Part shown: one piece after another, positions 1-56,698 of the stretch
Position numbering within the stretch: position 1 is the stretch's first letter
Layout: every line of letters begins with the position of its first letter
IMG/VR virus record: IMGVR_UViG_3300042698_000010
Coordinates: 1-56,698 of that record
Direction: 5' to 3' (one strand)
DNA: 56,698 nt
Source: a virus
Taxonomy: Duplodnaviria > Caudoviricetes
The notes under the pieces: generated by a model
Told to the model about the DNA's origin: nothing
Seen by the model: the letters and a program-made list of their open reading frames with translations, nothing else
Database searches by the model: none
Translations under genes and position numbers: made by a program

Positions 1-127
1 GATGGACGCGGTCGACAGCGAGGCTGCCACGCTGTTCGTCAAGATCGAAGGCAAGCTGGCCTTCCAGCCGGTCACCGCGGCGCGGCGCCTCATGGACCGG
101 GCCCCGGCCGCCATCACCGCCGAACGC
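1..127. repeat. Terminal direct repeat, copy 1 (assembly overlap of a circular or circularly permuted genome)
   Basis: 1..127 is identical to 56572..56698; the 127-nt length is typical of a k-mer overlap; an ORF reads through the junction. Confidence 0.95.
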
Positions 128-1546
128 AACATCGCGATGTACCGGAACGGCGTCTACGGCGTCCACCAGGACGACGTGCTGGCAGCCTTCGTGGGCATGC
201 TGGGCAACTTCTACAGCCCCGGTCACATGAACAGCGCACGGGACGCGCTGATCGGCCAGCTGCACCTGGACGGGCTTCGTCTTCCCGAGCGCATGACCGA
301 GCCGCTGCTGAACTGCCCCAACGGCATGGTGGACCTGCGGACCGGCCAGCTGCTCGATCACGACCCGGCGTACCTCTCGCACATCCAGGTGACGACCGAG
401 TACGCGCCCGACATGGCGACCCCGGTTTACGATGCCTGGCTGCGCGAGGCGCTGCGGCAGGACGGCCACACGGACGCCGATGTGGAAGCCCTGATCGCTG
501 ACCTGGAAGAGACCGCGGGCACCATGCTGGACCCCACCATGACGCCGTCGAAGGCGCTGTTCCTCTTCGGCCCGTCGCGCTCTGGGAAGTCCACCTTCCT
601 GCGGCTGCTGAAGGCCGTGTCGGGCGCCGTCAACACGTCGGCCGTCACGCTGCACGAGCTGGGCGCCGACCAGTTCGCGACGGCCAACCTCTACGGGAAG
701 ATGCTGAACGTCGCGGCCGACCTGAGCAGCGCCCACGTGGCGGACCTGTCGAAGTTCAAGATGGCGACCGGTGAGGATCTGCTGCACGCGAACCGGAAGT
801 ACGGCCAGCAGTTCAGCTTCACCAATCAGGCGCTGTTCGCCTTCAGTGCCAACGAGCTGCCGACGGTGTCCGAGGCAAGCCGCGCGTACGCCGAGCGCAT
901 GAAGCCCTTCAACTTCCCGAACACCTTCGCCGGACGCGAGGACAAGACGCTGGAAGCCAAGCTGCTGGCCGAGCTGCCCGGCATCCTGGCCCGCTGGGTG
1001 AAGGCCTACGGCCGCTACCTGGCGCGCGGCGGCTACGCACCCACGGACGCGGTCACGCAGGCCATGTTCGAAGCGAAGTCGGACCGCGTGGTCCAGTTCT
1101 TCCAGGACATGTGCACGCTGACCGAGGCGGCGCACGGGGCCCGGCTGTCCGACCAGCAGGCGACCGGCCGCCGTGACGTCGCCGTGGCCTTCAACGCGTG
1201 GGCCGAGCGCAACGGCGGCAGCAAGATGGGCGAGCGCGCGTTCTTCCAGCGCTTCGCCCAGATCACCGGGATCAACGACGTGAAGATCGGCCCGAAGGAC
1301 CGGCGCGGCTTCAACGTCACGGTGGCCCGCGCGGACGAGGACGAGTGGTCCGAGGTCGACACCGAGCCGAAGGCCGACCCGATCCCCGCCTCGGGTGTGG
1401 CCTCTGAGGACGACTGGGCTGCCTACGTCGCGTTTTCCGAGGCGTGCCCGGTCCCCGGTGTCACCGCGGGTCTCAACGAGCCGCAGACGGCCGTACACGG
1501 CGCCGACCCCTTCGGCTCGGGTCTCGGTCTCAACTACGATCTGTGA
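2..1546 (+). CDS. DNA primase-helicase, C-terminal part (D5/P4-type SF3 helicase)
   Basis: LLNCPNGMVDLRTG (D5_N-like), Walker A GPSRSGKS, FSANELP motif C. Confidence 0.9.
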   Translation: MDAVDSEAATLFVKIEGKLAFQPVTAARRLMDRAPAAITAERNIAMYRNGVYGVHQDDVLAAFVGMLGNFYSPGHMNSARDALIGQLHLDGLRLPERMTEPLLNCPNGMVDLRTGQLLDHDPAYLSHIQVTTEYAPDMATPVYDAWLREALRQDGHTDADVEALIADLEETAGTMLDPTMTPSKALFLFGPSRSGKSTFLRLLKAVSGAVNTSAVTLHELGADQFATANLYGKMLNVAADLSSAHVADLSKFKMATGEDLLHANRKYGQQFSFTNQALFAFSANELPTVSEASRAYAERMKPFNFPNTFAGREDKTLEAKLLAELPGILARWVKAYGRYLARGGYAPTDAVTQAMFEAKSDRVVQFFQDMCTLTEAAHGARLSDQQATGRRDVAVAFNAWAERNGGSKMGERAFFQRFAQITGINDVKIGPKDRRGFNVTVARADEDEWSEVDTEPKADPIPASGVASEDDWAAYVAFSEACPVPGVTAGLNEPQTAVHGADPFGSGLGLNYDL

Positions 1547-1646
1547 CCAGGCCGGGTCAGCACGACGGGTGATCGTTCCACCGCGGGGGTTGCATCACAG
1601 CCCCCGCGGTGCTTCACTGGAAGCAACGGAACGGAAGGAAGCGACC

Positions 1647-1847
1647 ATGAGCCGCACGAACTACACGCGCACCATCCTGGCCCAGCTGGCCCTCGGTGAC
1701 TTCGTCGCCGTGGTGACCTTCGGTCTCGGGCGCACCGCCTACTACCACCCGCGCAACGGCCACGACCCGCGCCCCTGGACCGATGGTGCGTCCCGCTACT
1801 CGGGCCGCCAGCTGCACGCCGAGCTGGCCGCCACCGCCCACGCCTGA
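1647..1847 (+). CDS. Hypothetical protein (66 aa)
   Basis: RBS GGAAGGAAG before ATG 1647; GC3-rich codons. Confidence 0.7.
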   Translation: MSRTNYTRTILAQLALGDFVAVVTFGLGRTAYYHPRNGHDPRPWTDGASRYSGRQLHAELAATAHA

Positions 1848-1848
1848 G

Positions 1849-1877
1849 TTGCATCGCAGGTACAGGTCTGCTAGGCT
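1849..1877 (+). promoter_or_regulatory. Sigma70/HrdB-like promoter for the DNA polymerase gene
   Basis: TTGCAT-N17-TAGGCT. Confidence 0.6.
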
Positions 1878-1998
1878 CACCCTGCGGTTGACGGGATGGT
1901 CAACGGCCCCACCTTTTGCCGAAGGTGGGGCCACCCCCGGAAGCCGCGATTCCCGGTATCCGCCACAGCGCGGTCACCCAACCACCGGAAGGAACACC

Positions 1999-4089
1999 AT
2001 GCGCATCCTTGCCTTCGACATCGAGACGGCGGCAGCCGAAGAGCTGCACAGCTACGGCCACGGCTTCGTCCGCCTCTGCGGCTGGCAGTGGATCGGCGGC
2101 CCGGACGCCGCTGGCGTTATGACGAGCCCGGATGCCAGCGGGCTGATCGACGCGATCAACGCGGCCGACGCGCTGACCGCGCACAACGGACTGAACTTCG
2201 ACCTCTTGGCCCTGGCGAAGTGGAACGGCCTGGACTACGAGCGGGCCGCGGTCAAGATGTTCGACACGCTGGTTACCGAGAAGCACCTGGTTCCCGTCGC
2301 TGCGAAGGGCGCGCAGGCCAACGGCTTCTATCAGCTGGGCAACACCGCCGAGCGCTACGGGCTTGACGGGAAGGACACCGTCGACTTCGCCGGGAAGGTA
2401 GAGATCTACCGCCGGATCAAGGGCGACGCGTACGCGGACAAGATGCTGAAGAACCGCGCGGCCGCGCTGGTGAAGGCCGTCGGACGTGAGCTGGACAGCG
2501 ACACCGACTACGTGCGCTACCTGGCTTCCGGTGACATCGAGCGTTGCCACCTGATCCGCGAGGCGACCGAGGCGCGTATCGCGGCCAAGACACAGCCCGC
2601 CGAGACCAGCGTTCTGAAGATCCTGGCCGACGTCTTCGGCGGATTCGACAAGATCCCCGTTGACGACCCGGACTACGTCAGCTACCTGATCAAGGACGTC
2701 ACGGCGCAGGCCGCGCTGTTCGGGGCGCAGCGGGCCGCCGTCGCCCGCGAGGACGCCGCCTCGCAGCGCTACCTTCGCCGCGAGCACTACGTCTCGGCGG
2801 CCATGGGCCGGGTCACCCTGGAAGGCTTCCGCACGGACGTCGACCTCACCATGAAGCGGTGGGCCGAGGGCCAGGCCCGGCTGGAAGAGGCCAAGCAGCG
2901 GCTGCACGAGCAGCACGGCATGCCGCTCGAAGGCGCTAAGCCTCACACCACCAACCCCGGCAAGGCAGCCTTCCGCGCGGCCATCCTGGCGACCGGTATC
3001 CGGGAAGAGGCGCTGGACAGCAACTGGCCGCTCAACAAGGACGGGTCCCTGTCGACGGCGAAGGAAACGCTCACCCGGATGATCGGGGTCTTCGAAGGGC
3101 GCAACACGCCCGCGGCAGAGCTCTGCCGGACCATCCTGGCGATGAACGGCGAGCGGACCGTCTACGGCACCGTCCTGGCCCACCTGGTGGGCGACCGGGT
3201 CCACCCGTACATCGGCCCCGACCAGGCTTCCGGCCGCTGGTCCATGAAGGACCCCGGTTTGACCGTCCTGGGCAAGCGCGGTGGCAAGGCGCGCGAGCGG
3301 GCCATGATGGTGGCCGACGAAGGCGACGTCCTGGTGGCGATCGATGCGGACCAGATTGACGCCCGCATGATCGCCGCGCTGTCGCAGGACCCCGAGTACA
3401 TGAAGCTGTTCGTCCCCGGCGTCGACCTTCACAGTGAGGTGGCGTTCCGCGTCTGGCCGGACATGGGCTTGCACGGCGCCGACTGCCACCAGGTGGTCAA
3501 GCCCGGCTGCGAATGCGGCGTGGTCCGCAAGTGTCACTGCGAGTACCGCGACCGGGCGAAGGTGTTCGGCCACGGGTGGAACTACGGCATGGGTCCCAAC
3601 AGCATGGTCCGTCAGCACGGCGTGGACATTGAGGTGGCCCGCCAGTTCGACCAGGGGATGCAGACGGGATTCCGGCGGCTGTGCGACTGGAAGGCCGAGG
3701 TCCGCGAGGCGGCCGGGGCCGTCGGCTTCGATGAGCCGGTTCCGGCGAACGACAGCTACCGCATCCTGCACACCGCCTTCGGGCGGCCGGTGCGTGTCGA
3801 GCGGCAGCGGGCGTACACGCAGGCCACTGCGCTGGTCGGCCAGGGCAGCACCCGCGACGGCATGGCCGAGGCGATCCTGAAGCTGCCTGCCGCCATCCGT
3901 CGCCGGATCCGGGCGATCATCCACGATGAGATCGTGATCAGCATCCCGGCCGGACCGGATGCGCAGGAACGGGCGCAGGCCATCGCCGACAGCATGGCCT
4001 ATGAGGTCCACGGCGTCACGATCAGCTTCGGGTGCAGCCGTGTGGCGAAGACCTGGGCGGGCTGCTACGGGGCCGAGTACGAAGTCTGA
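1999..4089 (+). CDS. polA: DNA polymerase family A (3'-5' exonuclease plus polymerase, no 5' nuclease)
   Basis: Exo motifs FDIET and HNGLNFD; SGRWS; motif A IDADQIDAR; motif B RDRAKVFGHGWNYG; motif C IHDEI. Confidence 0.92.
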   Translation: MRILAFDIETAAAEELHSYGHGFVRLCGWQWIGGPDAAGVMTSPDASGLIDAINAADALTAHNGLNFDLLALAKWNGLDYERAAVKMFDTLVTEKHLVPVAAKGAQANGFYQLGNTAERYGLDGKDTVDFAGKVEIYRRIKGDAYADKMLKNRAAALVKAVGRELDSDTDYVRYLASGDIERCHLIREATEARIAAKTQPAETSVLKILADVFGGFDKIPVDDPDYVSYLIKDVTAQAALFGAQRAAVAREDAASQRYLRREHYVSAAMGRVTLEGFRTDVDLTMKRWAEGQARLEEAKQRLHEQHGMPLEGAKPHTTNPGKAAFRAAILATGIREEALDSNWPLNKDGSLSTAKETLTRMIGVFEGRNTPAAELCRTILAMNGERTVYGTVLAHLVGDRVHPYIGPDQASGRWSMKDPGLTVLGKRGGKARERAMMVADEGDVLVAIDADQIDARMIAALSQDPEYMKLFVPGVDLHSEVAFRVWPDMGLHGADCHQVVKPGCECGVVRKCHCEYRDRAKVFGHGWNYGMGPNSMVRQHGVDIEVARQFDQGMQTGFRRLCDWKAEVREAAGAVGFDEPVPANDSYRILHTAFGRPVRVERQRAYTQATALVGQGSTRDGMAEAILKLPAAIRRRIRAIIHDEIVISIPAGPDAQERAQAIADSMAYEVHGVTISFGCSRVAKTWAGCYGAEYEV

Positions 4090-4199
4090 CGACTTCGGTC
4101 GTCGGTACGAAGCCTGATCGACTTCACAGCGGGGGTTGCTTCGGCAGCCCCCGCTGTGACATGCTGGGTGTTGCAACCACAACAACGAGAGGCACCGAC

Positions 4200-4850
4200 A
4201 TGATCGTCCCCGTTACGGACCGGCTGGCCGAAGAGCTGGTGACGACGGAAGCATTTATCGAGAAGCTGAAGTCCGAGCGCGTCAACGACCGCACCCACTA
4301 CGGCAGCATCGTGGCCCGGCTGGAATCCCTTGCACTCGCGCTGCTCAGCACCGGTTCCGCCGGTTCGCTGCTGGTGCCGAAGCGGGACGGGGCGCGGCTG
4401 AACCTCGGCCCGAACACGCGGCTGTCAGGCGAACTGTCCGAGACAGCTTCGTACCTCGGTGACACGGCGGCACGGCTGCTGAGCCGCGGCACCCTGAATG
4501 AGTTCAGCACCCTGAATGCCGAGGCGGCCATGGCACACCTGAAGAGTCTCTTCGGTCTCACCGGGACGGCCATCCGGCGCCAGGCTGAAGAGGACCTTCA
4601 CGCGATCCGCGAAGGCGGCGTGAGCGGCCTGCTGGCCGTGGCGCACACCCTGGCCCGGACCGCCGATTCCCCGGCCGGGTCACACGTCGACATCCCGGCG
4701 GAACGCATCACGGTGAAGAACCCGGCTGGCGAAACGGTGGTGGACACCTGGCCGCAGGGCTCGACCGTGCGGGTCAAGCGGCGCGCTACGGCGCCCACCA
4801 CGTCCGCCAGCTCGGCCGGGGACGTGGACGACAGCCTGATCCCCGAGTAG
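4200..4850 (+). CDS. Hypothetical protein
   Basis: RBS GAGAGG; upstream hairpin and TTGCTT-N18-CATGCT promoter-like sequence. Confidence 0.7.
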   Translation: MIVPVTDRLAEELVTTEAFIEKLKSERVNDRTHYGSIVARLESLALALLSTGSAGSLLVPKRDGARLNLGPNTRLSGELSETASYLGDTAARLLSRGTLNEFSTLNAEAAMAHLKSLFGLTGTAIRRQAEEDLHAIREGGVSGLLAVAHTLARTADSPAGSHVDIPAERITVKNPAGETVVDTWPQGSTVRVKRRATAPTTSASSAGDVDDSLIPE

Positions 4851-4853
4851 TTC

Positions 4854-5045
4854 TCAGCACCGCCTCAGGTAATCGCGCGGCAGCGTGGCCAGCTCGGCCA
4901 CCTGCCGCGCTTCCACGCGTACCCACCGGCCCGCGATGCGGTACCGCGTCAGCACCCCGTGGGCGATGAGGCGGTCCACCACGGCGACGTCCACGCCGAG
5001 CGCTGCCGCTGCTTCCTGGCGGCTCATGAACCTGGTCTCTGTCAC
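4854..5045 (-). CDS. Excisionase-like HTH_17 DNA-binding protein
   Basis: FMSRQEAAAALGVDVAVVDRLIAHGVL-x-R-YRIAGRWVRV pattern; probably leaderless after a TATCAT -10. Confidence 0.7.
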   Translation of the reverse strand: MTETRFMSRQEAAAALGVDVAVVDRLIAHGVLTRYRIAGRWVRVEARQVAELATLPRDYLRRC

Positions 5046-5095
5046 TCGTCCATGATAGAGTGGCAACACGGAATCACACAGTGAGAGGCAGCAGC

Positions 5096-6178
5096 ATGAG
5101 CGACACCTTTGACAGCCCGGACGAGTTCGACTCGGCCACCGCCGTGGTTGAGCAGATGGTGGGCAACCTGTCCAGCGACCCGGCCCGGCCCAGCGCCAAG
5201 CGCGGCCGCTACTACCTGCCCAACCCGGACACCGGGAAGACCGCGTCCTGGCAGCGCGTCACCAACTTCGTCAAGCTGACGGACGACACCTACCACCTGG
5301 ACCGGTGGAAGAACCGCAACATCCTGAAGGGCGTTGCGATCCTGTCGCAGACGCGGCCGCAGCTCATGAATGAGCTGGCCGAATCGAGCGTCAAGGCCGA
5401 CAAGGACCGGCTGAACAACATCGCAGACAAGGCCCAGGAAGCGGCCGACGCCTACAAGATGGCCGACGAGGGTACGGCGCTGCACCTCAGCACCGAGCTG
5501 GCCGACTACTCGGGCGGCGACCTGAACCGCGTCCCCGAGCACCACCGCGGCCGCGTGCGGCAGTACCTGGACGCGCTGGCGGTCAACGGCCTGCACGTGC
5601 TGCCGGACATGATCGAGCGCGTCACGGCGTCGACCCGCTACCAGGTGGCAGGGAAGTTCGACCGCATCTTCGGCCTGCGGGACGGCTCGGCCGTGATCGG
5701 CGACCTGAAGACCGGTGACTCGCTCGACTTCTCGTTTCCGTCCATCGCGGCTCAGCTGGACTGCTACGTGGACGGCGTGAACAACGTCGGCATCTTCGAC
5801 GGCGCTCGCTACGGCACCGGCGTCAAGGTGCGCACCGACTTCGCCATCGTGGTGCACCTGCCGTCGACCCGCGAAGAAGTGACCGTGTACGCGGTCGACC
5901 TGTCGCAGGGCCGGATCATCAACGCCGCGAACCTGGAAGTCCGGGCCGCCCGCAAGATCAAGGCGCAGCACGTGGCATGGGTGTTCAACGGCGCCAGCTA
6001 CCTGCCGACGGCCGATGAGCTGGACGCGCACTGGCTGGAAGCCATGAACGCCGTGCACACGCACGATGACCTGGTGGCCGTGGCGCAGCGCGCACGCAGC
6101 TTCGGCCAGTGGAATGAGCGCCTCGCCACTCAGGCCCGTCTTGTGGCCGCCGAGCTGCGCACGGGGGTGCTGTCGTGA
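5096..6178 (+). CDS. PD-(D/E)XK RecB-like exonuclease
   Basis: EGTALH, IERV, AGKFDRI, IGDLKTG and QLDCY motifs. Confidence 0.85.
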   Translation: MSDTFDSPDEFDSATAVVEQMVGNLSSDPARPSAKRGRYYLPNPDTGKTASWQRVTNFVKLTDDTYHLDRWKNRNILKGVAILSQTRPQLMNELAESSVKADKDRLNNIADKAQEAADAYKMADEGTALHLSTELADYSGGDLNRVPEHHRGRVRQYLDALAVNGLHVLPDMIERVTASTRYQVAGKFDRIFGLRDGSAVIGDLKTGDSLDFSFPSIAAQLDCYVDGVNNVGIFDGARYGTGVKVRTDFAIVVHLPSTREEVTVYAVDLSQGRIINAANLEVRAARKIKAQHVAWVFNGASYLPTADELDAHWLEAMNAVHTHDDLVAVAQRARSFGQWNERLATQARLVAAELRTGVLS

Positions 6179-6513
6179 GCGCCTTCGAACGGGTCTGGGT
6201 CGGCGCCATCGGCCGCTGCACCAACCACGGCCAGCTGGAAGAGACCGTCAACGGCGCCATCCGTGCCCGCGCCTACGGCGAGCAGGCCCGCTGGGCCTAC
6301 GTCCAGCGCCTGAACCAGTTGCACACCGAAGAGGTGATACGGCTGGACGAGCGGATCAAGGTTCTTCGCGAGGTGCGCAACGCCGTGGCGTCCGCCGAGC
6401 GCGGGTCACACGATCCGTACCTGTGGGGTTACGGGACCATGCTGGTCCGGAAGTACCTGACGTGGATGCTGGCCGAGGCGCGCCGCGCAGCCGGGCTGGA
6501 ACCGCCGCGGTAG
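6175..6513 (+). CDS. Hypothetical protein
   Basis: GTGA overlap with the exonuclease stop codon. Confidence 0.7.
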   Translation: MSAFERVWVGAIGRCTNHGQLEETVNGAIRARAYGEQARWAYVQRLNQLHTEEVIRLDERIKVLREVRNAVASAERGSHDPYLWGYGTMLVRKYLTWMLAEARRAAGLEPPR

Positions 6514-6546
6514 CCTGCTGGGGCCCGGTTGATACGTGAGTTCACG

Positions 6547-6576
6547 TTGACACCGGGCCTCAGTTACTGGCAGAAT
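6547..6576 (+). promoter_or_regulatory. Promoter for the SSB-like gene and tRNA cluster
   Basis: TTGACA-N18-CAGAAT. Confidence 0.6.
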
Positions 6577-6711
6577 AGAGGCAACGCACAGGGTTCGGAA
6601 GCACCCCGTGCAAGGGTCCGGCGGCCCGGCAGTTCCAAGGTTCCCCCAGGGCTTAGGACAGCAGCGGCCGCCGGACCGGCCACAACGACAGCAGCAGAAA
6701 GAGGTAGCAGC

Positions 6712-7167
6712 ATGAGCCGTGACGAGTTCGACAGCGCGAGCGCGTACGTCGCGATCAAGGACCTGATGGGTGAGCTGGTGCTCTTCACCCCGTCCGAGCA
6801 CGTCGAAGAGGTCCAGACCGACTTCGGTCAGAAGGACGCGGTCCTCACCGACATCGTGGTCCTGTCGCAGGACGGCGCCCCCGAGTTCAACGACGTGATG
6901 ATCTTCCAGGGGTCGCTGATCGGCCAGCTGAAGCGGCGCGTCCCGCAGCGCAACCAGGCCACCGGCCAGGTCATCCGCGAGGGCCGCAAGCTGCTCGGCC
7001 GCATCGGCAAGGGTGAGGCGAAGAAGGGCCAGAACGCCCCCTACATCCTGGTCGACCCGAGCGACGAGGACAAGCAGGCGGCCCGCGACTACCTGGCGGG
7101 ACGCATCGTCGCCGCTGCCGCCCCGGCGTCCACCCCCGCGGCCGAAGACCCCTTCGCGGTCAAGTAG
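6712..7167 (+). CDS. Putative single-stranded DNA-binding protein
   Basis: Strong RBS AGAGG; beta-rich core; Ala/Pro linker and acidic-aromatic tail EDPFAVK; next to the exonuclease. Function is inferred. Confidence 0.5.
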   Translation: MSRDEFDSASAYVAIKDLMGELVLFTPSEHVEEVQTDFGQKDAVLTDIVVLSQDGAPEFNDVMIFQGSLIGQLKRRVPQRNQATGQVIREGRKLLGRIGKGEAKKGQNAPYILVDPSDEDKQAARDYLAGRIVAAAAPASTPAAEDPFAVK

Positions 7168-7228
7168 GCCAGCCCCGGCCCGGTGATCCTGTCGACCCCC
7201 ACTCGGCGGATCACCGGGCCGATGTTCC

Positions 7229-7303
7229 GCCCCCGTAGCTCAGTCTGGCCAGAGCAACCGCGTCGTAAGCGGTCAGCCGCAGGTTCGAATCCTGCCGGGG
7301 GCT
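7229..7303 (+). tRNA. tRNA-Thr(CGT)
   Basis: Cloverleaf: acceptor GCCCCCG/CGGGGGC, D stem GCTC/GAGC, anticodon arm ACCGC-GTCGTAA-GCGGT, T arm GCAGG-TTCGAAT-CCTGC; CCA not encoded. Confidence 0.85.
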
Positions 7304-7305
7304 CT

Positions 7306-7386
7306 GGAAGTCCTGTGTACGCCAAGAGGTAGAGCGGCCCGGTCACGCGGGTGGATGCGGGTGTCCGGACCCGCCACAGGACTTCC
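7306..7386 (+). ncRNA. Degenerate tRNA-like element with a 12-bp extended acceptor stem
   Basis: GGAAGTCCTGTG/CACAGGACTTCC stem; D-like AAGAGGTAGAGCG; CCCG-GTCACG-CGGG arm with a 6-nt loop; GCGGG/CCCGC arm lacking TTCGA. Confidence 0.55.
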
Positions 7387-7388
7387 GC

Positions 7389-7454
7389 GGGACCGCAGCT
7401 TAACGGCCGAGCGGTGTGACGACACAGGTGCGGGTTCGAATCCCGCCGGTCCCA
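7389..7454 (+). ncRNA. tRNA-like RNA with its anticodon loop reduced to a tetraloop
   Basis: Acceptor GGGACCG/CGGTCCC, D stem GCTT/GAGC, GTGT-GACG-ACAC arm, perfect T arm GCGGG-TTCGAAT-CCCGC. Confidence 0.7.
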
Positions 7455-7456
7455 CT

Positions 7457-7537
7457 GGAAGACCGAGACCGTCAACGTAGCGGCCAGAGTATCGGCGAAC
7501 GGGGAACAGTCGCGGCCCCGGTCGGTCTCGGTCTTCC
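7457..7537 (+). ncRNA. Structured element closed by a 15-bp stem
   Basis: GGAAGACCGAGACCG (7457-7471) pairs perfectly with CGGTCTCGGTCTTCC (7523-7537). Confidence 0.45.
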
Positions 7538-7569
7538 GTCCTAGCAGCAGCAGTAGCAGAGAGGTTCCC

Positions 7570-7764
7570 ATGGCCATTACCGAAGGGCGTCGCCTTGACG
7601 TCCGCGCCATCGCGCCGCACCGCGGCGTGTCCGAGCGCCGTAAGCAGTTCGACAAGCACATCGACGACTGCACCGACTGCCAGCCCGTCCTGTGTTCGAC
7701 CGCTCAGGCCATGTGGCGCGGCCTCTGCCTGGCGGCCCTGCGGGCCACCCCCGGCGGTGCGTGA
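7570..7764 (+). CDS. Small Cys/His protein (possible Zn-binding)
   Basis: RBS GAGAGG; H-x3-CxxC-x4-C. Confidence 0.65.
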   Translation: MAITEGRRLDVRAIAPHRGVSERRKQFDKHIDDCTDCQPVLCSTAQAMWRGLCLAALRATPGGA

Positions 7765-8708
7765 TGGCGCGGCGTATCGACACGGGCTGGCGTGACACGC
7801 TGCTCGGCACGCGGCACGCGAAGTGGGGCTTCCACGCACCGGCCGCCGGGATGAAGATGCCGATGATCGAGTACGACCGCGGCCGCGCCGTCGGCATCGT
7901 CTCGTACCTGCCGCTCGGGCTCGACCTTCCCAGCGGCCCGGACGTGAACTCGGCGTACAGCGCCTTCGGCGCGCTGCGGGACGCCAGCGGCATGGACCAG
8001 CTGCCGTTCCTCACGGCCCGCTACGACGTGCGGGACTGGTCGATGGAAGTCTTCCCCCACAACGACGCGGCGCAGCGCCTGATGAGCCTTGCAGGGTCCG
8101 CATGGGTGAAGATGGCAGAGGCCGACTTCGCCGCGCTGCTCTACCGCATGCGCGGGCGTGAGCTGCCGGACCTGTCGCCGTACTGCGTGACATGGAACAC
8201 GGAATGGCTGCGGATCTACGGCGGGGACCTTCCGCTGGCCGACGGCTTCGAGCGCTGGCCCGGTGAGCCCATGAGCGTGCGGCGGCGGAACTACGAGCCG
8301 AAGGTGTCCATCCCGTTCGGCCAGCGGGTGCCGTGCCTGGACATCGACTTCGCCGTGATTGACCGCGAGAGCCGCGTGGCTGCCCTGGTCGACTACAAGG
8401 CGGCCGGTGGGCGGCTGCCGGTGAACCTGGTCCACCCGAACCTGAAGGCGCTGGCCAGCCTCACGAGCGGTGGCCTGAGCAGCGGCACCAACGTGGCTGC
8501 CTTCGTCGCCGAGTACACGCCGGTGCGGCACAGCTGGGAACTGAGGGTTCACCCGATCAACAAGTCGGCCCGGCTGCTGCTTGCCTACGCGCTCGGCGCC
8601 GTCAACGCCAACGTCTCGGCCCTGGCTTCCACCGTCGCCGGTGGCGAGTGGATCGCACTGACCGAGGACGAGTGGACCGACGTGCTTCGCTGCGCACGCG
8701 ACACCTAG
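7764..8708 (+). CDS. Tandem-domain restriction-endonuclease-fold (PD-(D/E)XK-like) protein
   Basis: C-half PCLDIDFAVID...ALVDYK; N-half is a similar repeat (PAAGMKMPMIEYD...GIVSYL) without the acidic residues and Lys; TGATG coupling. Confidence 0.5.
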   Translation: MARRIDTGWRDTLLGTRHAKWGFHAPAAGMKMPMIEYDRGRAVGIVSYLPLGLDLPSGPDVNSAYSAFGALRDASGMDQLPFLTARYDVRDWSMEVFPHNDAAQRLMSLAGSAWVKMAEADFAALLYRMRGRELPDLSPYCVTWNTEWLRIYGGDLPLADGFERWPGEPMSVRRRNYEPKVSIPFGQRVPCLDIDFAVIDRESRVAALVDYKAAGGRLPVNLVHPNLKALASLTSGGLSSGTNVAAFVAEYTPVRHSWELRVHPINKSARLLLAYALGAVNANVSALASTVAGGEWIALTEDEWTDVLRCARDT

Positions 8709-8754
8709 CCCGACCTGCGGTAACAGCCCCGCTGGATTCCTTCCGGCGGGGCTG

Positions 8755-8783
8755 TTGCATTCCCTGGCGACTAGATGTAGTGT
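8755..8783 (+). promoter_or_regulatory. Promoter overlapping the terminator hairpin at 8722-8756
   Basis: TTGCAT-N17-TAGTGT. Confidence 0.6.
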
Positions 8784-8827
8784 TGTTCCTGTCAGCAGGA
8801 CGCAGCAGCAGCAGAGAAGAGGACCCC

Positions 8828-9166
8828 ATGAACGCCAGCGCACGCAAGGCCCGCCGCCTGATCAACGAGCGCCGTGACCTGGCGAAGGGCATCGAGCGCA
8901 AGCGCCTCATCTCGGCCCACGTGGCCCGCGCCACTGCCGACACCGCGGCACGCAAGACAGTGACCGCCGCGCTTCAGAAGGCGGCCAAGCCGCTGCGCGA
9001 GGCTGGCGACCTGGGCACCGTGAAGACCCGCGTCTGCGCTGTCGCCGACGGCGTCCGCGGGAAGACCCACCGCTACACCGCCCGCCAGGTGGCGAAGATC
9101 GCCGCCCAGTACAACCCGCGCAAGGCCGAGGGCAAGGCCGCGAAGGCCGCGCTGCTCGGCGCGTAA
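8828..9166 (+). CDS. Basic hypothetical protein
   Basis: RBS AGAGGA; K/R/A-rich. Confidence 0.7.
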   Translation: MNASARKARRLINERRDLAKGIERKRLISAHVARATADTAARKTVTAALQKAAKPLREAGDLGTVKTRVCAVADGVRGKTHRYTARQVAKIAAQYNPRKAEGKAAKAALLGA

Positions 9167-9257
9167 GGACCTGCGGGGCCCGGCGTTCAACCGGGGCCGG
9201 GCCCCTTCGCCAACCCGACTCGTGCCCGCTGGCACGGTTAAGCGAAAGGCCACCACC

Positions 9258-9581
9258 GTGACCGAAGCCGACAATCCCCGCACCACCTTCGAAGCGTTCG
9301 AATGGGTGGCCTTCGCTGCCTGTGGCCAGCTGGACGCGCCGCCGATGTTCCCCCACCCGACGGACGAAGTCGGCGTTGCGGCCGCCAAGGCGACCTGCGC
9401 CGTCTGCCCGGTCCAGCCCGAGTGCCTGGACCGGGCCATCGCCACTGGCGAGCAGCACGGCGTATGGGGCGGCATGACCGAGGAAGAGCGGCGCAACGCA
9501 CGGCGCCGTGAGTCTCGTGCCCGCAGCCGGAAGCCCGGCGCCATCGCCGTGACGATCGTGCCGCTCGGCGACCTTCTCTGA
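9258..9581 (+). CDS. whiB: WhiB-family Fe-S transcription factor
   Basis: AAC...AKATCAVCPVQPEC...GVWGG followed by a basic tail. Confidence 0.92.
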   Translation: MTEADNPRTTFEAFEWVAFAACGQLDAPPMFPHPTDEVGVAAAKATCAVCPVQPECLDRAIATGEQHGVWGGMTEEERRNARRRESRARSRKPGAIAVTIVPLGDLL

Positions 9582-9639
9582 TCCGCGGCGGCCCCCGCCC
9601 GATCTGGACGGGGGCCGCATCTGCCGCTAGGATGAAACC

Positions 9640-10212
9640 ATGAACAATATCAACGGGACCTACCGCAACCCACGGCACGACGAAATCGCCGACGCGATCC
9701 GCCAGGGCCTGAGCGACCCGGCCGTGGCCAAGCGTATCGGCGTCGCCCGCAAGACCGTGACCCGTGTCCGGAAGATCGAAGGCCTGCCCGCGTTCACCGT
9801 GGCGCGGACCGTGGCACAGATCTTCCTTGAGGACGCCCGCACAGAGGACGACGGGCACACCTACTGGGACGGCTGCCGGGATACCGGCGGTGCGCCTCAG
9901 ATCCGCTTTGAGGGGCGGTACCTGCGGGCTTCGCACGTGGCCTTCGAGACCTTCCACGGGCGGCCGCCGGTGGGCTACGTCAAGGCCGACTGTGACGTGC
10001 CGCACTGCCTCACCCCGAGCCACATCCTTGATGACCTCGGCCGCCGGAAGCTGTACATGCAGCTGCGCACCCTGGAAGGCCTGTACGGCCACTGGGACGC
10101 GTGCACGGCCTGCGGTGCCGACTGGGACACGTGGGGCCGCGTGCAGCCCAACCTTCAGATCTACTGCGGCGCGTGCAGCCTGCGGCGCAGCCGGGGCCAG
10201 GCGGCGGCATGA
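9640..10212 (+). CDS. HTH plus degenerate His-Me/HNH-like zinc domain protein
   Basis: N-terminal HTH LSDPAVAKRIGVARKTVTRVR; HTYWDG...ASHVAF...CDVPHCLTPSH; C-terminal CxxC...CxxC; leaderless after TAGGAT. Confidence 0.6.
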   Translation: MNNINGTYRNPRHDEIADAIRQGLSDPAVAKRIGVARKTVTRVRKIEGLPAFTVARTVAQIFLEDARTEDDGHTYWDGCRDTGGAPQIRFEGRYLRASHVAFETFHGRPPVGYVKADCDVPHCLTPSHILDDLGRRKLYMQLRTLEGLYGHWDACTACGADWDTWGRVQPNLQIYCGACSLRRSRGQAAA

Positions 10213-10484
10213 GCCACGTCATGAAGTACGGGCCTCGCCGTCCGGCCCCGGTGGCGAGCACCGAGCAGCTGGCCGAGGCGACGTGCCGCAGGCTGCGGCT
10301 GAACGGCGGGGATGCAGCATTCTTCGCCACGGTGTTCGGCTACGTCCGCGAGGAAGAGTTGGCGGGCCGTGACACCTACGCGCTGTGGTCTCAGTACCGC
10401 CGCGACAAGCACAGCGACCTGGCCACCGCGGCGTACCTGGAAGCCCTGGCATCGACACGGAAGATGGGACGGCCAGCACTGTGA
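10209..10484 (+). CDS. Hypothetical protein
   Basis: ATGA coupling with the upstream gene. Confidence 0.6.
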   Translation: MSHVMKYGPRRPAPVASTEQLAEATCRRLRLNGGDAAFFATVFGYVREEELAGRDTYALWSQYRRDKHSDLATAAYLEALASTRKMGRPAL

Positions 10485-10708
10485 AGACGCGAGCGAGGAC
10501 CATGACCGAGCGCGAGCGTCTCGTGATGCTGGACACCGCGCGCGGCCTTACGGCGCAGCAGATCGCCGACCACCGGGACCTGTCGCTGTTCGGCGTACAG
10601 CACACGCTGCGCCGCGTGAAGCTAGCGCTCGGCGCCGAGACGATCGCCCACGCTGTGGCCCTGAGCATTGCCCTGGGCTACATCACCCCCGAGGACGTGA
10701 CGGCATGA
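10481..10708 (+). CDS. LuxR-type HTH protein
   Basis: MTERERLVM...ARGLTAQQIA...VQHTLRRVKLALGA...AVALSIALGYI. Confidence 0.75.
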   Translation: MKTRARTMTERERLVMLDTARGLTAQQIADHRDLSLFGVQHTLRRVKLALGAETIAHAVALSIALGYITPEDVTA

Positions 10709-11445
10709 GCATGCGCTACTGCGACCGGTGCGACGGCTGCGCCGACGACTACTGCGGGGGCGGCTGCGGGTCGCCTCGCTGGTGCAACGCCGCTTACCAC
10801 GGCTTCGGCTGCGACGCCTGCCACAAGCCCGTGATGCGGCCCGCATGGGCCTTCCGTCCGGCCAAGTTGGTGCACTGCCACCTGAACCGCCACCACAGCG
10901 GCGACTGCTCACCTGGCAGCAAGGCCGTGCCGCAGCCCGAGCCGGTCAAGCAGCCCGAGCCCCCCGAAGGCGCCCCCGCGCCGGGTCACGTTCACGCTCT
11001 ACACCAACGAAGGGAACTGATCATGCAGCACATCCAGTACACCGACCGCGACTTCGTCGCCCACGCGGCCGAGGTGATGGCCGACCGGATCCTGGAAGAG
11101 GGCGGCTACACGCACGCGGACGAGCAGGCGTGCCGGAAGCTCGAAGCCATCGGCAAGGGCGGCACCGCGCTGGTGCTGACCGGGGCCGAGCTGGACCTGT
11201 CGCAGGCTTCCTCGCTCATGGGCAAGGTGATCCAGGCCGAGCTGGACCACTGGGTCCCCGGTTCCTCGCAGCGCCTGATCTGGCGTGCGGCGCAGGCCCT
11301 CGGCTTCACGGCACCCGCCGTCCTGAAGCACCCGTTCAACGACACCGACTGTGGCACCGAGCCGCGCTATCACTCGCTGACGCCGAGCTGGCTGGCCGGT
11401 CGCTACCTCATGTGCTGCTCGGTGTGCGGGCGGCTCTACAGCTGA
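10705..11445 (+). CDS. Hypothetical protein with a Cys-rich N-terminus; likely second start at 11023
   Basis: ATGA coupling; internal RBS AAGGGA plus ATG at 11023. Confidence 0.6.
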   Translation: MSMRYCDRCDGCADDYCGGGCGSPRWCNAAYHGFGCDACHKPVMRPAWAFRPAKLVHCHLNRHHSGDCSPGSKAVPQPEPVKQPEPPEGAPAPGHVHALHQRRELIMQHIQYTDRDFVAHAAEVMADRILEEGGYTHADEQACRKLEAIGKGGTALVLTGAELDLSQASSLMGKVIQAELDHWVPGSSQRLIWRAAQALGFTAPAVLKHPFNDTDCGTEPRYHSLTPSWLAGRYLMCCSVCGRLYS

Positions 11446-11475
11446 CCCTGGACAACCGCGGACAACCGTGGACAG

Positions 11476-11516
11476 CGAAGGGCCCCCACCGATCCGAACT
11501 CGGTGGGGGCCCTTCG
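11476..11516. terminator. Bidirectional terminator between the converging early and lysis transcripts
   Basis: CGAAGGGCCCCCACCGA / TCGGTGGGGGCCCTTCG hairpin. Confidence 0.75.
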
Positions 11517-11523
11517 GGTTGCG

Positions 11524-11799
11524 CTACTTCGTGATCAGGTACGTTGCGACGGCCGCGAGGGCACTCACAACGCCCGAAGCGGCAGCCACCGGGGCCAGTG
11601 GCCAGCGCCGCTCTTCCAGTGCGCCTACACGCCCTTCCAGGGCCGTGACGCGGTTGTTCACGGTGTCGATGTCCTTGACGGCGTTGGCCTGAGCCTGACT
11701 GATCAAGTTCAGCTTCCCGTCTAGGCGCTCGAATCCGGCAGCCATTTCCCCTCGAAGGGTAGCTAGGGCGGCTGCAACGTTCACTTCGTCGTCAGCCAT
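11524..11799 (-). CDS. Lysis-associated coiled-coil protein with a C-terminal TM helix
   Basis: Heptad region then WPLAPVAAASGVVSALAAVATYLI; follows the holin. Confidence 0.7.
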   Translation of the reverse strand: MADDEVNVAAALATLRGEMAAGFERLDGKLNLISQAQANAVKDIDTVNNRVTALEGRVGALEERRWPLAPVAAASGVVSALAAVATYLITK

Positions 11800-11832
11800 G
11801 ACAGCCCCCCACGGCTGCAACGACCGCCACGG

Positions 11833-12060
11833 CTACTCGCCCTGGTCGCGGGTGTCCACCGCGAGTGCGCTGTTGCGGTTGCCGAGCGCCTTGACGACGG
11901 CGCCGTACAGCACCACCAGGACGGACGGGAACGCGGCGACACCAGCGGCCTTGACGGCGGTCAGGTTCGTGATGTCGAACCCGGACGCCGTGAGCAGGCC
12001 CAGGAAGCTGGCCGCGTAGGTCAGCCCCGCCAGCTCAGCGAGCGACTTCAGGTACTTCAT
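11833..12060 (-). CDS. Holin (2 TM, r1t-like)
   Basis: 75 aa with two hydrophobic helices, directly after the endolysin. Confidence 0.7.
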   Translation of the reverse strand: MKYLKSLAELAGLTYAASFLGLLTASGFDITNLTAVKAAGVAAFPSVLVVLYGAVVKALGNRNSALAVDTRDQGE

Positions 12061-12119
12061 GATGTGATCCTCTCGGGACGGTTACCGCGCAGCCCCCGCG
12101 CCCGCCGTACGGCTTCGCC

Positions 12120-12968
12120 TCAGCTGGCGTTGCCGTGCACGTTGACGTCCACCGAGACGGCGTTGGCCGCCAGTGCCTCGGTGACGGCAGCCTTCACCTT
12201 CGCGGCCACCTCATCGGCGGACAGGCCGTGCTGCGCGGCCACCAGGCCGGACAGCGCGCTGATCGCAGCGAGCAGTGCGGCCAGGTCATTCTTGTTGCCC
12301 CACAGCATGGCGTTCAGCTGGCCGAACCAGGCGCGGACTTCCTCATCCATGATGAGCCCCTTCGGTGCATCGGCCGCGAACAGTTCGAAGATCGGGCCGG
12401 GGTCGGTGTGGTCGTTCTCGGGGATCTGGCTGTGCCCGTAGTGTCCGGGCACCGACTGCCAGGTCCCGCTGTTGCGGTTGCCGTTCCAGGTGGGCTGGCC
12501 CATGGGCCAGACGTCGGGCACACCCCAGCTGCGCAGCCAGGACATGATCCGGTCCAGGCCTGCGGCCGGCGTGTCCTTCAGCGTGGGGTAGACCTTCCCG
12601 CCGACGCGGCAGTACGGGAAGAACAGCCACTCGATCTGGATGTTCACCGTGCCGTGCCGGTTCGTCTCGACGCCGCCGCTGGCATTGATCAGGGCCCGAG
12701 CGGACCGGTCCGCCGGGATGAACTGCGCCACGCGGCCGGTGAACGGATCGGCCAGCAGATGCGGTGCGCTGCCCGCACCGGCGCCGCTGAAGTATCCGGC
12801 GAGGCTGTCGAACGGGATGAGGTCCAGTGGCGCAGCGGCGGTGCCGTTCTTGTCCCACGTGATGTGGTGGGTAGCGCGTGCGCCGCCTACGCCGTCCATG
12901 GTCCCGCCGTTGTTGGTCGGGCGCTGCTCGGCGCCCGGAAGCCAGATGGCTGGCATCGCGGTTGTCAC
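12120..12968 (-). CDS. Endolysin, N-acetylmuramoyl-L-alanine amidase (Amidase_2-like)
   Basis: HHITWD, PHLL, IQIE, GHYGHSQIPENDHTDPG Zn-amidase motifs. Confidence 0.85.
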   Translation of the reverse strand: MTTAMPAIWLPGAEQRPTNNGGTMDGVGGARATHHITWDKNGTAAAPLDLIPFDSLAGYFSGAGAGSAPHLLADPFTGRVAQFIPADRSARALINASGGVETNRHGTVNIQIEWLFFPYCRVGGKVYPTLKDTPAAGLDRIMSWLRSWGVPDVWPMGQPTWNGNRNSGTWQSVPGHYGHSQIPENDHTDPGPIFELFAADAPKGLIMDEEVRAWFGQLNAMLWGNKNDLAALLAAISALSGLVAAQHGLSADEVAAKVKAAVTEALAANAVSVDVNVHGNAS

Positions 12969-12974
12969 TTCCTC

Positions 12975-13781
12975 TCAGTTGGGGCAGAGCGTGCTGTCCG
13001 GCACGGGCACCGGCAGCGGGTTGGCGCCCGAGCGGACCACGCCGTCGGCCGAGAGCAGCGGGCCCATGCAGCGCCACCACACCCACGCCATGTACCGGTA
13101 GCCGGTGTCGCCGGGGTGGACGCCGTCCGGCAGCAGCCCGGACGGGACGGCAGCGCTCATGCGGGCCAGCGACACGCGGGGCCCGGCCGCCGAGACGATC
13201 TGGGGCAGCCGCTCGTTGAAGCGCTGCTGCGCCACGGACGCCACGTCGCTGTAGGTGCCGTACCAGTTCGGGATCAGGTCGCCGACCACTACCCGCACCG
13301 TCGGCGACGCCGAGGTGATCCGGCCGATCAGGTCGGCCATCCGGCTGGCCATGACGTCGGCATTGGCACCCTGGCGCGCGTCGTTCGTCCCCGCGTCCAG
13401 CAGGACAACGTCAGGCTGATACGCGGCCATCCACCCGTCGATCTGCTCGGACAGCTGGTCGATGCGCCAGCCCGAGTGGCCTTCGTGGTGGGGGTTGGAC
13501 TGCTGGCCGCTCGACTGTGAGCCGACCCATGTGGCGGTATAGATCTGCTGGACTTCGACCATGTAGCGGGCGACGTCCCATCGGTATCCGTCGCCGGTCG
13601 AGCTGCCGACACCGGCCGTGATGCTGTCGCCCAGCGGCATGACCCGCAGATGCTTCGACGTGTCGATCGGCGGCAGCGTCGACTCTGCGCCGGTGGCGGC
13701 CGGGCCCGGTATGAGCAGCGCTGCGGCGACCGAGGCGGCCAGGGCCGCACCGAGAACTGCCGGAAGGGTGGTGGTGCGCAA
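12975..13781 (-). CDS. Secreted SGNH/GDSL esterase
   Basis: Signal peptide; GDSIT, HEGHSG, GTND and DGVHP blocks. Confidence 0.88.
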   Translation of the reverse strand: MRTTTLPAVLGAALAASVAAALLIPGPAATGAESTLPPIDTSKHLRVMPLGDSITAGVGSSTGDGYRWDVARYMVEVQQIYTATWVGSQSSGQQSNPHHEGHSGWRIDQLSEQIDGWMAAYQPDVVLLDAGTNDARQGANADVMASRMADLIGRITSASPTVRVVVGDLIPNWYGTYSDVASVAQQRFNERLPQIVSAAGPRVSLARMSAAVPSGLLPDGVHPGDTGYRYMAWVWWRCMGPLLSADGVVRSGANPLPVPVPDSTLCPN

Positions 13782-13789
13782 GGGTGGTC

Positions 13790-14161
13790 CTAGTCGTTGG
13801 TGGTGAAGGCCTGAGTGCGCAGCGACAGCCAGGTCAGAGAGTGCTGGTCCGGGCGGCCGGTGGGCCGGTTGCCGAGGTACTTCTGAAGCCCTGCCAGGCT
13901 GTCACGGAAGGTGTCGCCAGGCTGCTGGAAACCGCACTGATCGAGAGCCGACCAGACGATCATCTCGGCGTCCGCGTCCCGCTCGACCAGATCGAGAAGG
14001 CGGACGTGAGGCTTCGTCGGCACCGCGGGCTGCTGAAGCGCCTTCCGCACGGCCGAGGCGGCCGAGCGCTTCCCGGCCGTCCCCTTCGGGTGCGCCTCGG
14101 GCGCCAGGTCGCCGAACTCGGCCGGGCCGTCCTCGGCCGCGGGCACGTCAATGTCTGTCAC
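13790..14161 (-). CDS. Hypothetical protein with a possible peptidoglycan-binding-like C-terminus
   Basis: LAGLQKYLGNRPTGRPDQHSLTWL resembles PG-binding repeats. Confidence 0.45.
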   Translation of the reverse strand: MTDIDVPAAEDGPAEFGDLAPEAHPKGTAGKRSAASAVRKALQQPAVPTKPHVRLLDLVERDADAEMIVWSALDQCGFQQPGDTFRDSLAGLQKYLGNRPTGRPDQHSLTWLSLRTQAFTTND

Positions 14162-14188
14162 GGTGTTACCCCTTCCGGTCCGTAAAGT

Positions 14189-14458
14189 CTACTGGGCCGC
14201 GGGGGCTGCCCCGGCCCGCTGCGCCGCCAGGTAGAAGGCCAGTGCCTCGTTGACAAGAGCAGCCTGCTGGGCTGCCTGCTCGGCCTCTGCCGTCCGGGCT
14301 GCGTGCTCGCGCTCTTCCTCGGCCTTGACGTAGTCGAAGTAGTCCTTCGGGTCGATCAGTTCGCAGCCCTCGGGCAGCTCGGGCGCCGGGGTGCCCGAGT
14401 GCTCTACCAGCGCGCCGCCGGTGGTGCGGTAGTAGATCGTTCCGGGGGTGATGTCCAT
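14189..14458 (-). CDS. Hypothetical virion-region protein
   Basis: RBS GGAAGG; operon context. Confidence 0.7.
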   Translation of the reverse strand: MDITPGTIYYRTTGGALVEHSGTPAPELPEGCELIDPKDYFDYVKAEEEREHAARTAEAEQAAQQAALVNEALAFYLAAQRAGAAPAAQ

Positions 14459-14468
14459 GGCAGCCTTC

Positions 14469-15314
14469 CTACAGGGTGAACATGCGGACGCGGAACGCCA
14501 TCACGAACTGGCTGATCAGCGAGGACGCGGCACCCGCACCGGCCATCGGCTGCATGGACAGCAGGATGGACGCGCCGGGGGCGAGGCTCGCCGATTCCTG
14601 GACGGTGCGGCTGACGTACGAGTGGATGCCCGTCATCGTGGTGGCCGCACCGGTGTTCATCATGCGGTAGACCTCAAGCCCGTCGACCCCGATTGAAGCG
14701 GCGCCGCCAGCAGGCATGGTCAGCTTGGCATCGAACTCACGGTCAGAGACCACCATCACGGACCGGAAGCTGTTCGGGTTGGTGACCGAGAACGTGAACG
14801 GCGAATCGATGTTGGCCAGTGCCGCCGTAGGGACGGCCAGGGCCGGGGCCGTGAAGTTGCGCGTCACGGTCGACTCGAAGTAGTAGGTCGGCCAGTCGGG
14901 CGAGGCGCGAAGCAGGCCCGTGCTGTCGACGTAGACGCCCGAGCCGCCCAGGTCCGCGGTGGACGGGAACGGCCACGCCGAGACGTTGGCCCGCACCGTG
15001 TTGCCCACCGAGCCGTTGCCCAGGATGCCGGGGCCCGTCGTGACGGTGTTGTTGTTGGGCGAGATGTACAGCCCACCGTCGACACCGAAGGTGACGCCGT
15101 TGCCCGCGGTGGTCGACAGCTTCGCCGCGATGACGCCGGTGCCCGAGGTGTACGTGATGCCGTTGCCAGCCGAGACGCACAGGCGGGCTTCCGCGCAGCT
15201 GGTGTGCGCAGCGACCTGGTAGGGGCTGGCGGGCGTGCCGGACCCCGTGACAACGGTGTTCGTCCCGCTGACCAGGACGCCCCCGCTCGTGGAACCGCAA
15301 CCGCAGCGTGCCAT
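14469..15314 (-). CDS. Minor tail / receptor-binding protein
   Basis: MARCGC start, VTGSGTPASPYQV motif, T/G/S-rich beta content. Confidence 0.7.
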   Translation of the reverse strand: MARCGCGSTSGGVLVSGTNTVVTGSGTPASPYQVAAHTSCAEARLCVSAGNGITYTSGTGVIAAKLSTTAGNGVTFGVDGGLYISPNNNTVTTGPGILGNGSVGNTVRANVSAWPFPSTADLGGSGVYVDSTGLLRASPDWPTYYFESTVTRNFTAPALAVPTAALANIDSPFTFSVTNPNSFRSVMVVSDREFDAKLTMPAGGAASIGVDGLEVYRMMNTGAATTMTGIHSYVSRTVQESASLAPGASILLSMQPMAGAGAASSLISQFVMAFRVRMFTL

Positions 15315-15328
15315 GTGTCAACCCCCGA

Positions 15329-16063
15329 TCAGAAGTAGAGCTCAAGGAAGACGGCACCGGTCGCACCCGCGCCGCCGTTGGTGGCCGCGCCGCCGTTGAC
15401 CGTCTGGTTGCCGGATCCGCCGCCGCCGTACGCCTTGCCTGCCGTGCTGAGGGACGAGCCACCGGCGCCGTAGCCGCCGCCCGCGTCGCCGCCGGGGCCA
15501 CCGGCCGCCACCGAGTTCGACACCGCAACGCCGTTCATCGACGCGCCGCCGGGAACGGTGATGTTGCCCGTGCCCGCGGTACCGCCGAGAACGCCGAAGC
15601 TGGTGGCCGCACCGGTGGCCGCGTTGGTGACACCGACGCTGCCGCCCGCGCCGCCGTTGGCGATCACGATGCCGCCGAAGTTGGACGCGGTTCCGGCCGT
15701 ACCGGCATTCGCACCGACGCCACCGGCGCCGCCCGCGCCGACGGTGATCGCCGTGACGGCGCCGAGCGAGGACGCCGCGAGGACCGATTCGCTGTAGCCG
15801 CCGCCGCCACCGCCGGACGAGACAGCCGAGCCGGTACCCGACGGACCGGCCGGGGTACCGCCACCGCCGCCACCGCCGCCGATCACCCGGACGCGGACGC
15901 GGACCAGGCCGGGGAAGGACGCCTTCGTGAAGCTGGCTGCACCGGCCGTGGTGAAGGCGACGATCTGGCGAAGGCCGATGTTCTCGGGCTTCAGCGTCAG
16001 CTCACCGGCGCCGGTGATGTCGAAGTAGTTCGGGTCCACACACACGCGGGCCAAGGTGACCAC
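15329..16063 (-). CDS. Glycine-rich minor tail protein
   Basis: GGGGGGG and GAGGAGG repeats typical of tail-fibre Gly-rich domains. Confidence 0.75.
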   Translation of the reverse strand: MVTLARVCVDPNYFDITGAGELTLKPENIGLRQIVAFTTAGAASFTKASFPGLVRVRVRVIGGGGGGGGTPAGPSGTGSAVSSGGGGGGYSESVLAASSLGAVTAITVGAGGAGGVGANAGTAGTASNFGGIVIANGGAGGSVGVTNAATGAATSFGVLGGTAGTGNITVPGGASMNGVAVSNSVAAGGPGGDAGGGYGAGGSSLSTAGKAYGGGGSGNQTVNGGAATNGGAGATGAVFLELYF

Positions 16064-16108
16064 CTTCTGTCTCTCGGGGTGCCCGGCCCGCAGAGGGCCG
16101 AGCCCAGT

Positions 16109-16492
16109 CTAACGGGGGTGGACCACCACGTGGACGGGCGTCCCGGTCGGCACGGCGTTGCCGTCGAAATCCCAGACCCGCAACGCGACGGCGGCATACG
16201 TCGCCCATGCAACGGCGACCATCGCGGGCAGATCGGACACCGCAACGGCTGCAACGACGGGCGTCGCATCCAGCGTTGCGGGGAAGACGAAGTGGGCCAG
16301 CCCGCTGGCGTTGGTCTCGACCACCGCAACGAACGGGCCCGGCTGCGCCGCAGCGGGTGCAACGGCTTCGGCCTCTTCGACCGGCCGCGTGACGCGCCGC
16401 GTTGCAGCCCGAGCCTGGCGTTGCGTCGCACGCATCACCCCGCCGAGCGCGTTGCCCGGCAGGCTGCGCGCCGCGCTGGTCCGTCGTCCCAT
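16109..16492 (-). CDS. Small minor tail protein
   Basis: TGATG coupling; beta-rich C-terminus; carries a GCAACG motif cluster. Confidence 0.6.
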   Translation of the reverse strand: MGRRTSAARSLPGNALGGVMRATQRQARAATRRVTRPVEEAEAVAPAAAQPGPFVAVVETNASGLAHFVFPATLDATPVVAAVAVSDLPAMVAVAWATYAAVALRVWDFDGNAVPTGTPVHVVVHPR

Positions 16493-17553
16493 CAGCTCAC
16501 TTCCAGTTCGTTGCCGTGCGCGGCCACCTGAATGGTCACCTTTTCCTGACCGGGGCTGCCCTCGGTCCCGCCGTCCTCGGACACCTGAAGCCCGGTGATC
16601 TTCAGCCGCTGCGTGATCGTGCGGCAGGTGCTGTCGCTCGTCACGTCCAGGCACCATCCGGGCACCAGGTTGGACACGTCCACGTCGGCCAGCGGGGACA
16701 GCGTGATGTCCTGCGTGTCGATGAACACGGGGACGGCCAGCAGAGGCGCCAGCGCCCCCGCTGCGGCTGCATCGGCAGCGGCCTGGTCCGGGATGTTCCG
16801 CTGCTCGATGTAGCGTTCCAGCAGCCCGTAGTAGGCGTTCGTGCCGCCCGCCGTGCCGACCGGGTCGCCGTCCTCGGTGCCCGCCACGATGACCCGCGTA
16901 GCGAGGCTCGCGCCGTCCTCGGCCACGGACAGGCCCGACGGAAGGTCATCGTCGGACAGCCGCCCGACCACGTCGCAGAAATCGTCGGGCAGGACGATGA
17001 CGCTGGCGCCCACGGCCGTGAAGTCGATCCCGGTGTCTGCCAGGTCGCGGACGTGATCGAGCGTCTGGCCGACGTTGGCCGCGTAGGTCCGGCCGCCCAG
17101 GACGTTGCACGGCCCGATCACGGTGGTGGTGTGTCCGGGGTCGTCAGGCTGGAAGCCGTCGTCAATGAGGGCGGCCGCAATCTCGGTGAGGTCGGTGAGG
17201 TCGAAGGCGAAGTCCTGGTGCGGCACGCGGCGTTCCAGCCAGCCGAGCACGTCGACCGCGCTGATCGACACCTGGTCCTGGTTCCAGTCCACGTTGATGA
17301 TCGGGCCGGTCCACACCAGCCCGGACGCCCCGGTCTCGGTCACGCGGTAGATGTTCAGCTGGTGGCGCCAGCTGCGGATCCCGCCCAGCTCGGCGCAGCA
17401 CTCAAGGCCCGAGACGCCGATGATGGCGGCCGCGGTGCTGACCTCATTCAGCACGCGGTTCCAGCTGACCGCGGTCAGGATGCCCGAGCTGTTGACGTCC
17501 CCGCCGTCCCGGTCGGTGATCGTGTACGCGTGGGTTGCGCAGCCGAGTGCCAT
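16492..17553 (-). CDS. Minor tail protein (baseplate hub / Tal-like)
   Basis: WNRVLNEVS, LVWTGPI and YYGLLER motifs; follows the Dit-like gene. Confidence 0.7.
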   Translation of the reverse strand: MALGCATHAYTITDRDGGDVNSSGILTAVSWNRVLNEVSTAAAIIGVSGLECCAELGGIRSWRHQLNIYRVTETGASGLVWTGPIINVDWNQDQVSISAVDVLGWLERRVPHQDFAFDLTDLTEIAAALIDDGFQPDDPGHTTTVIGPCNVLGGRTYAANVGQTLDHVRDLADTGIDFTAVGASVIVLPDDFCDVVGRLSDDDLPSGLSVAEDGASLATRVIVAGTEDGDPVGTAGGTNAYYGLLERYIEQRNIPDQAAADAAAAGALAPLLAVPVFIDTQDITLSPLADVDVSNLVPGWCLDVTSDSTCRTITQRLKITGLQVSEDGGTEGSPGQEKVTIQVAAHGNELEVS

Positions 17554-18971
17554 CAGTAGCCCCGTCCCGAGATGGACAGTTCGAAGGAAGAGTCGGTGCC
17601 CGGCGGGAACAGCGGGTCGGCTTCCAGGCAGACACAGTATTCGGCACAGTCCAGCGTCTTGATCACCAGCGGGCCGCCGTCGGCCGAACCGAATACGGTC
17701 GACGCGTTGCGGCACTCACCACCACAGTCGAGCGTGGCCCGCCCCGTCTGCCCGTCGATCGTGATAACGCTGCCCGCCGGAACGAACGTGATGTAGAAGT
17801 CATTGACCGGGGCGCAGCGGTCAGCCTCTGCGATCTGGTCGCACGTGAGGCTGGTGCCCGTCGGCTTCTCGTAGAAGGTGACCCGGACGTTGCGCAGCGC
17901 GTTGGCCCCCGCGGTGATCGTCATGATCGGGACGTCCGTCGACCACGTCGGCCGGTTGGTCAGATCGATGCTGTAGCAGGCCGACTCGGGCGCCAGCGGG
18001 GTGCAGAACGGGGCCGAGGGTGAAGAGGGCTGCGGCGGCGCGACCACCGGGTTGAGCGGGTCCGCGCACGCGTCGGCGGCCGGTACGCACTCGGCGTGAA
18101 GGCAGGTCTCGCCGGGGCACGGGTCAGCCGTGAGCACGTCGATGCAGAGGTCGCCGCCCGAGGTGTCCCAGGTGCAGCCGCCCACGCCGGACAGGTCCCA
18201 CAGAATGCAGTCGTCCGCCGTCGCCTCGGGGAAGCACCAGACCAGGCAGTCGCCCTCGCCAGCCTGCGGCCAGCCGACGTCCAGCAGCGGGGTGGGGTCG
18301 GTCCACGCCCACGGGGTGGCGGCCACCAGGACGAACTCAACCGTGACCAGGTCCCCGCCCGCGCAGTTCCCGCGCGCGCAGCTGCCGGTGCTCTGGCGGG
18401 CCACCTCGGTCGGGCCGGACACCAGCGCCGTACGGCGGAAGGTCCGCTTGTGCGCGGCGTCCAGCTGCACGTTGGTGAGCAGCTCGGTCGGGCAGCAGTC
18501 GAACATCTCGAAGCAGTCGCCGTCGCAGCCGCCCGAGCAGCCTGACAGGACCTCGCTCAGGTACTGCATGCCGTAGTCCACGCCGCAGCAGCTGGTGCCC
18601 AGCAGGACGCCCTGCACGGTCATGGTCCTCGGCTGCACCCGGACCGGGCCGAACACACCGCCGCCGCCCACCGCGTTCGTCACGGTCCTGGCGCGCGGGT
18701 TGTCGGTCGTCCCGGTCACCGTGAGCGGCATGAAGCCGAGGAACTCGGCCGAGACGGGAAGGTCGACGTCGAACCAGGGTGCCGGATGCAGCGGATCATC
18801 CGGCGTGGTGTACAGGGTGCCCGGTGCTTCCAGGTTGGCGGGCGTCAGCGTGTCGCAGCTGCACAGCTCGGGGCCCGAGTCGAACGGGCTGCCAACACTC
18901 GTGAGGTAGGCCTGAGTTCGAATGAGGTTCCAGACCTCAATCCCGTTCGCCGCGGCGTAGTCCTTCAGCAT
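17553..18971 (-). CDS. Cys-rich distal tail (Dit-like) minor tail protein
   Basis: APWFD...SAEFLG, PRTMTVQGVL, VEFVLVAATPW, ITIDGQTG. Confidence 0.7.
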   Translation of the reverse strand: MLKDYAAANGIEVWNLIRTQAYLTSVGSPFDSGPELCSCDTLTPANLEAPGTLYTTPDDPLHPAPWFDVDLPVSAEFLGFMPLTVTGTTDNPRARTVTNAVGGGGVFGPVRVQPRTMTVQGVLLGTSCCGVDYGMQYLSEVLSGCSGGCDGDCFEMFDCCPTELLTNVQLDAAHKRTFRRTALVSGPTEVARQSTGSCARGNCAGGDLVTVEFVLVAATPWAWTDPTPLLDVGWPQAGEGDCLVWCFPEATADDCILWDLSGVGGCTWDTSGGDLCIDVLTADPCPGETCLHAECVPAADACADPLNPVVAPPQPSSPSAPFCTPLAPESACYSIDLTNRPTWSTDVPIMTITAGANALRNVRVTFYEKPTGTSLTCDQIAEADRCAPVNDFYITFVPAGSVITIDGQTGRATLDCGGECRNASTVFGSADGGPLVIKTLDCAEYCVCLEADPLFPPGTDSSFELSISGRGY

Positions 18972-19163
18972 GCCCAGGGCGTCCTTTCGGCGGTGGTTGG
19001 TCCCATCGTACCGGCGCAGCGCTGCTCGGCCGGTAGGCGGGCACACAGCGGCCCCGGTGCTCACCACCACCGTCAGGGGTGTGGTTGTTGCACCGGGGCC
19101 GCCGGTCGTCGCCAGGAAGGCTCTGCCATCCTACCGCGTCTGCGCCGCGGGCCCGGACCGCCC

Positions 19164-19547
19164 TTAGCCAGCGCTCAGCACCAGGGCGTCATGCAGGAAC
19201 GGGTTGCCCGCGTAGCCGGGGTGGCGGACCAGCTTCGTATAGATCACCCGCCCGCCGATCTGGAAGCGCAGGTACTTGGCCCGCCTCGGACGGATCAGGT
19301 GGGCCCGGCTGCCGTTGTGCACCAGCACCGTGTGCGGGTTGCTGCTGATCACCTTGATCTCTTTGCCGATCACCGGGCCTTCGTAGATGCCCAGCGGGAT
19401 CGAGCCGTTGTGGGCCGAGAAGATCCGGGCGTAGGTCGCCACGATGGCAGCCCGGCGGCGCAGCAGCGCCTGTCCGTCCGGCCCCTCGGCCAGCCGCCCG
19501 ATGGCGCCCGGTCGGATGACCACCGTTGCGTTACCCCTGCGGGCCAC
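19164..19547 (-). CDS. Neck / tail-completion protein (HK97 gp10-like)
   Basis: LVHNGSRAHLIRP...VRHPGYAGNPFL motif. Confidence 0.65.
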   Translation of the reverse strand: MARRGNATVVIRPGAIGRLAEGPDGQALLRRRAAIVATYARIFSAHNGSIPLGIYEGPVIGKEIKVISSNPHTVLVHNGSRAHLIRPRRAKYLRFQIGGRVIYTKLVRHPGYAGNPFLHDALVLSAG

Positions 19548-19559
19548 AGAACACCCCTT

Positions 19560-20156
19560 CTACGGCGTTACGGGCATGGGGCCAACCACGTCGTCCAGGG
19601 CAACCAGGACGCGTGTCTGAAAGCCCACGCAGGCCCCAGCAGGCCCCAGCGTGTTGGTGGCTGCCAGGACGTAGCGGCGCCCCTTGCGCCCCTCGATCGT
19701 TCCGGCGTAGCAGCACAGCACCGCCCGCTGGACCGCGAGCATGTCGGCATGCAGCTGCATGGCGGTCATGCCCAGCTCTTCGCAGCTCGGCGGGCAGCCC
19801 TCGTCGGTCGGCATAGGCGAGCACCGCCACAGCGTGACCGCCAGCTCGACTACCGTCACCGCGGGAAGAGCACAGTTCTTCGAGTCGCGGACCGTGCTGA
19901 TCTCTCGCGGGAAGCTGACCGCGTCCGAGGTGAACAGACGGACCACGTTCACAGTCAGCTGACCAGGGTACTCACCGGGCTGTATGTCGCAGCCGCCGTC
20001 GCAGCCGTCGGCCGCCGGGGCGCCGGGCACCACGCAGACGCGGCATGGGCAGCCAGCCAGCCCCGGCACCTCGGTAGGAAGGCCCGCCAGTGAGTCGCAC
20101 GCGCAGTTCAGCAGCGCCTCGGCCGCCTCATGGACGGCCAGGATCGAGAGCGTCAC
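19560..20156 (-). CDS. Head-tail connector / tail terminator-like protein
   Basis: GTGA coupling; ends in LGPAGACVG; position in operon. Confidence 0.6.
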   Translation of the reverse strand: MTLSILAVHEAAEALLNCACDSLAGLPTEVPGLAGCPCRVCVVPGAPAADGCDGGCDIQPGEYPGQLTVNVVRLFTSDAVSFPREISTVRDSKNCALPAVTVVELAVTLWRCSPMPTDEGCPPSCEELGMTAMQLHADMLAVQRAVLCCYAGTIEGRKGRRYVLAATNTLGPAGACVGFQTRVLVALDDVVGPMPVTP

Positions 20157-21025
20157 GGCGAGACCACCGGCCCGTACCAGACCCGCGGCGGACGGGGGCT
20201 GTCCGGCGAGACGACCCTCATCTGTCGGGGCAGCTTCGACGGGTTCACCATGTGCAGCCACTGATCCACCAGCGGGATGCCGGTCCGGCCGTCGGTCAGC
20301 GCCTGCTGGGGGTCGACGAACTCAAGCTCGACACCCTGGCGCGACAGCCGCGAGAGGTTCTGCCGCGACCCGACCCCGCAGCCGCAGCCCTTGCAGCCCT
20401 GAAGGTAGTGCTCGGTCAGCTTGGACAGCGCCTGGATGCCGAGCTTGGACAGCGGCAGCCCGGTGCGGTACACGACCGTGAAGGTGTTGGCCGAGCCCGG
20501 CGGTCGGCTCATGTCCTGGCAGCTCGGCCAGCACGTCCCGCCGGGGGTGTCCTCGGGCGCCAGGTCGCTGCGCACCAGGTACCGGCCGTCCAGGATCCCG
20601 TAGGTAGCCGGGTCGACAACGTCCCCGTCGATGTCCACCGAGACAATGTCGTAGATCGGCCCCGGAAGGTAGACCTCGCACAGCTCGGGCCCGCAGTGGC
20701 ACTGGGCGGCGCAACCGCACAGCGAGGCGTTGAACATCAGGCCGCGGTCCATGAAGGGGATGAACTGGCCCGTCCCCTGGTAGGCCTGGCCCTGGTAGAG
20801 GAACCGGCCGAAGAGGCCGAAGCTCTCGGCGCAGGACTTGCGGCAGGGGCGCACGGTGACCGGGCAGCTCGGCCCGAAGCGGTTGCCGGACAGGCCGAAG
20901 AGCAGCTCGGCGGCGGCCCACTGCTGCGTGGTGATCTGCTCTTCCGTGGTCCCGTCCGGGATCTTCATGCACGTGCGGTCGATCGTCCAGCCGTCAAGGC
21001 TGCACAGACCCGAGGCGAGAGGCAC
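20153..21025 (-). CDS. Head-to-tail adaptor
   Basis: CPVTVRPC, LPGPIYDIVSV, WPSCQDM, LSRQGV and TGIPLVDQWL motifs. Confidence 0.75.
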   Translation of the reverse strand: MPLASGLCSLDGWTIDRTCMKIPDGTTEEQITTQQWAAAELLFGLSGNRFGPSCPVTVRPCRKSCAESFGLFGRFLYQGQAYQGTGQFIPFMDRGLMFNASLCGCAAQCHCGPELCEVYLPGPIYDIVSVDIDGDVVDPATYGILDGRYLVRSDLAPEDTPGGTCWPSCQDMSRPPGSANTFTVVYRTGLPLSKLGIQALSKLTEHYLQGCKGCGCGVGSRQNLSRLSRQGVELEFVDPQQALTDGRTGIPLVDQWLHMVNPSKLPRQMRVVSPDSPRPPRVWYGPVVSP

Positions 21026-21115
21026 AGCCCGTCCCTTCGTTGCGGTGGTTGCAGGTGTTGCAGTGCCGCAACGGGCCGCGTTGCAGAGGCGCAACGCGGC
21101 CCGTTGCCCCGGCGC

Positions 21116-21817
21116 TTACGGGGCCGGGGTCGGAACCGTGGTGTAGTCGCAGTTGGGGTCCGGGGTCGGCGGCGCCACCGTGGTCGTCTGGATACGGCGG
21201 TGGCAGGTGCTGCCCAGCGGGGTCAGCAGCGGGCCGGGGGTGCCCGGCGCAACGCCGTTCAGCACGACGTTGTACGGGCCGACACCCCACTGGCCGCCCG
21301 CACGGGTCGAGCCGAGAAGCTGGAAGGTGACCGCCTCGGAACCGATCGACAGGTCCGAGATGTAGCCGTTGCTGATCCACGGCATGAGCACGTAGAGGAA
21401 CTTCGGCAGCCCGGTAGCCGAGCAGGCCTGGCCCACCAGCTCGGCCCAGAATTCCAGCGCGAAGCCACCGTCGCACTTGATCGAGCAGTCGTCCCAGCCC
21501 GCCGGGTCACCGGTGTTGTCGAGCACCAGCGGCGAACTGGTGAGGACGTCGACCAGCTCGGGGCTGACCTGGAAGAAGTTGAACTCGGTGTCGTAGCCAA
21601 GCAGCGTCGGGCAGCCGCGCTTGACACCGCAGAGGTTGCCGTTCGCCGCGCGGTAGAGCACGTCGTCCGGCGTGTCGATGTTCGGGTTCATCGCGATGGA
21701 CGCGACGCACTCGCTGACGAAGGCGTTCGGGCCGGGGATCGGCTTGCCACACGCGTCCAGCTTCGTGACGCGGACCACGTCAAGGTTGGCAATCAGGTCG
21801 CAGGTAATGGGAACCAC
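21116..21817 (-). CDS. Major tail protein
   Basis: VRVTKLDACG, ANGNLC, FALEFW and WGVGPYNV motifs; has its own promoter and terminator. Confidence 0.8.
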   Translation of the reverse strand: MVPITCDLIANLDVVRVTKLDACGKPIPGPNAFVSECVASIAMNPNIDTPDDVLYRAANGNLCGVKRGCPTLLGYDTEFNFFQVSPELVDVLTSSPLVLDNTGDPAGWDDCSIKCDGGFALEFWAELVGQACSATGLPKFLYVLMPWISNGYISDLSIGSEAVTFQLLGSTRAGGQWGVGPYNVVLNGVAPGTPGPLLTPLGSTCHRRIQTTTVAPPTPDPNCDYTTVPTPAP

Positions 21818-21859
21818 CTCTTCGGGCGGGGGCGCCGAGCGCCCGACATGCCCGGCCTA

Positions 21860-21910
21860 CCGCCAGCGGCTTCACCGGTCAGGATACCTGGCCCGGCATG
21901 CCGCTGGCGG
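21860..21910 (-). promoter_or_regulatory. Palindrome-enclosed late promoter of the major tail gene
   Basis: CCGCCAGCGGC-N29-GCCGCTGGCGG with a minus-strand TATCCT near the centre. Confidence 0.6.
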
Positions 21911-21920
21911 CCGTGGCAGC

Positions 21921-22280
21921 CTACGTGTAGGTCCACCCGCTGATCGTCGCCGAGCTGGACCCGGCGGCGCCAGTGGCGAACACGAGCGTGACGGCGTTCT
22001 CGGCGGGTGCCTTGACCACCACCTCGAATTCGCAGGAATCGGCGGCAGCCGCAGCCAGCAAACCGGTGACGGTCAGCCGCGCGATGACGGTCCCCGCGGC
22101 CGGGGCCGCGTTGGTGCCCTGGACCGTGACGGTCGGGGTCGACGTACCGGCCACGGCCACGGCCGCGGTCAGCAGGATGTTGGCGGTCAGCGTGTTGCCC
22201 GCCGGAACGGTGGCCAGCGTCCCGTTGGCCGTGAGCGAGTTGCCGATGATCTGGTCTGAGCCGGGGCTGCCGGGGAACAT
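21921..22280 (-). CDS. Putative virion protein
   Basis: A/T/V-rich beta sandwich; translational coupling. Confidence 0.7.
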   Translation of the reverse strand: MFPGSPGSDQIIGNSLTANGTLATVPAGNTLTANILLTAAVAVAGTSTPTVTVQGTNAAPAAGTVIARLTVTGLLAAAAADSCEFEVVVKAPAENAVTLVFATGAAGSSSATISGWTYT

Positions 22281-22819
22281 CAGGCCTCATTCCATGCGAT
22301 CGAGAGGTTCCAGCGCTGGTCGGTGTCGCCGGTCTCGGTGCGCAGCACGGTGCCTTCACCGGGCAACAGCGTGATCGAGCCGGACGCGATGGTGGCGGGC
22401 ACCTGGTGGATGAACGGTGACGAACCCTTGGACGCACCGAGCAGCGGGGGCGAGTTGAACCACGCTGCGCCGAGCGTCGCCGCCGGGTTGCCGGTACGGA
22501 TCTGGGCCGTCGGTGTCGGCATGTTGGACCGCACCTTGCCGATGGACGCCGATGCTTCCAGCGTCCCGCCCGAGATGGCGGTGGCCAGCCACCCGCGCAT
22601 CGGGTCGACGGTCGCCGCCACGTCGGCGACGATGATCGAGCTGATGAATACACCGGCGACCAGGATCGTGCGGCCGCTGCCCACGGGGTTGACCAGGGCC
22701 AGGAAGTTGTTCGCCGCGACCACCCCCGGAATCTGCGGCTGACTGAAGACGTACCCGCCCTTGAACACCGGGTTCGTGACCGGGTAGGTCCCGGTCAGCC
22801 CGTTGATTGCTACTACCAT
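22280..22819 (-). CDS. Putative virion protein
   Basis: RBS GAGG; operon context. Confidence 0.7.
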   Translation of the reverse strand: MVVAINGLTGTYPVTNPVFKGGYVFSQPQIPGVVAANNFLALVNPVGSGRTILVAGVFISSIIVADVAATVDPMRGWLATAISGGTLEASASIGKVRSNMPTPTAQIRTGNPAATLGAAWFNSPPLLGASKGSSPFIHQVPATIASGSITLLPGEGTVLRTETGDTDQRWNLSIAWNEA

Positions 22820-22831
22820 GCCTCACACCCC

Positions 22832-23500
22832 CTAGGCGTACATCAGAGTTGCGGTGACCGAGCCGCCACCGACAACAACCTCGGACACTGTCCCGCGGAA
22901 GTACCGGAAGGCGCCCCCGTCAAGCGTCAGATACTGGTTCACGCCCGTGGCCAGGTTGCCGGTGGACGCCAGCCGCACCCAGTTGGCCCCGTCCTGGCTG
23001 GCCTGAAGGTCGACCACGCCGGACGTTACGGTGCCGTTCACCAGGGCAAAGAGGGTGACGTTCTTCTTCGCGTTGGCGAAGTCCACGGTGGTGCCGTTGC
23101 TGACCGCGGTGGCGGTCGTTAACGTCGTGCTGGCTGTGGTGGACCCGGCCGGGGCCGTGGTCACGGTACCCGCGACGCTGGACACCGCGACGGTTCCGCC
23201 GACGGTCACCGTGCCCGCGACGCTGGACACCGCGACGGTGCCGGACACGCCGATCGGCTGGCCGGTGATGCTGACCGGGACCGTGCCGACGATGGTGGCG
23301 TTGGTAGAGATCGGCTGGCCGGTGATCCCGACGCTGCCCGAGACCGGGACCGTGCCCAGTACGTTGACGTCCACCGGCTCGGCGATGGCAACCGTGTTGA
23401 GCACGTTGACGTCAATGGGCTGGTCCGTGATCTCTACCTGCTGGACCACACCGGGCGCGCCGCCGCAGCACGGCTGCGGGTCGAAGCTCGGCGTGCTCAC
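22832..23500 (-). CDS. Putative virion (decoration/fibre) protein with short tandem repeats
   Basis: GTVPVS, ITGQPI and GTVAVSSVAGTVT repeats. Confidence 0.7.
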   Translation of the reverse strand: MSTPSFDPQPCCGGAPGVVQQVEITDQPIDVNVLNTVAIAEPVDVNVLGTVPVSGSVGITGQPISTNATIVGTVPVSITGQPIGVSGTVAVSSVAGTVTVGGTVAVSSVAGTVTTAPAGSTTASTTLTTATAVSNGTTVDFANAKKNVTLFALVNGTVTSGVVDLQASQDGANWVRLASTGNLATGVNQYLTLDGGAFRYFRGTVSEVVVGGGSVTATLMYA

Positions 23501-23871
23501 TTCCCAGCCAGCTTCGCGGACGATTCCGCACGCTTGCGGGGACGGCGGGTCGGCAGCGTGGACTTGACCGTGGTGGCGGGCTGCTCACCGGCCAGGTCCC
23601 GCAGGACAGCCAGCGGGTCGGCCTCTTCCCGGCCCGTGGCGGGGGTCTCAGGGGCCTTCGGCTCGGGCTGCGGTACGTCGGGGCCGCCGTAGGCGTAGCC
23701 GTCCACGTAGGCCCCTTCCAGCAGCTCGGGCGGGACGCTCGGGTACAGGTCCAGCGGCACGTCCCAGGACGTTGCGCTGGACGTCTGAAGGGGCGGGTCC
23801 TGCGACAGCCCCCACAGCGCGAAGGCCGGACGCTTCGGGCCGTCCGGTTCAATGGAAATCGGGTCGTTCAC
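23497..23871 (-). CDS. Hypothetical protein downstream of the capsid genes
   Basis: RBS GAGGGGGA before GTG 23871. Confidence 0.65.
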   Translation of the reverse strand: MNDPISIEPDGPKRPAFALWGLSQDPPLQTSSATSWDVPLDLYPSVPPELLEGAYVDGYAYGGPDVPQPEPKAPETPATGREEADPLAVLRDLAGEQPATTVKSTLPTRRPRKRAESSAKLAGK

Positions 23872-23888
23872 TGCGCTTCCCCCTCGGA

Positions 23889-24758
23889 TCAGCAGCAGGC
23901 GGACAGGTCGACGCGGACCGCGGCTGCCTTGCAGCACGCGACCTCGGTAACGAAGGTGGTCTCGGCCAGCGACCGGCGGTCGTTGACGGTGGTGTTCACG
24001 CCCTGCCACTCGCGGTTCATGACCAGGCTGCGGTCATCGCGGCGGATGCGCAGCGGCGGCGTGATGTACAGCCAGGCCTCGCCCGTCGGGGCTGCGACCG
24101 GCGGGCCGGGCAGCGCGACGGGGCCGACGTTGGCGGCGTAGCCCGCACCGATGATGACGGCGTTCCCGGCCCAGGTCCGGTAGCACTCTTCGTCACCGGT
24201 GCCGGTGATCTGGTGGTGCATGCCGAGCAGCGACGCGGTCCCGATCGGCGCGTGAAGGATGCCCTGGCCGCCGTAGTTGGTGCCGAGCCACGATTCCAGG
24301 ATGCCGATGCCGTTGACGATGTGGACGGCACCGGCGCCGGGGGTGAGGTCGACCGTGTGCGTGGCGTTGGCAAGCCAGCGGGTCATGAACCAGTTCTCAA
24401 GGGCCGCCTGCTCGCCCCTGGCCAGCTGGTCCATGGCTGCCTGTCCGGCTTCCTGGAAGCTCATGCCGATGGTGCTGCACTCGAAACCGGCATACGCCGT
24501 GAACGGCTCGAAGGTGCACGCGTCCGGCCGGTCGAAGATCTTCGACGCCGGGTTGGTCCAGGGGAACTCACCTGCCGTGGCGGTCGGGCAGTTCTGCCAC
24601 GGGTGGGCGGCCTCACAGCTGGCGGGCAGCAGATCAGTGCCGTTCAGCTGGTGCCCGTCGGTGGCGACCACCACCGGCACGCAGCCGCCGAGCAGGCCGT
24701 GAGGCGAAGGCTCGCCAGTGATCGGCGGGACGAGTGCCCGCATTCCGGCGTCAGGCAT
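23889..24758 (-). CDS. Second capsid protein (pentamer-type)
   Basis: PHGLL, FEPFTAYAGFECS, GEQAALE and GQGILH motifs; follows the major capsid gene, as in two-capsid-protein actinophages. Confidence 0.7.
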   Translation of the reverse strand: MPDAGMRALVPPITGEPSPHGLLGGCVPVVVATDGHQLNGTDLLPASCEAAHPWQNCPTATAGEFPWTNPASKIFDRPDACTFEPFTAYAGFECSTIGMSFQEAGQAAMDQLARGEQAALENWFMTRWLANATHTVDLTPGAGAVHIVNGIGILESWLGTNYGGQGILHAPIGTASLLGMHHQITGTGDEECYRTWAGNAVIIGAGYAANVGPVALPGPPVAAPTGEAWLYITPPLRIRRDDRSLVMNREWQGVNTTVNDRRSLAETTFVTEVACCKAAAVRVDLSACC

Positions 24759-24808
24759 GGTGGCCCCTTCTGATTGACGTCGCTCTTATGGTATCCGCCG
24801 CAAATGCA

Positions 24809-24844
24809 GACGGGCCCCGGCCGCCGTAGCAGCCGGGGCCCGTC
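24809..24844 (-). terminator. Hairpin terminator after the major capsid gene
   Basis: GACGGGCCCCGGC / GCCGGGGCCCGTC. Confidence 0.65.
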
Positions 24845-24859
24845 CTCACCCGATCAGGA

Positions 24860-26503
24860 TCACGGGCAGGTGTCGACGGCGTTGCGCGCGCCGACCTCGC
24901 CCGAGGCGCAGACGGTCACGGTGACGCGACGGGCCAGGCCCATGCGGTCGATCAGGACGACGGCCTCTTCCGAGAAGATCTTCTCGTCGTTGGTCGTGAC
25001 GGTCACCGAGTCGATGATGACACCCAGGTTGACCTCGGGACCACGGCCGATCTGGAAGTTGCCCGCCGGGTAGATCAGGAACTCGACATCCGCGGGCCAC
25101 ACGGTCGCCGGGGTGGCGTTGCCGATGTTGGTCGGGACGTCCGGGGCCAGGCCGCGGGCGAACTGGATCGACACGCCGAGCTGCGCGAACGCGGCGCGAA
25201 GGTCCGCCTCGGACACATCCAGGGTGTCCTTGCCCTGCTGGCGGGCCAGGTCTGCCAGCATCATGTTCCGCATCCAGAACGGGAACACGACTTCGAGCTC
25301 GGTCCCGTCGCAGAGGTTGAACCGCTCGATCATGTCCGCGGCCTGAAGGGCCACGGCGTAGTAGAGCTGGCTGAAGGCGGCGAAGCTGGTCGCGGCCGGG
25401 ATGGTGACAGCCGTGGTCGCGGCGGACAGCCGGGCCTGGTTGTACATCTCGGTCTTGACCCGGATCTCATGCGCCACCATGGCGTTGCGGACGTACCAGT
25501 CCACCATCTCGGGGAAGAAGCGCTGGGTCAGGATGCCCACCGAGAGGCAGACACCGATCGCCTCGGCACGGACGTCGATCGGGGCCGGGCAGGGGATGAC
25601 GAAGCACGGCTTGTCCGGGCCCGCGGGCTGCGTGGCGGCCGCGATGTCCTGCGCCTCGGTCCAGGTCCACGTCAGCGACGCGACGTCCAGGGTCGGGGTG
25701 CGGAAGAACCGCAGGCCACCGCGGTTCAGCTGGACCTCGGGCGCGTCCCACAGCATGTCCGGGCACGCGATGTCCGCGATGTCGTAGATCGTCTCGGACG
25801 GGGCGCACCAGCCACCGGACGCCACCAGGTCGCCCGCGGGCAGACGCGACTGCTTGGCGGCCAGCATGACCGCCTTGCTGCCCTCGGGGGCCGAGGACGA
25901 GTCCTTGACGACCAGCGAGTCCGGGAACGGCAGGCGGTAGGACGCCACCATGCCCGTGCCGCCGCCGGACGTCTTCAGACCCTGGGCGCGCTTCATGGCG
26001 CCGTCTACGATCTGGTCCAGCTCGATGTCCTCGCCCGGACGGTAGCCGGGGACGTCGACCGAGGCGGTGATCTCGATGCCGGTCGGGCTCTCGGCGGGCA
26101 GGTAGCGGGACAGCCCCGACGGCGTGCCGCTCTGCTTGGCGCGGACGGCGGCCAGGTTGAGCGAGCGGCGCGCGGCAGCGGTCACCACGGCGGTCGGCTC
26201 GATCACCTCGGGCTCGGTCACCTCGGGCTCGGTCACCTCGGCCTCAGGCTCGCCGAACACCTCGGCGGTGAGCGCGTCGATCTCGGCGGCGGCGGCCTCG
26301 GCCGCGGCGGTGCGCTCGGCCTGCTCGGCCTTCAGTGCGGCGATGGACGCCTTCAGCGAACGCAGGTTCGGAAGGGTGCTGGTGGTCGCCACGGTGGTGG
26401 AAGAGACGGCCTTGAAGGACCGCACGGCGGCCGCGAGGTTCGCGTCCAGGTCCTCGTCCGAGAGACGCGTGATGTCCTCGGGCAGTTCGTAGATCTCGGC
26501 CAT
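24860..26503 (-). CDS. Major capsid protein (hexamer-type) with an N-terminal scaffold
   Basis: Helical N-terminus; LVASGGWCAPSETIYD, RGGLRF, KPCFVIPCP and FPEMVD motifs. Confidence 0.85.
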   Translation of the reverse strand: MAEIYELPEDITRLSDEDLDANLAAAVRSFKAVSSTTVATTSTLPNLRSLKASIAALKAEQAERTAAAEAAAAEIDALTAEVFGEPEAEVTEPEVTEPEVIEPTAVVTAAARRSLNLAAVRAKQSGTPSGLSRYLPAESPTGIEITASVDVPGYRPGEDIELDQIVDGAMKRAQGLKTSGGGTGMVASYRLPFPDSLVVKDSSSAPEGSKAVMLAAKQSRLPAGDLVASGGWCAPSETIYDIADIACPDMLWDAPEVQLNRGGLRFFRTPTLDVASLTWTWTEAQDIAAATQPAGPDKPCFVIPCPAPIDVRAEAIGVCLSVGILTQRFFPEMVDWYVRNAMVAHEIRVKTEMYNQARLSAATTAVTIPAATSFAAFSQLYYAVALQAADMIERFNLCDGTELEVVFPFWMRNMMLADLARQQGKDTLDVSEADLRAAFAQLGVSIQFARGLAPDVPTNIGNATPATVWPADVEFLIYPAGNFQIGRGPEVNLGVIIDSVTVTTNDEKIFSEEAVVLIDRMGLARRVTVTVCASGEVGARNAVDTCP

Positions 26504-26542
26504 GGGTCGGCCTGTCCTTTCATCGGGGGCTGACCCGGCCTA

Positions 26543-26593
26543 CCGCCAGCGGCGCACACCGGCCATGATAGCCGGTTGCTGCGCCGCTGGCGG
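26543..26593 (-). promoter_or_regulatory. Palindrome-enclosed late promoter of the major capsid gene
   Basis: CCGCCAGCGGC-N29-GCCGCTGGCGG with a minus-strand TATCAT in the loop. Confidence 0.6.
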
Positions 26594-26614
26594 ACGCCGA
26601 GTCGATCGGGTGGT

Positions 26615-26794
26615 CTAGGCGCTCTGGCCCGGTGGCAGGATCGTTGCGTCGGCGAAGCGGGCCGCAACGGCCTGAGCGGCCGGTTCGCTGGTCGACTCGT
26701 AGACCTTGCGGCTGCCGACCATCACGCGGTAGGTACCGGATACGGTGGTGCTACCTGCCGAAGCGGTCCGGTTCTTGCTGCACGCGCACGCCAC
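26615..26794 (-). CDS. Small 59-aa protein MACACSKNR... (absent from the ORF track)
   Basis: Hand-translated GTG 26794 to TAG 26615; CxC start; fills the gap between the protease and capsid genes. Confidence 0.65.
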   Translation of the reverse strand: MACACSKNRTASAGSTTVSGTYRVMVGSRKVYESTSEPAAQAVAARFADATILPPGQSA

Positions 26795-26798
26795 TTCG

Positions 26799-29700
26799 TC
26801 ACTTCCCGTCGTCGGTGGTGTCCGTGACCATGGTACGGGCTTCGGCGAGCAGCTCGGCCAGCTCAGCTGCCTCGGCAGCCTTGCGGTCCTCGGCCCGCGA
26901 CATGGCCGCCACCAGGCTGTCGGCCAGCTTGTCGTAGTCGATGACGGGCTCGACCGCGATGCGGGCCTCTTCCTGCTGCCGGGCCTCTTCGGCCTTGACG
27001 GCCGCGCTGGTCTCGACCATGAGAGCGGCCGCCGTCAGCGCCAGCTGGCTGCGCTCGACCACGGCCGAGGCGAGCAGCGGGGACGAGTGACCGGGCACCG
27101 GCACAGACAGCACCGCGCGAAGTTCCCACCGGCCGCTCTGGCCCTGCTTCAGGTGGTAGCTCGGCTGGCACGTGGCGAACACGTTGCGGTCCCACTCGCT
27201 CATCCACGGGGCGGCCGCACCGCTGAACCACATGCCGCGCTCGGACATGCCCACGGTGATGATGCCCGCCACGGTCCGGGTGTCGTCGAACTGGCACGCC
27301 GCGGTTTCGCACTCGGCGCCGTCGCGGTGGTGGCCCGCGTTCATGGTGAAGGCACCGGCCTTGACCACCGAGCCGTCGTCCAGCGCGAACCGCTGGCGCA
27401 GGAAGTGGGTCGTGTCGATCTTGCCCAGCTCGTTGATCACGATCCGCTTCGCGTACCCGGCGTGAGGCTGGTTGGCCTGCGCCACCCAGCCGAAGATCCG
27501 GCCGTTGGCGTAGTTGACGCCGGGGCCACCGGGCGGCAGCTCTTCGGCGGTGGGCTCACGGAACCACGCCGCGGGCATAGGCGGAAGGTCGGCCATCGCC
27601 GCCCACGCGCTCGACTGCATCTCGTCCATGTTCTCGCTTCCGGTGACTTCGTCCACGTGCGCCCGCACGGCGGCCAGCCGGTCCTTGACGGCAGCAATCT
27701 CGTCCTGGGGGATGTCCGGCGTCTGGCCGTGGCTGCCGTTCAGCGCGCCCTCGGCCGCGAACACCCCGCGGGGGATGATCGTCAGCGTGCCGTCCACCAC
27801 GTCCGCGTAGCCCAGCTTGTAGGCAGCCTTCGTCGCCGGGTCCGCGCTGTCGTCCCGGTAGGCGTAGGCCCGGCCGATCTTCTCGGTGTCGCCGTCGGCC
27901 CACTCGAAGACGCGGGCGGTGGCCGCGTCCCCGTCCCACTGGACCTCGCGGCCCGCCACGGGAAGGTCCACGGCGCCGGTGACGGACGCCACCAATTCGC
28001 CGCTCGCGGCCAGCCGGTCGTCGTCCATCACGTGGTCCGCCTTCGCGGACGTGGTCGCGTCGGTGTACAGCCCGCGCGTCAGCTTCACAACCTCACCCCT
28101 CGAAGCGGCCAGCGCGAGCAGGCGCTGTGCCGCACTGATCGGAATCTTCAGGTACTGAGCCACGCGGCCAGGGCCCACCGGCGACTTCGAGCGGCGCACG
28201 TGGCGCAGCACCCGCGCGTAGTCGGTGTCGCTCTGGACGCCGGTGCTCTTGCGCTCGGCCCACGTGGCGGCGGTGCGCTCGGCCGATCCGGGCTGCGCGG
28301 CTTCCAGCGTGATCGACGCGCTCAGCTCGGCCAGCTCGGGCTCGGCAGCGGCGTAGAGAGCCGGGTCGTCCAGGGTGATGCGGGCACCGGCGAAGGCGGG
28401 GATGTTGACCAGCGTGGCGCCCCGGATGCGGCCGCGGGTGATCCGCATGAGGTAGTCACCGCACTTCTGTCCGTCGACCACCACGCCGTCCGTTGCGTCC
28501 GGGTCACCCGCGGCCGCCTCAATCTCGAAGGCCTCGCGCGGTACGGTCCCGTCCGGGCCGACGGTGAACAGCACGCGGGCCGACTCGGTCACGGTCGCGG
28601 TTCCGGACGCCTTCATGGTCGGCGCCAGCTCACCCCGCAGGAAGTACCCGCCGTCCGGGGTGGGCAGCATGGACGCGCGCAGCAGACGGGCACGGTAGAC
28701 GGCCTCGCCACCGGCGGTGGCGTCGACCATCTCAACATCCACGTCGTCCAGGTCGACGCTGACGCCGAGCGGCGCGCCCTGCGAGAGCAGCATGGCGGCG
28801 TCAAAGCCCTCTTCGCGCGACAGGTACAGGCAGCCGTCGGCGGCGATCCGGTCGCCGTCGCGGGCCAGGTTCATGATCGCACCGGCCAGCGCTGCATCGT
28901 CGTGGCTGTCGAAGTTGTCGTTCGCCATAAGCGGCCACGGGCCGGGGCCATCCCAGTAGAGAGCGCCGGGGGTGAACACCCGCCCGTCGCCCGTCTGCTG
29001 GTTCTCGTAGGCCAGCGCGTCGGTGCCCGGCGTCGACCACATGGCGAGCGCGGGCCCTTCCGGCGCGACGTAGTCGGCAGCTTCTTCGATGTCCATGGGT
29101 TCCACCTCAGGGTTGACGGTCAGCGGGAAGTCCGTGTACTGCCCGCCGAAGCCGACGCGAAGGCGGTCGAAGACGACCGGGCCGCAGGCCGACGCGAAGT
29201 CGCCCACATCGCCCACGTCGCCGTACCCGATCGCCATGTGCGGCGCCCACGGGGTGTGCTGGTCGGGCATCTGCGGCATGTCCGGTGACTCGCCACCGCG
29301 GTCTTCCAGCGAATACTGGACTTCCAGGTGGACGTCCCGCAGCCGCTGGCCGGTGTCGGCGATGTGGTCCACGTCGTCCCCGATGTTCCACACCCAGCAC
29401 GGGTTATCGCTGTCCGGGTTCCACAGCGCGACGCCGAAGGCCTTCGCGTTGACCGGCTGAAGCCACTCGGCCGCCGTACCCATGGCGCGGATCACCTCGG
29501 CCCGCGCGGCTTCGTCCCACTCGGCCGCCTCGCCCAGGTAGAACAGCGTCACGTGCAGCTGGTCCTCGGCTTCGCTGGCGTAGGCCGCGAGACGCGCAGC
29601 GTCCTCGGCACTCGGCATGAGCGCGACCATGGCGCCGGTGTGCTCGGCCGAAGCGGCCATGCTGGCGGTCCTTCCGTCGGGGCGCGGCGGCGCGGTTGCC

Positions 29701-30428
29701 ACCATCACGCACCGGCAGTTTACCGTCAGATCCGCGGGGGCCGTCGGGTCGCCGGGGTACTGCATCTCGAAGCCACCAACGTCGAACGGGTCGGCGAGAA
29801 GACGGATCTGTCCGTTCACCTCGCGGTGCGCCTCGCGGACCTTCGCGTCGTTGCGCGTCAGCCACTGCTTGACCAGCGGCCGGTCCGGCCCCTGGATCAC
29901 CTCGGCCGAGGCGAGCGCCCCGGCGTTGAAGGCGCGGACGGCTTCCGTCTGCGCAATGCGATCCGCACGGACCGGGCCGAGCTGGCTGCTGGTGTCGCTG
30001 AACGCAGCCAGCAGACGGGCCTTCAGCTGGTCCAGCGACTCACCCGCGTTGACGCCGTCGGCCAGCGTCTGCTGGGCTGCCTGCGCCAGGTTGTCGCCGA
30101 CCGTGCGCAGCAGCGGGCTGACGGCGTCGCCGTAGGCTGCCAGAGCGTCGGCCAGCTCGGCCGAGGACGGCTCGGGCGCCTGGACGTCCTCGGCCGTCAG
30201 CCGCGCGCTGCGCCGGAAGATGCTGCGCAGCGACGTCATGATCCGCGGGATCCGGCGGTTCCACAGCTCACGGATGTCGGACACGCTGTAGACGGCTGCG
30301 ACCAGCTCGGTGGCCGAGTCCACGTTGTCGGCGAACTCGGCCGACACCTGGTCAAGCTGGTCCTGGACGATCGGGACAAGCTCTGCCTCGAAGCCTTCGA
30401 GCAGCGCGTCCAGCTCGGCTTCGGTCAT
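26799..30428 (-). CDS. MuF / 2H-phosphoesterase / capsid maturation protease multidomain fusion (~1209 aa)
   Basis: MuF KQWLTRNDAKVREAH...PGDP...NCRC; LHVTL and PHMA; QQTGDGRVF protease-like region; wHTH-like insert; PAAWF...GRIFGWVA C-terminal domain. Confidence 0.8.
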   Translation of the reverse strand: MTEAELDALLEGFEAELVPIVQDQLDQVSAEFADNVDSATELVAAVYSVSDIRELWNRRIPRIMTSLRSIFRRSARLTAEDVQAPEPSSAELADALAAYGDAVSPLLRTVGDNLAQAAQQTLADGVNAGESLDQLKARLLAAFSDTSSQLGPVRADRIAQTEAVRAFNAGALASAEVIQGPDRPLVKQWLTRNDAKVREAHREVNGQIRLLADPFDVGGFEMQYPGDPTAPADLTVNCRCVMVATAPPRPDGRTASMAASAEHTGAMVALMPSAEDAARLAAYASEAEDQLHVTLFYLGEAAEWDEAARAEVIRAMGTAAEWLQPVNAKAFGVALWNPDSDNPCWVWNIGDDVDHIADTGQRLRDVHLEVQYSLEDRGGESPDMPQMPDQHTPWAPHMAIGYGDVGDVGDFASACGPVVFDRLRVGFGGQYTDFPLTVNPEVEPMDIEEAADYVAPEGPALAMWSTPGTDALAYENQQTGDGRVFTPGALYWDGPGPWPLMANDNFDSHDDAALAGAIMNLARDGDRIAADGCLYLSREEGFDAAMLLSQGAPLGVSVDLDDVDVEMVDATAGGEAVYRARLLRASMLPTPDGGYFLRGELAPTMKASGTATVTESARVLFTVGPDGTVPREAFEIEAAAGDPDATDGVVVDGQKCGDYLMRITRGRIRGATLVNIPAFAGARITLDDPALYAAAEPELAELSASITLEAAQPGSAERTAATWAERKSTGVQSDTDYARVLRHVRRSKSPVGPGRVAQYLKIPISAAQRLLALAASRGEVVKLTRGLYTDATTSAKADHVMDDDRLAASGELVASVTGAVDLPVAGREVQWDGDAATARVFEWADGDTEKIGRAYAYRDDSADPATKAAYKLGYADVVDGTLTIIPRGVFAAEGALNGSHGQTPDIPQDEIAAVKDRLAAVRAHVDEVTGSENMDEMQSSAWAAMADLPPMPAAWFREPTAEELPPGGPGVNYANGRIFGWVAQANQPHAGYAKRIVINELGKIDTTHFLRQRFALDDGSVVKAGAFTMNAGHHRDGAECETAACQFDDTRTVAGIITVGMSERGMWFSGAAAPWMSEWDRNVFATCQPSYHLKQGQSGRWELRAVLSVPVPGHSSPLLASAVVERSQLALTAAALMVETSAAVKAEEARQQEEARIAVEPVIDYDKLADSLVAAMSRAEDRKAAEAAELAELLAEARTMVTDTTDDGK

Positions 30429-32191
30429 GCCGCCACCGCCTTGACGCGCAGCTGCGCGAGCAGCCGGGGGACGTTGTCGAACTCGTGCGGCTGGCCGGTC
30501 ACCAGCAGCGCGGTGACGTAGTCGTGCAGTGCCGAGGTCAGCTCGATCGAGTCGACGCCGTAGCGAGCTGCGATGACGGGCACGCGCACCCACGCGTCGT
30601 TCAGCAGGCCGAAGGCGTTCACGTCGTCCTCGCTGCGCAGCGGGTGGGACGTGTGAAGGCTGCCGCGGGCGGCCAGCTCACGGGCCGTACCGCGGTTCGG
30701 CCGGGGGACGACCGGGGTGAGCGTCAGCTTGCGGCCAGCGACCACCAGCGCGGACCACACCAGGCCGTCGACCGCTTCGGCGAGCGCTGCATCGGTGCCC
30801 GCGGTGAAGCTGTCGAGAACGGCCTCAGAGGCGGCCAGGGCGGTCTCGTTGGGCGTCCCGGTGTTCGGGGCTGACTGAGTGCTGTCCACGGGCAGGGTGC
30901 CCCCTTCGGGCTGGGTGGTGGCGGTTTGCTGCTCGTCCGGGGTGCTGCCGACGGCGCCCGGTGCGTCCGCCTCGGTGAAGCCGAGCTCACGCCGCGCGGC
31001 CTGGTCGCTGATCAGGCCCAGCTTGAATGCTTCCAGCGCGCTGGCCCCCTTGTTGCTGCTGGCCCGCAGCCCGGACGTGTCGTACCAGACCAGGAACTCG
31101 GCGGCGTTCGCCTCGCCCTCGGACGCCAGGATCGGCTGAAGCCACTGCGTGGTGAGCGACTGGCAGATGAGCGCGAGGCGGGGCTCTGCACCCAGCCGCA
31201 GCGCCTCGGCCGTGATGGCCCACGCGCCCCAGTGGTTCGCGTCGCCCATGCCCAGCAGGATTTCGGCCGGGATGTCGGCGCCAGCGGCGAAGCGGCGCAC
31301 GGCCTCATCGCGCAGCTGAAGGGCCATGGCGTCGAATTCGCTGGTGAACTGAAGCCACTTCACGCCGCTGATCAGGTCGCCGGGAACTTCCAGCACGATC
31401 GGCACGGTGGCGGCAGCGCTGTCCGGCTCACGGATGGCGGTGGACGCCACTTCGATGAACGTGTCCAGCAGCGAGTCTTCCGCACCGTCCTGGCCCGGCT
31501 GTGTCGGGAACCGGGTACCGGCGGGGATCAGCAGGATGCCCCGGCCGGTGATCCGGCTCTTGGCGATGGCGGCCACCGCGGCATTGAGCAGGCGCAGCTC
31601 TTCCAGCACCACCAGAGACCGGATGACGGGGCTGGTGGCCTGGCTGTGGCGGCGCGGGGACGGCTTCCAGATCCGCATGTAAACCGGGGCCGTGGGGTCC
31701 TGCTCGGCCTTCGGGTCGTACTCGGGGATCTCGATCTCTTCCCCGTCGATCACGGCCTTCAGCTTCCCGCGCTGAACGGTGACTTCCTCGGTGGACAGGA
31801 CCACCCAGCGGTCGTCCGCCATGTTGTCCGACTCGGGGGCGGGGATGACGATCAGCCACAGGTCGCCGGTGACGCACAGCTGCGTGCCCGCGTCGCCGAG
31901 CATGACGCCCTGGCCCTCGGGGCCGCCCGCGATGGACGCGACCAGCTCGGCGGCGCGGCTGCCCTCGGCAGCGGGCAGGATCTCACCGTCCGGCCCGCGG
32001 TACCCGGCGAACAGCGTCGCACCGGACATGGCGTTGGACACCCAGTCGCTGAAGGCGCCGACCTCGGGGATCGTCTCGAAGCAATCCCATGCCAGCGTGG
32101 CGCTGCCGTTGCTGGCGCTGTTGGCCGACCCCTTGCCCTTACCGCCCAGCAGCCGCGAGGCGGCCGCGGTGATCGTTGCGATAGCGCTCAT
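30425..32191 (-). CDS. Portal protein
   Basis: SRITGRGILLIP, AAATVPIV and PAEILLGMGDANHWGAW motifs. Confidence 0.85.
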   Translation of the reverse strand: MSAIATITAAASRLLGGKGKGSANSASNGSATLAWDCFETIPEVGAFSDWVSNAMSGATLFAGYRGPDGEILPAAEGSRAAELVASIAGGPEGQGVMLGDAGTQLCVTGDLWLIVIPAPESDNMADDRWVVLSTEEVTVQRGKLKAVIDGEEIEIPEYDPKAEQDPTAPVYMRIWKPSPRRHSQATSPVIRSLVVLEELRLLNAAVAAIAKSRITGRGILLIPAGTRFPTQPGQDGAEDSLLDTFIEVASTAIREPDSAAATVPIVLEVPGDLISGVKWLQFTSEFDAMALQLRDEAVRRFAAGADIPAEILLGMGDANHWGAWAITAEALRLGAEPRLALICQSLTTQWLQPILASEGEANAAEFLVWYDTSGLRASSNKGASALEAFKLGLISDQAARRELGFTEADAPGAVGSTPDEQQTATTQPEGGTLPVDSTQSAPNTGTPNETALAASEAVLDSFTAGTDAALAEAVDGLVWSALVVAGRKLTLTPVVPRPNRGTARELAARGSLHTSHPLRSEDDVNAFGLLNDAWVRVPVIAARYGVDSIELTSALHDYVTALLVTGQPHEFDNVPRLLAQLRVKAVAA

Positions 32192-32538
32192 GCGGCATCA
32201 GCCCGGTGACCGGGGCGGGAATCGTCCCAGCGGTTCAGCAGCGCCTGGACACCGGCGACGGCCCAGCAGTCGACGGCCACGGACCACAGCGGCAGGTTGG
32301 CCCACTGGCCGGTCGCGGTGACGTAGACCAGCACGGTGACCACGGACAGCCAGAAGCCGATGCAGTAGATGCAGCTGATCAGCTGGCGGACGAAGCTGCG
32401 CACCTTGCTCTCGTGACGCCTGGCGTGCCACAGCTCGATCCAGTTCCGGACGGGGTCGCCGATGCTGTCCCATACGAACAGCTGCGTGGCGCGATAGGCG
32501 GCGAAGCCCAGCACGATGACGGTTGCGAGGTGATCCAC
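32188..32538 (-). CDS. DUF1360-like membrane protein
   Basis: AAYRATQLFVWDSI...LISCIYCIGFW. Confidence 0.75.
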   Translation of the reverse strand: MDHLATVIVLGFAAYRATQLFVWDSIGDPVRNWIELWHARRHESKVRSFVRQLISCIYCIGFWLSVVTVLVYVTATGQWANLPLWSVAVDCWAVAGVQALLNRWDDSRPGHRADAA

Positions 32539-32650
32539 AGCGTCCCCTTCGGTCGGTCGGTTGCCTGGTCCAGCTTACCGGCGACGGTTCCCGCCACCGC
32601 ACGGCGCAGCCGTGACCGGTCGTACCAGGCAAACCGGACAGGAAGTGGAT

Positions 32651-32982
32651 CTTCCCGCGTTACGGGCCCGCGTTTCCCGGGAAACGCGGGAAGGACGTTT
32701 CCGCAGGTCAGGCCAGGTATTGGGGGTCAATCGCCCGCGTATCCCGACTTTGGTCGGAAGACTAGGACCCGTAAGGGGTTAATACAATGATTGGTACATA
32801 CGACGCCGTTACACAGGGTCACATAACTGCGCCTACTGGGGGGCCGTTCATGTCAAGTGTTCATACCCCGCTCAGCTCAAAGTGTTGGGCCGAAACTCGG
32901 GTAACGCGGGAATCCGGGCTCTAAAGGCCCTCTGACCTGCGGAAACGGTTTCCCGGGAAACGCGGGACCGTTTCGCGGGAAG
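32651..32982. repeat. Palindromic origin-like element, copy A
   Basis: Non-coding; inverted GGGAAACGCGGGA-type and TGACCTGCGG arms around an AT-richer core GTTAATACAATG..TGGTACATA; homologous to 55345..55675. Confidence 0.8.
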
Positions 32983-33000
32983 CCCGTTCCCCGGCGGGGG

Positions 33001-33029
33001 TTGCACTGCAACACGAAGCCAGGTACCGT
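33001..33029 (+). promoter_or_regulatory. Promoter of an isolated + strand gene
   Basis: TTGCAC-N17-TACCGT. Confidence 0.65.
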
Positions 33030-33064
33030 TAGGTCTATCAGCAACCGCGAGAGAGGAACCCACG

Positions 33065-33688
33065 ATGAACACGACCCACGCCGCAGCCGGTGTCTACTTC
33101 CCCGTCACCGAGCAGGACGACGTGCTGGTGAACCTCACCCTTCAGGGCCAGGTGATCCGGGCCGACGTCTACGCCGATGGCGCCTACACCGTCTGGGCGG
33201 GCTTCGAGTCCATCGCCACCGGCCAGCTGAACGGGACCGAGGGCCCGCTGATGGTCTTCTTCGCGGCCGAGGCGATGGTCTGGTCCTACGGCATCGACAC
33301 CGACCGAGAGGCCAACGCCGCCGCCGCCGAGCTGGCCGCCACGATCGAGCACGTGGACGCCAACGAGGTCAGCGAGGCGGTTGCCCAGGTCCGCGCCGAC
33401 GGTGCCGAGAAGCTGGCCGAGGCTGCCGAGATGGAAGCGCAGGGCAACGAGCCGATCGTGATCGCGGTCCGCCGCAACGGCGAGGTCCGGGGCCACCGCA
33501 AGATCGGCGCATGGGACCCGCGCCACCCCGCCCGTGCTGCCGCGTCCGTCCGCCGGGCCGGTGAGCGCCTGTCCCGCTGGACACAGGCTGACGAGGACGC
33601 CTACGGCCGCTACGTCTCGGACGGCCTGGCCGACACCGACGGCTACTACGCACCGCTGGACCGGGCGGCCTGGTCCTACGGCCGGTAG
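33065..33688 (+). CDS. Hypothetical protein (moron-like, opposite to the late operon)
   Basis: Has its own promoter, GAGAGGA RBS and terminator. Confidence 0.75.
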   Translation: MNTTHAAAGVYFPVTEQDDVLVNLTLQGQVIRADVYADGAYTVWAGFESIATGQLNGTEGPLMVFFAAEAMVWSYGIDTDREANAAAAELAATIEHVDANEVSEAVAQVRADGAEKLAEAAEMEAQGNEPIVIAVRRNGEVRGHRKIGAWDPRHPARAAASVRRAGERLSRWTQADEDAYGRYVSDGLADTDGYYAPLDRAAWSYGR

Positions 33689-33696
33689 CCAGCAGT

Positions 33697-33728
33697 GAAG
33701 CGGCCCCCGCTACGGCGGGGGCCGCTTC
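33697..33728. terminator. Bidirectional terminator
   Basis: GAAGCGGCCCCCGC-TACG-GCGGGGGCCGCTTC. Confidence 0.75.
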
Positions 33729-33732
33729 GCCG

Positions 33733-36624
33733 TCAGAGCAGGAACGTCCCCGCCCCGGTGACCATGCGGTTGATCACCCGCTGCGCCGTCACCTCGCCGT
33801 CACCCACTTCGTTGATCGTGAAGTTGTTGACCACGGCCGGGCCGCCGTTGCCCGTGGGAACGGCCTGAGCGGCCCCCTGGCGGGTCGTACGGTTGCCGGT
33901 GGCACTCGGGGCCACGGACATCCCGAACGGCTGCGTGATGGCCCCCACAGCCGCGACGCCGGATGCCGGTACGGTCACACTCGCCAGCGGTGAGACGGCT
34001 GCGGCAGCCATGCCGATGGCTGCCCGGCTGGCCGCCGAGTTCATCGCGTCGATGCCGTTGACGAAGCCCTGGCCGACCTGCTCGCCGATGACCGTGAACA
34101 CCTTCGACGGCGAGTGAATCCCCAGGAAGTCCTTCGCCGCGTTGACAGCGCCGCTGGCCACGTCCTTGATCGCGCCCGCCAGGCTGCCCGCCAGGTTCTT
34201 CACGCCGTTGATCAGGCCCCGGATCAGGTCCTCACCCGCGTCGACCAGCAGCAGGCCGAAGCCACCGACGGCCTGAAGGATCTTCAGCGGCAGCTCGGTG
34301 AAGTTGTCGATCACGGTAGAGATGACGCCCGAGACCGTTTCCTTCAGCGACTTGAAGGCGCCCGAGAAGTCGCCCTTCAGCAGCGCGGCCACGGTGTTCA
34401 GCGCGGGCACGACCACGCTGGTCAGCATTGCGGCCAGCCGTCCCGCAAAGATGGCCGCCAGTTCGCCGATCAGTCCGATCAGCGGGGTGAGCAGAGGCAT
34501 GAGCGCGGTCAGGATCTGGGCCGCCAGCGCGCCGATCTGCTGAAGCACGGGCGCGAGCGCGAGCGCGACCTGAGCGAGCGCGGTAGAGATCTGGGCGAGC
34601 GACGGCTGAAGGGCCGTGAGCAGCGCGTTCAGGGGCGGCAGCAGTGCAGAGATCAGCGTGTTGAAGTTGTCCAGCAGCGGCTGGATCACAGTCGGCAGCG
34701 CCTGAAGGATCGGCGTCAGAACGGCGTCCAGGATGTTGGCGAGGGTCTGGAAGATCGGCGCCGTCTGGGCGATCACGGAACTCAGGGTGGTGAAGATCGG
34801 CGTCAGGATGGGGCCGATCTGGGCGACCAGCTGACCGGCCACGGCGAGCAGCGGCGCGACGGCGGTAACCAGCTGGCCGATGGCGCCGACCACGGTTCCG
34901 AGGACGGGGGCCAGCGCGATGATCACGGGGGTGAGCGCGGTGCCCAGCTCGGCGATCAGCTGCGCGGCGATCGGCAGCACCGGCGCGATGGCCACCGCCA
35001 CCTGACTGATCGCGTTCGCCAGGTCCTTCAGTACCCCGCTGTCCGCAATGCTGGTGATCGCGTCGCTCAGTCCGGTGGCGAGCGCCTGGACACCGGGCGC
35101 CAGCTCGGCCAGGGCCGGGCCGACGGCGCCGATCGCCTTCACGATGGCTGGCCCCAGGGTGTTCAGGACGGGCGCGAGCAGCGGCGCGAGGGTGCCGAGC
35201 TGCGTGGCGATGGCGCCGATGATCGGGCCGAGCTGCGCGGCCACGACGGCCAGGGTGCGGAAGACTTCCTGAAGCGCCTTCGTCCCCTCGGCCGACTTGA
35301 CCAGCGTCTCGACCTGGCCGGTGATCTGCACCAGGTTGTTGAGCAGCCCGCCGCCCACGCTCTGCGCTGCCGAGAACACGGCGCTCAGGATGCCGCCCAC
35401 GTTGCCGATGATGCCGCCCAGCTGGGCGAACACCGTAAGCGCGGTGTCGACCCACCGCACGGCGTTTCCACCGGTGGCCGCGTTGGTCAGGAACGCGCCG
35501 AGCTTGGACGAGACCGTGGCAATGCCGCTCGACAGCTGCGACCCGAAGGCCTTCGACACCGCACCGGCGATGGACAGGAAGCCCTGCGTAACGTCCTGAA
35601 GCGCCTGAGGCAGGCTGCCGAGCGCGTCGCCCGTTCCCTGAAGGATGTTGGTGACGTTCTTCACGCCCTCGGTCGACGCCACGTACGTCAGCACCGCGGA
35701 CGTGGCCCGGCCGAACTGGCTGCTGATCGTGGCCAGGCCGTCGCGCAGCGGGCCGCCGATAGCCTGCGCCGTTTCCTTGATCTGCCCCGAGAACTTCTCG
35801 AAGAAGACACCCTGGACCCGCTTGCGCAGGTCATCGAACTGGGGCTTCAGCGCGCGGACTTCCTTCGCCGCGGCCTGGGCCGAGGGGGCCAGGTCCTTGA
35901 TCGCCTTCTCGAAGGCCTTCGTGTCCCCCGTCAGCCCCGCCTTGAAGGCGTCGCCCACCCCGGCCGTCGCCAGCTTCAGCGCGCCGATGGCGGCCGCGCC
36001 GCCGAGGATCACGGCGGGCAGCGCGGCGAAGATGCCGACGGCCGGGGCCAGCGCGATGCCCAGCGAGAGAACGGACTGGGCGGCCGAGGCGGCGGCGATT
36101 CCGAGCGCGGCGATTCCGAGCGCGGCCGAGGTTGCCTTGCCCACCCCAGCCAGCGCGCCCGAGACGGTCTTCAGTGCGGACGCCAGCCGGGCACCGTTGA
36201 ACCGCGGTTCGATGTCGGCCCGGATGGTCGGGTTGCGGATCTCACGGATCCGGCGGTCGAAGCCGCGCACGTCCGGAACGACCCTGATCGGAATCTCGAT
36301 GCCAGCCGTCGCGGCCAGGATCATGCGGCGCCAGACGGCGGCGTTGACCTTCGGGACGACAGTGATCTCTACGGTGGGCAGCTTGCGCGTGAGAAGCGAC
36401 AGCTCGAACTGGAAGTCGCTGGTGTCCGCCGTGACCTGAATGGCCACGGGTGAGATCTTGCGGACGGCTCGGGTGATCGCCCGTTCCATGCGCTGTGCAG
36501 CGACACGGGCCCCGCGGTCCAGCGCTCGGGCGAGGCGGTCGGCGAGGTCTTCCGCGGCACGCTCGGCCGGTCCGTCGTCCAGCCTGATCGTGACGAAGCC
36601 AGAGCCGAGGTCCTCATCGGCCAC
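33733..36624 (-). CDS. Tape measure protein
   Basis: 963 aa of Ala/Leu/Ile-rich amphipathic repeats; LGIHSPSKVF motif; downstream of the frameshifting chaperones. Confidence 0.9.
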   Translation of the reverse strand: MADEDLGSGFVTIRLDDGPAERAAEDLADRLARALDRGARVAAQRMERAITRAVRKISPVAIQVTADTSDFQFELSLLTRKLPTVEITVVPKVNAAVWRRMILAATAGIEIPIRVVPDVRGFDRRIREIRNPTIRADIEPRFNGARLASALKTVSGALAGVGKATSAALGIAALGIAAASAAQSVLSLGIALAPAVGIFAALPAVILGGAAAIGALKLATAGVGDAFKAGLTGDTKAFEKAIKDLAPSAQAAAKEVRALKPQFDDLRKRVQGVFFEKFSGQIKETAQAIGGPLRDGLATISSQFGRATSAVLTYVASTEGVKNVTNILQGTGDALGSLPQALQDVTQGFLSIAGAVSKAFGSQLSSGIATVSSKLGAFLTNAATGGNAVRWVDTALTVFAQLGGIIGNVGGILSAVFSAAQSVGGGLLNNLVQITGQVETLVKSAEGTKALQEVFRTLAVVAAQLGPIIGAIATQLGTLAPLLAPVLNTLGPAIVKAIGAVGPALAELAPGVQALATGLSDAITSIADSGVLKDLANAISQVAVAIAPVLPIAAQLIAELGTALTPVIIALAPVLGTVVGAIGQLVTAVAPLLAVAGQLVAQIGPILTPIFTTLSSVIAQTAPIFQTLANILDAVLTPILQALPTVIQPLLDNFNTLISALLPPLNALLTALQPSLAQISTALAQVALALAPVLQQIGALAAQILTALMPLLTPLIGLIGELAAIFAGRLAAMLTSVVVPALNTVAALLKGDFSGAFKSLKETVSGVISTVIDNFTELPLKILQAVGGFGLLLVDAGEDLIRGLINGVKNLAGSLAGAIKDVASGAVNAAKDFLGIHSPSKVFTVIGEQVGQGFVNGIDAMNSAASRAAIGMAAAAVSPLASVTVPASGVAAVGAITQPFGMSVAPSATGNRTTRQGAAQAVPTGNGGPAVVNNFTINEVGDGEVTAQRVINRMVTGAGTFLL

Positions 36625-36797
36625 GGGTGCACCCCTTCCCGGTGGTTTGCGGGGTGCCCGGCCTAGCGCTCAGCAGCACGACCATGCTACCGGCGCAGCG
36701 GCTTGCGTTCCGTTCCCCGTTACGGGACAATGGTGGCAACGCAACCACACCAATGAACGGCGCGACGACCACCACCGTGACCACGAAGGAAGAGCTC

Positions 36798-37148
36798 ATG
36801 CAACGGACGGCAGTGCTCGCACTGACCGCAGCAGCCGTGACGGCCACGCTGCTCACCGGGTGCTCGGACGCATCCGACGATGACCGCAACCCGTGCGGCG
36901 CGCAGCCGATCGTCTACGTCGAACGCGAGGACGGCGAAGACGAGTACCACTGCGGCAGCACCGCGGGCAGCATCGTCCCGATCTACCTGATCGACATGGA
37001 CACGCAGCACAAGGCGAAGTCGACGCCGGGCAAGGCGGTCCCGTTCAGGCCCGCCCCGAAGCCCGCTGCGCCGAAGGTCAACGTCAACAAGCCCGCAGCC
37101 CCGGCGCCGAAGGCACCGGTCGCACCGCGTCCCGCCGGGAAGCGGTGA
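36798..37148 (+). CDS. Lipoprotein
   Basis: Signal peptide with lipobox LLTGC; K/P/A-rich tail; promoter TTGCGT-N17-GACAAT at 36703-36731. Confidence 0.75.
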   Translation: MQRTAVLALTAAAVTATLLTGCSDASDDDRNPCGAQPIVYVEREDGEDEYHCGSTAGSIVPIYLIDMDTQHKAKSTPGKAVPFRPAPKPAAPKVNVNKPAAPAPKAPVAPRPAGKR

Positions 37149-37152
37149 CGAC

Positions 37153-37515
37153 ATGGGCTACTTCTACAGCGCCTACCACTTCTACGGCGTCCACGTGCCG
37201 CAGGGCCAGTGGACCGAGGGCTACGCCGCGGCCGAAGGCGACCGGATCAGCGGCGTGATCCGCGACCTGGGCTTCAGCACCCGCGGCACGAAGGTGGGCC
37301 ACCTGTCCGCCGGGAAGTACGACCAGGACATGTTCTTCCTGCTGATCGACATTGATGGGCTGGACGCCGAGGTTGAACTGGGCGAGTACCGTGTGTCGAT
37401 GCCGCCCGCGTCGATCCCGCGAGAGTGGGACAAGGCGCTGGCCCAGGTGGCGTCCGCGGCGGGCTACAGCGGGCTGGCAAGGCCCGGCTGGATCACGGTT
37501 CCGTCGGTGGACTGA
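37153..37515 (+). CDS. Hypothetical protein
   Basis: Follows the lipoprotein; ends at hairpin 37526-37560. Confidence 0.7.
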   Translation: MGYFYSAYHFYGVHVPQGQWTEGYAAAEGDRISGVIRDLGFSTRGTKVGHLSAGKYDQDMFFLLIDIDGLDAEVELGEYRVSMPPASIPREWDKALAQVASAAGYSGLARPGWITVPSVD

Positions 37516-37525
37516 ACGGGCGGCA

Positions 37526-37560
37526 GAAGGGCCCCGCAGCTTCCCGCTGCGGGGCCCTTC
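37526..37560. terminator. Bidirectional terminator
   Basis: GAAGGGCCCCGCAGC / GCTGCGGGGCCCTTC. Confidence 0.75.
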
Positions 37561-37568
37561 GTCGTACA

Positions 37569-37928
37569 TCACCCGTATGCCGCGTCCGCGGCCGCCAGAC
37601 GGGCCATGAGCGCCTCTGCCGCTTCCACCGACATGACACCCCGGCTCGGCGCAGCCCGGCCGCTCAGGGCCGCCTCGCGGGCTTCCTTGCGCCTCTTCTC
37701 GCGGACGTCCGGCGGCTCGGCGGTCAGCTGCGCCTGAAGGCGCTGCCACTCGCTGTCGTCCTTCGCGCTTCGGCGCATCGAGACTTCGAAGGCCGCGAGC
37801 ACCCGGTTCAGGTCCCACCCGCGGGGGTCGGCCCCGCTCAATGCCAGGTCGCCCAGCCAGGCGTCCCAGCTGTCCGCCGCCAGCGTGGTCAGTCGGAAGA
37901 CGTGCCAGTGGCGGCGTCCTGGTTTCCC
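37569..37928 (-). CDS. Tail assembly chaperone, -1 frameshift extension (gpT-like)
   Basis: Open -1 frame entered at the slippery G-GGA-AAC (37922-37928); no start codon of its own with an RBS. Confidence 0.75.
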   Translation of the reverse strand, partial: GKPGRRHWHVFRLTTLAADSWDAWLGDLALSGADPRGWDLNRVLAAFEVSMRRSAKDDSEWQRLQAQLTAEPPDVREKRRKEAREAALSGRAAPSRGVMSVEAAEALMARLAAADAAYG

Positions 37929-38287
37929 GAGCCACCGCCGTACAGCTCGGCGGTCCACTCGATCATCTCGACCAGCACCCGCTGGGGGATGCGCGTGGCG
38001 GCGAACGCCTCGCGCGACTCTTCGAGCATGAGCCCCGAGAGGAACTCACGCATAGCACGGTCCAGGTCGGCGACGATGGACAGGTCGGTCTCGGCCTGCT
38101 TGGCGTGCTTGCTGGACGAAGCCTTGACGGGCTTCAGCTTGCGCGAGACCTCGGCCTGCACGTCCTGAAGCTCGGTGTACGCCGCGACGAACTCGGCCCC
38201 CTCTGCCTCGGGCTGGAAGAGGAAGGTCTGGTCCCCGATGCGCGCCGTATGGGGCTTCGTCCGGACTTCGAATACGCGCTCTGCCAT
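37889..38287 (-). CDS. Tail assembly chaperone (gpG-like)
   Basis: Ends ...WTAELYGGGSGNQ and contains the GGGAAAC slippery site. Confidence 0.8.
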   Translation of the reverse strand: MAERVFEVRTKPHTARIGDQTFLFQPEAEGAEFVAAYTELQDVQAEVSRKLKPVKASSSKHAKQAETDLSIVADLDRAMREFLSGLMLEESREAFAATRIPQRVLVEMIEWTAELYGGGSGNQDAATGTSSD

Positions 38288-38333
38288 GGCGGTGCCTCTC
38301 TTCGGCGGTTGCGTTGCCCGACCAGCTTAGCGG

Positions 38334-39713
38334 TTAGCGCCCGACCGGCCGGGCCCACCGCGAACCCTGCCGCTGCGCCGCCTCGGGCCGCGCGGCGGCA
38401 GGGTTGTGCTTGCGCGGGGGCTCGTTCCAGTCCAGGTAGGCGACGGCGTACCGGCCCGCGTCCATGCTGTGGTCATGCAGCTTCAGCGGGACTTCCTTCG
38501 GGATGCCGTCGGGCCCCCGCTCGACGGCCCAGACGTAGCCGTTCACCTCGCCCAGGAAGCCGCGCGGCCGCTTCTGCTGCTCGCCGACCAGGTCCCTGCC
38601 CAGGACGCATCCCCTGAAGACGTACAGGCGGGGCTTCCCGTCGCCCGCCGGACGCATGCGCGACTGCATGAGCTGCACGCCGCGAGAGACCGCCTTGCGG
38701 GCCGCCACGGTGGGCAGCCCGAGGTGCTTCGTCAGCGTGGCCCGGTCCTCGGCATCGTGGTCACAGACCACCGCGACCGGCATGCCCTCGGCGTCGCGGT
38801 TCTCGGCCAAAATTTCCTTGATCCGCTTGGCGTGGTCTTCGACCAGGGTCTGTGTCTGGTGGATCTCACGGGTCAGGTACATCCGGCCGTCGGGGTCGAC
38901 CCGCCACCACTGGCAGACGAACGGGTTGCTGTACCCGAAGTCCACGCTCAGGATCAGCGGCCAGTCCTTCGGGATCGGGAACCACTCGATCGCGTTGACG
39001 TTGTCGCGCCAGTCATCGAAGACCAGGCCTTCGGCTGCGGCCCAGAGGCCGTCCCGGTAGCGCAGCCGACGGACGCCGGTGAGTGAGTCCAGGAACGCCA
39101 GGTAGTCGGTTCCCGCGTCGGTCCAGGTCCCGTCCGGGTTGCACAGGTACGGGTTGTCCTCATGCACGGACGTGTACATGCGCATCTTGTTGGACGCGTC
39201 GTCGGCGCGCTTCTTCAGCCAGTGGTCCGGGTGGTCCGGGTTGCACGCCGCAACGATCTGCTTGTAGGTCGCCGCGCTGCCGCGCAGACGGGTGAGCAGC
39301 GTCTCGTAGGCAACCACCGACACCTGGTTGGCCTCGTCGATCAGCACCCGGTCCAGAGACATGGACAGCACCTTGCCGGGGTTGTCCATGCCGCCGACCA
39401 TGATCATGCTGCCGTTCGGGTAGCGGTAGCCCGCGGGCTTCGACGCCGAGCCGCCGAACCACTTCACCTTCCCGCTGGCGATCTCTTCCGCCGCTACGAA
39501 CTGCTCGAAGGCGACCAGGGTCGACGCGGTCAGCGAGGCGTGCGTCTGGCGCACGATCAGCGACTGCATGCCGCGGACCGAGCTGCTGTCCGCATGCAGC
39601 TTCATCAGCGCGGCAGCGGTCTTGCCCGTGCCCGCGCTGCCCACGATGGCCACCTCGGGCCCGTGGTCGCGGATCAGGTCGGCCGCTGCGCCGCGGGCGA
39701 CGAACTCACGCAC
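38334..39713 (-). CDS. terL: Terminase large subunit
   Basis: Walker A GSAGTGKT, Walker B VLIDEA, ACNP, nuclease SVDFGYSNP and DHSMDAGRY. Confidence 0.92.
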   Translation of the reverse strand: MREFVARGAAADLIRDHGPEVAIVGSAGTGKTAAALMKLHADSSSVRGMQSLIVRQTHASLTASTLVAFEQFVAAEEIASGKVKWFGGSASKPAGYRYPNGSMIMVGGMDNPGKVLSMSLDRVLIDEANQVSVVAYETLLTRLRGSAATYKQIVAACNPDHPDHWLKKRADDASNKMRMYTSVHEDNPYLCNPDGTWTDAGTDYLAFLDSLTGVRRLRYRDGLWAAAEGLVFDDWRDNVNAIEWFPIPKDWPLILSVDFGYSNPFVCQWWRVDPDGRMYLTREIHQTQTLVEDHAKRIKEILAENRDAEGMPVAVVCDHDAEDRATLTKHLGLPTVAARKAVSRGVQLMQSRMRPAGDGKPRLYVFRGCVLGRDLVGEQQKRPRGFLGEVNGYVWAVERGPDGIPKEVPLKLHDHSMDAGRYAVAYLDWNEPPRKHNPAAARPEAAQRQGSRWARPVGR

Positions 39714-40191
39714 TACGGGGCCGCTCTTCCAGGATGATCCGGATGCCGCCGTTGCCCTGGCTGTCATCGTCGGCCTTCGGCGCCGTGACGCCGTTCAGCT
39801 TCGTGATGCTCTCGACAAGGCGGCGCGCCTCATCGACGGCGCGCAGCTTCACGGCCCGGTCGTCCGGCGTCAGCTCGTTGCCGTTCTCGTCATAGATCGC
39901 CGGGGCATCCGCGTCCAGCATGTCGAGCGTCTCGGACAGAAGGTGTTCCAGCCGCAGGTTCGCCGTGTCCCGCATCGTGTCCGCGGTCTCTTCGGCGCGC
40001 AGCGTGGCGGCGGCCATGGCGTCGCCGACGGCGCGCAGCGCTGCGGCCGGGCTCGGCCGCCCCTCGCTGTCCGTGAAGCCGCACTTGTCGGCGATCTCGG
40101 ACCAGTGCGCGCCGCGCACCCGCAGCTTCATGGCCCTGTCCAGCCGCTGCTGGGCGAGCAGCTCGGCGGCCACGTTGTCGCTGTCGGCCAC
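39706..40191 (-). CDS. terS: Terminase small subunit (HTH)
   Basis: AMKLRVRGAHWSEIADKCGF HTH; directly upstream of terL. Confidence 0.7.
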   Translation of the reverse strand: MADSDNVAAELLAQQRLDRAMKLRVRGAHWSEIADKCGFTDSEGRPSPAAALRAVGDAMAAATLRAEETADTMRDTANLRLEHLLSETLDMLDADAPAIYDENGNELTPDDRAVKLRAVDEARRLVESITKLNGVTAPKADDDSQGNGGIRIILEERPRSA

Positions 40192-40553
40192 GATGGCCCC
40201 CTTCCGTCGTGACCAGGGTATCGGGCCCGGACACAGCGAAGCCCCGGCAGCGGTTGAGACTGCCGGGGCTTCGCCGCGCAACCACCCGAAGGGCACCACC
40301 GGGACCGGGGCGGACACAGTCAGGATAACGCACGCATGGCACAGCGAAGCCCCCGGTCCGCCAGGATGCCGGGGGCTTCGCCGCGAGCGCGGGGGAAGCG
40401 CGTGCGGGCAGTACCCACCCTATCGCTACAGCCGTGGTGCAACCGACCGTCGCGGACATGTCATACACCATCGGCGTCCGTGGTGCAACAGCATCCGTGA
40501 TCATGTGCTAGTGTTGAAAGTCACGCGAAGAAACACACCAAAGGCGGTGTCCC

Positions 40554-42404
40554 GTGGCTATCGACCCCTTCCCCAGCAAGCGCAACGATCCTGCGTGGGC
40601 CGACTTCACCGAGTCGCACGATCTCACCCAGGTTCCCCGCCATGCCCCGGCCGTCCCGCCGGGCATCGACGTCCAGGCGATGATCAAGCTTGTCGAGCAG
40701 GCACAGAACGTACAGTCGGCGATCCTCGCGCCCGAGCGCGAGAAGCTGCCCTGGTGGGCGAAGCACGACGTGGCCAAGACGACGTACTGGACGCTGCTCG
40801 TCCCCACGCTGGTGACCGGCTGCGCCAACACCGCGGCGCACCAGTGGGGGTCCACCGGCCCCGCCATCACCGGTGGCCTGGTCTCGGCCGCCGCCACCAC
40901 GCTCGGCGTGGTCGGCCTGAACAACAACTGGCGCAGCCAGGGGTTGGCCGTGATGCTCGCCGGTGCCGTCGGCGGTGCGTCCTGGTCGGCCGCTGCGGCC
41001 GGTGGCGGCTGGACCGAGGTCATGGCGTGGCTGGCCGCCGCCAGTGCCACGCTCGGGTTCAAGCTGATCTGGAACCGGAAGCACGCCGAGTCGAAGGCGA
41101 AGGTGGCCCTCACCGAGGCGAAGGTTCGCACCGAGCTGGCGAAGGGTGACGCGGTCAAGTCGAAGTCAGCCATCACGGACTCACTCGGCCTGCTGCGCCT
41201 TCAGGAAATGCAGCGCGCTGCAACGGCCGCCGCCGCACCCGCGTTGCACGGTGCAACGCCCGAAGAGCGCGCGTTGCGCTGCGCTGTCTGGGACGTGTTC
41301 CAGGTCGAGCTGTACAGCTGCAACGTGCGTTACACCAGGACCGGCTACGTCGCAACGGTCGGCCTGCCCGTTGCGCTGTCGCGCAACATCGCGCACTCGG
41401 CATGGGACAAGGTCTCGTCCGCGTTGCGGGCCGACGGCCGGTTCGTCGTCACGGACGGGCGGCTGTCCAACGAGCTGGATGTCAAGTTCCTGGACAACGC
41501 GAAGGTGTCGACCGAGCCGCTTCCGTGGGACGTATCGGTCATGCCGGACAACCCGGCGCAGCTGATGAGCATCGGCGTGGACACCGAGACCGGTGAGCCG
41601 GTCCATGTCCAGTTCGATGAGCGCCTTCTCGTCTGCGGCGCCTCGGGCACGGGCAAGTCCTGGTCGACCCGGCCCATGCTGGGCCATGCGCTGATCAACG
41701 GCGACATGGTCATGATCGATGGCAAGGGTGAAGAGGCGAACGTCTGGTGCAAGGTCTGCCGCGTCGCGGTCGAAGCCGAAGAGATCGAGCAGCTGATCGA
41801 TGCGCTGCACGCCGAGATGAACACGCGGAAGGCCATCCTGGCCGCCCGCGGGATCAGCGTCTGGGACGGCCCGCAGCTCACCGTGTTCGTGGACGAGAAC
41901 CAGGTTGTCCTGTCCGCCATCGGGAAGGACGCCGGTCGGATGCAGCGCTACCGCGAACTGAGCAGCCTCGGCCGCTCGCGCGGGATCGTGCTGTGGATCG
42001 CCACGCAGAAGCCGACCATGTCCGGCTCGGCCCCCGGCATCGACAGCCAGATGGCGGGCAACTTCCTGAACCGCTTCGCGCTGCGCGTGGCGAGCGAGCA
42101 GGAAGCCCGCACGGCTCTGGACGACAACGCCTACTACGAGCCCAACAAGATCCCCGAGGGGCGCGAGTGGCGGGGCCACGGCTACTGGAAGGGCTACGGC
42201 CCGGCGCTGATCCGCACCTGGACGATGGACGACGATGCGGTCCGGCGGCTGCCGGTGAGCATCTGGCGGGGCCAGTCGGAAGAGCCGCTGGACGTCCGCG
42301 CCAAGCGCTGGCTGGAAGCCAACCCGGACGGCTCACAGCGTGCGATGGCCGCTGCCCTCGGTGTCCCGCGCAGCACGCTGCAAGAGGCCCTGAAGGGCCT
42401 GTGA
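40554..42404 (+). CDS. FtsK/SpoIIIE-family membrane DNA translocase (TraB-like)
   Basis: About 4 N-terminal TM helices; Walker A GASGTGKS, IDGKG, Walker B VFVDE, GRSRGIVLWIATQKP; C-terminal HTH SQRAMAAALGVPRSTLQEAL. Confidence 0.85.
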   Translation: MAIDPFPSKRNDPAWADFTESHDLTQVPRHAPAVPPGIDVQAMIKLVEQAQNVQSAILAPEREKLPWWAKHDVAKTTYWTLLVPTLVTGCANTAAHQWGSTGPAITGGLVSAAATTLGVVGLNNNWRSQGLAVMLAGAVGGASWSAAAAGGGWTEVMAWLAAASATLGFKLIWNRKHAESKAKVALTEAKVRTELAKGDAVKSKSAITDSLGLLRLQEMQRAATAAAAPALHGATPEERALRCAVWDVFQVELYSCNVRYTRTGYVATVGLPVALSRNIAHSAWDKVSSALRADGRFVVTDGRLSNELDVKFLDNAKVSTEPLPWDVSVMPDNPAQLMSIGVDTETGEPVHVQFDERLLVCGASGTGKSWSTRPMLGHALINGDMVMIDGKGEEANVWCKVCRVAVEAEEIEQLIDALHAEMNTRKAILAARGISVWDGPQLTVFVDENQVVLSAIGKDAGRMQRYRELSSLGRSRGIVLWIATQKPTMSGSAPGIDSQMAGNFLNRFALRVASEQEARTALDDNAYYEPNKIPEGREWRGHGYWKGYGPALIRTWTMDDDAVRRLPVSIWRGQSEEPLDVRAKRWLEANPDGSQRAMAAALGVPRSTLQEALKGL

Positions 42405-42522
42405 GGCGGTGGCCGGACACCCGGCCGGGCCCCTGCCGGAACGATCGGCAGGGGCCCCTTGCAGCCTCGCACCGGCCGCCCTGCGGCCAACGGTCCGGCC
42501 GCCCACTGACCTGCGGAAACGG

Positions 42523-42559
42523 CGAAGCCCCCACCCTCTCGCGGAAGGTGGGGGCTTCG
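42523..42559. terminator. Bidirectional terminator
   Basis: CGAAGCCCCCACC / GGTGGGGGCTTCG. Confidence 0.7.
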
Positions 42560-42565
42560 TCCTGC

Positions 42566-42874
42566 TCAGCGCTTGTAGAGCGACTGCCACAGGTCTTCCA
42601 GCTCGGCGGGCCACTCGCATTCGTTCTCGCAGAAGTCGACGTGCGCGCCGCACTCGCAGTTCGGCGCCCGGTGCAGCAGCACAACCTTCGCCCAGCCGCT
42701 TCGGTAGAAGTCACCGCCGCCCTTCAGCTCGACCGTGTAGCTGCCGTCCACGTAGTCGAGCGTCCGGACGACCGGGCCGTAGCTGGTGCCGTCCAGGTCG
42801 CCGACGAAGCGGAAGCGGTCGCCGAACAAAAGCTGGTTGAAGTTCAGGACGGTGCCGGTCGGGGTAATCGCCAT
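42566..42874 (-). CDS. Hypothetical protein with a C-terminal Cys cluster
   Basis: GAGAGGA RBS; promoter TTGCAC-N17-TAGCGT at 42910-42938. Confidence 0.75.
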   Translation of the reverse strand: MAITPTGTVLNFNQLLFGDRFRFVGDLDGTSYGPVVRTLDYVDGSYTVELKGGGDFYRSGWAKVVLLHRAPNCECGAHVDFCENECEWPAELEDLWQSLYKR

Positions 42875-42960
42875 GGTGTGTTCCTCTCTCGCGGTTGCTT
42901 GCAAGAGCAACGCTACAGGGCCGGGGCTGCAAGTGCAACCCCGGCCCAGGATGATGTACA

Positions 42961-43299
42961 TCAGCTGTCGTACCCGTCCGGGTCGCCAGTCTCGCAGGTC
43001 ATCGAGAGCACCGTCACAGACCAGCTGCGGCAGTCGTCACGGTCGTTCAGGCCCGCGTCGATCCACGCGTCCAGCCGTGACGGGATCTCGTCCATCGGGA
43101 TGTAGTCGCCGTGGAAGGTGACGTCCAGCGTGGCCCGCACGCGCTTCGTGGTGCGCTTGCGGTCGACCGCCGCAGCGGCCTCACGGGCCGCTTCCAGCTG
43201 CGCCGCCTTCTCACGGACGCGGGCTTCGTGGCGGGCGGCCCACTCGTCCCATGCGGCCGCGTCTTCCAGCGCGTCCCAGTCCACCGGCTCGAAGCTCAT
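42961..43299 (-). CDS. Hypothetical protein
   Basis: ATGA coupling, RBS GAGGA. Confidence 0.7.
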   Translation of the reverse strand: MSFEPVDWDALEDAAAWDEWAARHEARVREKAAQLEAAREAAAAVDRKRTTKRVRATLDVTFHGDYIPMDEIPSRLDAWIDAGLNDRDDCRSWSVTVLSMTCETGDPDGYDS

Positions 43300-43634
43300 A
43301 CCGGGTCCTCGCTTCCCAGGTTCATCGTCCACCGGTCGGTCTTGACGGCGATGTCCAGGCCGATCTTGCCTTCGCGGTGAAGCTCGTCCGCCAGCTTCAT
43401 GCGAACGGACAGCTCGGCCATGTCGCGGATCATCTCGTGCCCGTCGTACTGATGGGCGGGCACCGACTCACTGGCGTACCAGACACTCACGCCGTCGGTC
43501 GCCTCGGCGATCACCGTTACCAGGTCAAGCCCGGTGGCCAGCTGTGACACCACGGCCAGGTGCTCGGCGGCCAGCTGCTCATCGGCCGGGGCCGCCCCCT
43601 CGGGGGCGGCCTGGCTCTGCTGCTCGCTGCTCAC
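43296..43634 (-). CDS. Hypothetical protein
   Basis: GTGA coupling. Confidence 0.7.
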   Translation of the reverse strand: MSSEQQSQAAPEGAAPADEQLAAEHLAVVSQLATGLDLVTVIAEATDGVSVWYASESVPAHQYDGHEMIRDMAELSVRMKLADELHREGKIGLDIAVKTDRWTMNLGSEDPV

Positions 43635-43801
43635 GACTCGTCCACCGCACCGGCCGGACGGCCGTAGGTGACGTCGCTCTCGCGGACCGGCTGGACCGCG
43701 CTGTAGTCGACCTGGTGCGGCCGGTCGGTGGCGGGCTGCGCCTGGCTGCTCGCGGCCGCCTGCTTGGCCGCCCAGTCCGTGCCCGGCTTGTCGTCGCTCA
43801 T
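43631..43801 (-). CDS. Small hypothetical protein
   Basis: GAGAGGA RBS; promoter TTGCAA-N17-TAGTCT at 43833-43861. Confidence 0.65.
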   Translation of the reverse strand: MSDDKPGTDWAAKQAAASSQAQPATDRPHQVDYSAVQPVRESDVTYGRPAGAVDES

Positions 43802-43900
43802 GGTGCGTTCCTCTCGGTTGGTTGCTGATACAAGACTACAGCCCCCGCCCTCAAGTTGCAAGGCGGGGGCAGGTGGGGTGTCAGCGAAGCTGCCGAAGGC

Positions 43901-44101
43901 TCACGGCGCGTCAATCAGGTTGGCGGCCGAGTCGTGCGCGGCCAGCCAGGTGTTGTTGTAGGCGCTGTCGCCGCTGGGCTGCGGCATGCTGGCGCGGATG
44001 TGGTCGGCCAGCTCACGCCGGATCAGCGCGGTCGAGCACGGCCAGCGATCGTGGCACCAGATGCAGATGCCGTCGTGCTTCGCGTGGTCCATGGCAGCCA
44101 T
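43901..44101 (-). CDS. Small Cys/His protein
   Basis: H...CIWCHDRWPCST Zn-finger-like; RBS GAAGGGGG. Confidence 0.6.
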   Translation of the reverse strand: MAAMDHAKHDGICIWCHDRWPCSTALIRRELADHIRASMPQPSGDSAYNNTWLAAHDSAANLIDAP

Positions 44102-44114
44102 GTCGGCGCCCCCT

Positions 44115-44405
44115 TCAGTCGTTGTCGCGGTTGTAGCGCAGCAGCGCTCGGGCCACGTCGTCCAGCCGCAGCATCACGATGCTGTCGACCAGCTTCGGCA
44201 GCCGGTGCGGCTCGTTGGCCGAGAGCTTGAAGAAGCCCGCCCAGAGGTTCGCCCGGACGACCGGCCCCCGCAGCGCAGCGGCTTCGTCCAGGGTCGTCAG
44301 AGCCCGCGTGGCCTTCGCCACGATGGCGTTGTGCCGGATGTCCCAGGCCGGGATGTTCGCGGCGTGGACGGCGTCCTGAACGGCCGCGGTGATGTAGTCG
44401 CGCAT
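44115..44405 (-). CDS. Hypothetical protein
   Basis: GAGAGGA RBS; promoter TTGCGT-N17-TAGGCT at 44465-44493. Confidence 0.7.
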   Translation of the reverse strand: MRDYITAAVQDAVHAANIPAWDIRHNAIVAKATRALTTLDEAAALRGPVVRANLWAGFFKLSANEPHRLPKLVDSIVMLRLDDVARALLRYNRDND

Positions 44406-44486
44406 CGGGCTTCCTCTCTCGAAGATCTGAGACGTAGTCTCTGTCTCGCGGTTGCTTCGCTGCCAGCCTAGCGGTCCTGCCTCAGA

Positions 44487-44508
44487 AACGCAACACCCCG
44501 CCAGCAAC
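44487..44508. repeat. 22-bp terminator/promoter cassette repeat, copy 1
   Basis: AACGCAACACCCCGCCAGCAAC; also at 48740 and 53968. Confidence 0.85.
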
Positions 44509-44614
44509 CGGGGGGTTTGCTGACGGGGTGCTACGGGCCTCGCGGCCGTGGGGGGTACAAACCACCCTAGAGGGTGACGGGGTGTGCCAGTTACCGCGAC
44601 GCCTTGACGGGCCC

Positions 44615-45625
44615 TCAGTCCAGGCCGAGCACGTCGTTCGGGTGGTACATCGGGACCCCGTCGACCATGGTGTAGGGCAGCCGCCCGCGGTGCTTCAGCG
44701 AGCGGATCGTTCCGGGGGCGCAGCCCTTCAGCGCGGCCGCCTCGGCCGTGGTCAGCAGCTTCACCGTGGGGTCGCTGGTGACGGCCAGCTCGGCCTCGGC
44801 CATGGCGGCGGCCAGCGTATCCTCACGGTCCTGGCTGTGAAGCTGGACGCCGCGGAAGTAGTCGGCGATCGGCGCACGCGAGATGCTGCGGTATCCGCCG
44901 TTGTCCTCGGCCTTGTACGGCCCCTCAGACGCCTCGGGCGCAGCAGCCGGGGTGATGGACCGGGCAGCCGGTGCGGGGGCCACAGCGGGCCGCTCAGGGC
45001 CCGTGGCGGTACCGGCGAGCACGGCGGCCAGGTTGGCGTCCGCGCCCTGGCTGATCCGATAGCGCTGGATCTCACCGAGCTGGACCGAGAGCTGAGCGTC
45101 CGTGGCGGCGAAGCCCTTCGTCAGCCGCCAGACGGCCGCCTTGCTGAGCTTGCGGCCGAGCCCCTTGCCGTTGGCCGCGCGGTTCGCGTGCCAGAGCAGC
45201 AGGCCGCTGCGCCGCTGCTGCTCGATGTCGGTACCCGTCCGGTAGGCGACGACCCGGCGCGCGACGAAGGCGACGCCCTCACCGGCCGCGGTCATCGCCA
45301 GCGGCGTGAACGCCATGACGACCGCCTCGGCCGTGGTCGGGGCCAGCGCGATGCCGACGCCCGAGGCGGCCAGCGGCACCAGCCACATGCCCGCTCGGAC
45401 CGTGGCGGGGGTGTGCTGCCCCATGAGCGTGACGGCCAGCGCGACCAGTGCGCAGATGAGCGTTGCGCCCTCACCGGCGGCCACCAGGCCGAGGGCCGAG
45501 GCGCCGCGGTGAAGCACGTGGTTCATGTTGACGTAGGTGGCGACGGCGCCAGCAATGCCGACGGCGGCCATCGGGGTGGCGGCCAGCGCGAGGACGGCTG
45601 TCTGGCCCTTCGTGAGCTTCAGCAT
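44615..45625 (-). CDS. Spd-like multi-TM membrane protein with a C-terminal HTH_17 domain
   Basis: About 4 TM helices (LVAAGEGATLI, TPLAMTAAGEG), Pro/Ala linker, LLTTAEAAALKGCAPGTIRSLKHRGRL; architecture recalls Streptomyces plasmid spread proteins. Confidence 0.65.
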   Translation of the reverse strand: MLKLTKGQTAVLALAATPMAAVGIAGAVATYVNMNHVLHRGASALGLVAAGEGATLICALVALAVTLMGQHTPATVRAGMWLVPLAASGVGIALAPTTAEAVVMAFTPLAMTAAGEGVAFVARRVVAYRTGTDIEQQRRSGLLLWHANRAANGKGLGRKLSKAAVWRLTKGFAATDAQLSVQLGEIQRYRISQGADANLAAVLAGTATGPERPAVAPAPAARSITPAAAPEASEGPYKAEDNGGYRSISRAPIADYFRGVQLHSQDREDTLAAAMAEAELAVTSDPTVKLLTTAEAAALKGCAPGTIRSLKHRGRLPYTMVDGVPMYHPNDVLGLD

Positions 45626-45642
45626 GATCGTTGCCTCTCGGT

Positions 45643-45834
45643 TCATCGGTGGGTGCGACGCCGGTTGCGTGTGCGTCGCGGTCGGGTGTTGCGGGGGTGC
45701 AGCAGTGCGACGACCAGTGCGACGTTGCACGCGACACCGGTTGCGGTCCACGTCGCATCGGCCGGGGTGGTGGCGATCAGCGCCCAGCTCAGGGCTGCGA
45801 CGGTCCATGCGACGGCGTGCAACGGGCGCTTCAC
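45643..45834 (-). CDS. Small 2-TM membrane protein with a basic tail (Spd-like)
   Basis: RBS AGAGGGG before GTG; promoter-like TTGACA-N17-AACACT at 45909-45937. Confidence 0.6.
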   Translation of the reverse strand: MKRPLHAVAWTVAALSWALIATTPADATWTATGVACNVALVVALLHPRNTRPRRTRNRRRTHR

Positions 45835-46010
45835 GGCGGGCCCCTCTGCGTTGGGGACGGGCGGCCCGGCCTGTCGACATCCGGGCGGCCCGTCGTCTTT
45901 CTACTTCCAGTGTTGCACCAGCGTCGCAGGCTGTCAAGCACGGTGTTGCAAGAGGGCGTTGCACGTTGCGGCCCCTGTTGCAGTGTCGCAACGGGGGCCG
46001 TGGCAGCGTC

Positions 46011-46976
46011 TCAGTCCAGCGGCCGAGCAACCGTGGTGGTGACCGGCCCGGTGACGCCGAGGTGGCGTGCAACGCCTACAGCGGCCCCCTTCAGGCTGCT
46101 GCTGCTGACGCCGAACCCGAGGGTCGTCCAGCGGCCCCGCAGCAGGGCCACGGCCACCTCTGTCCCGTCAGCGTGGATGATGCCGACCGAGTCGCTGTCC
46201 ATCACGATGCGGACCTCGGTCACGGCGGGCGGCTCGGGCTGCTGCGCGGTCAGCGCCGTTGCAGCTGCGGACAGCTGCTCGGGCGTGAACACGATGCCCG
46301 CCGAGCTGAGGGCGGCCGCCAGGACGTCTTCCTCGGCGTCACCGGCGACTCGGGACGGGTCGACCGCCGGTGCCTCGGTGGTGCTGGTGACCGAGACGGC
46401 GGTGCTGTACTCGCGGGTCACGGTGATCCGGACCGTTCCGGCGAAGCCGTCGCTGCGGGCCAGGCCGTCGGCCGCCGCGGTGACCGAGCCGAAGCCGTCG
46501 CGGTGCCACATGGTCTCGGCGTAGGGGTCCTCGGCGTAGAAGCCCCCGTCGCCATCGGCGCCGATCAGGCCCTGGAAGCCGTCCGCGCCGTGGACCAGGG
46601 CAACGCCCTGGGTCTCGCTCTGCATGTCAACGCTCACCTGCCGGGCCTTGACCGGCTCGGCGTCGGGCTGCTGCGCCTCGGGCTTGGCCGGGGCCAGGTA
46701 GTCGCCCTCGCCGGTCGCGGGCTGCATGCTGGCATCCACGCGGTCCTGGTGCGCCAGCTCGGCCGCCTCTTCGGCCGCCAGCAGCTTCAGGCAGCGCTTG
46801 CAGTCGACATCGGCGGTGGTGACGTAGTACCGCTCGCTGGCCCGGTTGCCACCGCACTGCGGGCTGACACCCCAGCCGTCGTACTTGCGGGCGTAGTGGA
46901 CCTTGCCACTGCCGAGCTTCACAGCCACGCGGGTGAAGGTCTGGCCGCTGCGGTCGGTGTCCGTGGTGCCGATCAT
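46011..46976 (-). CDS. Hypothetical protein
   Basis: RBS GAAGGG; promoter TTGCAC-N17-TAGAGT at 47017-47045; KVH...C...VDCKRC Zn-ribbon-like N-terminus. Confidence 0.75.
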   Translation of the reverse strand: MIGTTDTDRSGQTFTRVAVKLGSGKVHYARKYDGWGVSPQCGGNRASERYYVTTADVDCKRCLKLLAAEEAAELAHQDRVDASMQPATGEGDYLAPAKPEAQQPDAEPVKARQVSVDMQSETQGVALVHGADGFQGLIGADGDGGFYAEDPYAETMWHRDGFGSVTAAADGLARSDGFAGTVRITVTREYSTAVSVTSTTEAPAVDPSRVAGDAEEDVLAAALSSAGIVFTPEQLSAAATALTAQQPEPPAVTEVRIVMDSDSVGIIHADGTEVAVALLRGRWTTLGFGVSSSSLKGAAVGVARHLGVTGPVTTTVARPLD

Positions 46977-47135
46977 CGTGTTGCCCTTCGTTCGTTGCTT
47001 CCTGCTGACAGAAGTAACTCTAGCCGGTCCTGCGTTGCAGTGCAACCCCTTCCCAGCAACGTTCTGATCCGCACGGCGGGCGGCATGCGACGGCCCCCGT
47101 TGCAGTGGTGCAACGGGGGCCGTGACCTGCGACGT

Positions 47136-47342
47136 TCAGAGCTCGATGCCGAGGTAGCGCCTCACGTCCTGGCGGACGTTCATCAGGGTCCGGTGGTCGC
47201 TCGGCGACTTCGCCATGGTGATGGACTGGTGGCCGTCTCGGCTCACCCGCCAGTGGCCGCCACCGGTGGGCCGGACGGTACAGCCCCGGCGCTTCAGCTC
47301 TCGCAGGATCTTGTTAATCTCTTTGTTCATGCCGACGCTCAC
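47136..47342 (-). CDS. hicA: HicA-like toxin (dsRBD-fold RNase)
   Basis: ILRELKRRGCTVRPTGGGHWRV...SPSDHR...NVRQDVRR. Confidence 0.7.
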   Translation of the reverse strand: MSVGMNKEINKILRELKRRGCTVRPTGGGHWRVSRDGHQSITMAKSPSDHRTLMNVRQDVRRYLGIEL

Positions 47343-47752
47343 GACGCACGCTCGATCCGCAGCGACTTGACTTCAAGCGCCTTGACCTCGCCCGACGGGC
47401 GGCACTGCTCGATCAGCTCGACCACCAGCAGAGGCGTGCCTTCCAGCTCGGCCACATCCTTGGCGTAGCTGTTCCAGCTGGCCTGGTGCGTGGTCACGTC
47501 GCTGACGCGCAGCTCACCGTTGGGGCCGGGCTTCAGCACCCGGTAGCCGATCAGCTTGGCGCCACGGCAACGCCAGGTGTGGTGGGTCCAGCCAGCCTGG
47601 TCCGTGGCCCCGTTGTAGACGTAGACCAGCTCGGCGTAGAACGGCTGGATCAGGTGGCTGACGTAGTCGGCCTTCATGATCCCGGCGCCGGTGAAGCGGG
47701 CGCGGACTGTGGTGACGGTGAACGGTGTGACCTCGGTCAGCTTGGCGACCAT
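47339..47752 (-). CDS. Hypothetical protein
   Basis: RBS GAAGGGA before ATG 47752. Confidence 0.7.
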   Translation of the reverse strand: MVAKLTEVTPFTVTTVRARFTGAGIMKADYVSHLIQPFYAELVYVYNGATDQAGWTHHTWRCRGAKLIGYRVLKPGPNGELRVSDVTTHQASWNSYAKDVAELEGTPLLVVELIEQCRPSGEVKALEVKSLRIERAS

Positions 47753-47823
47753 GGTGCTTCCCTTCGGGGTAGGGTCCTGCGGGGGATAGGGGCGGCCGCC
47801 GGTTGCGGCCGCCCCGTCGTTCC

Positions 47824-48675
47824 TCAGATGCGGGTCAGCGTGTCCACGAAGGGCCGGTTGCGCGGCATCATCCACTGACCGGGGGTCTCGTCCCAGTTGA
47901 CGCCCACGTAGGCCCGGCCGAAGTTCGGGTGGTCGGTGCTGGTGACGTAGGACACGTCCAGGCCGTTGACGGTCCCGGTGCGCAGGTTGCCCGCGGTGTC
48001 GATGCCGCGGACGGTGGTTCCCTTCGGCCACAGCGCTGCAATGCAGTCCACGAACCGCGCCTTCGACCCGGCGTCCGCGTTGGTCCGCTGGATCCGGCCC
48101 GCCTTCGCCCACGTGGCCACCTCGCTGTCCGCGCTGGCCAGCTTCCGGATGCGGTTCATCAGCGCGGCGGACGCCTCGCGGCTGGCGTAGACCACGTCGG
48201 TGCGCTCGGCCAGGTCCGCCTCGGTGATCGGGTCGGCTTCCATGTTGCGGCGGAAGGCGTCCTCACCCGCGGCGTAGCGGCTGCCGATGCGCTCGGCCAC
48301 GTAGGTGCCGTCGGTGCGGTCCTCGACCGCGAAGCCGTCGCGGGTCTCGACCACCCGGTAGCGCTCGGGCTGCGAGGGCTTCGGCTCGGCGGGCTGCGGG
48401 ACGATGTGGGCCGGGCCACCGGCCTGGCCGGTGAGGACGCGGGTGTCGTTGTTGTCCTTGTCCAGCTGCGCCTTCGCGTCCGCGCCCAGGTCGGTGAGGT
48501 CCGCGTACTCGTGCGGCGCGACCATCAGGCCGAGGCGGTACAGCCGTACGTAGGTCGCCGACTTGGCGTTCCGGGCGTGGTGCACCCGCAGCGTGGTCGG
48601 GCCGCCGTTGACGGTGTGCGTGGTGGCGGTGCGGATGATGTAGGCCTGGATGCCGCTCAGTCGGTTGTAGCTCAT
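47824..48675 (-). CDS. Hypothetical protein
   Basis: GAGAGG RBS; promoter TTGCGT-N17-TAGCTT at 48718-48746. Confidence 0.75.
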   Translation of the reverse strand: MSYNRLSGIQAYIIRTATTHTVNGGPTTLRVHHARNAKSATYVRLYRLGLMVAPHEYADLTDLGADAKAQLDKDNNDTRVLTGQAGGPAHIVPQPAEPKPSQPERYRVVETRDGFAVEDRTDGTYVAERIGSRYAAGEDAFRRNMEADPITEADLAERTDVVYASREASAALMNRIRKLASADSEVATWAKAGRIQRTNADAGSKARFVDCIAALWPKGTTVRGIDTAGNLRTGTVNGLDVSYVTSTDHPNFGRAYVGVNWDETPGQWMMPRNRPFVDTLTRI

Positions 48676-48739
48676 GGTCGTTGCCTCTCGCTTCGTTGCT
48701 TCCTGCTGACAGATCTAAAGCTACACGACTCGGGGCCGC

Positions 48740-48761
48740 AACGCAACACCCCGCCAGCAAC
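48740..48761. repeat. 22-bp terminator/promoter cassette repeat, copy 2
   Basis: AACGCAACACCCCGCCAGCAAC. Confidence 0.85.
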
Positions 48762-48801
48762 GGATGCTGACGGGGTGTTGTTGCACGTCTGACCTGCGGT
48801 G

Positions 48802-49047
48802 TTACGCCTGCTGCGACGGCTCGGGCTGCGCCGTTGCGCTCTGGCACTTGCCGTTGCAGTCCGGGCTGCAACGCTGCGACGCGTCGCGCGACGGCTGCGG
48901 CAGCGCGTTCCAGGAAGCCATGGCGCCCAGGAACGCCAGGGCCAGGACGACCAGCCACACCGCGATCGGCAGGCCGCGGAAGATGCCGAGGACGATCACG
49001 CACCATGCGCCCGTATAGCCCAGCGCGGCGATGTACTTGACGGTCAT
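48802..49047 (-). CDS. Small 2-TM membrane protein
   Basis: Two hydrophobic helices; CSPDCNGKC tail. Confidence 0.65.
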   Translation of the reverse strand: MTVKYIAALGYTGAWCVIVLGIFRGLPIAVWLVVLALAFLGAMASWNALPQPSRDASQRCSPDCNGKCQSATAQPEPSQQA

Positions 49048-49049
49048 GG

Positions 49050-49271
49050 TCAGCCCTTCTTCGACGGGGTGTTCTCTTCCAGCCACAGTTGCCAGCGCCG
49101 GTCGCGCCGCACCTCGGCCAGGTCCTCGGTGATGCACAGCCAGGCCACGCAGAAGTTGACCAGTGACAGGGCCGCGACGGCCCACCAGTTGCCCCATGCG
49201 CCGAACACGATCAGCACCTGAAGCCCGGCCGATGCGGCCGCGGTGACGCCGAGCAGAGTGCGAGCGTTCAT
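49050..49271 (-). CDS. Small 2-TM membrane protein
   Basis: ATGA coupling with the RuvC gene; hydrophobic. Confidence 0.65.
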   Translation of the reverse strand: MNARTLLGVTAAASAGLQVLIVFGAWGNWWAVAALSLVNFCVAWLCITEDLAEVRRDRRWQLWLEENTPSKKG

Positions 49272-49843
49272 GATCCGATTCCTTCCGGCCACTTGACGGC
49301 CAGCAGCGAGTCAAGCCGGGGACGTCCGGCGGTGGGCAGCGGCTGCCCGATGCGGGCGTAGCCCATGGCTGCCAGAGCGTAGGCGTCCGCCATGTCGTAC
49401 TTCCCGTGCGCCACCTTGTGCGCCTTCAGGTCCAGCCCGTGACGCTCGGCCAGGGCTGACACCATCTCTGCCTTGCTGGCCCGGCCGTTGCCCGTGGTGT
49501 AGGCCTTCAGGCTGGTGGGCGCGATCACGGCGAACGGGACGCCCATGCGCCACAGGCGGGTGCGGACCATGAGGCGCAGCCCCGCCAGCTGGTCGACCGC
49601 GTCGCCCTTCGAGCCGTAGGCCGCGCCTTCGATGCAAACCAGGTCGGCGCGCTTGCCCTCGGGCTGCCCGTCCGTCCACTGCGTGGGCGACAGGACGAAC
49701 ATCACGCACTGCCGCGTGAGGCGGTCAAGGCGGGCTTCCAGCCTCTCGTCCGCGGACGTCTGGAAGACGTGCACCGACTGGCCGTCGCTGACGCCGGTGG
49801 ACGTCAGCGACAGGTCCAGCCCTACAACGCGCAGCGGCCTCAC
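49268..49843 (-). CDS. ruvC: RuvC-like Holliday junction resolvase
   Basis: VVGLDLSLTSTG, VCIEG, PTSLKAYTTGNGRASK, DMADA. Confidence 0.88.
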   Translation of the reverse strand: MRPLRVVGLDLSLTSTGVSDGQSVHVFQTSADERLEARLDRLTRQCVMFVLSPTQWTDGQPEGKRADLVCIEGAAYGSKGDAVDQLAGLRLMVRTRLWRMGVPFAVIAPTSLKAYTTGNGRASKAEMVSALAERHGLDLKAHKVAHGKYDMADAYALAAMGYARIGQPLPTAGRPRLDSLLAVKWPEGIGS

Positions 49844-50277
49844 TGGTTCACCCGCCGGATCTGGTTCAGGTTCCCGGTCACCTGGTACGCGTCGGCCACG
49901 GACATGTCCACGCTGACGTGCCAGTCCATCCGGCGCCCGAGCATGTACGGGTGGATGGTCCAGGACCAGCCCGCGTCCAGCGCTGCGCGCACGTCGTCAT
50001 CGGACGGGTCACCCGCTGCGCCCAGCTCGGACAGCGTCAGGCAGGAAGCCGAGGCGCGGTCGTAGAGGGTGCCCGCGGTGTGGTCCGAGGGGACGCCCAG
50101 CGACACCATGGTCTCGGCGTCACGGATGTCCGCGAAGGCCACGCTCACGTCACCGTCGCTGGCGACGTAGCAGCCCAGATGATTGATGCCGAGACCTTCC
50201 AGCGTGATGGCCAGTTCCTCGGCCGCCACGGTGGCCAGTGACTCGGCACTGGTCCAGTCGTTGTCCGTCATGTCCAT
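49840..50277 (-). CDS. Hypothetical protein
   Basis: RBS GAAGGA; coupled to the RuvC gene. Confidence 0.7.
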   Translation of the reverse strand: MDMTDNDWTSAESLATVAAEELAITLEGLGINHLGCYVASDGDVSVAFADIRDAETMVSLGVPSDHTAGTLYDRASASCLTLSELGAAGDPSDDDVRAALDAGWSWTIHPYMLGRRMDWHVSVDMSVADAYQVTGNLNQIRRVNQ

Positions 50278-50319
50278 GTTCCCGTCCTTCGGTGATCGCG
50301 GTTGTCGCTGCTGCTGGTG

Positions 50320-50946
50320 CTACTCGGCCGCGGGCTTGCGACGGCGGCGCGCTGGCTTGCCACCGCTGTACTGATTGCGGCTGGCCTCGCGGTGCATCGG
50401 CTGGACGCCCGCCTTGCGCGCGATGCGCAGCACGTGGTTGCGGTCGACGTTGACGGCGGCCGCGATGGCCGACGGGCCGAGGATCTTGCTCGCGTAGACC
50501 ATGGCCACGGTACGGTCGCGCTCGGCGCGGGCGGTCTTGACCGCCTTGGCCGCCTCGGCCTGCGCCTTGTTGGCCGAGGCCAGCGCGGCCTTCGTCTCGG
50601 CCACGAGCTTCTCGTCCAGGGACCGGCCAGAGCTGACGCGGGTCTGCTTGCCCGTGGTCGTGTCGCCGAAGGCGGACCACGTGCTGTCGATGTAGTTGCG
50701 GTCACGGCCGATCGCCGCCGCCATGGCGTCGACGGACAGGACGCCGGTCGGGCGCACGCGCACGATGGTCTCGCGAAGAGCGTCGATAGCGTCTTCCGAA
50801 GAGGTGACCGCGGCGTCCAGCGCCTCGCGCACCTGGCGCAGCGCGGCGATGGCGGTTGCCTGGTCGGCCAGTACGGACTTGTTGGCCGCGGCCAGGCCGG
50901 GGCTCTCGGCTTCGGTCCTCATGGTGGCATTCATGGTCCTGTCCAT
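50320..50946 (-). CDS. Tandem-HTH DNA-binding protein
   Basis: Two repeats LSVDAMAAAIGRDRNYI and LGPSAIAAAVNVDRNHV, each after a coiled coil; exact start uncertain. Confidence 0.6.
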   Translation of the reverse strand: MDRTMNATMRTEAESPGLAAANKSVLADQATAIAALRQVREALDAAVTSSEDAIDALRETIVRVRPTGVLSVDAMAAAIGRDRNYIDSTWSAFGDTTTGKQTRVSSGRSLDEKLVAETKAALASANKAQAEAAKAVKTARAERDRTVAMVYASKILGPSAIAAAVNVDRNHVLRIARKAGVQPMHREASRNQYSGGKPARRRRKPAAE

Positions 50947-51031
50947 TCTGGTCGATGTTGCTTCGTCGGTCCATACTGGCATAGGTGAGGGCCGGATGCA
51001 ACAGTGCATCCGGCCCAGTCACAGCCCCTGA

Positions 51032-52870
51032 TCAGGCGGTCACGTACTTCCCGAAGCGCTCGTCCAGCGCCTTGCTGGCACGGGCCACGGCGATGGCGTC
51101 GGACGCCTCACCCTTCTTCATGCCCTCGGCCACCGCACCGCCCAGTCCGCGCAGCATCTTCAGCTGGCCGTCGCTGGCCGGACCCCGGCGCCAGCTGGCC
51201 TTCCGGTTGTTGTAGGTGTAGCCGGTGTCGGCTGCCAAGGCTTCCAGCGCGGCCACGGCCGTGACCGCATCGGTGGCGCCGCTGTCCAGCCGCTTGACGT
51301 CCACGCTGCGCCCCGACCCGCAGGCAAGCCCGTGGAAGAATCCGCCGTCCGGGGCGGGCAGAAGGAACACGTTCACCTCGTTGCCCACCGGCAGGAACTT
51401 GATCCCGGCCCGAGTGGTCAGCCAGGTGTAGCCAGAGCTCTTCAGCTCTTCGCCCAGGATGTCGACCTCGGTCAGCTTCTTCAGGACCGCGACGTCGACT
51501 TCCTTCGTCTCGATCTGGGGGCCCTCGCCACGGCAGTAGCAGCCGTCCGGGTTCAGCGAGCAGGCGCACGCATCCAGCCCGGTCCCGTCCTGGTCGCCGG
51601 GGCAGCCGCAGCCACAGTCCTCGGAACCGGCGCAGCGGCAGATGTTCGACGGCTTCTCGTGCTGCTCGACACAGCGGCAGCCGCACTGCCGGATGCCGCA
51701 CTTGCAGCGGTCCGAGCAGCCGCACGACAGGCAGTTGCAGTCACACCGGCCCGAGCAGTCGGATTCCAAGTCGTTGACACCGGCCAGGCTGTGCTTCAGC
51801 GAGGCGCCCGCGATGTCCAGGACCAGGCAGTCGCTCTTGCCCGACTCGGGGTGCAGCCGAAGCCCGCGGCCCACCATCTGAATGTAGAGACCGGGGTTGA
51901 GCGTCGGACGGCCGATGATCACGCAGCTGGTCTGGGGTGCGTCAAAGCCCTCGGTCAGCACCATGCAGCTAACCAGGATGCGTGTCTGGCCGGACGAGAA
52001 GCGCCCGTAGATGGCCTTCCGCTCGGTCGACGGGGTCGCGCCCGTGACAACCTCTGCCGAGGCGCCACAGACGGCTTCAAAGGCTTCCGCGGTCCGGGTC
52101 GCGGTGTGGACGTCCGGCATGAAGACGATCGTCGGACGCTCGCTGGCCTCTGCGCACCACGCCTCGGCAATGGCCGTGAACGCGTGGCTGTCTTCCAGCG
52201 CCTCGGCAACGTCCTTCGCGTTCAGGTCACCGGCGGTCACGCGGGTGGACGCCAGGTTGAGGCCCGGAACCTCGATCGACTTGGCGACCGGCGGCACCAG
52301 AAAGCCGCTCTTGATCATCCAGTGAATCTTCTTCGAGTACGCCACCGACTGCCAGACGTCGGGAAGCCCGCCGTCCATGCGGGTCAGCGTCGCCGTGAAG
52401 CCCACGGTGGGGGTGGCCCGGTCGTCCATGCAGCCGTAGTGGTCCAGGACCTCTCGGTAGGACTTCGCGGCGTAGCGGTGGCACTCGTCCACGATGACCA
52501 GGCCGATGCGGTCGACTGCCTCTCGGCGGGCGGGACGGGCCAGCGTCTGAACGGACGCCACGATCACGTCGGCGAACTGGTGCTTCTTCGCGCCCCGGCC
52601 GCCCTTGACGATGGCGGTCCAGACGCCGGGGACCATGGCTTTGATCTTCGCCTCGGCCTGTTCAAGCAGCTCTTCCCGGTGGGCCAGGACGAGCACCCGC
52701 TTCCCGTCCTTGCGCAGCTGATCGATGTGGCTGGCGATCAGGCCGCTGAAGCACACGGTCTTGCCAGCCCCCGTCGGCAGCACGACCACGGGCCGATTCA
52801 CGCCTTCAGCCCAACTGGCATCGACAGCCGCCAGCGCCTGTGACTGGTAGTCGCGCAACTGGAATCCCAT
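51032..52870 (-). CDS. SF2 DNA helicase with a Cys-rich insertion
   Basis: LRDYQ, LPTGAGKT, DECH, TAT, LTEGFD, QMVGRGLR; promoter TTGCAT-N17-TAGAGT at 52903-52931. Confidence 0.92.
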   Translation of the reverse strand: MGFQLRDYQSQALAAVDASWAEGVNRPVVVLPTGAGKTVCFSGLIASHIDQLRKDGKRVLVLAHREELLEQAEAKIKAMVPGVWTAIVKGGRGAKKHQFADVIVASVQTLARPARREAVDRIGLVIVDECHRYAAKSYREVLDHYGCMDDRATPTVGFTATLTRMDGGLPDVWQSVAYSKKIHWMIKSGFLVPPVAKSIEVPGLNLASTRVTAGDLNAKDVAEALEDSHAFTAIAEAWCAEASERPTIVFMPDVHTATRTAEAFEAVCGASAEVVTGATPSTERKAIYGRFSSGQTRILVSCMVLTEGFDAPQTSCVIIGRPTLNPGLYIQMVGRGLRLHPESGKSDCLVLDIAGASLKHSLAGVNDLESDCSGRCDCNCLSCGCSDRCKCGIRQCGCRCVEQHEKPSNICRCAGSEDCGCGCPGDQDGTGLDACACSLNPDGCYCRGEGPQIETKEVDVAVLKKLTEVDILGEELKSSGYTWLTTRAGIKFLPVGNEVNVFLLPAPDGGFFHGLACGSGRSVDVKRLDSGATDAVTAVAALEALAADTGYTYNNRKASWRRGPASDGQLKMLRGLGGAVAEGMKKGEASDAIAVARASKALDERFGKYVTA

Positions 52871-52905
52871 GGGGTTGCCTTTCTCGCGGTTGGTGTGGTG
52901 CAACT

Positions 52906-53475
52906 CTACCGAAGATCCGTAGATGATGCAACCCCGATACCGAGAGGGCCCGAGTACCAGTTCAGCTCTGAGAGCAGTAGCACCGACTTCCGGTTGTTGC
53001 ATGCCTTGTGAGTCGGTGCCAAGTTGTCCAGGCAGTGCGCGCCACCACGAGCCAGCGGAATGATGTGGTCCAACTGAATCGGACCTGCCAACGGCTTTCC
53101 GCAGAGGTAACAGTCAGACGCGCTGGCCATGACTTCCGCTTCGTTGACGTCCCCGATCGTTGCACCCGCCTTGACAGCACGCCGCTTCTGAGCCCCCTTG
53201 CGCGCAGCTGCGCGAACAGCTTCGGGATTGTCCGCGTACCGGCGTCGCATCTTGTCGCGGTTGTACTCGCGGGCCGCTTCAGGGTCGGACCAGTACCGGG
53301 CCCGCTGCGCTTCCAACTGCGGAACCGGGTTGTCCGCGTACTTCGCGCGGGCCGCAGCGCTCTTGCAGCTGCGGCACCGGCTATTACGGCCATAGGCGCC
53401 AAGCTTGTTAAGGCTGAAGTCGTCAAGAGGCTTGGCCTCATTGCAGCCGGTACAGACCTTGATAATCCCGTTCAC
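52906..53475 (-). CDS. HNH endonuclease (possibly homing)
   Basis: CTGC...CRSC N-terminus; CYLC...LDHIIPLARGGAH...N..PTHKACN; visibly lower GC; start uncertain (53475 or 53529). Confidence 0.85.
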   Translation of the reverse strand: MNGIIKVCTGCNEAKPLDDFSLNKLGAYGRNSRCRSCKSAAARAKYADNPVPQLEAQRARYWSDPEAAREYNRDKMRRRYADNPEAVRAAARKGAQKRRAVKAGATIGDVNEAEVMASASDCYLCGKPLAGPIQLDHIIPLARGGAHCLDNLAPTHKACNNRKSVLLLSELNWYSGPLGIGVASSTDLR

Positions 53476-53551
53476 GTCGGCTCTTCCCGAGAGATAACAC
53501 AGGATGCCCGCGGTTGCTGCCGCGGGCATCCTTCCTTCTGACCAGTCTACC

Positions 53552-53902
53552 TCACAGGCCGAGCAGGGCCATGCGGTCCGCGTGGCGGGCCAGGAAGCCC
53601 GTCAGAACGCGGGCCCGGCTGAAGCGGTTGGCCCGCTTCGCCATCTTCCGGGCCGCCTCGCTGCCGAGGTTCCACAGGTCACCGGCGGCGGTCAGCTCTC
53701 GGGCGTACGCCATCGTGGTGGTGTCCATGGACGCGACACCCTCGCCGTACCACCAGACCACCAGGACGCGCGGGTCATCGGTCATCATGCCGAGCACCAC
53801 GCCCTTCTTCGGGCGGGCCGACGGCTTGCCCTCTCGGACCGGGCGGCCGGTGACGACGTCGCCGGTGAGGAAGGTGGCGGTGGCGGTGGCGGTGGCGGTC
53901 AT
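53552..53902 (-). CDS. Hypothetical protein (SH3-like)
   Basis: RBS GAAGGGA; promoter TTGCGT-N17-TACTGT at 53946-53974. Confidence 0.7.
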   Translation of the reverse strand: MTATATATATFLTGDVVTGRPVREGKPSARPKKGVVLGMMTDDPRVLVVWWYGEGVASMDTTTMAYARELTAAGDLWNLGSEAARKMAKRANRFSRARVLTGFLARHADRMALLGL

Positions 53903-53967
53903 GGTGTGTCCCTTCGTTGTGGTGAGCAACGTGCTCACAGGAAGAACAGTACAGGCTGCGCCGCGGG

Positions 53968-53989
53968 AACGCAACACCCCGCCAGCAAC
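53968..53989. repeat. 22-bp terminator/promoter cassette repeat, copy 3
   Basis: AACGCAACACCCCGCCAGCAAC. Confidence 0.85.
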
Positions 53990-54019
53990 TGTGGCTGGCG
54001 GGGTGTCGACCTGCGCTGA

Positions 54020-54325
54020 TCAGTGGTGGAACGGGCAGACGGCGTGGACCGAGAGGGCGCAGCGGACCCGCAGCGGGCTGCACGTCTCGGCCGGGTAGCT
54101 TCCGTGCACGGGGCACGCCGCGCCCCCGCACGGTGCCGGGCAGTCGGGCTCGGGCGCGTTGGGGCAGCCGTCCACGTGGTCGTCCTCACCCGCCGTCCCA
54201 CCGCAGCCACACGTCAGATCGCGCGGATCGGGGAAGCACCGCGGGCAGTCGTAGTTCTCTGCCACCTTGATCTCACCTACGCCGATATCGACGTACTCGC
54301 ACCAGCAGGACGGCTCAGCAGCCAT
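54020..54325 (-). CDS. Cys-rich hypothetical protein
   Basis: TGATG coupling; many C-x-C and CPxH motifs. Confidence 0.6.
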   Translation of the reverse strand: MAAEPSCWCEYVDIGVGEIKVAENYDCPRCFPDPRDLTCGCGGTAGEDDHVDGCPNAPEPDCPAPCGGAACPVHGSYPAETCSPLRVRCALSVHAVCPFHH

Positions 54326-54975
54326 CACGCACCGTCCACGCACTCGGTACCGTGCGACGGCTCGGCGCCGCAGCCGGGGCAGACGTCGGCCGGACGGTCG
54401 GACAGCCGCGCGAGGGCGGGCATCCCGTGCACGGGGCACGTGGCGTCCCAGTCGCACGCCGGGCCCTGGCCGCCCGGAAGGATGGGGCAGTCGTCGGCCG
54501 GGCCAGCGTTCAGCTGGGCGGCCGCCCACTCGGTCACCGCTACACGCTGCGAACAGCTGGGCTGGTGCGCCAGCTCGGTGAAGGTGCGCCCCTCGGCCCC
54601 GTACTGGACGTCCGAGTACAGGCCGACCCGAACGCCGCACTCGGGGCAGCGCGGCCGCCACACCGGCGCGCCCCACTTCGAGTCTTCGTAGCGGGCCAGG
54701 TCGGCCACCATGGACTCTTCCACGGCCCATGTGGCACCGCGCTGGATCTGCTCGCCGGTGAGGTACCGGGTGTGCGCCGAGACGCGGTCTTCGAAGTCCT
54801 CGGGGTCGTTCAGGTCGCTCTCGCCGTCGGTGGCCACGGACTTGCCTACGGCCTGGATCATCAGGCCGATCAGGCCGATCAGGTCATCCGCCATGGCGGC
54901 GCGCTTCTCGGGGTCCTGCGTGACGTGCTGCGCGACGTCCAGCGCGGCTGCCTTGAGCTCATCCAGCCGGTTCAC
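54325..54975 (-). CDS. Hypothetical protein with a Cys-rich C-terminus
   Basis: GTGA coupling; CPEC, CPVHG, CPGC. Confidence 0.65.
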   Translation of the reverse strand: MNRLDELKAAALDVAQHVTQDPEKRAAMADDLIGLIGLMIQAVGKSVATDGESDLNDPEDFEDRVSAHTRYLTGEQIQRGATWAVEESMVADLARYEDSKWGAPVWRPRCPECGVRVGLYSDVQYGAEGRTFTELAHQPSCSQRVAVTEWAAAQLNAGPADDCPILPGGQGPACDWDATCPVHGMPALARLSDRPADVCPGCGAEPSHGTECVDGA

Positions 54976-55298
54976 TTCTCGGCCCCCTTCGCCTCGGCCA
55001 GCTTCTCGCCGTAGTGCTGCGCCACCAGGTCCTTCATGGCCCGCAGCGTCTTGGCCTGGCGGGCGTCGCGGTACAGGCAGAAGCTGCCGTTGACCCACCC
55101 GCGGGCGACCCACTGGTGCTGCCGGGGCTGGTCGATCACGTAGCGGTAGACATCGTCACCGATGGCGACCTCGGCGTAGTGGGTCATCCCCACCGTGCCC
55201 CAGACCCGCTTCTGCGACCAGGCCAGTGCGCCCGTCGCAAGCTGCTGCTGTACGGCGCCGACCTCGGGCGCCTCGGTGTTCCTCGCGGTGTCGTTCAT
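54972..55298 (-). CDS. Hypothetical protein (probably leaderless)
   Basis: TTGCAC-N17-TAGTCT at 55305-55333 with ATG 6 nt after the -10. Confidence 0.75.
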   Translation of the reverse strand: MNDTARNTEAPEVGAVQQQLATGALAWSQKRVWGTVGMTHYAEVAIGDDVYRYVIDQPRQHQWVARGWVNGSFCLYRDARQAKTLRAMKDLVAQHYGEKLAEAKGAEK

Positions 55299-55344
55299 GG
55301 CTACAGACTACCGGACCTGTGGCCGTAGTGCAACTGGTACTGAG

Positions 55345-55675
55345 CTTCCCGCGAAACTTCCCGCGTTTCCCGCGGAACGCGGGAAGGGGTATCACCGCAG
55401 GTCAGGGGGTGTTTCAGGGCCCGCCGTCCCGGGTTTCCCGAGGTTGGCCGGAAAACTAAGACCCCTATAGGTGTTAATACAATGCCTGGTACATAACACC
55501 CACGAATCCGGACATACAGCACCAACGCGCGCGGGCATGAACAGATCAAGTAGTTGATACCCCGCTCAGCTCAAAGTGTTCAGCCGAAAGTTGGGAAACC
55601 CGGGACATCCGACCCTAAAGGGCCTCTGACCTGCGGAAACGGTTTCCCGGGAAACGCGGGAAGTTTCGCGGGAAG
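55345..55675. repeat. Palindromic origin-like element, copy B
   Basis: Perfect 28-bp terminal inverted repeat (55345-55372 / 55648-55675), AT-richer core, upstream of the primase-helicase; homologous to 32651..32982. Confidence 0.8.
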
Positions 55676-55933
55676 ATCCACTTCGGGCCCGGCGTGGCGT
55701 CAGCCGGTCGGCCCGCAGGGGTACAGTGGACACGCCGTCAGCGGCCCGCCCGGTCCCGCTGCCCCTGGCCACACGAGTGGTCGTCTCTGAGCAGCGGTTG
55801 CACTGATCACATGGTGTGTGTCACCATGGGCCCAGCAACGACGAAGGGGACCAGCCCTCGGAAGGCCGGTCCCCAACAGTTGGCGCGACAACCGCGAAGA
55901 AGCACACCCCAACAACCGAAGGGTACCACCGCT

Positions 55934-56698
55934 GTGGCCATCACTTCAGCCCACATGGACATGCTGCGAGGCAGCGCTATCAGCGAGGACGTCATCGCGG
56001 CCAGCGGCATTGAGTCGCGCGAGGACGGCCTGTACTTCCCGTGGGCGGACGGCGTCGGCGCCACCGTGTGGCAGGCCCGGCCGGACAGCCCCCGCACCAG
56101 CACGGACGGGAAGCCGATCAAGTACGAGTTCCCGAAGGGTGCGAAGGTCCCCTTCAACCGGCTGCGCGACGGGGACGACTACAGCCAGGTGATCCTGGCC
56201 GAGGGCACGAAGCAGCAGTACGCGGTGCTCTCGCACGCACCCGCCACCTTCGCCGTCTACGGCATGTCCGGGTGTTGGGGCTTCAGCCACGCTGACCTGT
56301 CCGTCCTGTCCGGCCGTGACGTCTTCCTGCTGCTGGACGCGGACTTCGAGACCAACGCGGATGTCTGGCTGGCGGCCGAGAAGCTGACGAAGCTGGCCAA
56401 GCGCAGCGGCGCCAAGTCGGTCCGCTACGTCGGCACCACCGGTACGGGCAAGCAGGGCGTTGACGACGTGCTGGCCGCCCTGCCTGAGGACAAGCGGGCA
56501 GCCTCGCTGCGCACCTGGCTGGCCACCGCGGCCGAGAAGCTCGGCCGCCGCCCGAAGGCGAAGGCGGCCGAGATGGACGCGGTCGACAGCGAGGCTGCCA
56601 CGCTGTTCGTCAAGATCGAAGGCAAGCTGGCCTTCCAGCCGGTCACCGCGGCGCGGCGCCTCATGGACCGGGCCCCGGCCGCCATCACCGCCGAACGC
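55934..56698 (+). CDS. DNA primase-helicase, N-terminal part (TOPRIM/DUF3854-like primase); continues across the junction into 2..1546, about 727 aa in total
   Basis: GTG 55934 after GAAGGG; VILAEGTKQ, LLLDAD and KQGVDD TOPRIM-like motifs; in frame with ATG 56573, which corresponds to position 2. Confidence 0.85.
   Translation, partial: MAITSAHMDMLRGSAISEDVIAASGIESREDGLYFPWADGVGATVWQARPDSPRTSTDGKPIKYEFPKGAKVPFNRLRDGDDYSQVILAEGTKQQYAVLSHAPATFAVYGMSGCWGFSHADLSVLSGRDVFLLLDADFETNADVWLAAEKLTKLAKRSGAKSVRYVGTTGTGKQGVDDVLAALPEDKRAASLRTWLATAAEKLGRRPKAKAAEMDAVDSEAATLFVKIEGKLAFQPVTAARRLMDRAPAAITAER
56572..56698. repeat. Terminal direct repeat, copy 2
   Basis: Identical to 1..127. Confidence 0.95.

Follow-up and report, generated by a model that had tools for sequence, protein, structure and literature searches.

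Gene 16109-16492 lies on the minus strand of the window, that is, of the whole stretch of 56,698 nucleotides that was analysed (IMG/VR record IMGVR_UViG_3300042698_000010), and has as its neighbours a minor tail protein gene on one side and, on the other, a fibre-like gene rich in glycine. It encodes a protein of 127 amino acids that matches phrog_18509 (function unknown); the N-terminal part of about 35 amino acids is conserved, the C-terminal part is variable and in some relatives contains collagen-like repeats. The gene is real by its context, as an ATGA overlap joins it to the minor tail gene upstream; the label "tail gene", given to it in an earlier note made from the sequence, is owed to position only. 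Written into the gene is array A (16156-16514), which contains in both orientations 12 GCAACG/CGTTGC and 4 GCGACG/CGTCGC words at an irregular spacing of 9-59 bp. GCAACG is found on either strand at 16156, 16180, 16209, 16242, 16251, 16274, 16326, 16359, 16400, 16419 and 16450, and a 12th copy at 16509; all 12 GCAAC of the array have G as the next base. The earlier note had reported about 11 copies in about 300 bp, in both orientations, where about 0.2 were expected by chance. The count is indeed 11 in 16156-16455, 6 on the plus and 5 on the minus strand, and the computed expectation of about 0.27 copies per 300 bp is close to the value claimed. The degenerate form YGCRAC, under which the word had been described, is also apt, C or T preceding the word in 85% of 139 clustered vs 56% of 303 isolated sites in the four genomes that the comparison covered.

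The window is the complete genome of a virulent, Woodruffvirus-like Streptomyces phage. The Woodruffvirus-like group is virulent, Geonosis being reported as such in PMC11536984; the annotation tables of four relatives list neither partition nor integrase genes, and a repressor is likewise missing from the annotation of the relatives whose tables were checked. The primase gene runs across the ends of the window (55694-56698 joined to 2-1546) and shows DUF3854, D5_N, DUF5906 and, weakly, Pox_D5. The phage also encodes a homologue of the Cas4-family exonucleases, as judged from the annotation of the Mischief19 homologue, and a RuvC-like resolvase. In phage BayC the two methylase genes are flanked by counterparts of genes 7692-8708 and 9222-9581; since only about 0.5 kb separates the latter two in the window, the BayC-type methylase genes appear to be missing from it. 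An Rfam search of the window returned only two tRNAs, both outside array A. Twenty of the 22 listed sequencing runs contain part of the window (best share 0.43), the comparison being one of contigs only, and no RNA run is listed.

The whole window contains 102 copies of GCAACG/CGTTGC, whereas 100 dinucleotide shuffles gave 51.2 ± 6.5 and never more than 65. When all 6-mers were scanned without bias, CGTTGC was the second most clustered of the window, with 11 copies in 300 bp; the only one clustered above it was GCCGCC, in the adjoining glycine-rich gene. The 11 words in gene 16109-16492 are spread over all the codon phases, with 2, 3 and 6 of them in phases 0, 1 and 2, respectively. The earlier note had maintained that they force GCA and GTT codons which the rest of the genome largely avoids, and this is the case: all five GTT and all five GCA codons of the gene fall within words, and genome-wide GTT makes up 6.0% of the Val codons and GCA 7.7% of the Ala codons. 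The GC3 of the gene is 0.81 vs 0.87-0.91 in its neighbours.

Two codon-preserving nulls were computed, in each of which none of 20000 resamplings reached 11 words. When synonymous codons were resampled by genome usage, the mean was 1.63 words and the maximum 6; when the gene's own codons were permuted, the mean was 2.57 and the maximum 9. The amino acid sequence permits the word at 16 positions, of which 11 are used. With GCGACG included, the gene contains 15 words vs 4.04 expected, a number equalled in none of 5000 resamplings. A ranking of 41 window genes by codon resampling left only two in which none of 1000 resamplings reached the observed count, namely 16109-16492 (11 words vs 1.59 expected) and the translocase gene described below (9 vs 2.3); for the next gene the value was 5 of 1000. 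The proposal of a DNA-level code overlaid on a protein gene thus survived both codon shuffles, and the array is also kept in diverged homologues in which most word positions differ. The arrays are under DNA-level selection.

Two other readings of array A were considered and dropped. The first was that the words act in the RNA: the mRNA 16130-16520 folds no better than shuffled sequences (z = −1.48; 8 of 100 shuffles fold equally well), no Rfam family lies at the array, and in BayC seven of the eight words of the array share one orientation, which rules out word-to-word pairing. The second was an antisense open reading frame, 16158-16598 on the plus strand, in which GCA-ACG would be read as Ala-Thr; its GC3 is 0.71 vs 0.81, and the word orientation varies among relatives. 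The spacing of the words showed no periodicity of 10-11 bp, as would be expected for helical phasing, and leaders and codon-phased pairs account for the peaks that were found at 9 and 12 bp, a promoter-leader cassette (see below) for a further one at 41 bp.

The earlier note had taken array A for one of several such clusters. If four or more copies with no gap above 120 bp are taken as a cluster, six are found in the window: 16156-16509 (12 copies), 21038-21102 (5), 41220-41422 (8), 45957-46069 (4), 46993-47110 (5) and 48679-48868 (7). Four of these are intergenic. Cluster B (21038-21107), between the genes of the major tail protein and the head-tail adaptor, has five words plus two GCAAC; it consists of two tandem hairpin-capable GCAACG..CGTTGC pairs followed by three direct TGCAAC repeats, 9 bp apart, immediately before a ribosome-binding site. 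Cluster D (45957-46074), downstream of gene 46011-46976 and upstream of the Spd-like gene, contains a terminator-like hairpin (45970-46000) with GTTGC/GCAAC in the stem. Cluster E (46993-47115) has a hairpin with a 14-bp stem at 47088-47119 and the leader GGAAGCAACGAA; the palindrome GTTGCAcTGCAAC lies across the −35 element of its promoter-like TTGCAC-17-TAGAGT. In cluster F (48679-48873) there are a promoter-like TTGCGT-17-TAGCTT, the leader already seen in cluster E, here with two words beside the ribosome-binding site of gene 47824-48675, and more words upstream.

Via the 41-bp spacing from GTTGC to GCAAC a promoter-leader cassette was detected, GGGGTTGCA, about 17 bp, TAnnGT and then CTTCCTTGTAAGCAACC, which is present in 22 places in five genomes. 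Its promoter and leader words are GCAACC, unlike the YGCAACG of the arrays. In the related genome G001 the GTTGCA / AAGCAAC cassette is unchanged in all three cases found, whereas the arrays have shifted to GCGACG, which indicates that promoter words and array words are separate features. An ECF-type promoter (GCAAC, 16-18 bp, CGTT) was also looked for; the spacing spectrum has no peak at a fitting distance.

The second array within a gene, array C (41220-41427, both strands scanned), contains 8 GCAACG words, or 9 with one GCGACG, and lies in a gene on the plus strand (40554-42404) for a Tra/FtsK/SpoIIIE-like DNA translocase of 616 amino acids with a short C-terminal helix-turn-helix (HTH). 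The protein matches Pfam FtsK_SpoIIIE (E 1.5e-6) and phrog_17958 (E 1.1e-31), and its N-terminal segments are hydrophobic, as judged by eye. Its motor (amino acids 325-598) is 61% identical over 274 amino acids to Tra of a small plasmid from S. californicus (NZ_CP070256) and 35% identical to that of BayC; identity of the translocase to pIJ101 Tra is 34.5%. Array C encodes amino acids 223-290, a stretch that comes after the hydrophobic N-terminal part and before the ATPase motor.

In all six genomes tested the part of the gene encoding the N-terminal part is enriched, with 4-12 GCAACG vs 0.4-2.5 expected; 0-1 of 2000 resamplings reached the count in five of them and 75 of 2000 in the sixth (G003). 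The part for the motor and the C-terminus is not clearly enriched in these six genomes (0-4 words vs 0.9-3.9 expected), G001 coming nearest with 4 vs 1.6 expected (107 of 2000). CGTTGC was also the top or joint-top 6-mer in the N-terminal part of the translocase gene at five further metagenome loci, which represent four distinct phages since the rows of L116 and L119 are identical. Around the gene for a soluble FtsK-like protein (41% identical) in the jumbo Streptomyces phages Satis, Frankenweenie and JustBecause there is no GCAACG array, which is uninformative because the architecture of that protein differs.

The array in the tail region is conserved among near relatives. At least five words within 630 bp after the minor tail gene were found in 16 of the 23 loci with a minor-tail identity of at least 57%; by the same 630-bp criterion the array is missing in all 27 more distant loci. 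In the five genomes first tested the homologous small gene has 7-11 words, most of them at different positions, and in none of these did any of 5000 usage-based resamplings reach the observed count. The proteins encoded by the array gene are merely 25-37% identical among the relatives that keep the array. Two lineages carry GCGACG in place of GCAACG in the tail-gene array. G001 has only two arrays of at least seven words, one in the tail-region gene and one in the translocase gene, and both have shifted to the G form. The fraction of the A form in arrays A and C agrees weakly across seven genomes (rho about 0.5 by hand calculation, not significant).

Phage phiSAJS1 has no translocase motor, yet the density of its tail-gene array is undiminished, with 9 words inside the gene and 10 in the whole cluster; the phage keeps only an open reading frame of 71 amino acids for a winged helix resembling the C-terminus of the BayC translocase. 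At the array gene of this phage three spurious open reading frames have been annotated. Among five distant relatives without the array none has the translocase and none the Spd-like gene, only one of the records being at least 90% complete; this pattern does not separate the candidates for the protein that reads the word.

In every relative examined the translocase gene adjoins a gene which in the window (44615-45649, minus strand) encodes a Spd-like membrane protein of 344 amino acids. In the structural model the N-terminal part consists of four long helices (DUF2637-like), which a disordered linker connects to a winged helix of the BldC/Xis/RacA type (HTH_17) at the C-terminus. More than 343 homologues of the protein were found. 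The matches to DUF2637 are below the Pfam cut-off (E 0.05 for the window protein; 12 of 27 family members, best E 1.2e-4). The winged helix superposes on BldC (6ama, 6amk) with an rmsd of 1.5 Å at 29% identity (probability 1.0) and more weakly on Pukovnik Xis and RacA; a comparison of the Spd-like protein with PDB sequences gave no match at E ≤ 1. Plasmid NZ_CP070256 carries the same gene pair, and its DUF2637 protein likewise ends in an HTH. The phage thus carries a plasmid-type Tra/Spd module. An array of CGTGAGC on this plasmid, taken as a positive control, is mostly in phase 0 and lies within an Arg-Glu-rich repeat; it may be a mere effect of the protein repeat.

We propose that the arrays in the tail region and in the translocase gene act like the clt/TRS arrays of Streptomyces conjugative plasmids, that is, as docking or tethering sites for the plasmid-type Tra/Spd module. 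This is the reading that we prefer, tentatively, its chances being somewhat short of even. The YGCRACG words would be putative binding sites in double-stranded DNA, kept by selection on the DNA and overlaid on coding sequence; the plasmid-derived membrane module, consisting of the Tra/FtsK-like pump and the SpdB-like winged-helix protein, would grip the phage DNA at the arrays, so as to keep it tethered at the membrane or the septum or else to pass it into the pump. We infer that the words bind protein, that the binder belongs to the module and that its binding would serve one of these ends. Of the interpretation in the earlier note, the DNA-level code and the several clusters have held, by codon shuffles and diverged homologues; the protein-binding array stands as a proposal. 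As to the roles named there, the virulence of the phage group (PMC11536984) makes segregation unlikely. Tethering or transfer is favoured: the other array within a gene lies in the translocase gene, the motor is plasmid-like and a SpdB-like winged-helix protein adjoins it.

Of the clt loci known, each is a single site within tra or adjacent to it, and the TRS are 8-bp direct repeats. TraB assembles at clt via recognition of these 8-bp repeats, and SpdB2, a DNA-binding membrane protein, interacts with TraB, according to PMC4170104. As in the clt/TRS-TraB systems of pSVH1 and pIJ101, the phage has an FtsK-like translocase on the same element. It also has an adjoining gene for a putative DUF2637/SpdB-type partner and dense arrays of words partly within coding sequence, one of which lies inside the translocase gene in the window and likewise in all six relatives tested. 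Unlike in these systems, the element is a virulent tailed phage, the words are of 6-7 bp and occur in both orientations, and there are several arrays; the best-conserved one lies about 25 kb from the pump gene, which together with the four intergenic clusters speaks against the clt-like reading. A further difference from TraB/clt is that the HTH of the phage pump itself varies while the word stays constant. The undiminished tail-gene array of phiSAJS1, a phage that lacks the motor, also speaks against the clt-like reading.

That a binding site can be written into plasmid coding sequence and removed by synonymous changes is documented in the same paper (PMC4170104). The sps sites of SpdA2 from pIJ101 are such sites in the coding sequence of a Streptomyces mobile element, the binding in the phage being putative; sps is a 12-bp palindrome present in 2-3 copies inside the gene of its own binder, spdA2, and affects plasmid stability. 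In contrast, the phage has 11-16 copies of an asymmetric word of 6-7 bp, in genes whose products are not obviously the binder. The winged helix of the Spd-like protein brings in two more systems. BldC multimers bind short repeats whose number varies, and in Bacillus RacA fixes the chromosome to the cell pole by way of many scattered sites. Their target sequences differ from YGCRACG, and, unlike in either protein, the winged helix of the phage is fused to a four-helix membrane domain.

Within the module we favour the nearly invariant Spd-like winged helix as the reader over the fast-changing C-terminal HTH of the translocase. At least five types of recognition helix are found in the latter (PRSTLQEAL, SKSVVKRRL, SRKRVESSL, HKQTVKRSL and GKSTISNAL), which with a single word is unlike a specific reading head, and the C-terminal 70 amino acids of the window and BayC translocases gave only generic MarR/IclR-type matches when compared with plasmids. 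Two covariations with the A or G form of the word, one with K/V in the Spd helix and one with R/E (PR..Q or PE..R) in the translocase helix, looked suggestive in eight genomes and were both contradicted by loci L118 and L126; the counts of A and G words are noisy because the GCGACG background is high. The reader could instead be an excisionase-family HTH_17 protein of 71 amino acids (4854-5069, minus strand), the double-HTH protein encoded by 50320-51009 or the C-terminus of the primase-helicase. All three are conserved in the seven relatives compared, the first with 51-78% identity.

The strongest alternative, in our view unlikely, is that the arrays are operators for a soluble phage transcription factor such as the 71-amino-acid Xis-like protein or the double-HTH protein. 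The bound words would shut early promoters, and the arrays within genes would be silencers, roadblocks or titration sinks. The conservation of both proteins is in agreement with this, and so are the overlap of intergenic words with promoter-like elements (TTGCAC/TTGCGT, 17 bp, TAGAGT/TAGCTT) and with leaders beside ribosome-binding sites and the recurrence of the promoter-leader cassette. However, the cassette words are GCAACC rather than YGCAACG and behave separately in G001, no TAnnnT −10 element was seen by eye within array A, and the restriction of the gene-internal arrays to tail-region and translocase genes is left unexplained. The stoperators of R4-like Streptomyces phages resemble the phage words in being short, phage-specific and scattered genome-wide, transcribed regions included, as described in PMC10276819. 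The likeness extends to the cluster A mycobacteriophages. A stoperator is an asymmetric single site of 13-14 bp that occupies a short gap between genes, points in the direction of transcription and is recognized by the immunity repressor of a temperate phage; unlike such sites, the words of the window are of 6-7 bp, clustered, gene-internal and of mixed orientation, and they belong to a virulent group.

Quite improbable is a second alternative, in which the words would be the iterons of an origin of replication, together with a second site that resembles an enhancer, and would be recognized by the P4-alpha/D5-type primase-helicase through its C-terminal domain. The models are the hexamer iterons of P4 ori/crr and SaPI ori, systems for which origins within coding sequence and short iterons at two separated loci are known, and the constancy of the primase-helicase C-terminal region in the seven relatives would fit the constant word. 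Unlike at such origins, there is no AT-rich unwinding region at array A (GC 66-76% per 100 bp in 15901-16700) and the arrays are far from the replication genes. The cumulative GC skew is inconsistent, with a minimum near the arrays in Mischief19 and Xkcd426 only, BayC, phiSAJS1 and the window having none there, and the array inside the translocase gene of every translocase-bearing relative would remain without explanation.

Still less probable is that the words promote recombination, as Chi-like sequences or shared microhomology, at mosaic joints where modules for tail fibre and translocase are exchanged. Both arrays do lie at mosaic boundaries. The upstream minor tail proteins are 52-61% identical and the array gene product 25-36%, three relatives lack homologues of several genes further downstream (12120-14458), and the homology between translocase types ends around the array, G002 having a different motor after a homologous N-terminal part. 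The motor closer to the plasmid Tra than to that of BayC (61% vs 35%) and the Cas4-family exonuclease homologue and the RuvC-like resolvase of the phage can be added. Against this, the orientation of the words is mixed and Chi-type sites are one-directional, and any phage can be expected to have receptor-binding regions that evolve fast, with no need for special sequences. To our knowledge no Chi sequence has been described for Streptomyces.

We consider it very improbable that the arrays are pac sites recognized by the small terminase subunit. In P1, pac consists of hexamer repeats inside pacA; headful packaging is implied for cluster BG by its circular permutation (PMC5511901), and array C is about 0.9 kb from the start of the gene (39706-40317) that adjoins the large terminase gene. 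Unlike in P1, there are several arrays, where a single pac site is usual, and the best conserved of them, array A, lies about 22 kb from the terminase genes; the small subunit was not found by any family search. For array C alone, near the terminase genes as it is, a pac role may be kept in mind. That the arrays have no function and are a by-product of Ala/Val/Thr-rich composition, of codon or mutational bias or of RNA structure is hardly credible: abundant Ala-Val and Ala-Thr pairs do permit the word and the GC3 of the host gene is below that of its neighbours, but the codon-preserving resamplings, the three codon phases and the recurrence of the enrichment at different positions in diverged homologues argue against the former, and the fold no better than that of shuffles, the absence of an Rfam match at the array and the word orientation in BayC against the latter.

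FtsK-like genes in Streptomyces phages have repeatedly been noted, with the function left unassigned in the available parts of PMC11536984, PMC13587820 and bioRxiv 10.1101/2024.02.16.580700. A literature search, which did not reach subscription journals and supplementary files, found no published account of the arrays described here. What is new is a conserved cis element that accompanies the phage FtsK-like gene, and this gene sits in a plasmid-type Tra/Spd pair; the role of a conjugation pump in a lytic phage thereby becomes directly testable. The arrays are also a clean example of a DNA code that is maintained over a fast-evolving protein gene. Genes with such an overlaid code are prone to annotation errors, as the case of phiSAJS1 illustrates, and synthetic recoding would silently erase it.

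Clt-like docking arrays lead to one further idea, which we regard as rather unlikely, namely that a strictly virulent tailed phage has domesticated the transfer and spread apparatus of a Streptomyces plasmid, a Tra pump and a SpdB-like membrane protein with a BldC-like DNA-binding head, and has written clt-like arrays into its own genes. Its replicating genomes would be kept at the cross-walls by tethering, and the pump would drive them, as naked double-stranded DNA, into the adjoining compartments of the hyphae. If this were true, a lytic phage would spread from cell to cell without virions.

Counting gave 11 copies of GCAACG or its complement between 16156 and 16455, with a twelfth at 16509, in agreement with the roughly 11 copies in 300 bp of which the earlier note had spoken. 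The gene that carries them (16109-16492, minus strand) encodes a tail-region protein of 127 amino acids and is coupled to the minor tail gene upstream via an ATGA overlap. The words are spread over the three codon phases (2, 3 and 6 copies) and occupy 11 of the 16 positions that the protein allows. As that note had also held, they force codons rare elsewhere: the gene has five GTT and five GCA codons, every one of them inside a word, while genome-wide GTT makes up 6.0% of Val and GCA 7.7% of Ala codons. Resampling of synonymous codons by genome usage yielded a mean of 1.63 copies and permutation of the gene's own codons a mean of 2.57, and in neither case did any of 20,000 resamplings reach 11. 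The observation therefore stands, the enrichment persisting under the codon shuffling by which it could have disappeared. Window-wide there are 102 copies versus 51.2 ± 6.5 in dinucleotide shuffles, and in an unbiased scan CGTTGC ranked second among the clustered 6-mers.

In the array the base following GCAAC is G in 12 of 12 cases, and GCGACG is interspersed (15 GCRACG in the gene versus 4.04 expected, 0 of 5000 resamplings reaching 15). The preceding base is a pyrimidine in 85% of 139 clustered sites versus 56% of 303 isolated sites; beyond it, no further conservation was found in the flanks of clustered sites. From these three properties the word is YGCRACG, of which the A form (GCAACG) predominates in this phage.

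When 41 genes of the window were ranked by codon resampling (1000 resamplings), 0 of 1000 was reached only by the tail-region gene (11 words versus 1.59) and by the Tra/FtsK-like translocase gene (40554-42404, plus strand; 9 versus 2.3), in which the array covers amino acids 223-290, past the hydrophobic N-terminal part and ahead of the motor. The third-ranked gene, 46011-46976, has 3 words versus 0.38 (5 of 1000). A stretch upstream of the gene for an Spd-like membrane protein (44615-45649, minus strand) and including its first 190 nt (45461-45819) contains 12 GCRACG, mostly in the G form, and the corresponding place has 19 in Mischief19 and 14 in the related genome G003. It is possibly a third conserved array; the excess in its coding part is not significant (6 words versus 3.19, reached by 369 of 5000 resamplings).

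The phage genome (56,698 bp with terminal repeats, 69.3% GC, 100% complete by the IMG/VR score) belongs near the Woodruffvirus (cluster BG) Streptomyces phages, to which all 17 records matched by a nucleotide search with the tail region were assigned (60-80% identity). Cluster BG comprises siphoviruses with prolate heads and circularly permuted DNA (PMC5511901). For its member Geonosis a virulent lifestyle is described (PMC11536984), and the annotation of BayC, used for the gene order of the group, lists no integrase. Synteny with BayC is kept with the exception of the translocase gene, which is inverted. The window has two tRNA genes (7229-7303 and 7389-7454, plus strand; Rfam RF00005, 63 and 45 bits); Geonosis, of the same genus, reportedly lacks tRNA genes.

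The protein of the tail-region gene is only 25-36% identical to those of three GenBank relatives and 37% to that of the related genome G001, and the word positions are mostly unlike among the five array genes compared. The homologues of phiSAJS1, BayC, Mischief19 and the IMG/VR relative L016 have 7-10 words, each reached by 0 of 5000 usage-based resamplings and, BayC excepted (16 of 5000), by 0 of 5000 permutations of their own codons; Xkcd426 has 5 words. An alignment built on the minor tail protein encoded upstream retrieved 59 IMG/VR loci, of which 53 were examined and 50 counted; left out were L013, L014 and L077 (contigs already examined), L047, L075 and L079 (ending at the match) and three more with too short a downstream part. 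At a minor-tail identity of at least 57% (23 loci), 16 have 5-11 GCAACG within 630 bp past the minor tail gene, whereas the 27 more distant loci never have more than one, even though they too have the small gene and its conserved N-terminus. Among the seven close exceptions, L029 (9 versus 3.29 expected, 4 of 3000 resamplings) and L034/L035 (L034 tested, 9 versus 2.44, 0 of 3000) have GCGACG arrays instead; L025/L026 are weak and mixed (L025 tested, 6 words versus 2.7, 112 of 3000), L037 is not above expectation at the tail-gene locus and L048 has no GCAACG in the 630 bp. In phiSAJS1 the homologue (L003 3701-4174, minus strand) encodes 157 amino acids with collagen-like repeats; GenBank annotates at L003 3052-4178 three short ORFs (gp28-gp30), two of them opposite in strand to the tail genes, the gene caller probably having been misled by the rare codons that the array forces.

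In the translocase gene the words are enriched in the N-terminal part in six of six genomes; no clear enrichment was seen in the six for the motor and C-terminal part, the nearest being G001 (4 versus 1.6, 107 of 2000). In five more metagenome loci (L116/L119, L118, L122, L123, L126) CGTTGC leads the 6-mers of the N-terminal part, alone or jointly; these loci represent four distinct phages since the rows of L116 and L119 are identical. In the 62 kb of G001, arrays of at least 7 words occur only in the tail-region and translocase genes. The translocase matches FtsK_SpoIIIE, and its motor (amino acids 325-598) shares 61% identity with Tra from an 8.7-kb Streptomyces californicus plasmid (NZ_CP070256), versus 34.5% with pIJ101 Tra and 35% with the BayC-type phage translocase. 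The protein is a mosaic, its N-terminal part common to the phage group and its motor closer to plasmid Tra than to the BayC type (gp71); in G002 (L084) both the motor and the C-terminal HTH are of a further type. The analysis confirms that the tail-gene array is a conserved DNA-level word code written over a fast-evolving gene; a second array, in the plasmid-type gene for the translocase, is its counterpart.

The window contains six word clusters, as expected from the claim that the array was one of several, and four of the six are intergenic. These mix words located in the stems of terminator-like hairpins (45970-46000 and 47088-47119), promoter-like elements (-35 TTGCAC or TTGCGT, 17 bp, TAGAGT or TAGCTT) and leader words adjoining the ribosome-binding site. 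The spacing spectrum of GTTGC-GCAAC in five genomes has a sharp peak at 41 bp (22 pairs), which is due to a conserved promoter-leader cassette, GGGGTTGCA(C/T), about 17 bp, TAnnGT, CTTCCTTGTAAGCAACC and then a ribosome-binding site, with 22 instances in the five genomes; in the window it occurs at 33000-33065 and, on the minus strand, at 42882-42951, 46976-47060 and 48675-48760. The word inside the cassettes is GCAACC rather than GCAACG, and in G001, where the arrays are mainly GCGACG, the cassette is unaltered in all three copies found, so that promoter words and array words are here treated as separate features with a common core. The 5' CUUCC of the leader could pair with GGAAG of the ribosome-binding site, which the leader may thereby sequester. 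A CCCCGGGG-type hairpin usually directly precedes the cassette, and many downstream genes therefore resemble separate terminator-promoter units. The two divergent intergenic regions (32538-33065, with 6 GGAAAC within 300 bp from 32672, and 55298-55694, with 7 CGGGAA within 300 bp from 55358) are crowded with repeats of another, unrelated family (GGAAACGCGGGAAG / TTTCGCGGGAA-like); the family occurs also in phiSAJS1 (L003 about 7060-7100) and G001 (about 11430) and probably supplies the operators of another regulator.

TraB of Streptomyces conjugative plasmids is described as assembling on clt via recognition of 8-bp TRS repeats and as moving double-stranded DNA; spread across cross-walls is said there to require Spd proteins, of which SpdB2 is a DNA-binding membrane protein and TraB partner (PMC4170104). 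Plasmid NZ_CP070256 resembles the phage in that its tra gene is followed by a DUF2637 gene whose product likewise ends in an HTH. Of 20 CGTGAGC/GCTCACG words on the plasmid, 16 lie in this gene (L022 1621-2253); 11 of the 16, nine of them reading CGT-GAG, are in phase 0 and belong to a low-complexity stretch rich in Arg and Glu, and the set could be either a clt-like array or just a repeat protein. The phage's Spd-like protein, encoded by a conserved neighbor of the translocase gene, has more than 343 homologues, all hypothetical or unnamed; in its family HTH_17 was hit in 27 of 27 and DUF2637, below threshold, in 12 of 27. In the AlphaFold model (mean pLDDT 73) the N-terminal part forms four long helices, a disordered linker follows, and the C-terminus folds confidently (pLDDT 94-96) into a winged helix, which Foldseek placed on Streptomyces BldC (rmsd 1.5 Å, 29% identity, probability 1.0; the small size of the domain keeps E-values for the whole query at only 0.1-0.3) and more weakly on Pukovnik Xis, RacA and MerR-family heads.

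As to the reader of the arrays, the C-terminal helix of the translocase is of at least five sequence types alongside one unchanged word, and phiSAJS1 has kept the tail-gene array although the motor is lost, the sole remnant being a stand-alone winged-helix ORF of 71 amino acids (gp76, 56051-56266; 66% identity to the last 32 amino acids of the BayC translocase). Both findings make it less likely that the specific reader is the pump's own head. The winged helix of the Spd-like protein hardly varies across the alignment (T314, R316 and R321 do not vary at all), which would suit a constant word and makes it a candidate reader; a 71-aa Xis-like protein, the 50320-51009 protein and the C-terminus of the primase-helicase would suit such a word too. 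The translocase and Spd-like genes are both absent from five distant array-less relatives, which does not tell the candidates apart. Two seeming covariations with the A or G form of the word broke down once more loci were added.

The arrays could possibly be read by a soluble regulator, or be an origin, a recombination hotspot or a pac site. RNA structure is disfavored as an explanation, and so is a compositional artefact, which the codon-preserving resamplings speak against. The best-supported mechanism, which we propose tentatively and hold at somewhat less than even odds, is that the arrays would serve the phage as clt-like docking or tethering sites for a Tra/Spd-like membrane module.

Follow-up and report, generated by a model that had tools for sequence, protein, structure and literature searches.

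The 56.7-kb stretch of DNA analysed here as a whole (the window) is the complete genome of a Woodruffvirus-like (cluster BG) Streptomyces siphophage. Pfam and PHROG searches identified primase, polymerase, terminase, portal, capsid, tail and lysis genes; the large terminase is a protein distinct from the translocase considered below, and a RuvC-like resolvase is also encoded. Among the scanned ORFs (Pfam on 13 + 28 ORFs, PHROGs on 13 + 36, covering all but a few ORFs shorter than about 100 aa), none fell into an integrase, recombinase, ParA/ParB or repressor family, nor did these ORFs include lysogeny or carrier-state genes or, in the Pfam scan, a GntR regulator. The phage also encodes a WhiB-like regulator. 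A first-pass annotation of this DNA had described a full siphovirus gene set without recognisable integrase or parA, which the searches confirm, and it had placed all three ORFs considered below correctly. The features of the locus are:

40432-40443 and 40478-40489 (40432..40489), + strand: exact direct repeat, two copies of the 12-mer CCGTGGTGCAAC, 65-122 nt before the start of the translocase gene
40554..42404, + strand: Tra/TraB-family dsDNA translocase, predicted to be membrane-anchored, 616 aa (Pfam, PHROG, motifs, AlphaFold2, comparisons)
42523..42559, no strand assigned: hairpin with a 16-bp stem, an inverted repeat 94% complementary
44615..45625, - strand: four-TM membrane protein with C-terminal HTH (the partner), 336 aa (AlphaFold2, PHROG, plasmid and genome comparisons)
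45643..45834, - strand: small putative two-TM protein, first gene of a two-gene unit, 63 aa (hydropathy, position)
45835..46075, - strand: upstream region of the two-gene unit, with a promoter-like site and GTGCAAC copies

The translocase gene lies on the strand opposite to all of its neighbours and adjoins the terminase genes on the circular map. Its product is predicted to cross the membrane four times before a stalk and an FtsK-type motor, and it ends in a truncated HTH. The motor matches Pfam FtsK_SpoIIIE (PF01580; E 1.5e-6, 28.3 bits against a cut-off of 24) and the PHROG FtsK/SpoIIIE-like family (E 1.1e-31), with Walker A GASGTGKS at residue 362 and Walker B VFVDE at 444, and homologues in related phages are annotated as "FtsK-like DNA translocase". 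The AlphaFold2 model (mean pLDDT 64) places four helices at 72-176 and a three-helix HTH at 579-613, and it also shows a long helix forming the stalk and an alpha/beta motor. Since only two of the four N-terminal helices pass a simple hydropathy threshold of 1.4, their number is a prediction, as is the association of this region with the membrane. The four-helix region is conserved in all 22 phage-type sequences, across which the Walker motifs and the TM-region residues are invariant. The HTH, for which no Pfam HTH family match was obtained, aligns with helices 1-3 of the plasmid winged HTH (wHTH) and stops after the recognition helix, so that the wing and linker of plasmid Tra proteins are absent and reading of clt-type sequences may be lost or changed. 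All this is in accordance with the original description of a separately transcribed translocase with TM helices, an FtsK ATPase and a C-terminal HTH.

It had been proposed that this ATPase is of the TraB type and would not group with chromosomal FtsK, EccC or HerA; identity, bit scores and a tree all bear this out, and we conclude that, among FtsK-like motors, the 616-aa translocase falls in the Tra/TraB branch of Streptomyces plasmids. A tblastn search with the motor matched 23 plasmid records, the best 14 all being Streptomyces plasmids of small or medium size or relatives of such plasmids. First among them is Tra of a pIJ101-like plasmid of 8.7 kb (60.6% identity over residues 325-598; E 9e-98; 336 bits pairwise), and pIJ101 Tra itself is 34.5% identical (E 3e-21, 107 bits). 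EccCa and FtsK in plasmid records reach 26-29% identity (E 1e-6 to 4e-6, about 58-60 bits), and solved FtsK only 22 bits. The motor domain has 204 database relatives; among the matches listed, those at 60-68% identity come from Streptomyces, either on contigs of plasmid size or as chromosomal copies, and they bear a MarR-type C-terminal wHTH. In a quick tree the translocase falls with the phage-type sequences, beside a 99%-supported clade of 89 plasmid/AICE sequences. By fold alone, Foldseek ranked the conjugation coupling protein TcpA first (6e-12), followed by the FtsK motor (4e-11), EccC (4e-7) and HerA (6e-5).

In the partner, four TM helices are followed by a helical region in the cytoplasm and a disordered linker, and the C terminus is a winged HTH of the BldC/Xis/MerR type; its AlphaFold2 model (mean pLDDT 74.6) has four long helices at 6-130 and a confident winged HTH. 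In 35 plasmid records its TM domain has a match of about 200 aa with 40-50% identity. One of the proteins similar to it, a plasmid "conjugal transfer protein" (41% identity, 250 aa, E 5e-34, pairwise), is encoded next to an 815-aa P-loop protein, while another (48% identity) comes from the GntR-headed transfer region of pSLE1, a pZL12-like phage-plasmid. In genomes, 197 of the 600 candidate stretches examined were confirmed as partner homologues. A same-strand ORF of at least 648 aa lies 0.7-4.4 kb downstream of the homologue in 60 of 80 Streptomyces loci, and 30 of these 60 ORFs match FtsK_SpoIIIE at E <= 1e-3, 24 of them reaching the Pfam cut-off; a plasmid-type GntR ORF lies upstream in 46 of the 80. 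Relatives of the partner, 41-50% identical to its membrane domain, are found just upstream of traB-like ATPases in Streptomyces plasmids, integrated elements and the pZL12-like phage-plasmid, and the TM domain is homologous to the membrane partner that precedes these ATPases in Streptomyces plasmids and AICEs. The phage-type HTH was present in none of 81 cellular homologues: in the window, a transfer-operon membrane domain is joined to a phage-specific DNA-binding domain.

The suggestion that this is an Spd-like membrane protein holds in part. The TM domain is common to plasmid and AICE transfer-operon proteins, and the partner has an SpdB-like architecture and position (four TM, a DNA-binding part, a small hydrophobic ORF upstream, and a tra-adjacent gene in phage YDN12), but no significant similarity to pIJ101 SpdB was found. 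BLASTP against pIJ101 SpdB gave E 1.1, hhalign of a 40-sequence partner profile against the same protein gave a probability of 0.7%, and DUF2637 scored 13.9 bits, below its cut-off of 22.8; the DUF2637 protein of the closest plasmid also showed no significant similarity. The Pfam set scanned for the partner was one without the SpdB_N and HTH_SpdB_C models. Language-model features, which we take as a lead only, place the partner nearest to DUF2637 clusters (0.93) and SpdB_N clusters (0.87).

The two-gene unit had been described as encoding a small two-TM and an approximately four-TM-HTH protein (45834-44615), and hydropathy and AlphaFold2 agree with this, although the coding signal of the small ORF is weak. 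This ORF (45834-45643) has two hydrophobic segments, a third-position GC of 0.80, below that of its neighbours, and no family match in Pfam or PHROG, and it was not picked by a GC3-based gene caller. A small hydrophobic ORF occupies the same place in three of the four relatives examined (L008, L011 and YDN12; absent in Mischief19), conserved in position and not in sequence. Upstream of the unit, in a leader conserved in L008, a TTGACA-N17-AACACT site was read by eye; a consensus scan for a sigma-70 site there found none, so a promoter at this place is inferred. GTGCAAC occurs at 45912, 45958 and 46067, with two more copies within the small ORF. A copy of the same motif lies about 70 nt upstream of the translocase gene in six of six related loci (L006-L011). 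CCGTGGTGCAAC has 24 matches at up to two mismatches, the only exact ones being the two upstream of the translocase; this pair is a candidate promoter, operator or loading site. No TRS-like array (at least four 8-mers within 400 bp) lies beside the translocase gene, the two 12-mers being the only direct repeats upstream of it, and in YDN12 all six GGAACGG copies of the 8.1-kb locus fall within 124 bp just upstream of the tra homologue. The hairpin at 42523-42559 follows the translocase gene, between it and the convergent leftward operon, and is probably a bidirectional terminator, left uncalled by the terminator scan because it has no T run.

Motor and partner genes travel together in the phage lineage. 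As for co-occurrence across related phages, which had been suggested as a check, the motor is found in 13 of the 15 phage records with the partner, and in all four loci with enough flank the two genes lie within about 2-4 kb of each other. The sole exception to the pairing is phiSAJS1 (two records), in which the motor is absent and the partner is split into two ORFs. The same arrangement is kept in related metagenomic phages at 42-81% protein identity. Of the phage records, 20 of 21 with a motor match and all 15 with a partner match are from Streptomyces phages, a restriction which could merely mirror where the donor plasmids live. On one point the plasmid-type module is not supported as described: in the window the two loci do not form a single plasmid-like operon. 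The partner gene is 2.2 kb from the ATPase gene and on the other strand. In YDN12 the two genes are adjacent and co-directional, with the ATPase directly downstream of the partner. The YDN12 motor, gp71, occupies the same genome position and is homologous to pIJ101 Tra over its full length, wHTH included (40% identity over 653 residues, E 8e-145). The window-type and YDN12-type motors share 35% identity and have opposite orientations within the same phage genus. The plasmids nearest to the motor are pIJ101-like, a lineage other than the one bearing the partner's relatives, which indicates that the pair was not inherited here as one plasmid operon.

We consider the identity of the parts, a motor of the Tra/TraB branch and a membrane partner from transfer operons, to be very probable. 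That the phage encodes a conjugation-derived membrane DNA-translocation apparatus is our best explanation of parts and function together, a tentative one that we rate somewhat below even. By analogy with TraB/Spd in plasmids, after infection a motor hexamer would assemble at the hyphal cross-wall membrane, where the membrane partner and perhaps the small two-TM protein would join it; the partner HTH would tether or guide phage DNA, and the motor would pump double-stranded phage DNA, as it replicates, into the next compartment of the hypha. Transfer of naked phage DNA through septa by motor and partner is possible, though on the doubtful side. If it occurs, one adsorption event could seed several compartments without an extracellular step, and relatives of plasmid-transfer proteins in a phage without lysogeny genes mean that the phage may spread inside the mycelium without virus particles. 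Against this reading, relatives make ordinary clear plaques and lyse liquid cultures (PMC11536984), and this needs no such system. A wider reading, rather unlikely as a whole, is that strictly virulent Streptomyces phages use a conjugation-derived pump much as plant viruses use movement proteins, replicating genomes being driven through cross-walls and infection advancing compartment by compartment through the mycelium without virions. The pump would have been retooled, the motor having an HTH without a wing and the partner a grafted Xis/BldC-type HTH, and swapped two or more times between plasmid lineages inside a single phage genus.

The membrane region bears directly on a cytoplasmic role, in which the protein would aid replication, concatemer resolution or packaging inside the infected compartment. 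Such a role is stated for Geonosis (PMC11536984) and would suit a gene next to the terminase genes whose product weakly matches a PHROG terminase family (E 1.9e-7). However, it needs none of the four membrane helices kept in all 22 sequences, the phage has a large terminase apart from this protein and a RuvC-like resolvase too, and linkage ties the motor gene to a transfer-operon membrane partner, all of which makes this role improbable. The HTH of the partner raises a developmental alternative. Its fold resembles those of BldC and RacA (Foldseek E >= 0.12, probability 1.00, TM 0.56-0.76 on a small target), BldC being a Streptomyces developmental regulator and RacA the chromosome anchor of sporulating Bacillus. 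The pump could act at sporulation or developmental septa, moving phage DNA into prespores or disturbing host chromosome segregation, so that phage genomes are carried in spores or host development is redirected. The WhiB-like regulator would fit this, and phage papers group FtsK-like genes with host developmental genes (PMC13587820; bioRxiv 10.1101/2024.02.16.580700). We find this unlikely, as chromosomal FtsK is a much more distant relative of the motor than plasmid Tra is, a BldC-like fold is that of a generic MerR/Xis winged HTH, and the scanned ORFs contain no lysogeny or carrier-state genes.

Both proteins are near enough to plasmid components (41-68% identity) to interact with them, and the module could interfere with resident conjugative plasmids, AICEs or superinfecting DNA, for example by poisoning their transfer complexes or by driving out DNA that enters, or could mobilise host DNA. 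The truncated HTH would fit a dominant-negative or non-specific pump, but the motor has intact Walker motifs and is strongly conserved throughout, which argues for an active pump and not a decoy, and we regard this as very unlikely. Equally hard to credit is that these are passenger genes, repeatedly acquired from plasmids and of little or no use to the phage: the two motor types within one genus and phiSAJS1, with the motor lost and the partner split, do indicate turnover, but the pair is kept in 13 of 15 records and in the metagenomic relatives, the catalytic motifs are invariant and the upstream motif is conserved in all six relatives.

Returning to the conjugation-derived apparatus, its motor can be compared with chromosomal FtsK/SpoIIIE and TcpA of pCW3, which share with the translocase the motor fold (Foldseek 4e-11 and 6e-12), a membrane anchor and a C-terminal DNA-reading domain. 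Sequence similarity is marginal (E 4e-4 and 0.012 against solved chains; 26-29% identity), and the translocase lacks the long linker and the gamma-domain wing of chromosomal FtsK. The membrane anchor, FtsK-type motor and C-terminal HTH stand in the same order in pIJ101 Tra (KilA), and as in pIJ101 Tra/SpdA/SpdB a multi-pass membrane protein and a small membrane ORF accompany the motor. Unlike pIJ101 and pIJ101-like plasmids, the phage is a virulent tailed phage with a wingless HTH and no GntR KorA; it has no significant SpdA or SpdB similarity, and its membrane gene is found 2.2 kb off, on the opposite strand. Both pZL12/phiZL12 and the related pSLE1 are, like the window, tailed-phage genomes with Streptomyces transfer genes, but pZL12-type elements are plasmid-prophages of about 86-90 kb with ParAB and integrases (PMC4487206), while the window is 56.7 kb without maintenance or integration genes. 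Thoma et al. (2015; PMC4447253) already proposed that SpdB2 homologues on actinophages might assist the spreading of phage DNA, naming the temperate phages phiC31 and VWB, neither of which is among the 15 records matching the partner. With this proposal and the pZL12 precedent, the novelty of the module and its function is moderate, smaller than originally claimed. No TRS or clt array was identified in the window phage. The proposed working model is that of pSVH1 TraB with SpdB3-Spd79-SpdB2 (PMC4447253), in which intramycelial spread depends on a complex of TraB, SpdB2 and small Spd proteins: a hexameric pump, a four-TM DNA-binding oligomeric membrane protein and small membrane proteins would move dsDNA across septal cross-walls.

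The window lineage encodes a conserved, membrane-anchored motor of the Tra family with intact catalytic motifs and a membrane protein of a conserved TraB-partner family which carries a DNA-binding domain, and the two are linked in a lineage of virulent phages that infect a mycelial host. The three open reading frames proposed in the first-pass annotation, i.e. the translocase, the membrane-HTH protein (hereafter the partner) and a small ORF, were all confirmed as described. Together with one regulator they are situated as follows.

9258-9581, plus strand, WhiB-like regulator
40554-42404, plus strand, translocase, 616 aa
45625-44615, minus strand, partner, 336 aa
45834-45643, minus strand, small hydrophobic ORF, 63 aa

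The record has terminal direct repeats, is rated 100% complete and has a GC content of 66-71%. Its proteins match those of cluster BG (Woodruffvirus) phages, namely YDN12, TP1604, Maih, Geonosis, Mischief19, Xkcd426 and phiSAJS1, and YDN12 is the only nucleotide-level relative among deposited phages (12% of the stretch under study, 77% identity). Members of this cluster are prolate-headed siphoviruses whose genomes are circularly permuted (PMC5511901), and circular permutation explains both the terminal repeat and the division of the primase gene between the two window ends. Geonosis is described as forming clear plaques and predicted to be virulent (PMC11536984), and the isolated relatives of the window lineage are virulent by report or prediction. 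By PHROG and Pfam the window carries terminase, portal, capsid, adaptor, tail and lysis genes, as well as primase, polymerase, exonuclease, helicase, RuvC, WhiB-like and HNH genes. Neither integrase, recombinase, ParA/ParB nor repressor was found by PHROG and Pfam among the scanned window ORFs (all except a few under ~100 aa), which agrees with the earlier observation that no integrase or parA is recognisable. The gene order is unusual for a siphovirus in that a 963-aa tape-measure-like ORF (33733-36624, minus strand) is placed between terminase and portal, apart from the tail genes. The PHROG family to which a 68-aa ORF (47136-47342, minus strand) belongs also includes a Mischief19 protein annotated as a HicA-like toxin.

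Judged by its sequence, the window ATPase is of the Tra/TraB type and not of the FtsK, EccC or HerA type, as the first-pass annotation had supposed. Its best matches among 72,556 plasmid records were small Streptomyces plasmids. Two of these, each of 8.7 kb, are 60.6% identical to translocase residues 325-598, and their gene order GntR / Tra / small ORF / DUF2637 protein matches korA / tra / spdA / spdB of pIJ101. The Tra protein of pIJ101 is 34% identical (E 2e-28). In the search of the plasmid records EccCa and FtsK reached only E 1e-6 to 4e-6; FtsK of solved structure gave E 4e-4, and the NCBIfam EssC, EccC and HerA models scored far under their cut-offs. In a wider database, the listed relatives which share 60-68% identity with the motor come from Streptomyces; they are 600-660 aa long and encoded on 3-10-kb contigs or chromosomes, and most of them possess a MarR-type C-terminal winged HTH (wHTH). 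In a quick maximum-likelihood tree built from 124 motor domains, 89 plasmid/AICE-type relatives form one clade with an SH-aLRT of 99. The window protein and other phage-type sequences fall outside it in an unresolved set, and pIJ101 Tra together with its YDN12 homologue, gp71, occupies a long branch.

The translocase passes the Pfam FtsK_SpoIIIE threshold and its Walker A and Walker B motifs are intact. Structure models of both proteins are of moderate confidence; that of the translocase comprises four helices in residues 72-176 and a long helical stalk as well as the motor, and closes with a C-terminal HTH of three helices (mean pLDDT only 64). This HTH matches helices 1-3 of the plasmid wHTH and ends directly after the recognition helix, and the clt-reading winged helix that defines TraB is therefore not present. 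The window-type translocase is also devoid of the Ala/Pro-rich linker, and both the HTH ending and the missing linker hold for the phage-type sequences examined. Its gene is the sole rightward one between a leftward structural block, with the terminase genes at its end, and a leftward early block; it is preceded by two exact copies of the direct repeat CCGTGGTGCAAC (40432-40443 and 40478-40489) and followed on its 3' side by a 16-bp hairpin. Two perfect GC-rich hairpins (40236-40274 and 40344-40381), with 15-bp and 13-bp stems and GCGAAGCCCC common to both, sit between the terminase-side genes and the translocase. Since the first of them falls within the longest reading of ORF 39706-40317, the true start of that ORF is probably further downstream.

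In the model of the partner, four long helices are accompanied by a cytoplasmic helical region, some 55 residues of disorder and a winged HTH modelled with confidence. This HTH can be superposed on BldC, mycobacteriophage Xis, RdfS, MerR N-domains and RacA (probability 1.00), with E values of at least 0.12 because the domain is small. The first ~200 residues are homologous to Streptomyces plasmid proteins (35 records, 40-50% identity), some of which bear the name "conjugal transfer protein". In two plasmids of 15-17 kb the partner homologue closes a GntR-headed operon directly upstream of a P-loop protein of 815-817 aa, and this 815-aa ATPase has no similarity to the phage motor or to YDN12 gp71. 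A further homologue, 48% identical, is found in pSLE1, an element for whose annotation its authors used the plasmid-phage pZL12 (PMC4487206), in a GntR-headed block which ends with a large conjugative-transfer ATPase. None of the five plasmid loci compared gave a match to the small genes at 42566-44507 or to the genes at 46011-49292.

The description of the partner as Spd-like stood in part. Its transmembrane domain is homologous to plasmid transfer-operon proteins, but its comparison with pIJ101 SpdB and with the closest plasmid's DUF2637 protein gave nothing significant, either by BLASTP or with a 40-sequence profile. The assignment of the partner to SpdB was accordingly rejected, the comparison being by sequence with pIJ101 SpdB and one DUF2637 protein. 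The DUF2637 model scored 13.9 bits on the partner against a cut-off of 22.8, the match covering model positions 3-134 of 161. Language-model features, which provide a lead and not a test, placed the transmembrane domain nearest to DUF2637 clusters (0.93) and SpdB_N clusters (0.87), and through them SpdB-type proteins with a C-terminal HTH appear as a recognised architecture in newer Pfam. The 63-aa ORF has two hydrophobic stretches, and its coding signal is weaker; in three of four relatives examined the corresponding position also holds a small hydrophobic ORF, without conservation of sequence.

Homologues of the partner also occur in cellular genomes. None of the 171 pattern matches from a genome scan based on phage sequences alone was confirmed; with a mixed alignment the scan succeeded, and at least 197 of 600 candidate stretches examined in species-representative genomes encode partner relatives. 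Among the 80 loci retained (79 Streptomyces, one Actinacidiphila), 60 have a same-strand ORF of at least 648 aa which starts 0.7-4.4 kb downstream of the homologue, one ORF being taken per locus from 130 GC3-filtered among 443; several of the other 20 loci lie on short contigs. Pfam FtsK_SpoIIIE was matched by half of these downstream ORFs (30/60 at E <= 1e-3, 24 reaching the curated cut-off), AAA_22 only by five and nothing by 25. This search of the large downstream ORFs found more than phmmer with Tra queries, which detected ATPases in only three of the 80 loci. An upstream ORF matching a plasmid GntR regulator is present in 46 loci. None of 81 cellular homologues has the phage-type C-terminal HTH, and the phage partner is thus a transfer-operon membrane domain joined to a different DNA-binding domain.

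The co-occurrence suggested as a check on the module was observed across related phages, where a translocase match is present in 13 of the 15 records that have the membrane protein. In all four loci with enough flank, which include metagenomic relatives at 81% and 42% translocase identity, the two genes lie ~2-4 kb apart, and in YDN12 they are direct neighbours on one strand, with the partner ahead of the pump as in the plasmids. phiSAJS1 (two records) is the exception: it gave no translocase match, and its membrane-HTH gene (3004-3956 of the locus) is annotated as two ORFs, gp74 and gp75; this may represent joint decay of the pair, in a single case, or a sequencing error. An FtsK-like gene is present without the partner in seven jumbo Streptomyces phages. 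Streptomyces phages account for 15/15 partner matches and 20/21 translocase matches in a collection with many phages whose actinobacterial hosts are non-mycelial.

No TRS-like 8-mer or clt array was found beside the window translocase gene. The heptamer GTGCAAC occurs 25 times in the window (8.5 +/- 2.7 expected; 0/100 shuffles reach 25), with 12 of these copies in the 12.3% of the genome called intergenic (P 1e-5). It lies ~70 nt upstream of the translocase start in 6/6 relatives and is clustered upstream of the membrane operon. As it is found in other intergenic regions too, we read it as probably a phage promoter or operator element and not as clt. GTGCAAC is often part of GTTGCA..TGCAAC hairpins, e.g. 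at 47040-47114, 33000, 42933 and 48780. Two near-identical ~330-bp cassettes (32651-32985 and 55342-55678) have 35-37-nt inverted arms ~262 nt apart and are dense in TTCCCGCG(A/T)(A/T)AC repeats, holding 10 of the 17 genomic TTCCCGCG copies (4.5 expected). Both are in divergent intergenic regions, one adjoining the primase gene, and may be regulatory, as origin or operator arrays. The 8.1-kb YDN12 locus contains six GGAACGG copies, all of them on one strand and within 124 bp (5827-5950), between gp70 and gp71 and just upstream of the Tra homologue. This candidate clt-like direct-repeat array recalls the pIJ101-type clt regions upstream of tra, as these are described in PMC11600335 and PMC3583192.

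YDN12 gp71, named only "FtsK-like DNA translocase" in GenBank, matches pIJ101 Tra at 40% identity along 653 residues, a stretch that runs from the N-terminal region through the wHTH (E 8e-145). The window translocase shares just 35% identity with it, confined to the motor, and the wHTH is full in gp71 and truncated in the window protein. Relative to the neighbouring genes, the gp71 gene (6041-8101 of its locus) also has the opposite orientation to the window gene. From the motor-only identity and the opposite strand it follows that one Woodruffvirus genome position holds two Tra lineages, which looks like non-orthologous replacement from plasmids.

A phage that adsorbs to a single hyphal compartment faces the problem of taking over a mycelium which is septated and multicellular, a problem that plasmids solve by means of TraB and Spd proteins. 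TraB hexamers pump double-stranded plasmid DNA, SpdB2 is a four-TM, pore-forming, DNA-binding protein which interacts with TraB, and spread within the recipient mycelium requires spdB3, spd79 and spdB2, according to PMC4447253. By analogy, we tentatively propose that the phage motor and partner could form a TraB/Spd-like complex at cross-walls, which would move replicating phage DNA into neighbouring compartments. Given the lack of lysogeny and maintenance genes and the reported or predicted virulence of the relatives, the replicating phage genome is the only plausible cargo; because the HTH is truncated and clt is missing, the septum-crossing model is kept uncertain. Phage papers in the literature searched call such genes only "FtsK-like" and connect them with replication or the development of the host rather than with conjugation. 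In our opinion the proteins are unlikely to act at sporulation septa or in host development, and we give similarly little credence to the intracellular replication or packaging role which those papers assume, the conserved membrane anchor and the transfer-operon partner speaking against a purely cytoplasmic function. Interference with plasmids or incoming DNA is less probable still, and so is the carriage of both as mere passenger genes. With YDN12, Mischief19 and Geonosis (deposited as DSM 114972) in culture, the spread of phage DNA across the mycelium is directly testable.

In GenBank records of the relatives the motor is named "FtsK-like DNA translocase" and the partner "hypothetical" or "HTH DNA-binding protein", and in the literature searched we found no link between cluster BG phage genes and plasmid Tra. 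SpdB2 homologues of actinophages were already noted and suggested to help spread phage DNA (PMC4447253), and pZL12 is, according to papers citing it, a tailed phage-plasmid with working transfer genes. New here are the non-lysogenic setting, the full-length pIJ101 Tra homologue in YDN12, an apparent swap of Tra lineages within the genus and two re-modelled HTH domains. Precedents are pZL12, a phage-plasmid, and the SpdB2 homologues found in temperate phages; the window lineage differs from them in having no lysogeny or plasmid-maintenance genes.

Follow-up and report, generated by a model that had tools for sequence, protein, structure and literature searches.

Streptomyces plasmids spread through the mycelium as double-stranded DNA by means of TraB, Spd proteins and a clt site. 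Descriptions of clt loci speak of direct repeats of 5-9 bp to which TraB or TraA binds, in some cases accompanied by an inverted repeat (PMC3583192, PMC4447253); for pIJ101, three 5-bp G(C/A)AAC repeats and one inverted repeat are described (PMC3583192). In the pIJ101 sequence, positions 6824-6919, between the gene for a GntR-type regulator and the presumed korB ORF, contained seven G(C/A)AAC sites and three of the plasmid's seven TGCRAC copies. Among the Spd proteins, SpdB2 of pSVH1 is reported to bind dsDNA non-specifically. SpdA2 of pIJ101, a soluble protein with a role in plasmid stability, is described as binding specific sites (sps, a 12-bp palindrome in 2-3 copies) within the spdA2 coding region, a precedent for sites inside an spd gene (PMC4170104). 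BldC is described as binding direct repeats head to tail as multimers (PMC5859096). Both BldC and Xis/RDF proteins assemble on short repeats that vary in number and follow each other at intervals of about one helical turn. RacA of Bacillus subtilis, described in part in PMC5859096, combines a MerR-like winged helix with many GC-rich sites and fastens DNA at the cell envelope; it is soluble, reaches the pole via other proteins, and its sites are 14-bp palindromes distributed over hundreds of kb. The occurrence of SpdB2 homologues on actinophages has been reported before (PMC4447253). Phages of Streptomyces carry homologues of TraB and Spd proteins, whose role in spreading phage DNA is so far only a matter of speculation in the literature (PMC4447253). 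Plaques of Geonosis, a cultivable phage, enlarge from about 4 to 38 mm2 (PMC11536984). A literature search found no paper on arrays such as the one described below in cluster BG (Woodruffvirus) phages.

The window analysed here, 56,698 nt of a virulent tailed Streptomyces phage, contained a dense array of short words upstream of an spdB2-like gene (Table 1). As in the clt loci of pIJ101, pSVH1, pJV1 and pWTY27, short direct repeats and an inverted repeat lie beside or inside a transfer gene, on an element with an FtsK-like pump and Spd membrane proteins. Unlike them, the phage array adjoins the spdB2-like gene rather than the pump gene, which holds a smaller cluster of its own. It is also larger: about 22 sites, facing either way and in part written into codons. 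Its host element is a virulent tailed phage, and the pump of the window has no recognisable TraB-type winged helix.

Table 1. Features of the window bearing on the word array (positions on the whole stretch).
Feature	Position	Strand	Remarks
Word array	45654-46075	.	22 YGCRAC/GTYGCR, 15 of them T-type; refined consensus T-GC-R-AC-(G/A)
Small gene, 63 aa	45643-45834	-	GTG start, AGAGGGG ribosome-binding site, two hydrophobic segments
Long stem-loop, 5' leader of the small gene	45856-45894	-	Predicted by folding; inverted repeat I4
Sigma-70-type promoter TTGACA-N17-AACACT (predicted)	45909-45937	-	TTGACA 45937-45932, 17-nt spacer, AACACT 45914-45909; TGC directly before the -10; conserved in L011 and L015
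Hairpin, terminator-like	45969-46000	-	GC-rich, directly after the stop codon of gene 46011-46976; stem carries GTTGC/GCAAC
Twin module	47017-47122	-	Hairpin 47091-47122, then promoter TTGCAC-N17-TAGAGT (47045-47017), upstream of the array
SpdB2/DUF2637-like four-helix membrane protein, 336 aa	44615-45625	-	Disordered linker and C-terminal BldC/Xis-like winged helix (about 44618-44758), both from models; phrog_16651
FtsK/TraB-like translocase gene	40554-42404	+	PF01580, phrog_17958; second embedded cluster 41219-41387
Tail-region gene, 127 aa	16109-16492	-	Words 6 vs 0.46 expected; 0 of 2000 recodings reach 6
Intergenic hairpin, then a run of direct YGCAAC copies	21039-21095	-	Between the major-tail and head-tail-adaptor genes

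Word array upstream of the spdB2-like gene

The region occupied by the array is composite: a hairpin resembling a terminator is followed by a promoter, a leader with secondary structure and a genuine gene for a two-helix protein of 63 aa. A direct count of eight variants gave TGCAAC 2, TGCGAC 5, GTTGCA 5, GTCGCA 3, CGCAAC 1, CGCGAC 1, GTTGCG 4 and GTCGCG 1, consistent with the approximately 20 copies that the original prediction had placed across the small gene, its promoter and the hairpin. The same prediction held this to be the densest array of the genome, as was indeed observed: the 15 T-type hexamers (TGCRAC/GTYGCA) compared with 6, 6, 5, 5 and 5 in the next-densest 422-bp windows of the 56,698 nt, and the densest 422-bp window of 200 third-order Markov simulations held 3.8 on average and 6 at most. 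Relative to the expectation from the rest of the genome, GTCGCA (8 vs 0.34), GTTGCA (7 vs 0.38) and CGTGCAAC (4 vs 0.03) were all in excess. The sites occurred in both orientations without strand polarity; seven of the 22 run in the same direction between the hairpin and the -10 element, and the spacing within inverted pairs varied (0, 1, 3 or 4 nt).

Within the small gene (GC3 = 0.80), which has a protein homologue in the related locus L011, eight T-type hexamers were present, whereas recoding yielded 1.26±0.68 and none of 5000 recodings reached eight; the word excess is thus beyond what the protein sequence demands and reflects selection at the DNA level. These words use GCA, a rare codon accounting for 6.9% of Ala codons. 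The site centres were also phased: periodicity within the window was strongest at 11.0-11.25 bp (P about 0.01-0.04), and the mean spectrum of 14 relatives peaked at 10.75 bp (power 2.96; all 500 random controls were lower, with a maximum of 2.44). Related loci showed enrichment of the same words in the 700 bp that precede the orthologous gene, and for 11 of the 18 the 422-bp window with most words lay 300-760 bp upstream. The array is conserved in position, being kept at the same locus while its flanks diverge.

As the original prediction had stated, a TTGACA-N17-AACACT element was located on the minus strand. It is a predicted promoter, with both hexamers separated by a spacer within the 16-18 nt range, and it is kept in relatives: the element is identical in L011 and L015 (68% and 52% relatives), and the -10 block GTGCAACACT is present also in phiSAJS1 and Mischief19. 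Promoters were called with a looser pattern scan in place of the generic strict-consensus scan, which found no promoter in 40000-56698 and whose terminator list lacks the hairpins. One TGCGAC lies within the spacer and one TGCAAC overlaps the -10, and autoregulation of the operon is therefore plausible.

The hairpin upstream of this promoter folded at -24.5 kcal/mol (z = -4.35); no U-tract follows it. Hairpins lacking such a tract can terminate transcription in actinobacteria. Its near-identity to the hairpin of the twin module (-32.8 kcal/mol), also part of the original prediction, was borne out by the almost identical core common to both (CACGGCCCCCGTTGC..CACTGCAAC.GGGGCCG), and exact matches to the hairpin arms were found only at these two places. 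In the twin module, the palindrome GTTGCAcTGCAAC overlaps the -35 element. Downstream, in the leader of the small gene, a hairpin was present at the same place in single folds of all eight leaders compared, with different stem sequences, and RNAalifold on a MAFFT alignment of the eight gave no useful consensus (-3.3 kcal/mol).

The SpdB2-like membrane protein and its tail

The gene next after the small gene, 18 bp downstream, encodes the SpdB2-like protein. Its residues 1-206 to 1-210 matched 35 Streptomyces plasmid records annotated as 'conjugal transfer' with 42-50% identity, a pairwise alignment of the N-terminal region to a plasmid homologue gave 41% identity (E = 5e-34), and an ESM Atlas search grouped this region with DUF2637/SpdB_N clusters (best cluster DUF2637, at 0.93), in agreement with the earlier description of the operon as spd-like. 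With PF10935, the protein scored 13.9 bits (E = 0.051), below the curated Pfam cut-off of 22.8; the local Pfam copy gave no SpdB_N match, and a pairwise comparison with pIJ101 SpdB found no similarity. In the full-protein model, four long helices make up the N-terminal part and a winged helix the C-terminus, the two being joined by about 60 disordered linker residues, as expected from the original prediction of a membrane-anchored HTH protein.

With SpdB2/SpdB (pSVH1, pIJ101; DUF2637/SpdB_N), the phage protein shares the four-helix N-terminal membrane domain (41-50% identity to plasmid proteins) and the location in a small-gene operon near the pump gene. It differs in its excisionase/BldC-type winged-helix end, to which the matched plasmid homologues did not align. 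Word density in two plasmid loci of such homologues was only 0.4 per kb.

The tail was nearly invariant in 13 related loci, and its recognition helix PGTVRSW(K/V)xRGKL was almost unchanged down to 51% overall identity. In its structural model (H23-30, H34-42, E48-51, E54-57; pLDDT 78, about 90 over the domain), the tail has the predicted MerR-like winged-helix fold, namely three helices followed by a two-strand wing. The closest solved folds were the BldC-DNA complexes 6ama and 6amk (30% identity, rmsd 1.5 A), with weak fold E-values of 0.01 and worse; the mycobacteriophage Pukovnik Xis, RdfS and RacA followed (RacA at ranks 23 and 28). For the top PDB fold matches, 6ama, 6amk and 4j2n, query-based TM-scores were 0.60-0.63 and target-based ones 0.68-0.76. 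At the sequence level, the tail scored 18.8 bits against Pfam HTH_17 (cut-off 27) and 19.6 against TIGR01764 (cut-off 28.8), many homologues carry a precomputed PF12728 match, and a search of the tail sequence against the PDB returned only a sigma region-4 chain (E = 0.32). The modelled fold is that of BldC and Xis/RDF, from which the phage domain differs by its tethering to a membrane protein through the disordered linker, by the GC-rich word and by the presence of sites in both orientations. The repeats bound by BldC are AT-rich, which, next to a GC-rich array word, counts against the tail as reader. At least four other DNA-binding candidates are encoded in the window (the C-terminus of the FtsK-like protein, and the HTH_17 protein of 71 aa, GerE-type and WhiB-like proteins).

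The explanation preferred here, with a probability of roughly 0.4, is that the array is a docking array, clt-like in layout, which the tail of the membrane protein would read, leading to autoregulation and membrane tethering; the identity of the binding protein and both consequences are inferred. An ordinary intergenic control module has been overwritten with about 22 (T/C)GC(A/G)AC copies about one helical turn apart, and their reader would belong to a putative plasmid-derived DNA-spread module comprising the small membrane protein, the SpdB2-like protein and the FtsK/TraB-like pump. Tail monomers may line up next to one another along a single face of the double helix; for cooperative head-to-tail binding to direct repeats, the phasing of 10.75-11.25 bp is indirect evidence. 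Occupation of the spacer and -10 sites would shut the operon's own promoter. The phage genome would be kept close to the pump at the membrane or septum, as a phage counterpart of plasmid spreading by clt, TraB and Spd proteins.

A far-reaching extension, which is doubtful, is that the virulent phage would travel from one hyphal compartment to the next as a naked genome, with no virion involved: the BldC-like tails, polymerising on the array and on minor clusters across the genome, would dock the DNA at septal cross-walls and pass it to the FtsK/TraB-like pump. The array would then serve as a clt belonging to the phage, and infection would advance through the mycelium before the cells lyse. A conserved phased array beside a membrane protein with a candidate sequence-specific tail offers a concrete cis element and a candidate reader for the idea of phage-DNA spread. 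If the docking explanation is true, it would also be a naturally occurring example of a BldC/Xis-type domain that functions when tethered to a membrane.

With regard to SpdA2, the phage protein shares membership of an Spd module and putative sites inside an spd coding region; the possibility that sps is the same motif was rejected, as the SRDD/E amino-acid motif implies another palindrome.

Word cluster in the pump gene

The FtsK/TraB-like pump gene also carried more words than recoding predicts (6 vs 1.9-2.0), concentrated in the sub-region 41178-41396 (5 vs 1.11; none of 2000 recodings reached 5). A cluster was found inside the same gene in all five phages compared, and in YDN12 it reached 7 words against 0.68 expected. 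The array could accordingly be a true clt, a loading site read by the pump's own C-terminal HTH, with the SpdB2-like tail binding something else or DNA generally. This reading, considered unlikely, draws on the embedded clusters, on the repeat composition of known clt loci, including the G(C/A)AAC repeats of pIJ101, and on the C-terminal winged helix of YDN12-type pumps, which can be aligned pairwise with pIJ101 Tra (E = 2e-5, 24% identity). However, the pump of the window has a shorter HTH, and its C-terminus showed no detectable similarity to the pIJ101 Tra winged helix, which makes the pump a less likely reader in this phage. The recognition helices moreover differ between the two pump types (PRSTLQEALKGL vs SKSVVKRRLDQM) while the word is the same in both groups, the sites lack strand polarity, and the main array lies 3.2 kb away from the pump gene.

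The small gene of YDN12 has no T-type copy and the densest window of that phage lies in its FtsK-like gene, which counts against reading by the tail, as do the pIJ101 Tra-like winged helix of YDN12-type pumps and the occurrence of the same words in the clt region of pIJ101.

Occurrence of the word in the rest of the genome

The original prediction had also regarded the word as a genome-wide motif, which was not supported as an overall excess: GTYGCA occurred 104 times in the window (89 without the array's 15 copies) compared with 88.3±9.0 in dinucleotide shuffles, 5 of 100 of which reached 104. The 'genome-wide motif' is in part promoter consensus, since the -35 element is TTGCAN, and in part terminator stems. 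At several phage promoters GTTGCA is the -35 element itself, and the word is repeated either within the spacer or directly behind the -10.

Local clusters were nevertheless present outside the spread module. The 127-aa tail-region gene carries DNA-level copies, as does its YDN12 orthologue gp25 (4 vs 0.48), and the word is therefore not confined to that module. The run of direct copies at 21039-21095 corresponds to a YDN12 cluster at the syntenic place (17546-17967). For these clusters, and for the words at several promoters, a role in the spread module is not evident, which counts against the docking explanation.

Alternatively, the words might be operators through which a soluble regulator of the phage sets the timing of early transcription across the genome, with the array region as its strongest target. 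The 71-aa HTH_17 protein (4854-5069), the GerE-type one (10385-10708) and the WhiB-like one are the candidates. Such a role would fit the position of words at many promoters (in the -35, in the spacer or after the -10), the palindrome GTTGCAnTGCAAC at 47046-47034 and 33000-33012, the clusters at syntenic intergenic places in YDN12, the higher word density outside the 51 called ORFs than inside (4.0 vs 1.14 per kb) and the conservation of the 71-aa HTH protein (63% identity to YDN12 gp47). Such a regulator is nonetheless improbable: it leaves the dense phased copies in the coding DNA of the small, pump and tail genes unexplained, no array adjoins the candidate genes (the GerE-type gene is closely followed by four copies, at 10720-10815, that read as in-frame Cys codons), and the variable spacing of inverted pairs does not suit a rigid dimer.

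It is also conceivable that the word has no dedicated reader and that its density is a by-product of duplicated terminator-promoter cassettes and of Val-Ala, Cys-Asp and Arg-Asn codon pairs. In its favour, one hairpin is nearly a copy of the other, cassette-like leaders recur, some clusters look coding-imposed (10720-10815, and the tail and structural genes 16492-21817, where word counts match the recoding expectation) and the genome total is near the dinucleotide expectation. This explanation is already disfavoured and has a low probability, as it is rejected by the recoding of the small gene and is opposed by a helical phasing common to the relatives and by the retention of the array at one locus. 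The KOPS-like reading of the word's strand blocks was likewise rejected; these are read as coding-imposed, in line with the word counts of the genes in 16492-21817.

Least probable of all is that the array serves replication as an origin (iterons) or headful packaging as a pac site. Origins and pac sites alike are built of clustered short repeats, and cluster BG genomes are described as circularly permuted (PMC5511901), but the putative small-terminase gene (39706-40317) is about 5.3 kb away, the primase and helicase genes are distant as well, GC and AT skews carry no origin signal, and second and third clusters are found elsewhere in the genome.

Density and sequence of the hexamer array

The YGCRAC/GTYGCR family was represented by 22 hexamers in region 45654-46075, of which 15 were T-type (TGCRAC/GTYGCA), whereas no other 422-bp window of the genome held more than 6 T-type copies, confirming that the densest array lies where the original prediction had placed it. 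The densest 422-bp window in third-order Markov simulations (n = 200) likewise reached at most 6. Among the 23 oriented GCRAC cores in 45640-46080, 65% were preceded by T (17% elsewhere) and 86% followed by G or A (58% elsewhere), which brings the consensus nearer to TGCRAC(G/A). A genome-wide excess of the motif did not hold up against dinucleotide shuffles (104 copies compared to 88 ± 9, with 5 of 100 shuffles reaching 104); for GTYGCA genome-wide, the third-order Markov expectation was 72 ± 9 and the observed count 104.

Organization of the array region

The predicted promoter and the two near-identical hairpins (45969-46000 and 47091-47122) were found as described. Minus-strand features are listed in order below, together with leader elements recurring elsewhere. 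In all eight phages compared, the small gene was preceded by a 5' leader forming a long stem-loop that begins about 15 nt past the -10 element. As the stem sequences differ among these phages, it is the structure rather than the sequence that is kept, and the stem-loop could be an mRNA-stabilising or attenuating element.

Features of the array region and recurring leader elements (L-numbers are compared loci; L011 and L015 are relatives, L006 is Xkcd426)
Feature	Coordinates	Strand	Remarks
End of upstream gene	46011-46976	-	First element in minus-strand order
Hairpin after upstream gene	45969-46000	-	-24.5 kcal/mol; stem with GTTGC/GCAAC
Seven same-direction word copies	Hairpin to -10 element	-	
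Promoter -35, TTGACA	45937-45932	-	Followed by 17-nt spacer with TGCGAC inside
Promoter -10, AACACT	45914-45909	-	Overlapped by TGCAAC
Leader hairpin	45894-45856	-	
Small ORF (63 aa)	GTG start 45834, end 45643	-	AGAGGGG ribosome-binding site before start
Start of 336-aa SpdB2-like gene	45625	-	18 bp past small ORF
Leader stem-loops in other phages	L011 5769-5839; L015 5715-5786		Also in L012, L014, L022, L006, L003
Window gene starts with recurring leader	about 46976, 44408, 43800, 42860, 52870, 33065, 48675, 4200		

On sequence grounds, the small ORF is a real gene. In the relative L011 (SpdB2-like protein 68% identical to the window's), promoter and leader were the same and a 54-aa homologue of the small protein was encoded, while in L015 (52%) the promoter and leader hairpin were retained along with a small ORF.

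DNA-level selection of the word in coding sequence

Synonymous codons were resampled at the frequencies used by the phage itself. The small ORF carried 8 T-type hexamers compared to 1.26 ± 0.68 expected, a count reached in none of 5000 recodings, which contradicts the reading of the array density as a by-product of coding or cassette noise and leaves that reading very improbable. All eight hexamers together numbered 13 (4.29 expected; 0/5000 recodings). The excess came from GTC-GCA (Val-Ala) pairs, GCA representing only 6.9% of alanine codons. Among 51 ORFs (200 recodings each), P ≤ 0.01 was obtained for two, the small ORF and the FtsK-like gene (6 words, 2.0 expected). Outside this list, a tail-region small gene (16109-16492, minus strand) had 6 words compared to 0.46 expected (0/2000 recodings), and ORF 48802-49050 had 4 compared to 1.26 (P = 0.001). 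Selection on the word thus acts on the DNA itself at a small number of loci.

In YDN12, the test covered the 20 of 70 CDS with at least two copies. Those with P ≤ 0.01 were the SpdB2-like gene, the FtsK-like gene, gp25 (22596-23120; 4 words, 0.48 expected), which is the orthologue of 16109-16492, and three others. DNA-level selection of the word extends beyond the spread genes.

No explanation tying the copies in 16109-16492 to the spread operon was found. Between the major-tail and head-tail-adaptor genes (21039-21095), several direct copies of YGCAAC came after a word-bearing hairpin stem, three of the copies being spaced 9 bp apart; a cluster occupies the same position in YDN12.

Conservation and phasing among relatives

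The window is a complete virus record (56,698 bases, terminal repeats, 69% G+C), and its closest named kin are members of Streptomyces phage cluster BG, genus Woodruffvirus (YDN12, TP1604, phiSAJS1, Geonosis, Abt2graduatex2, Mischief19 and Xkcd426), which are described as virulent siphoviruses with circularly permuted genomes (PMC5511901; PMC11536984). No integrase or repressor was detected among the 51 window ORFs in a PHROG scan.

Eighteen loci were compared, comprising the window, four GenBank phages and 13 IMG/VR loci, the latter including three copies of named phages and some near-duplicates. The top enriched words upstream of the SpdB2-like gene nearly always belonged to the array's word family (GTCGCA, CGTTGC, CGCAAC, GTTGCA); Xkcd426 was the clearest exception, and three further loci had another word ranked first. 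In 11 of 18 loci, the 422-bp window with the most copies lay 300-760 bp upstream of the SpdB2-like gene; in six it lay 1.8-2.6 kb downstream of that gene's start (for YDN12 and Xkcd426, inside the FtsK-like gene), and in one elsewhere. The window's array was the densest of all; the equivalent YDN12 region had only 5 copies, and its small gene no T-type hexamer. Word density was 2.5-4.8 per kb in seven phage loci, 1.9-3.9 in IMG/VR loci and 0.4 in two plasmid loci. Within FtsK-like genes, clusters lay between the membrane part and the ATPase in all five phages compared, and some sites kept the word across an A/G or an Asn/Asp change.

Site centres in the window gave a spectral peak at 11.0-11.25 bp. 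Allowing for the scan of periods 7-16 bp, the 23 sites together had P = 0.039, the 13 within the ORF P = 0.012 and the 8 by the promoter P = 0.10. Two-site units with a 12-bp spacing also recurred. Over 600 bp upstream of the orthologous gene, the mean spectrum of 14 relatives, several of which are close kin (YDN12 group) and so not independent samples, peaked at 10.75 bp with a power of 2.96, above the maximum of 2.44 in random-placement controls (n = 500); eight of the 14 had their own peak at 10.0-10.75 bp.

In the phiSAJS1 locus (L002, 2501-3453), the annotation divides the spdB2-like gene into two ORFs, gp74 and gp75, past about residue 160, which could stem from a frameshift or from an error in sequencing; upstream, the array remained dense (13 copies in 700 bp).

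The SpdB2-like protein and candidate readers of the word

Residues 1-206 of the SpdB2-like protein matched Streptomyces plasmid proteins, some named 'conjugal transfer protein', whose genes lie in operons that follow a GntR-type regulator and, for one plasmid, directly before a large ORF. Pfam DUF2637 matched below threshold and the nearest ESM Atlas clusters were named DUF2637 and SpdB_N (0.93 and below), providing leads to its identity. The full-length model contained helices 6-38, 41-67, 74-94 and 98-130, more helices up to residue 203, a linker (206-263, pLDDT <50) and a confident C-terminal domain. This tail was kept almost residue for residue across 13 loci and a 41-sequence alignment; sequence comparison with the plasmid homologues gave no alignment to it. 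Modelled alone (pLDDT 78), its best fold match was DNA-bound BldC, followed by Pukovnik Xis, MerR N-terminal domains, RdfS and RacA, with weak E-values because the domain is small.

The tail is the candidate reader that we favour, with a probability of roughly 40%, as both it and the word are invariant, its gene adjoins the principal array, proteins of its fold class bind arrays, and the window's FtsK/TraB-like pump has no recognisable TraB-type winged helix. This last point also argues against the pump itself as reader, an unlikely alternative even though its gene has its own word cluster, a Tra-like winged helix is present in YDN12-type pumps, and the clt region of pIJ101 has the same words (pIJ101 sequence; PMC3583192). 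Another phage regulator is equally doubtful as reader; it would be consistent with at least eight candidate promoters having GTTGCA as their -35 element, in many cases close to a second copy, and with palindromes over two -35 elements. Least probable of all is that the array is an origin or pac site.

Two forms of FtsK-like gene occurred in the phage group, one on the opposite strand with a short C-terminal HTH (window 40554-42404, plus strand; Mischief19) and one on the same strand with a TraB/Tra-like winged helix (shown for YDN12, 54424-56484); the Abt2graduatex2 and Xkcd426 locus sequences end before the C-terminus.

Comparison with known systems

A literature search on cluster BG phages returned no published description of the array, its phasing or the putative sequence-specific tail. 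SpdB2 homologues on actinophages, and their proposed help in spreading phage DNA, are already published (PMC4447253). By analogy, the system most similar in working would be clt, the plasmid transfer locus, with TraB and the Spd proteins (PMC4447253, PMC3583192); here, in contrast, the array adjoins the spdB2-like gene, and a role in cis and a link to the pump are conjectural. For SpdA2 of pIJ101, sps sites are described inside an spd gene (PMC4170104), and the array is likewise partly within the small gene. Region 6824-6919 of pIJ101, between a GntR-type regulator gene and an 80-aa ORF taken as korB, contained seven G(C/A)AAC-type sites and three of the plasmid's seven TGCRAC hexamers, a content in line with the published clt description.

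Other sequence elements

A 13-bp palindrome, GTTGCAcTGCAAC, overlapped the -35 hexamer of two candidate promoters (47034-47046 and 33000-33012), and GTTGCAtTGCAAC was present at the promoter preceding the phiSAJS1 spdB2-like gene. A short leader, (A)TCAGCA..GCAACC..GAGAGG..AAC, recurred before the start codons of at least eight window genes; it includes AGCAAC, outside the YGCRAC count, and resembles the 'start-associated sequences' of some mycobacteriophages. A small ORF at 47136-47342 (minus strand) was HicA-like, its relatives being named HicA-like toxin. Finally, two occurrences of CCGTGGTGCAAC, 46 bp apart, lie in the divergent region (40430-40495) that separates the FtsK-like gene from the putative small-terminase operon.
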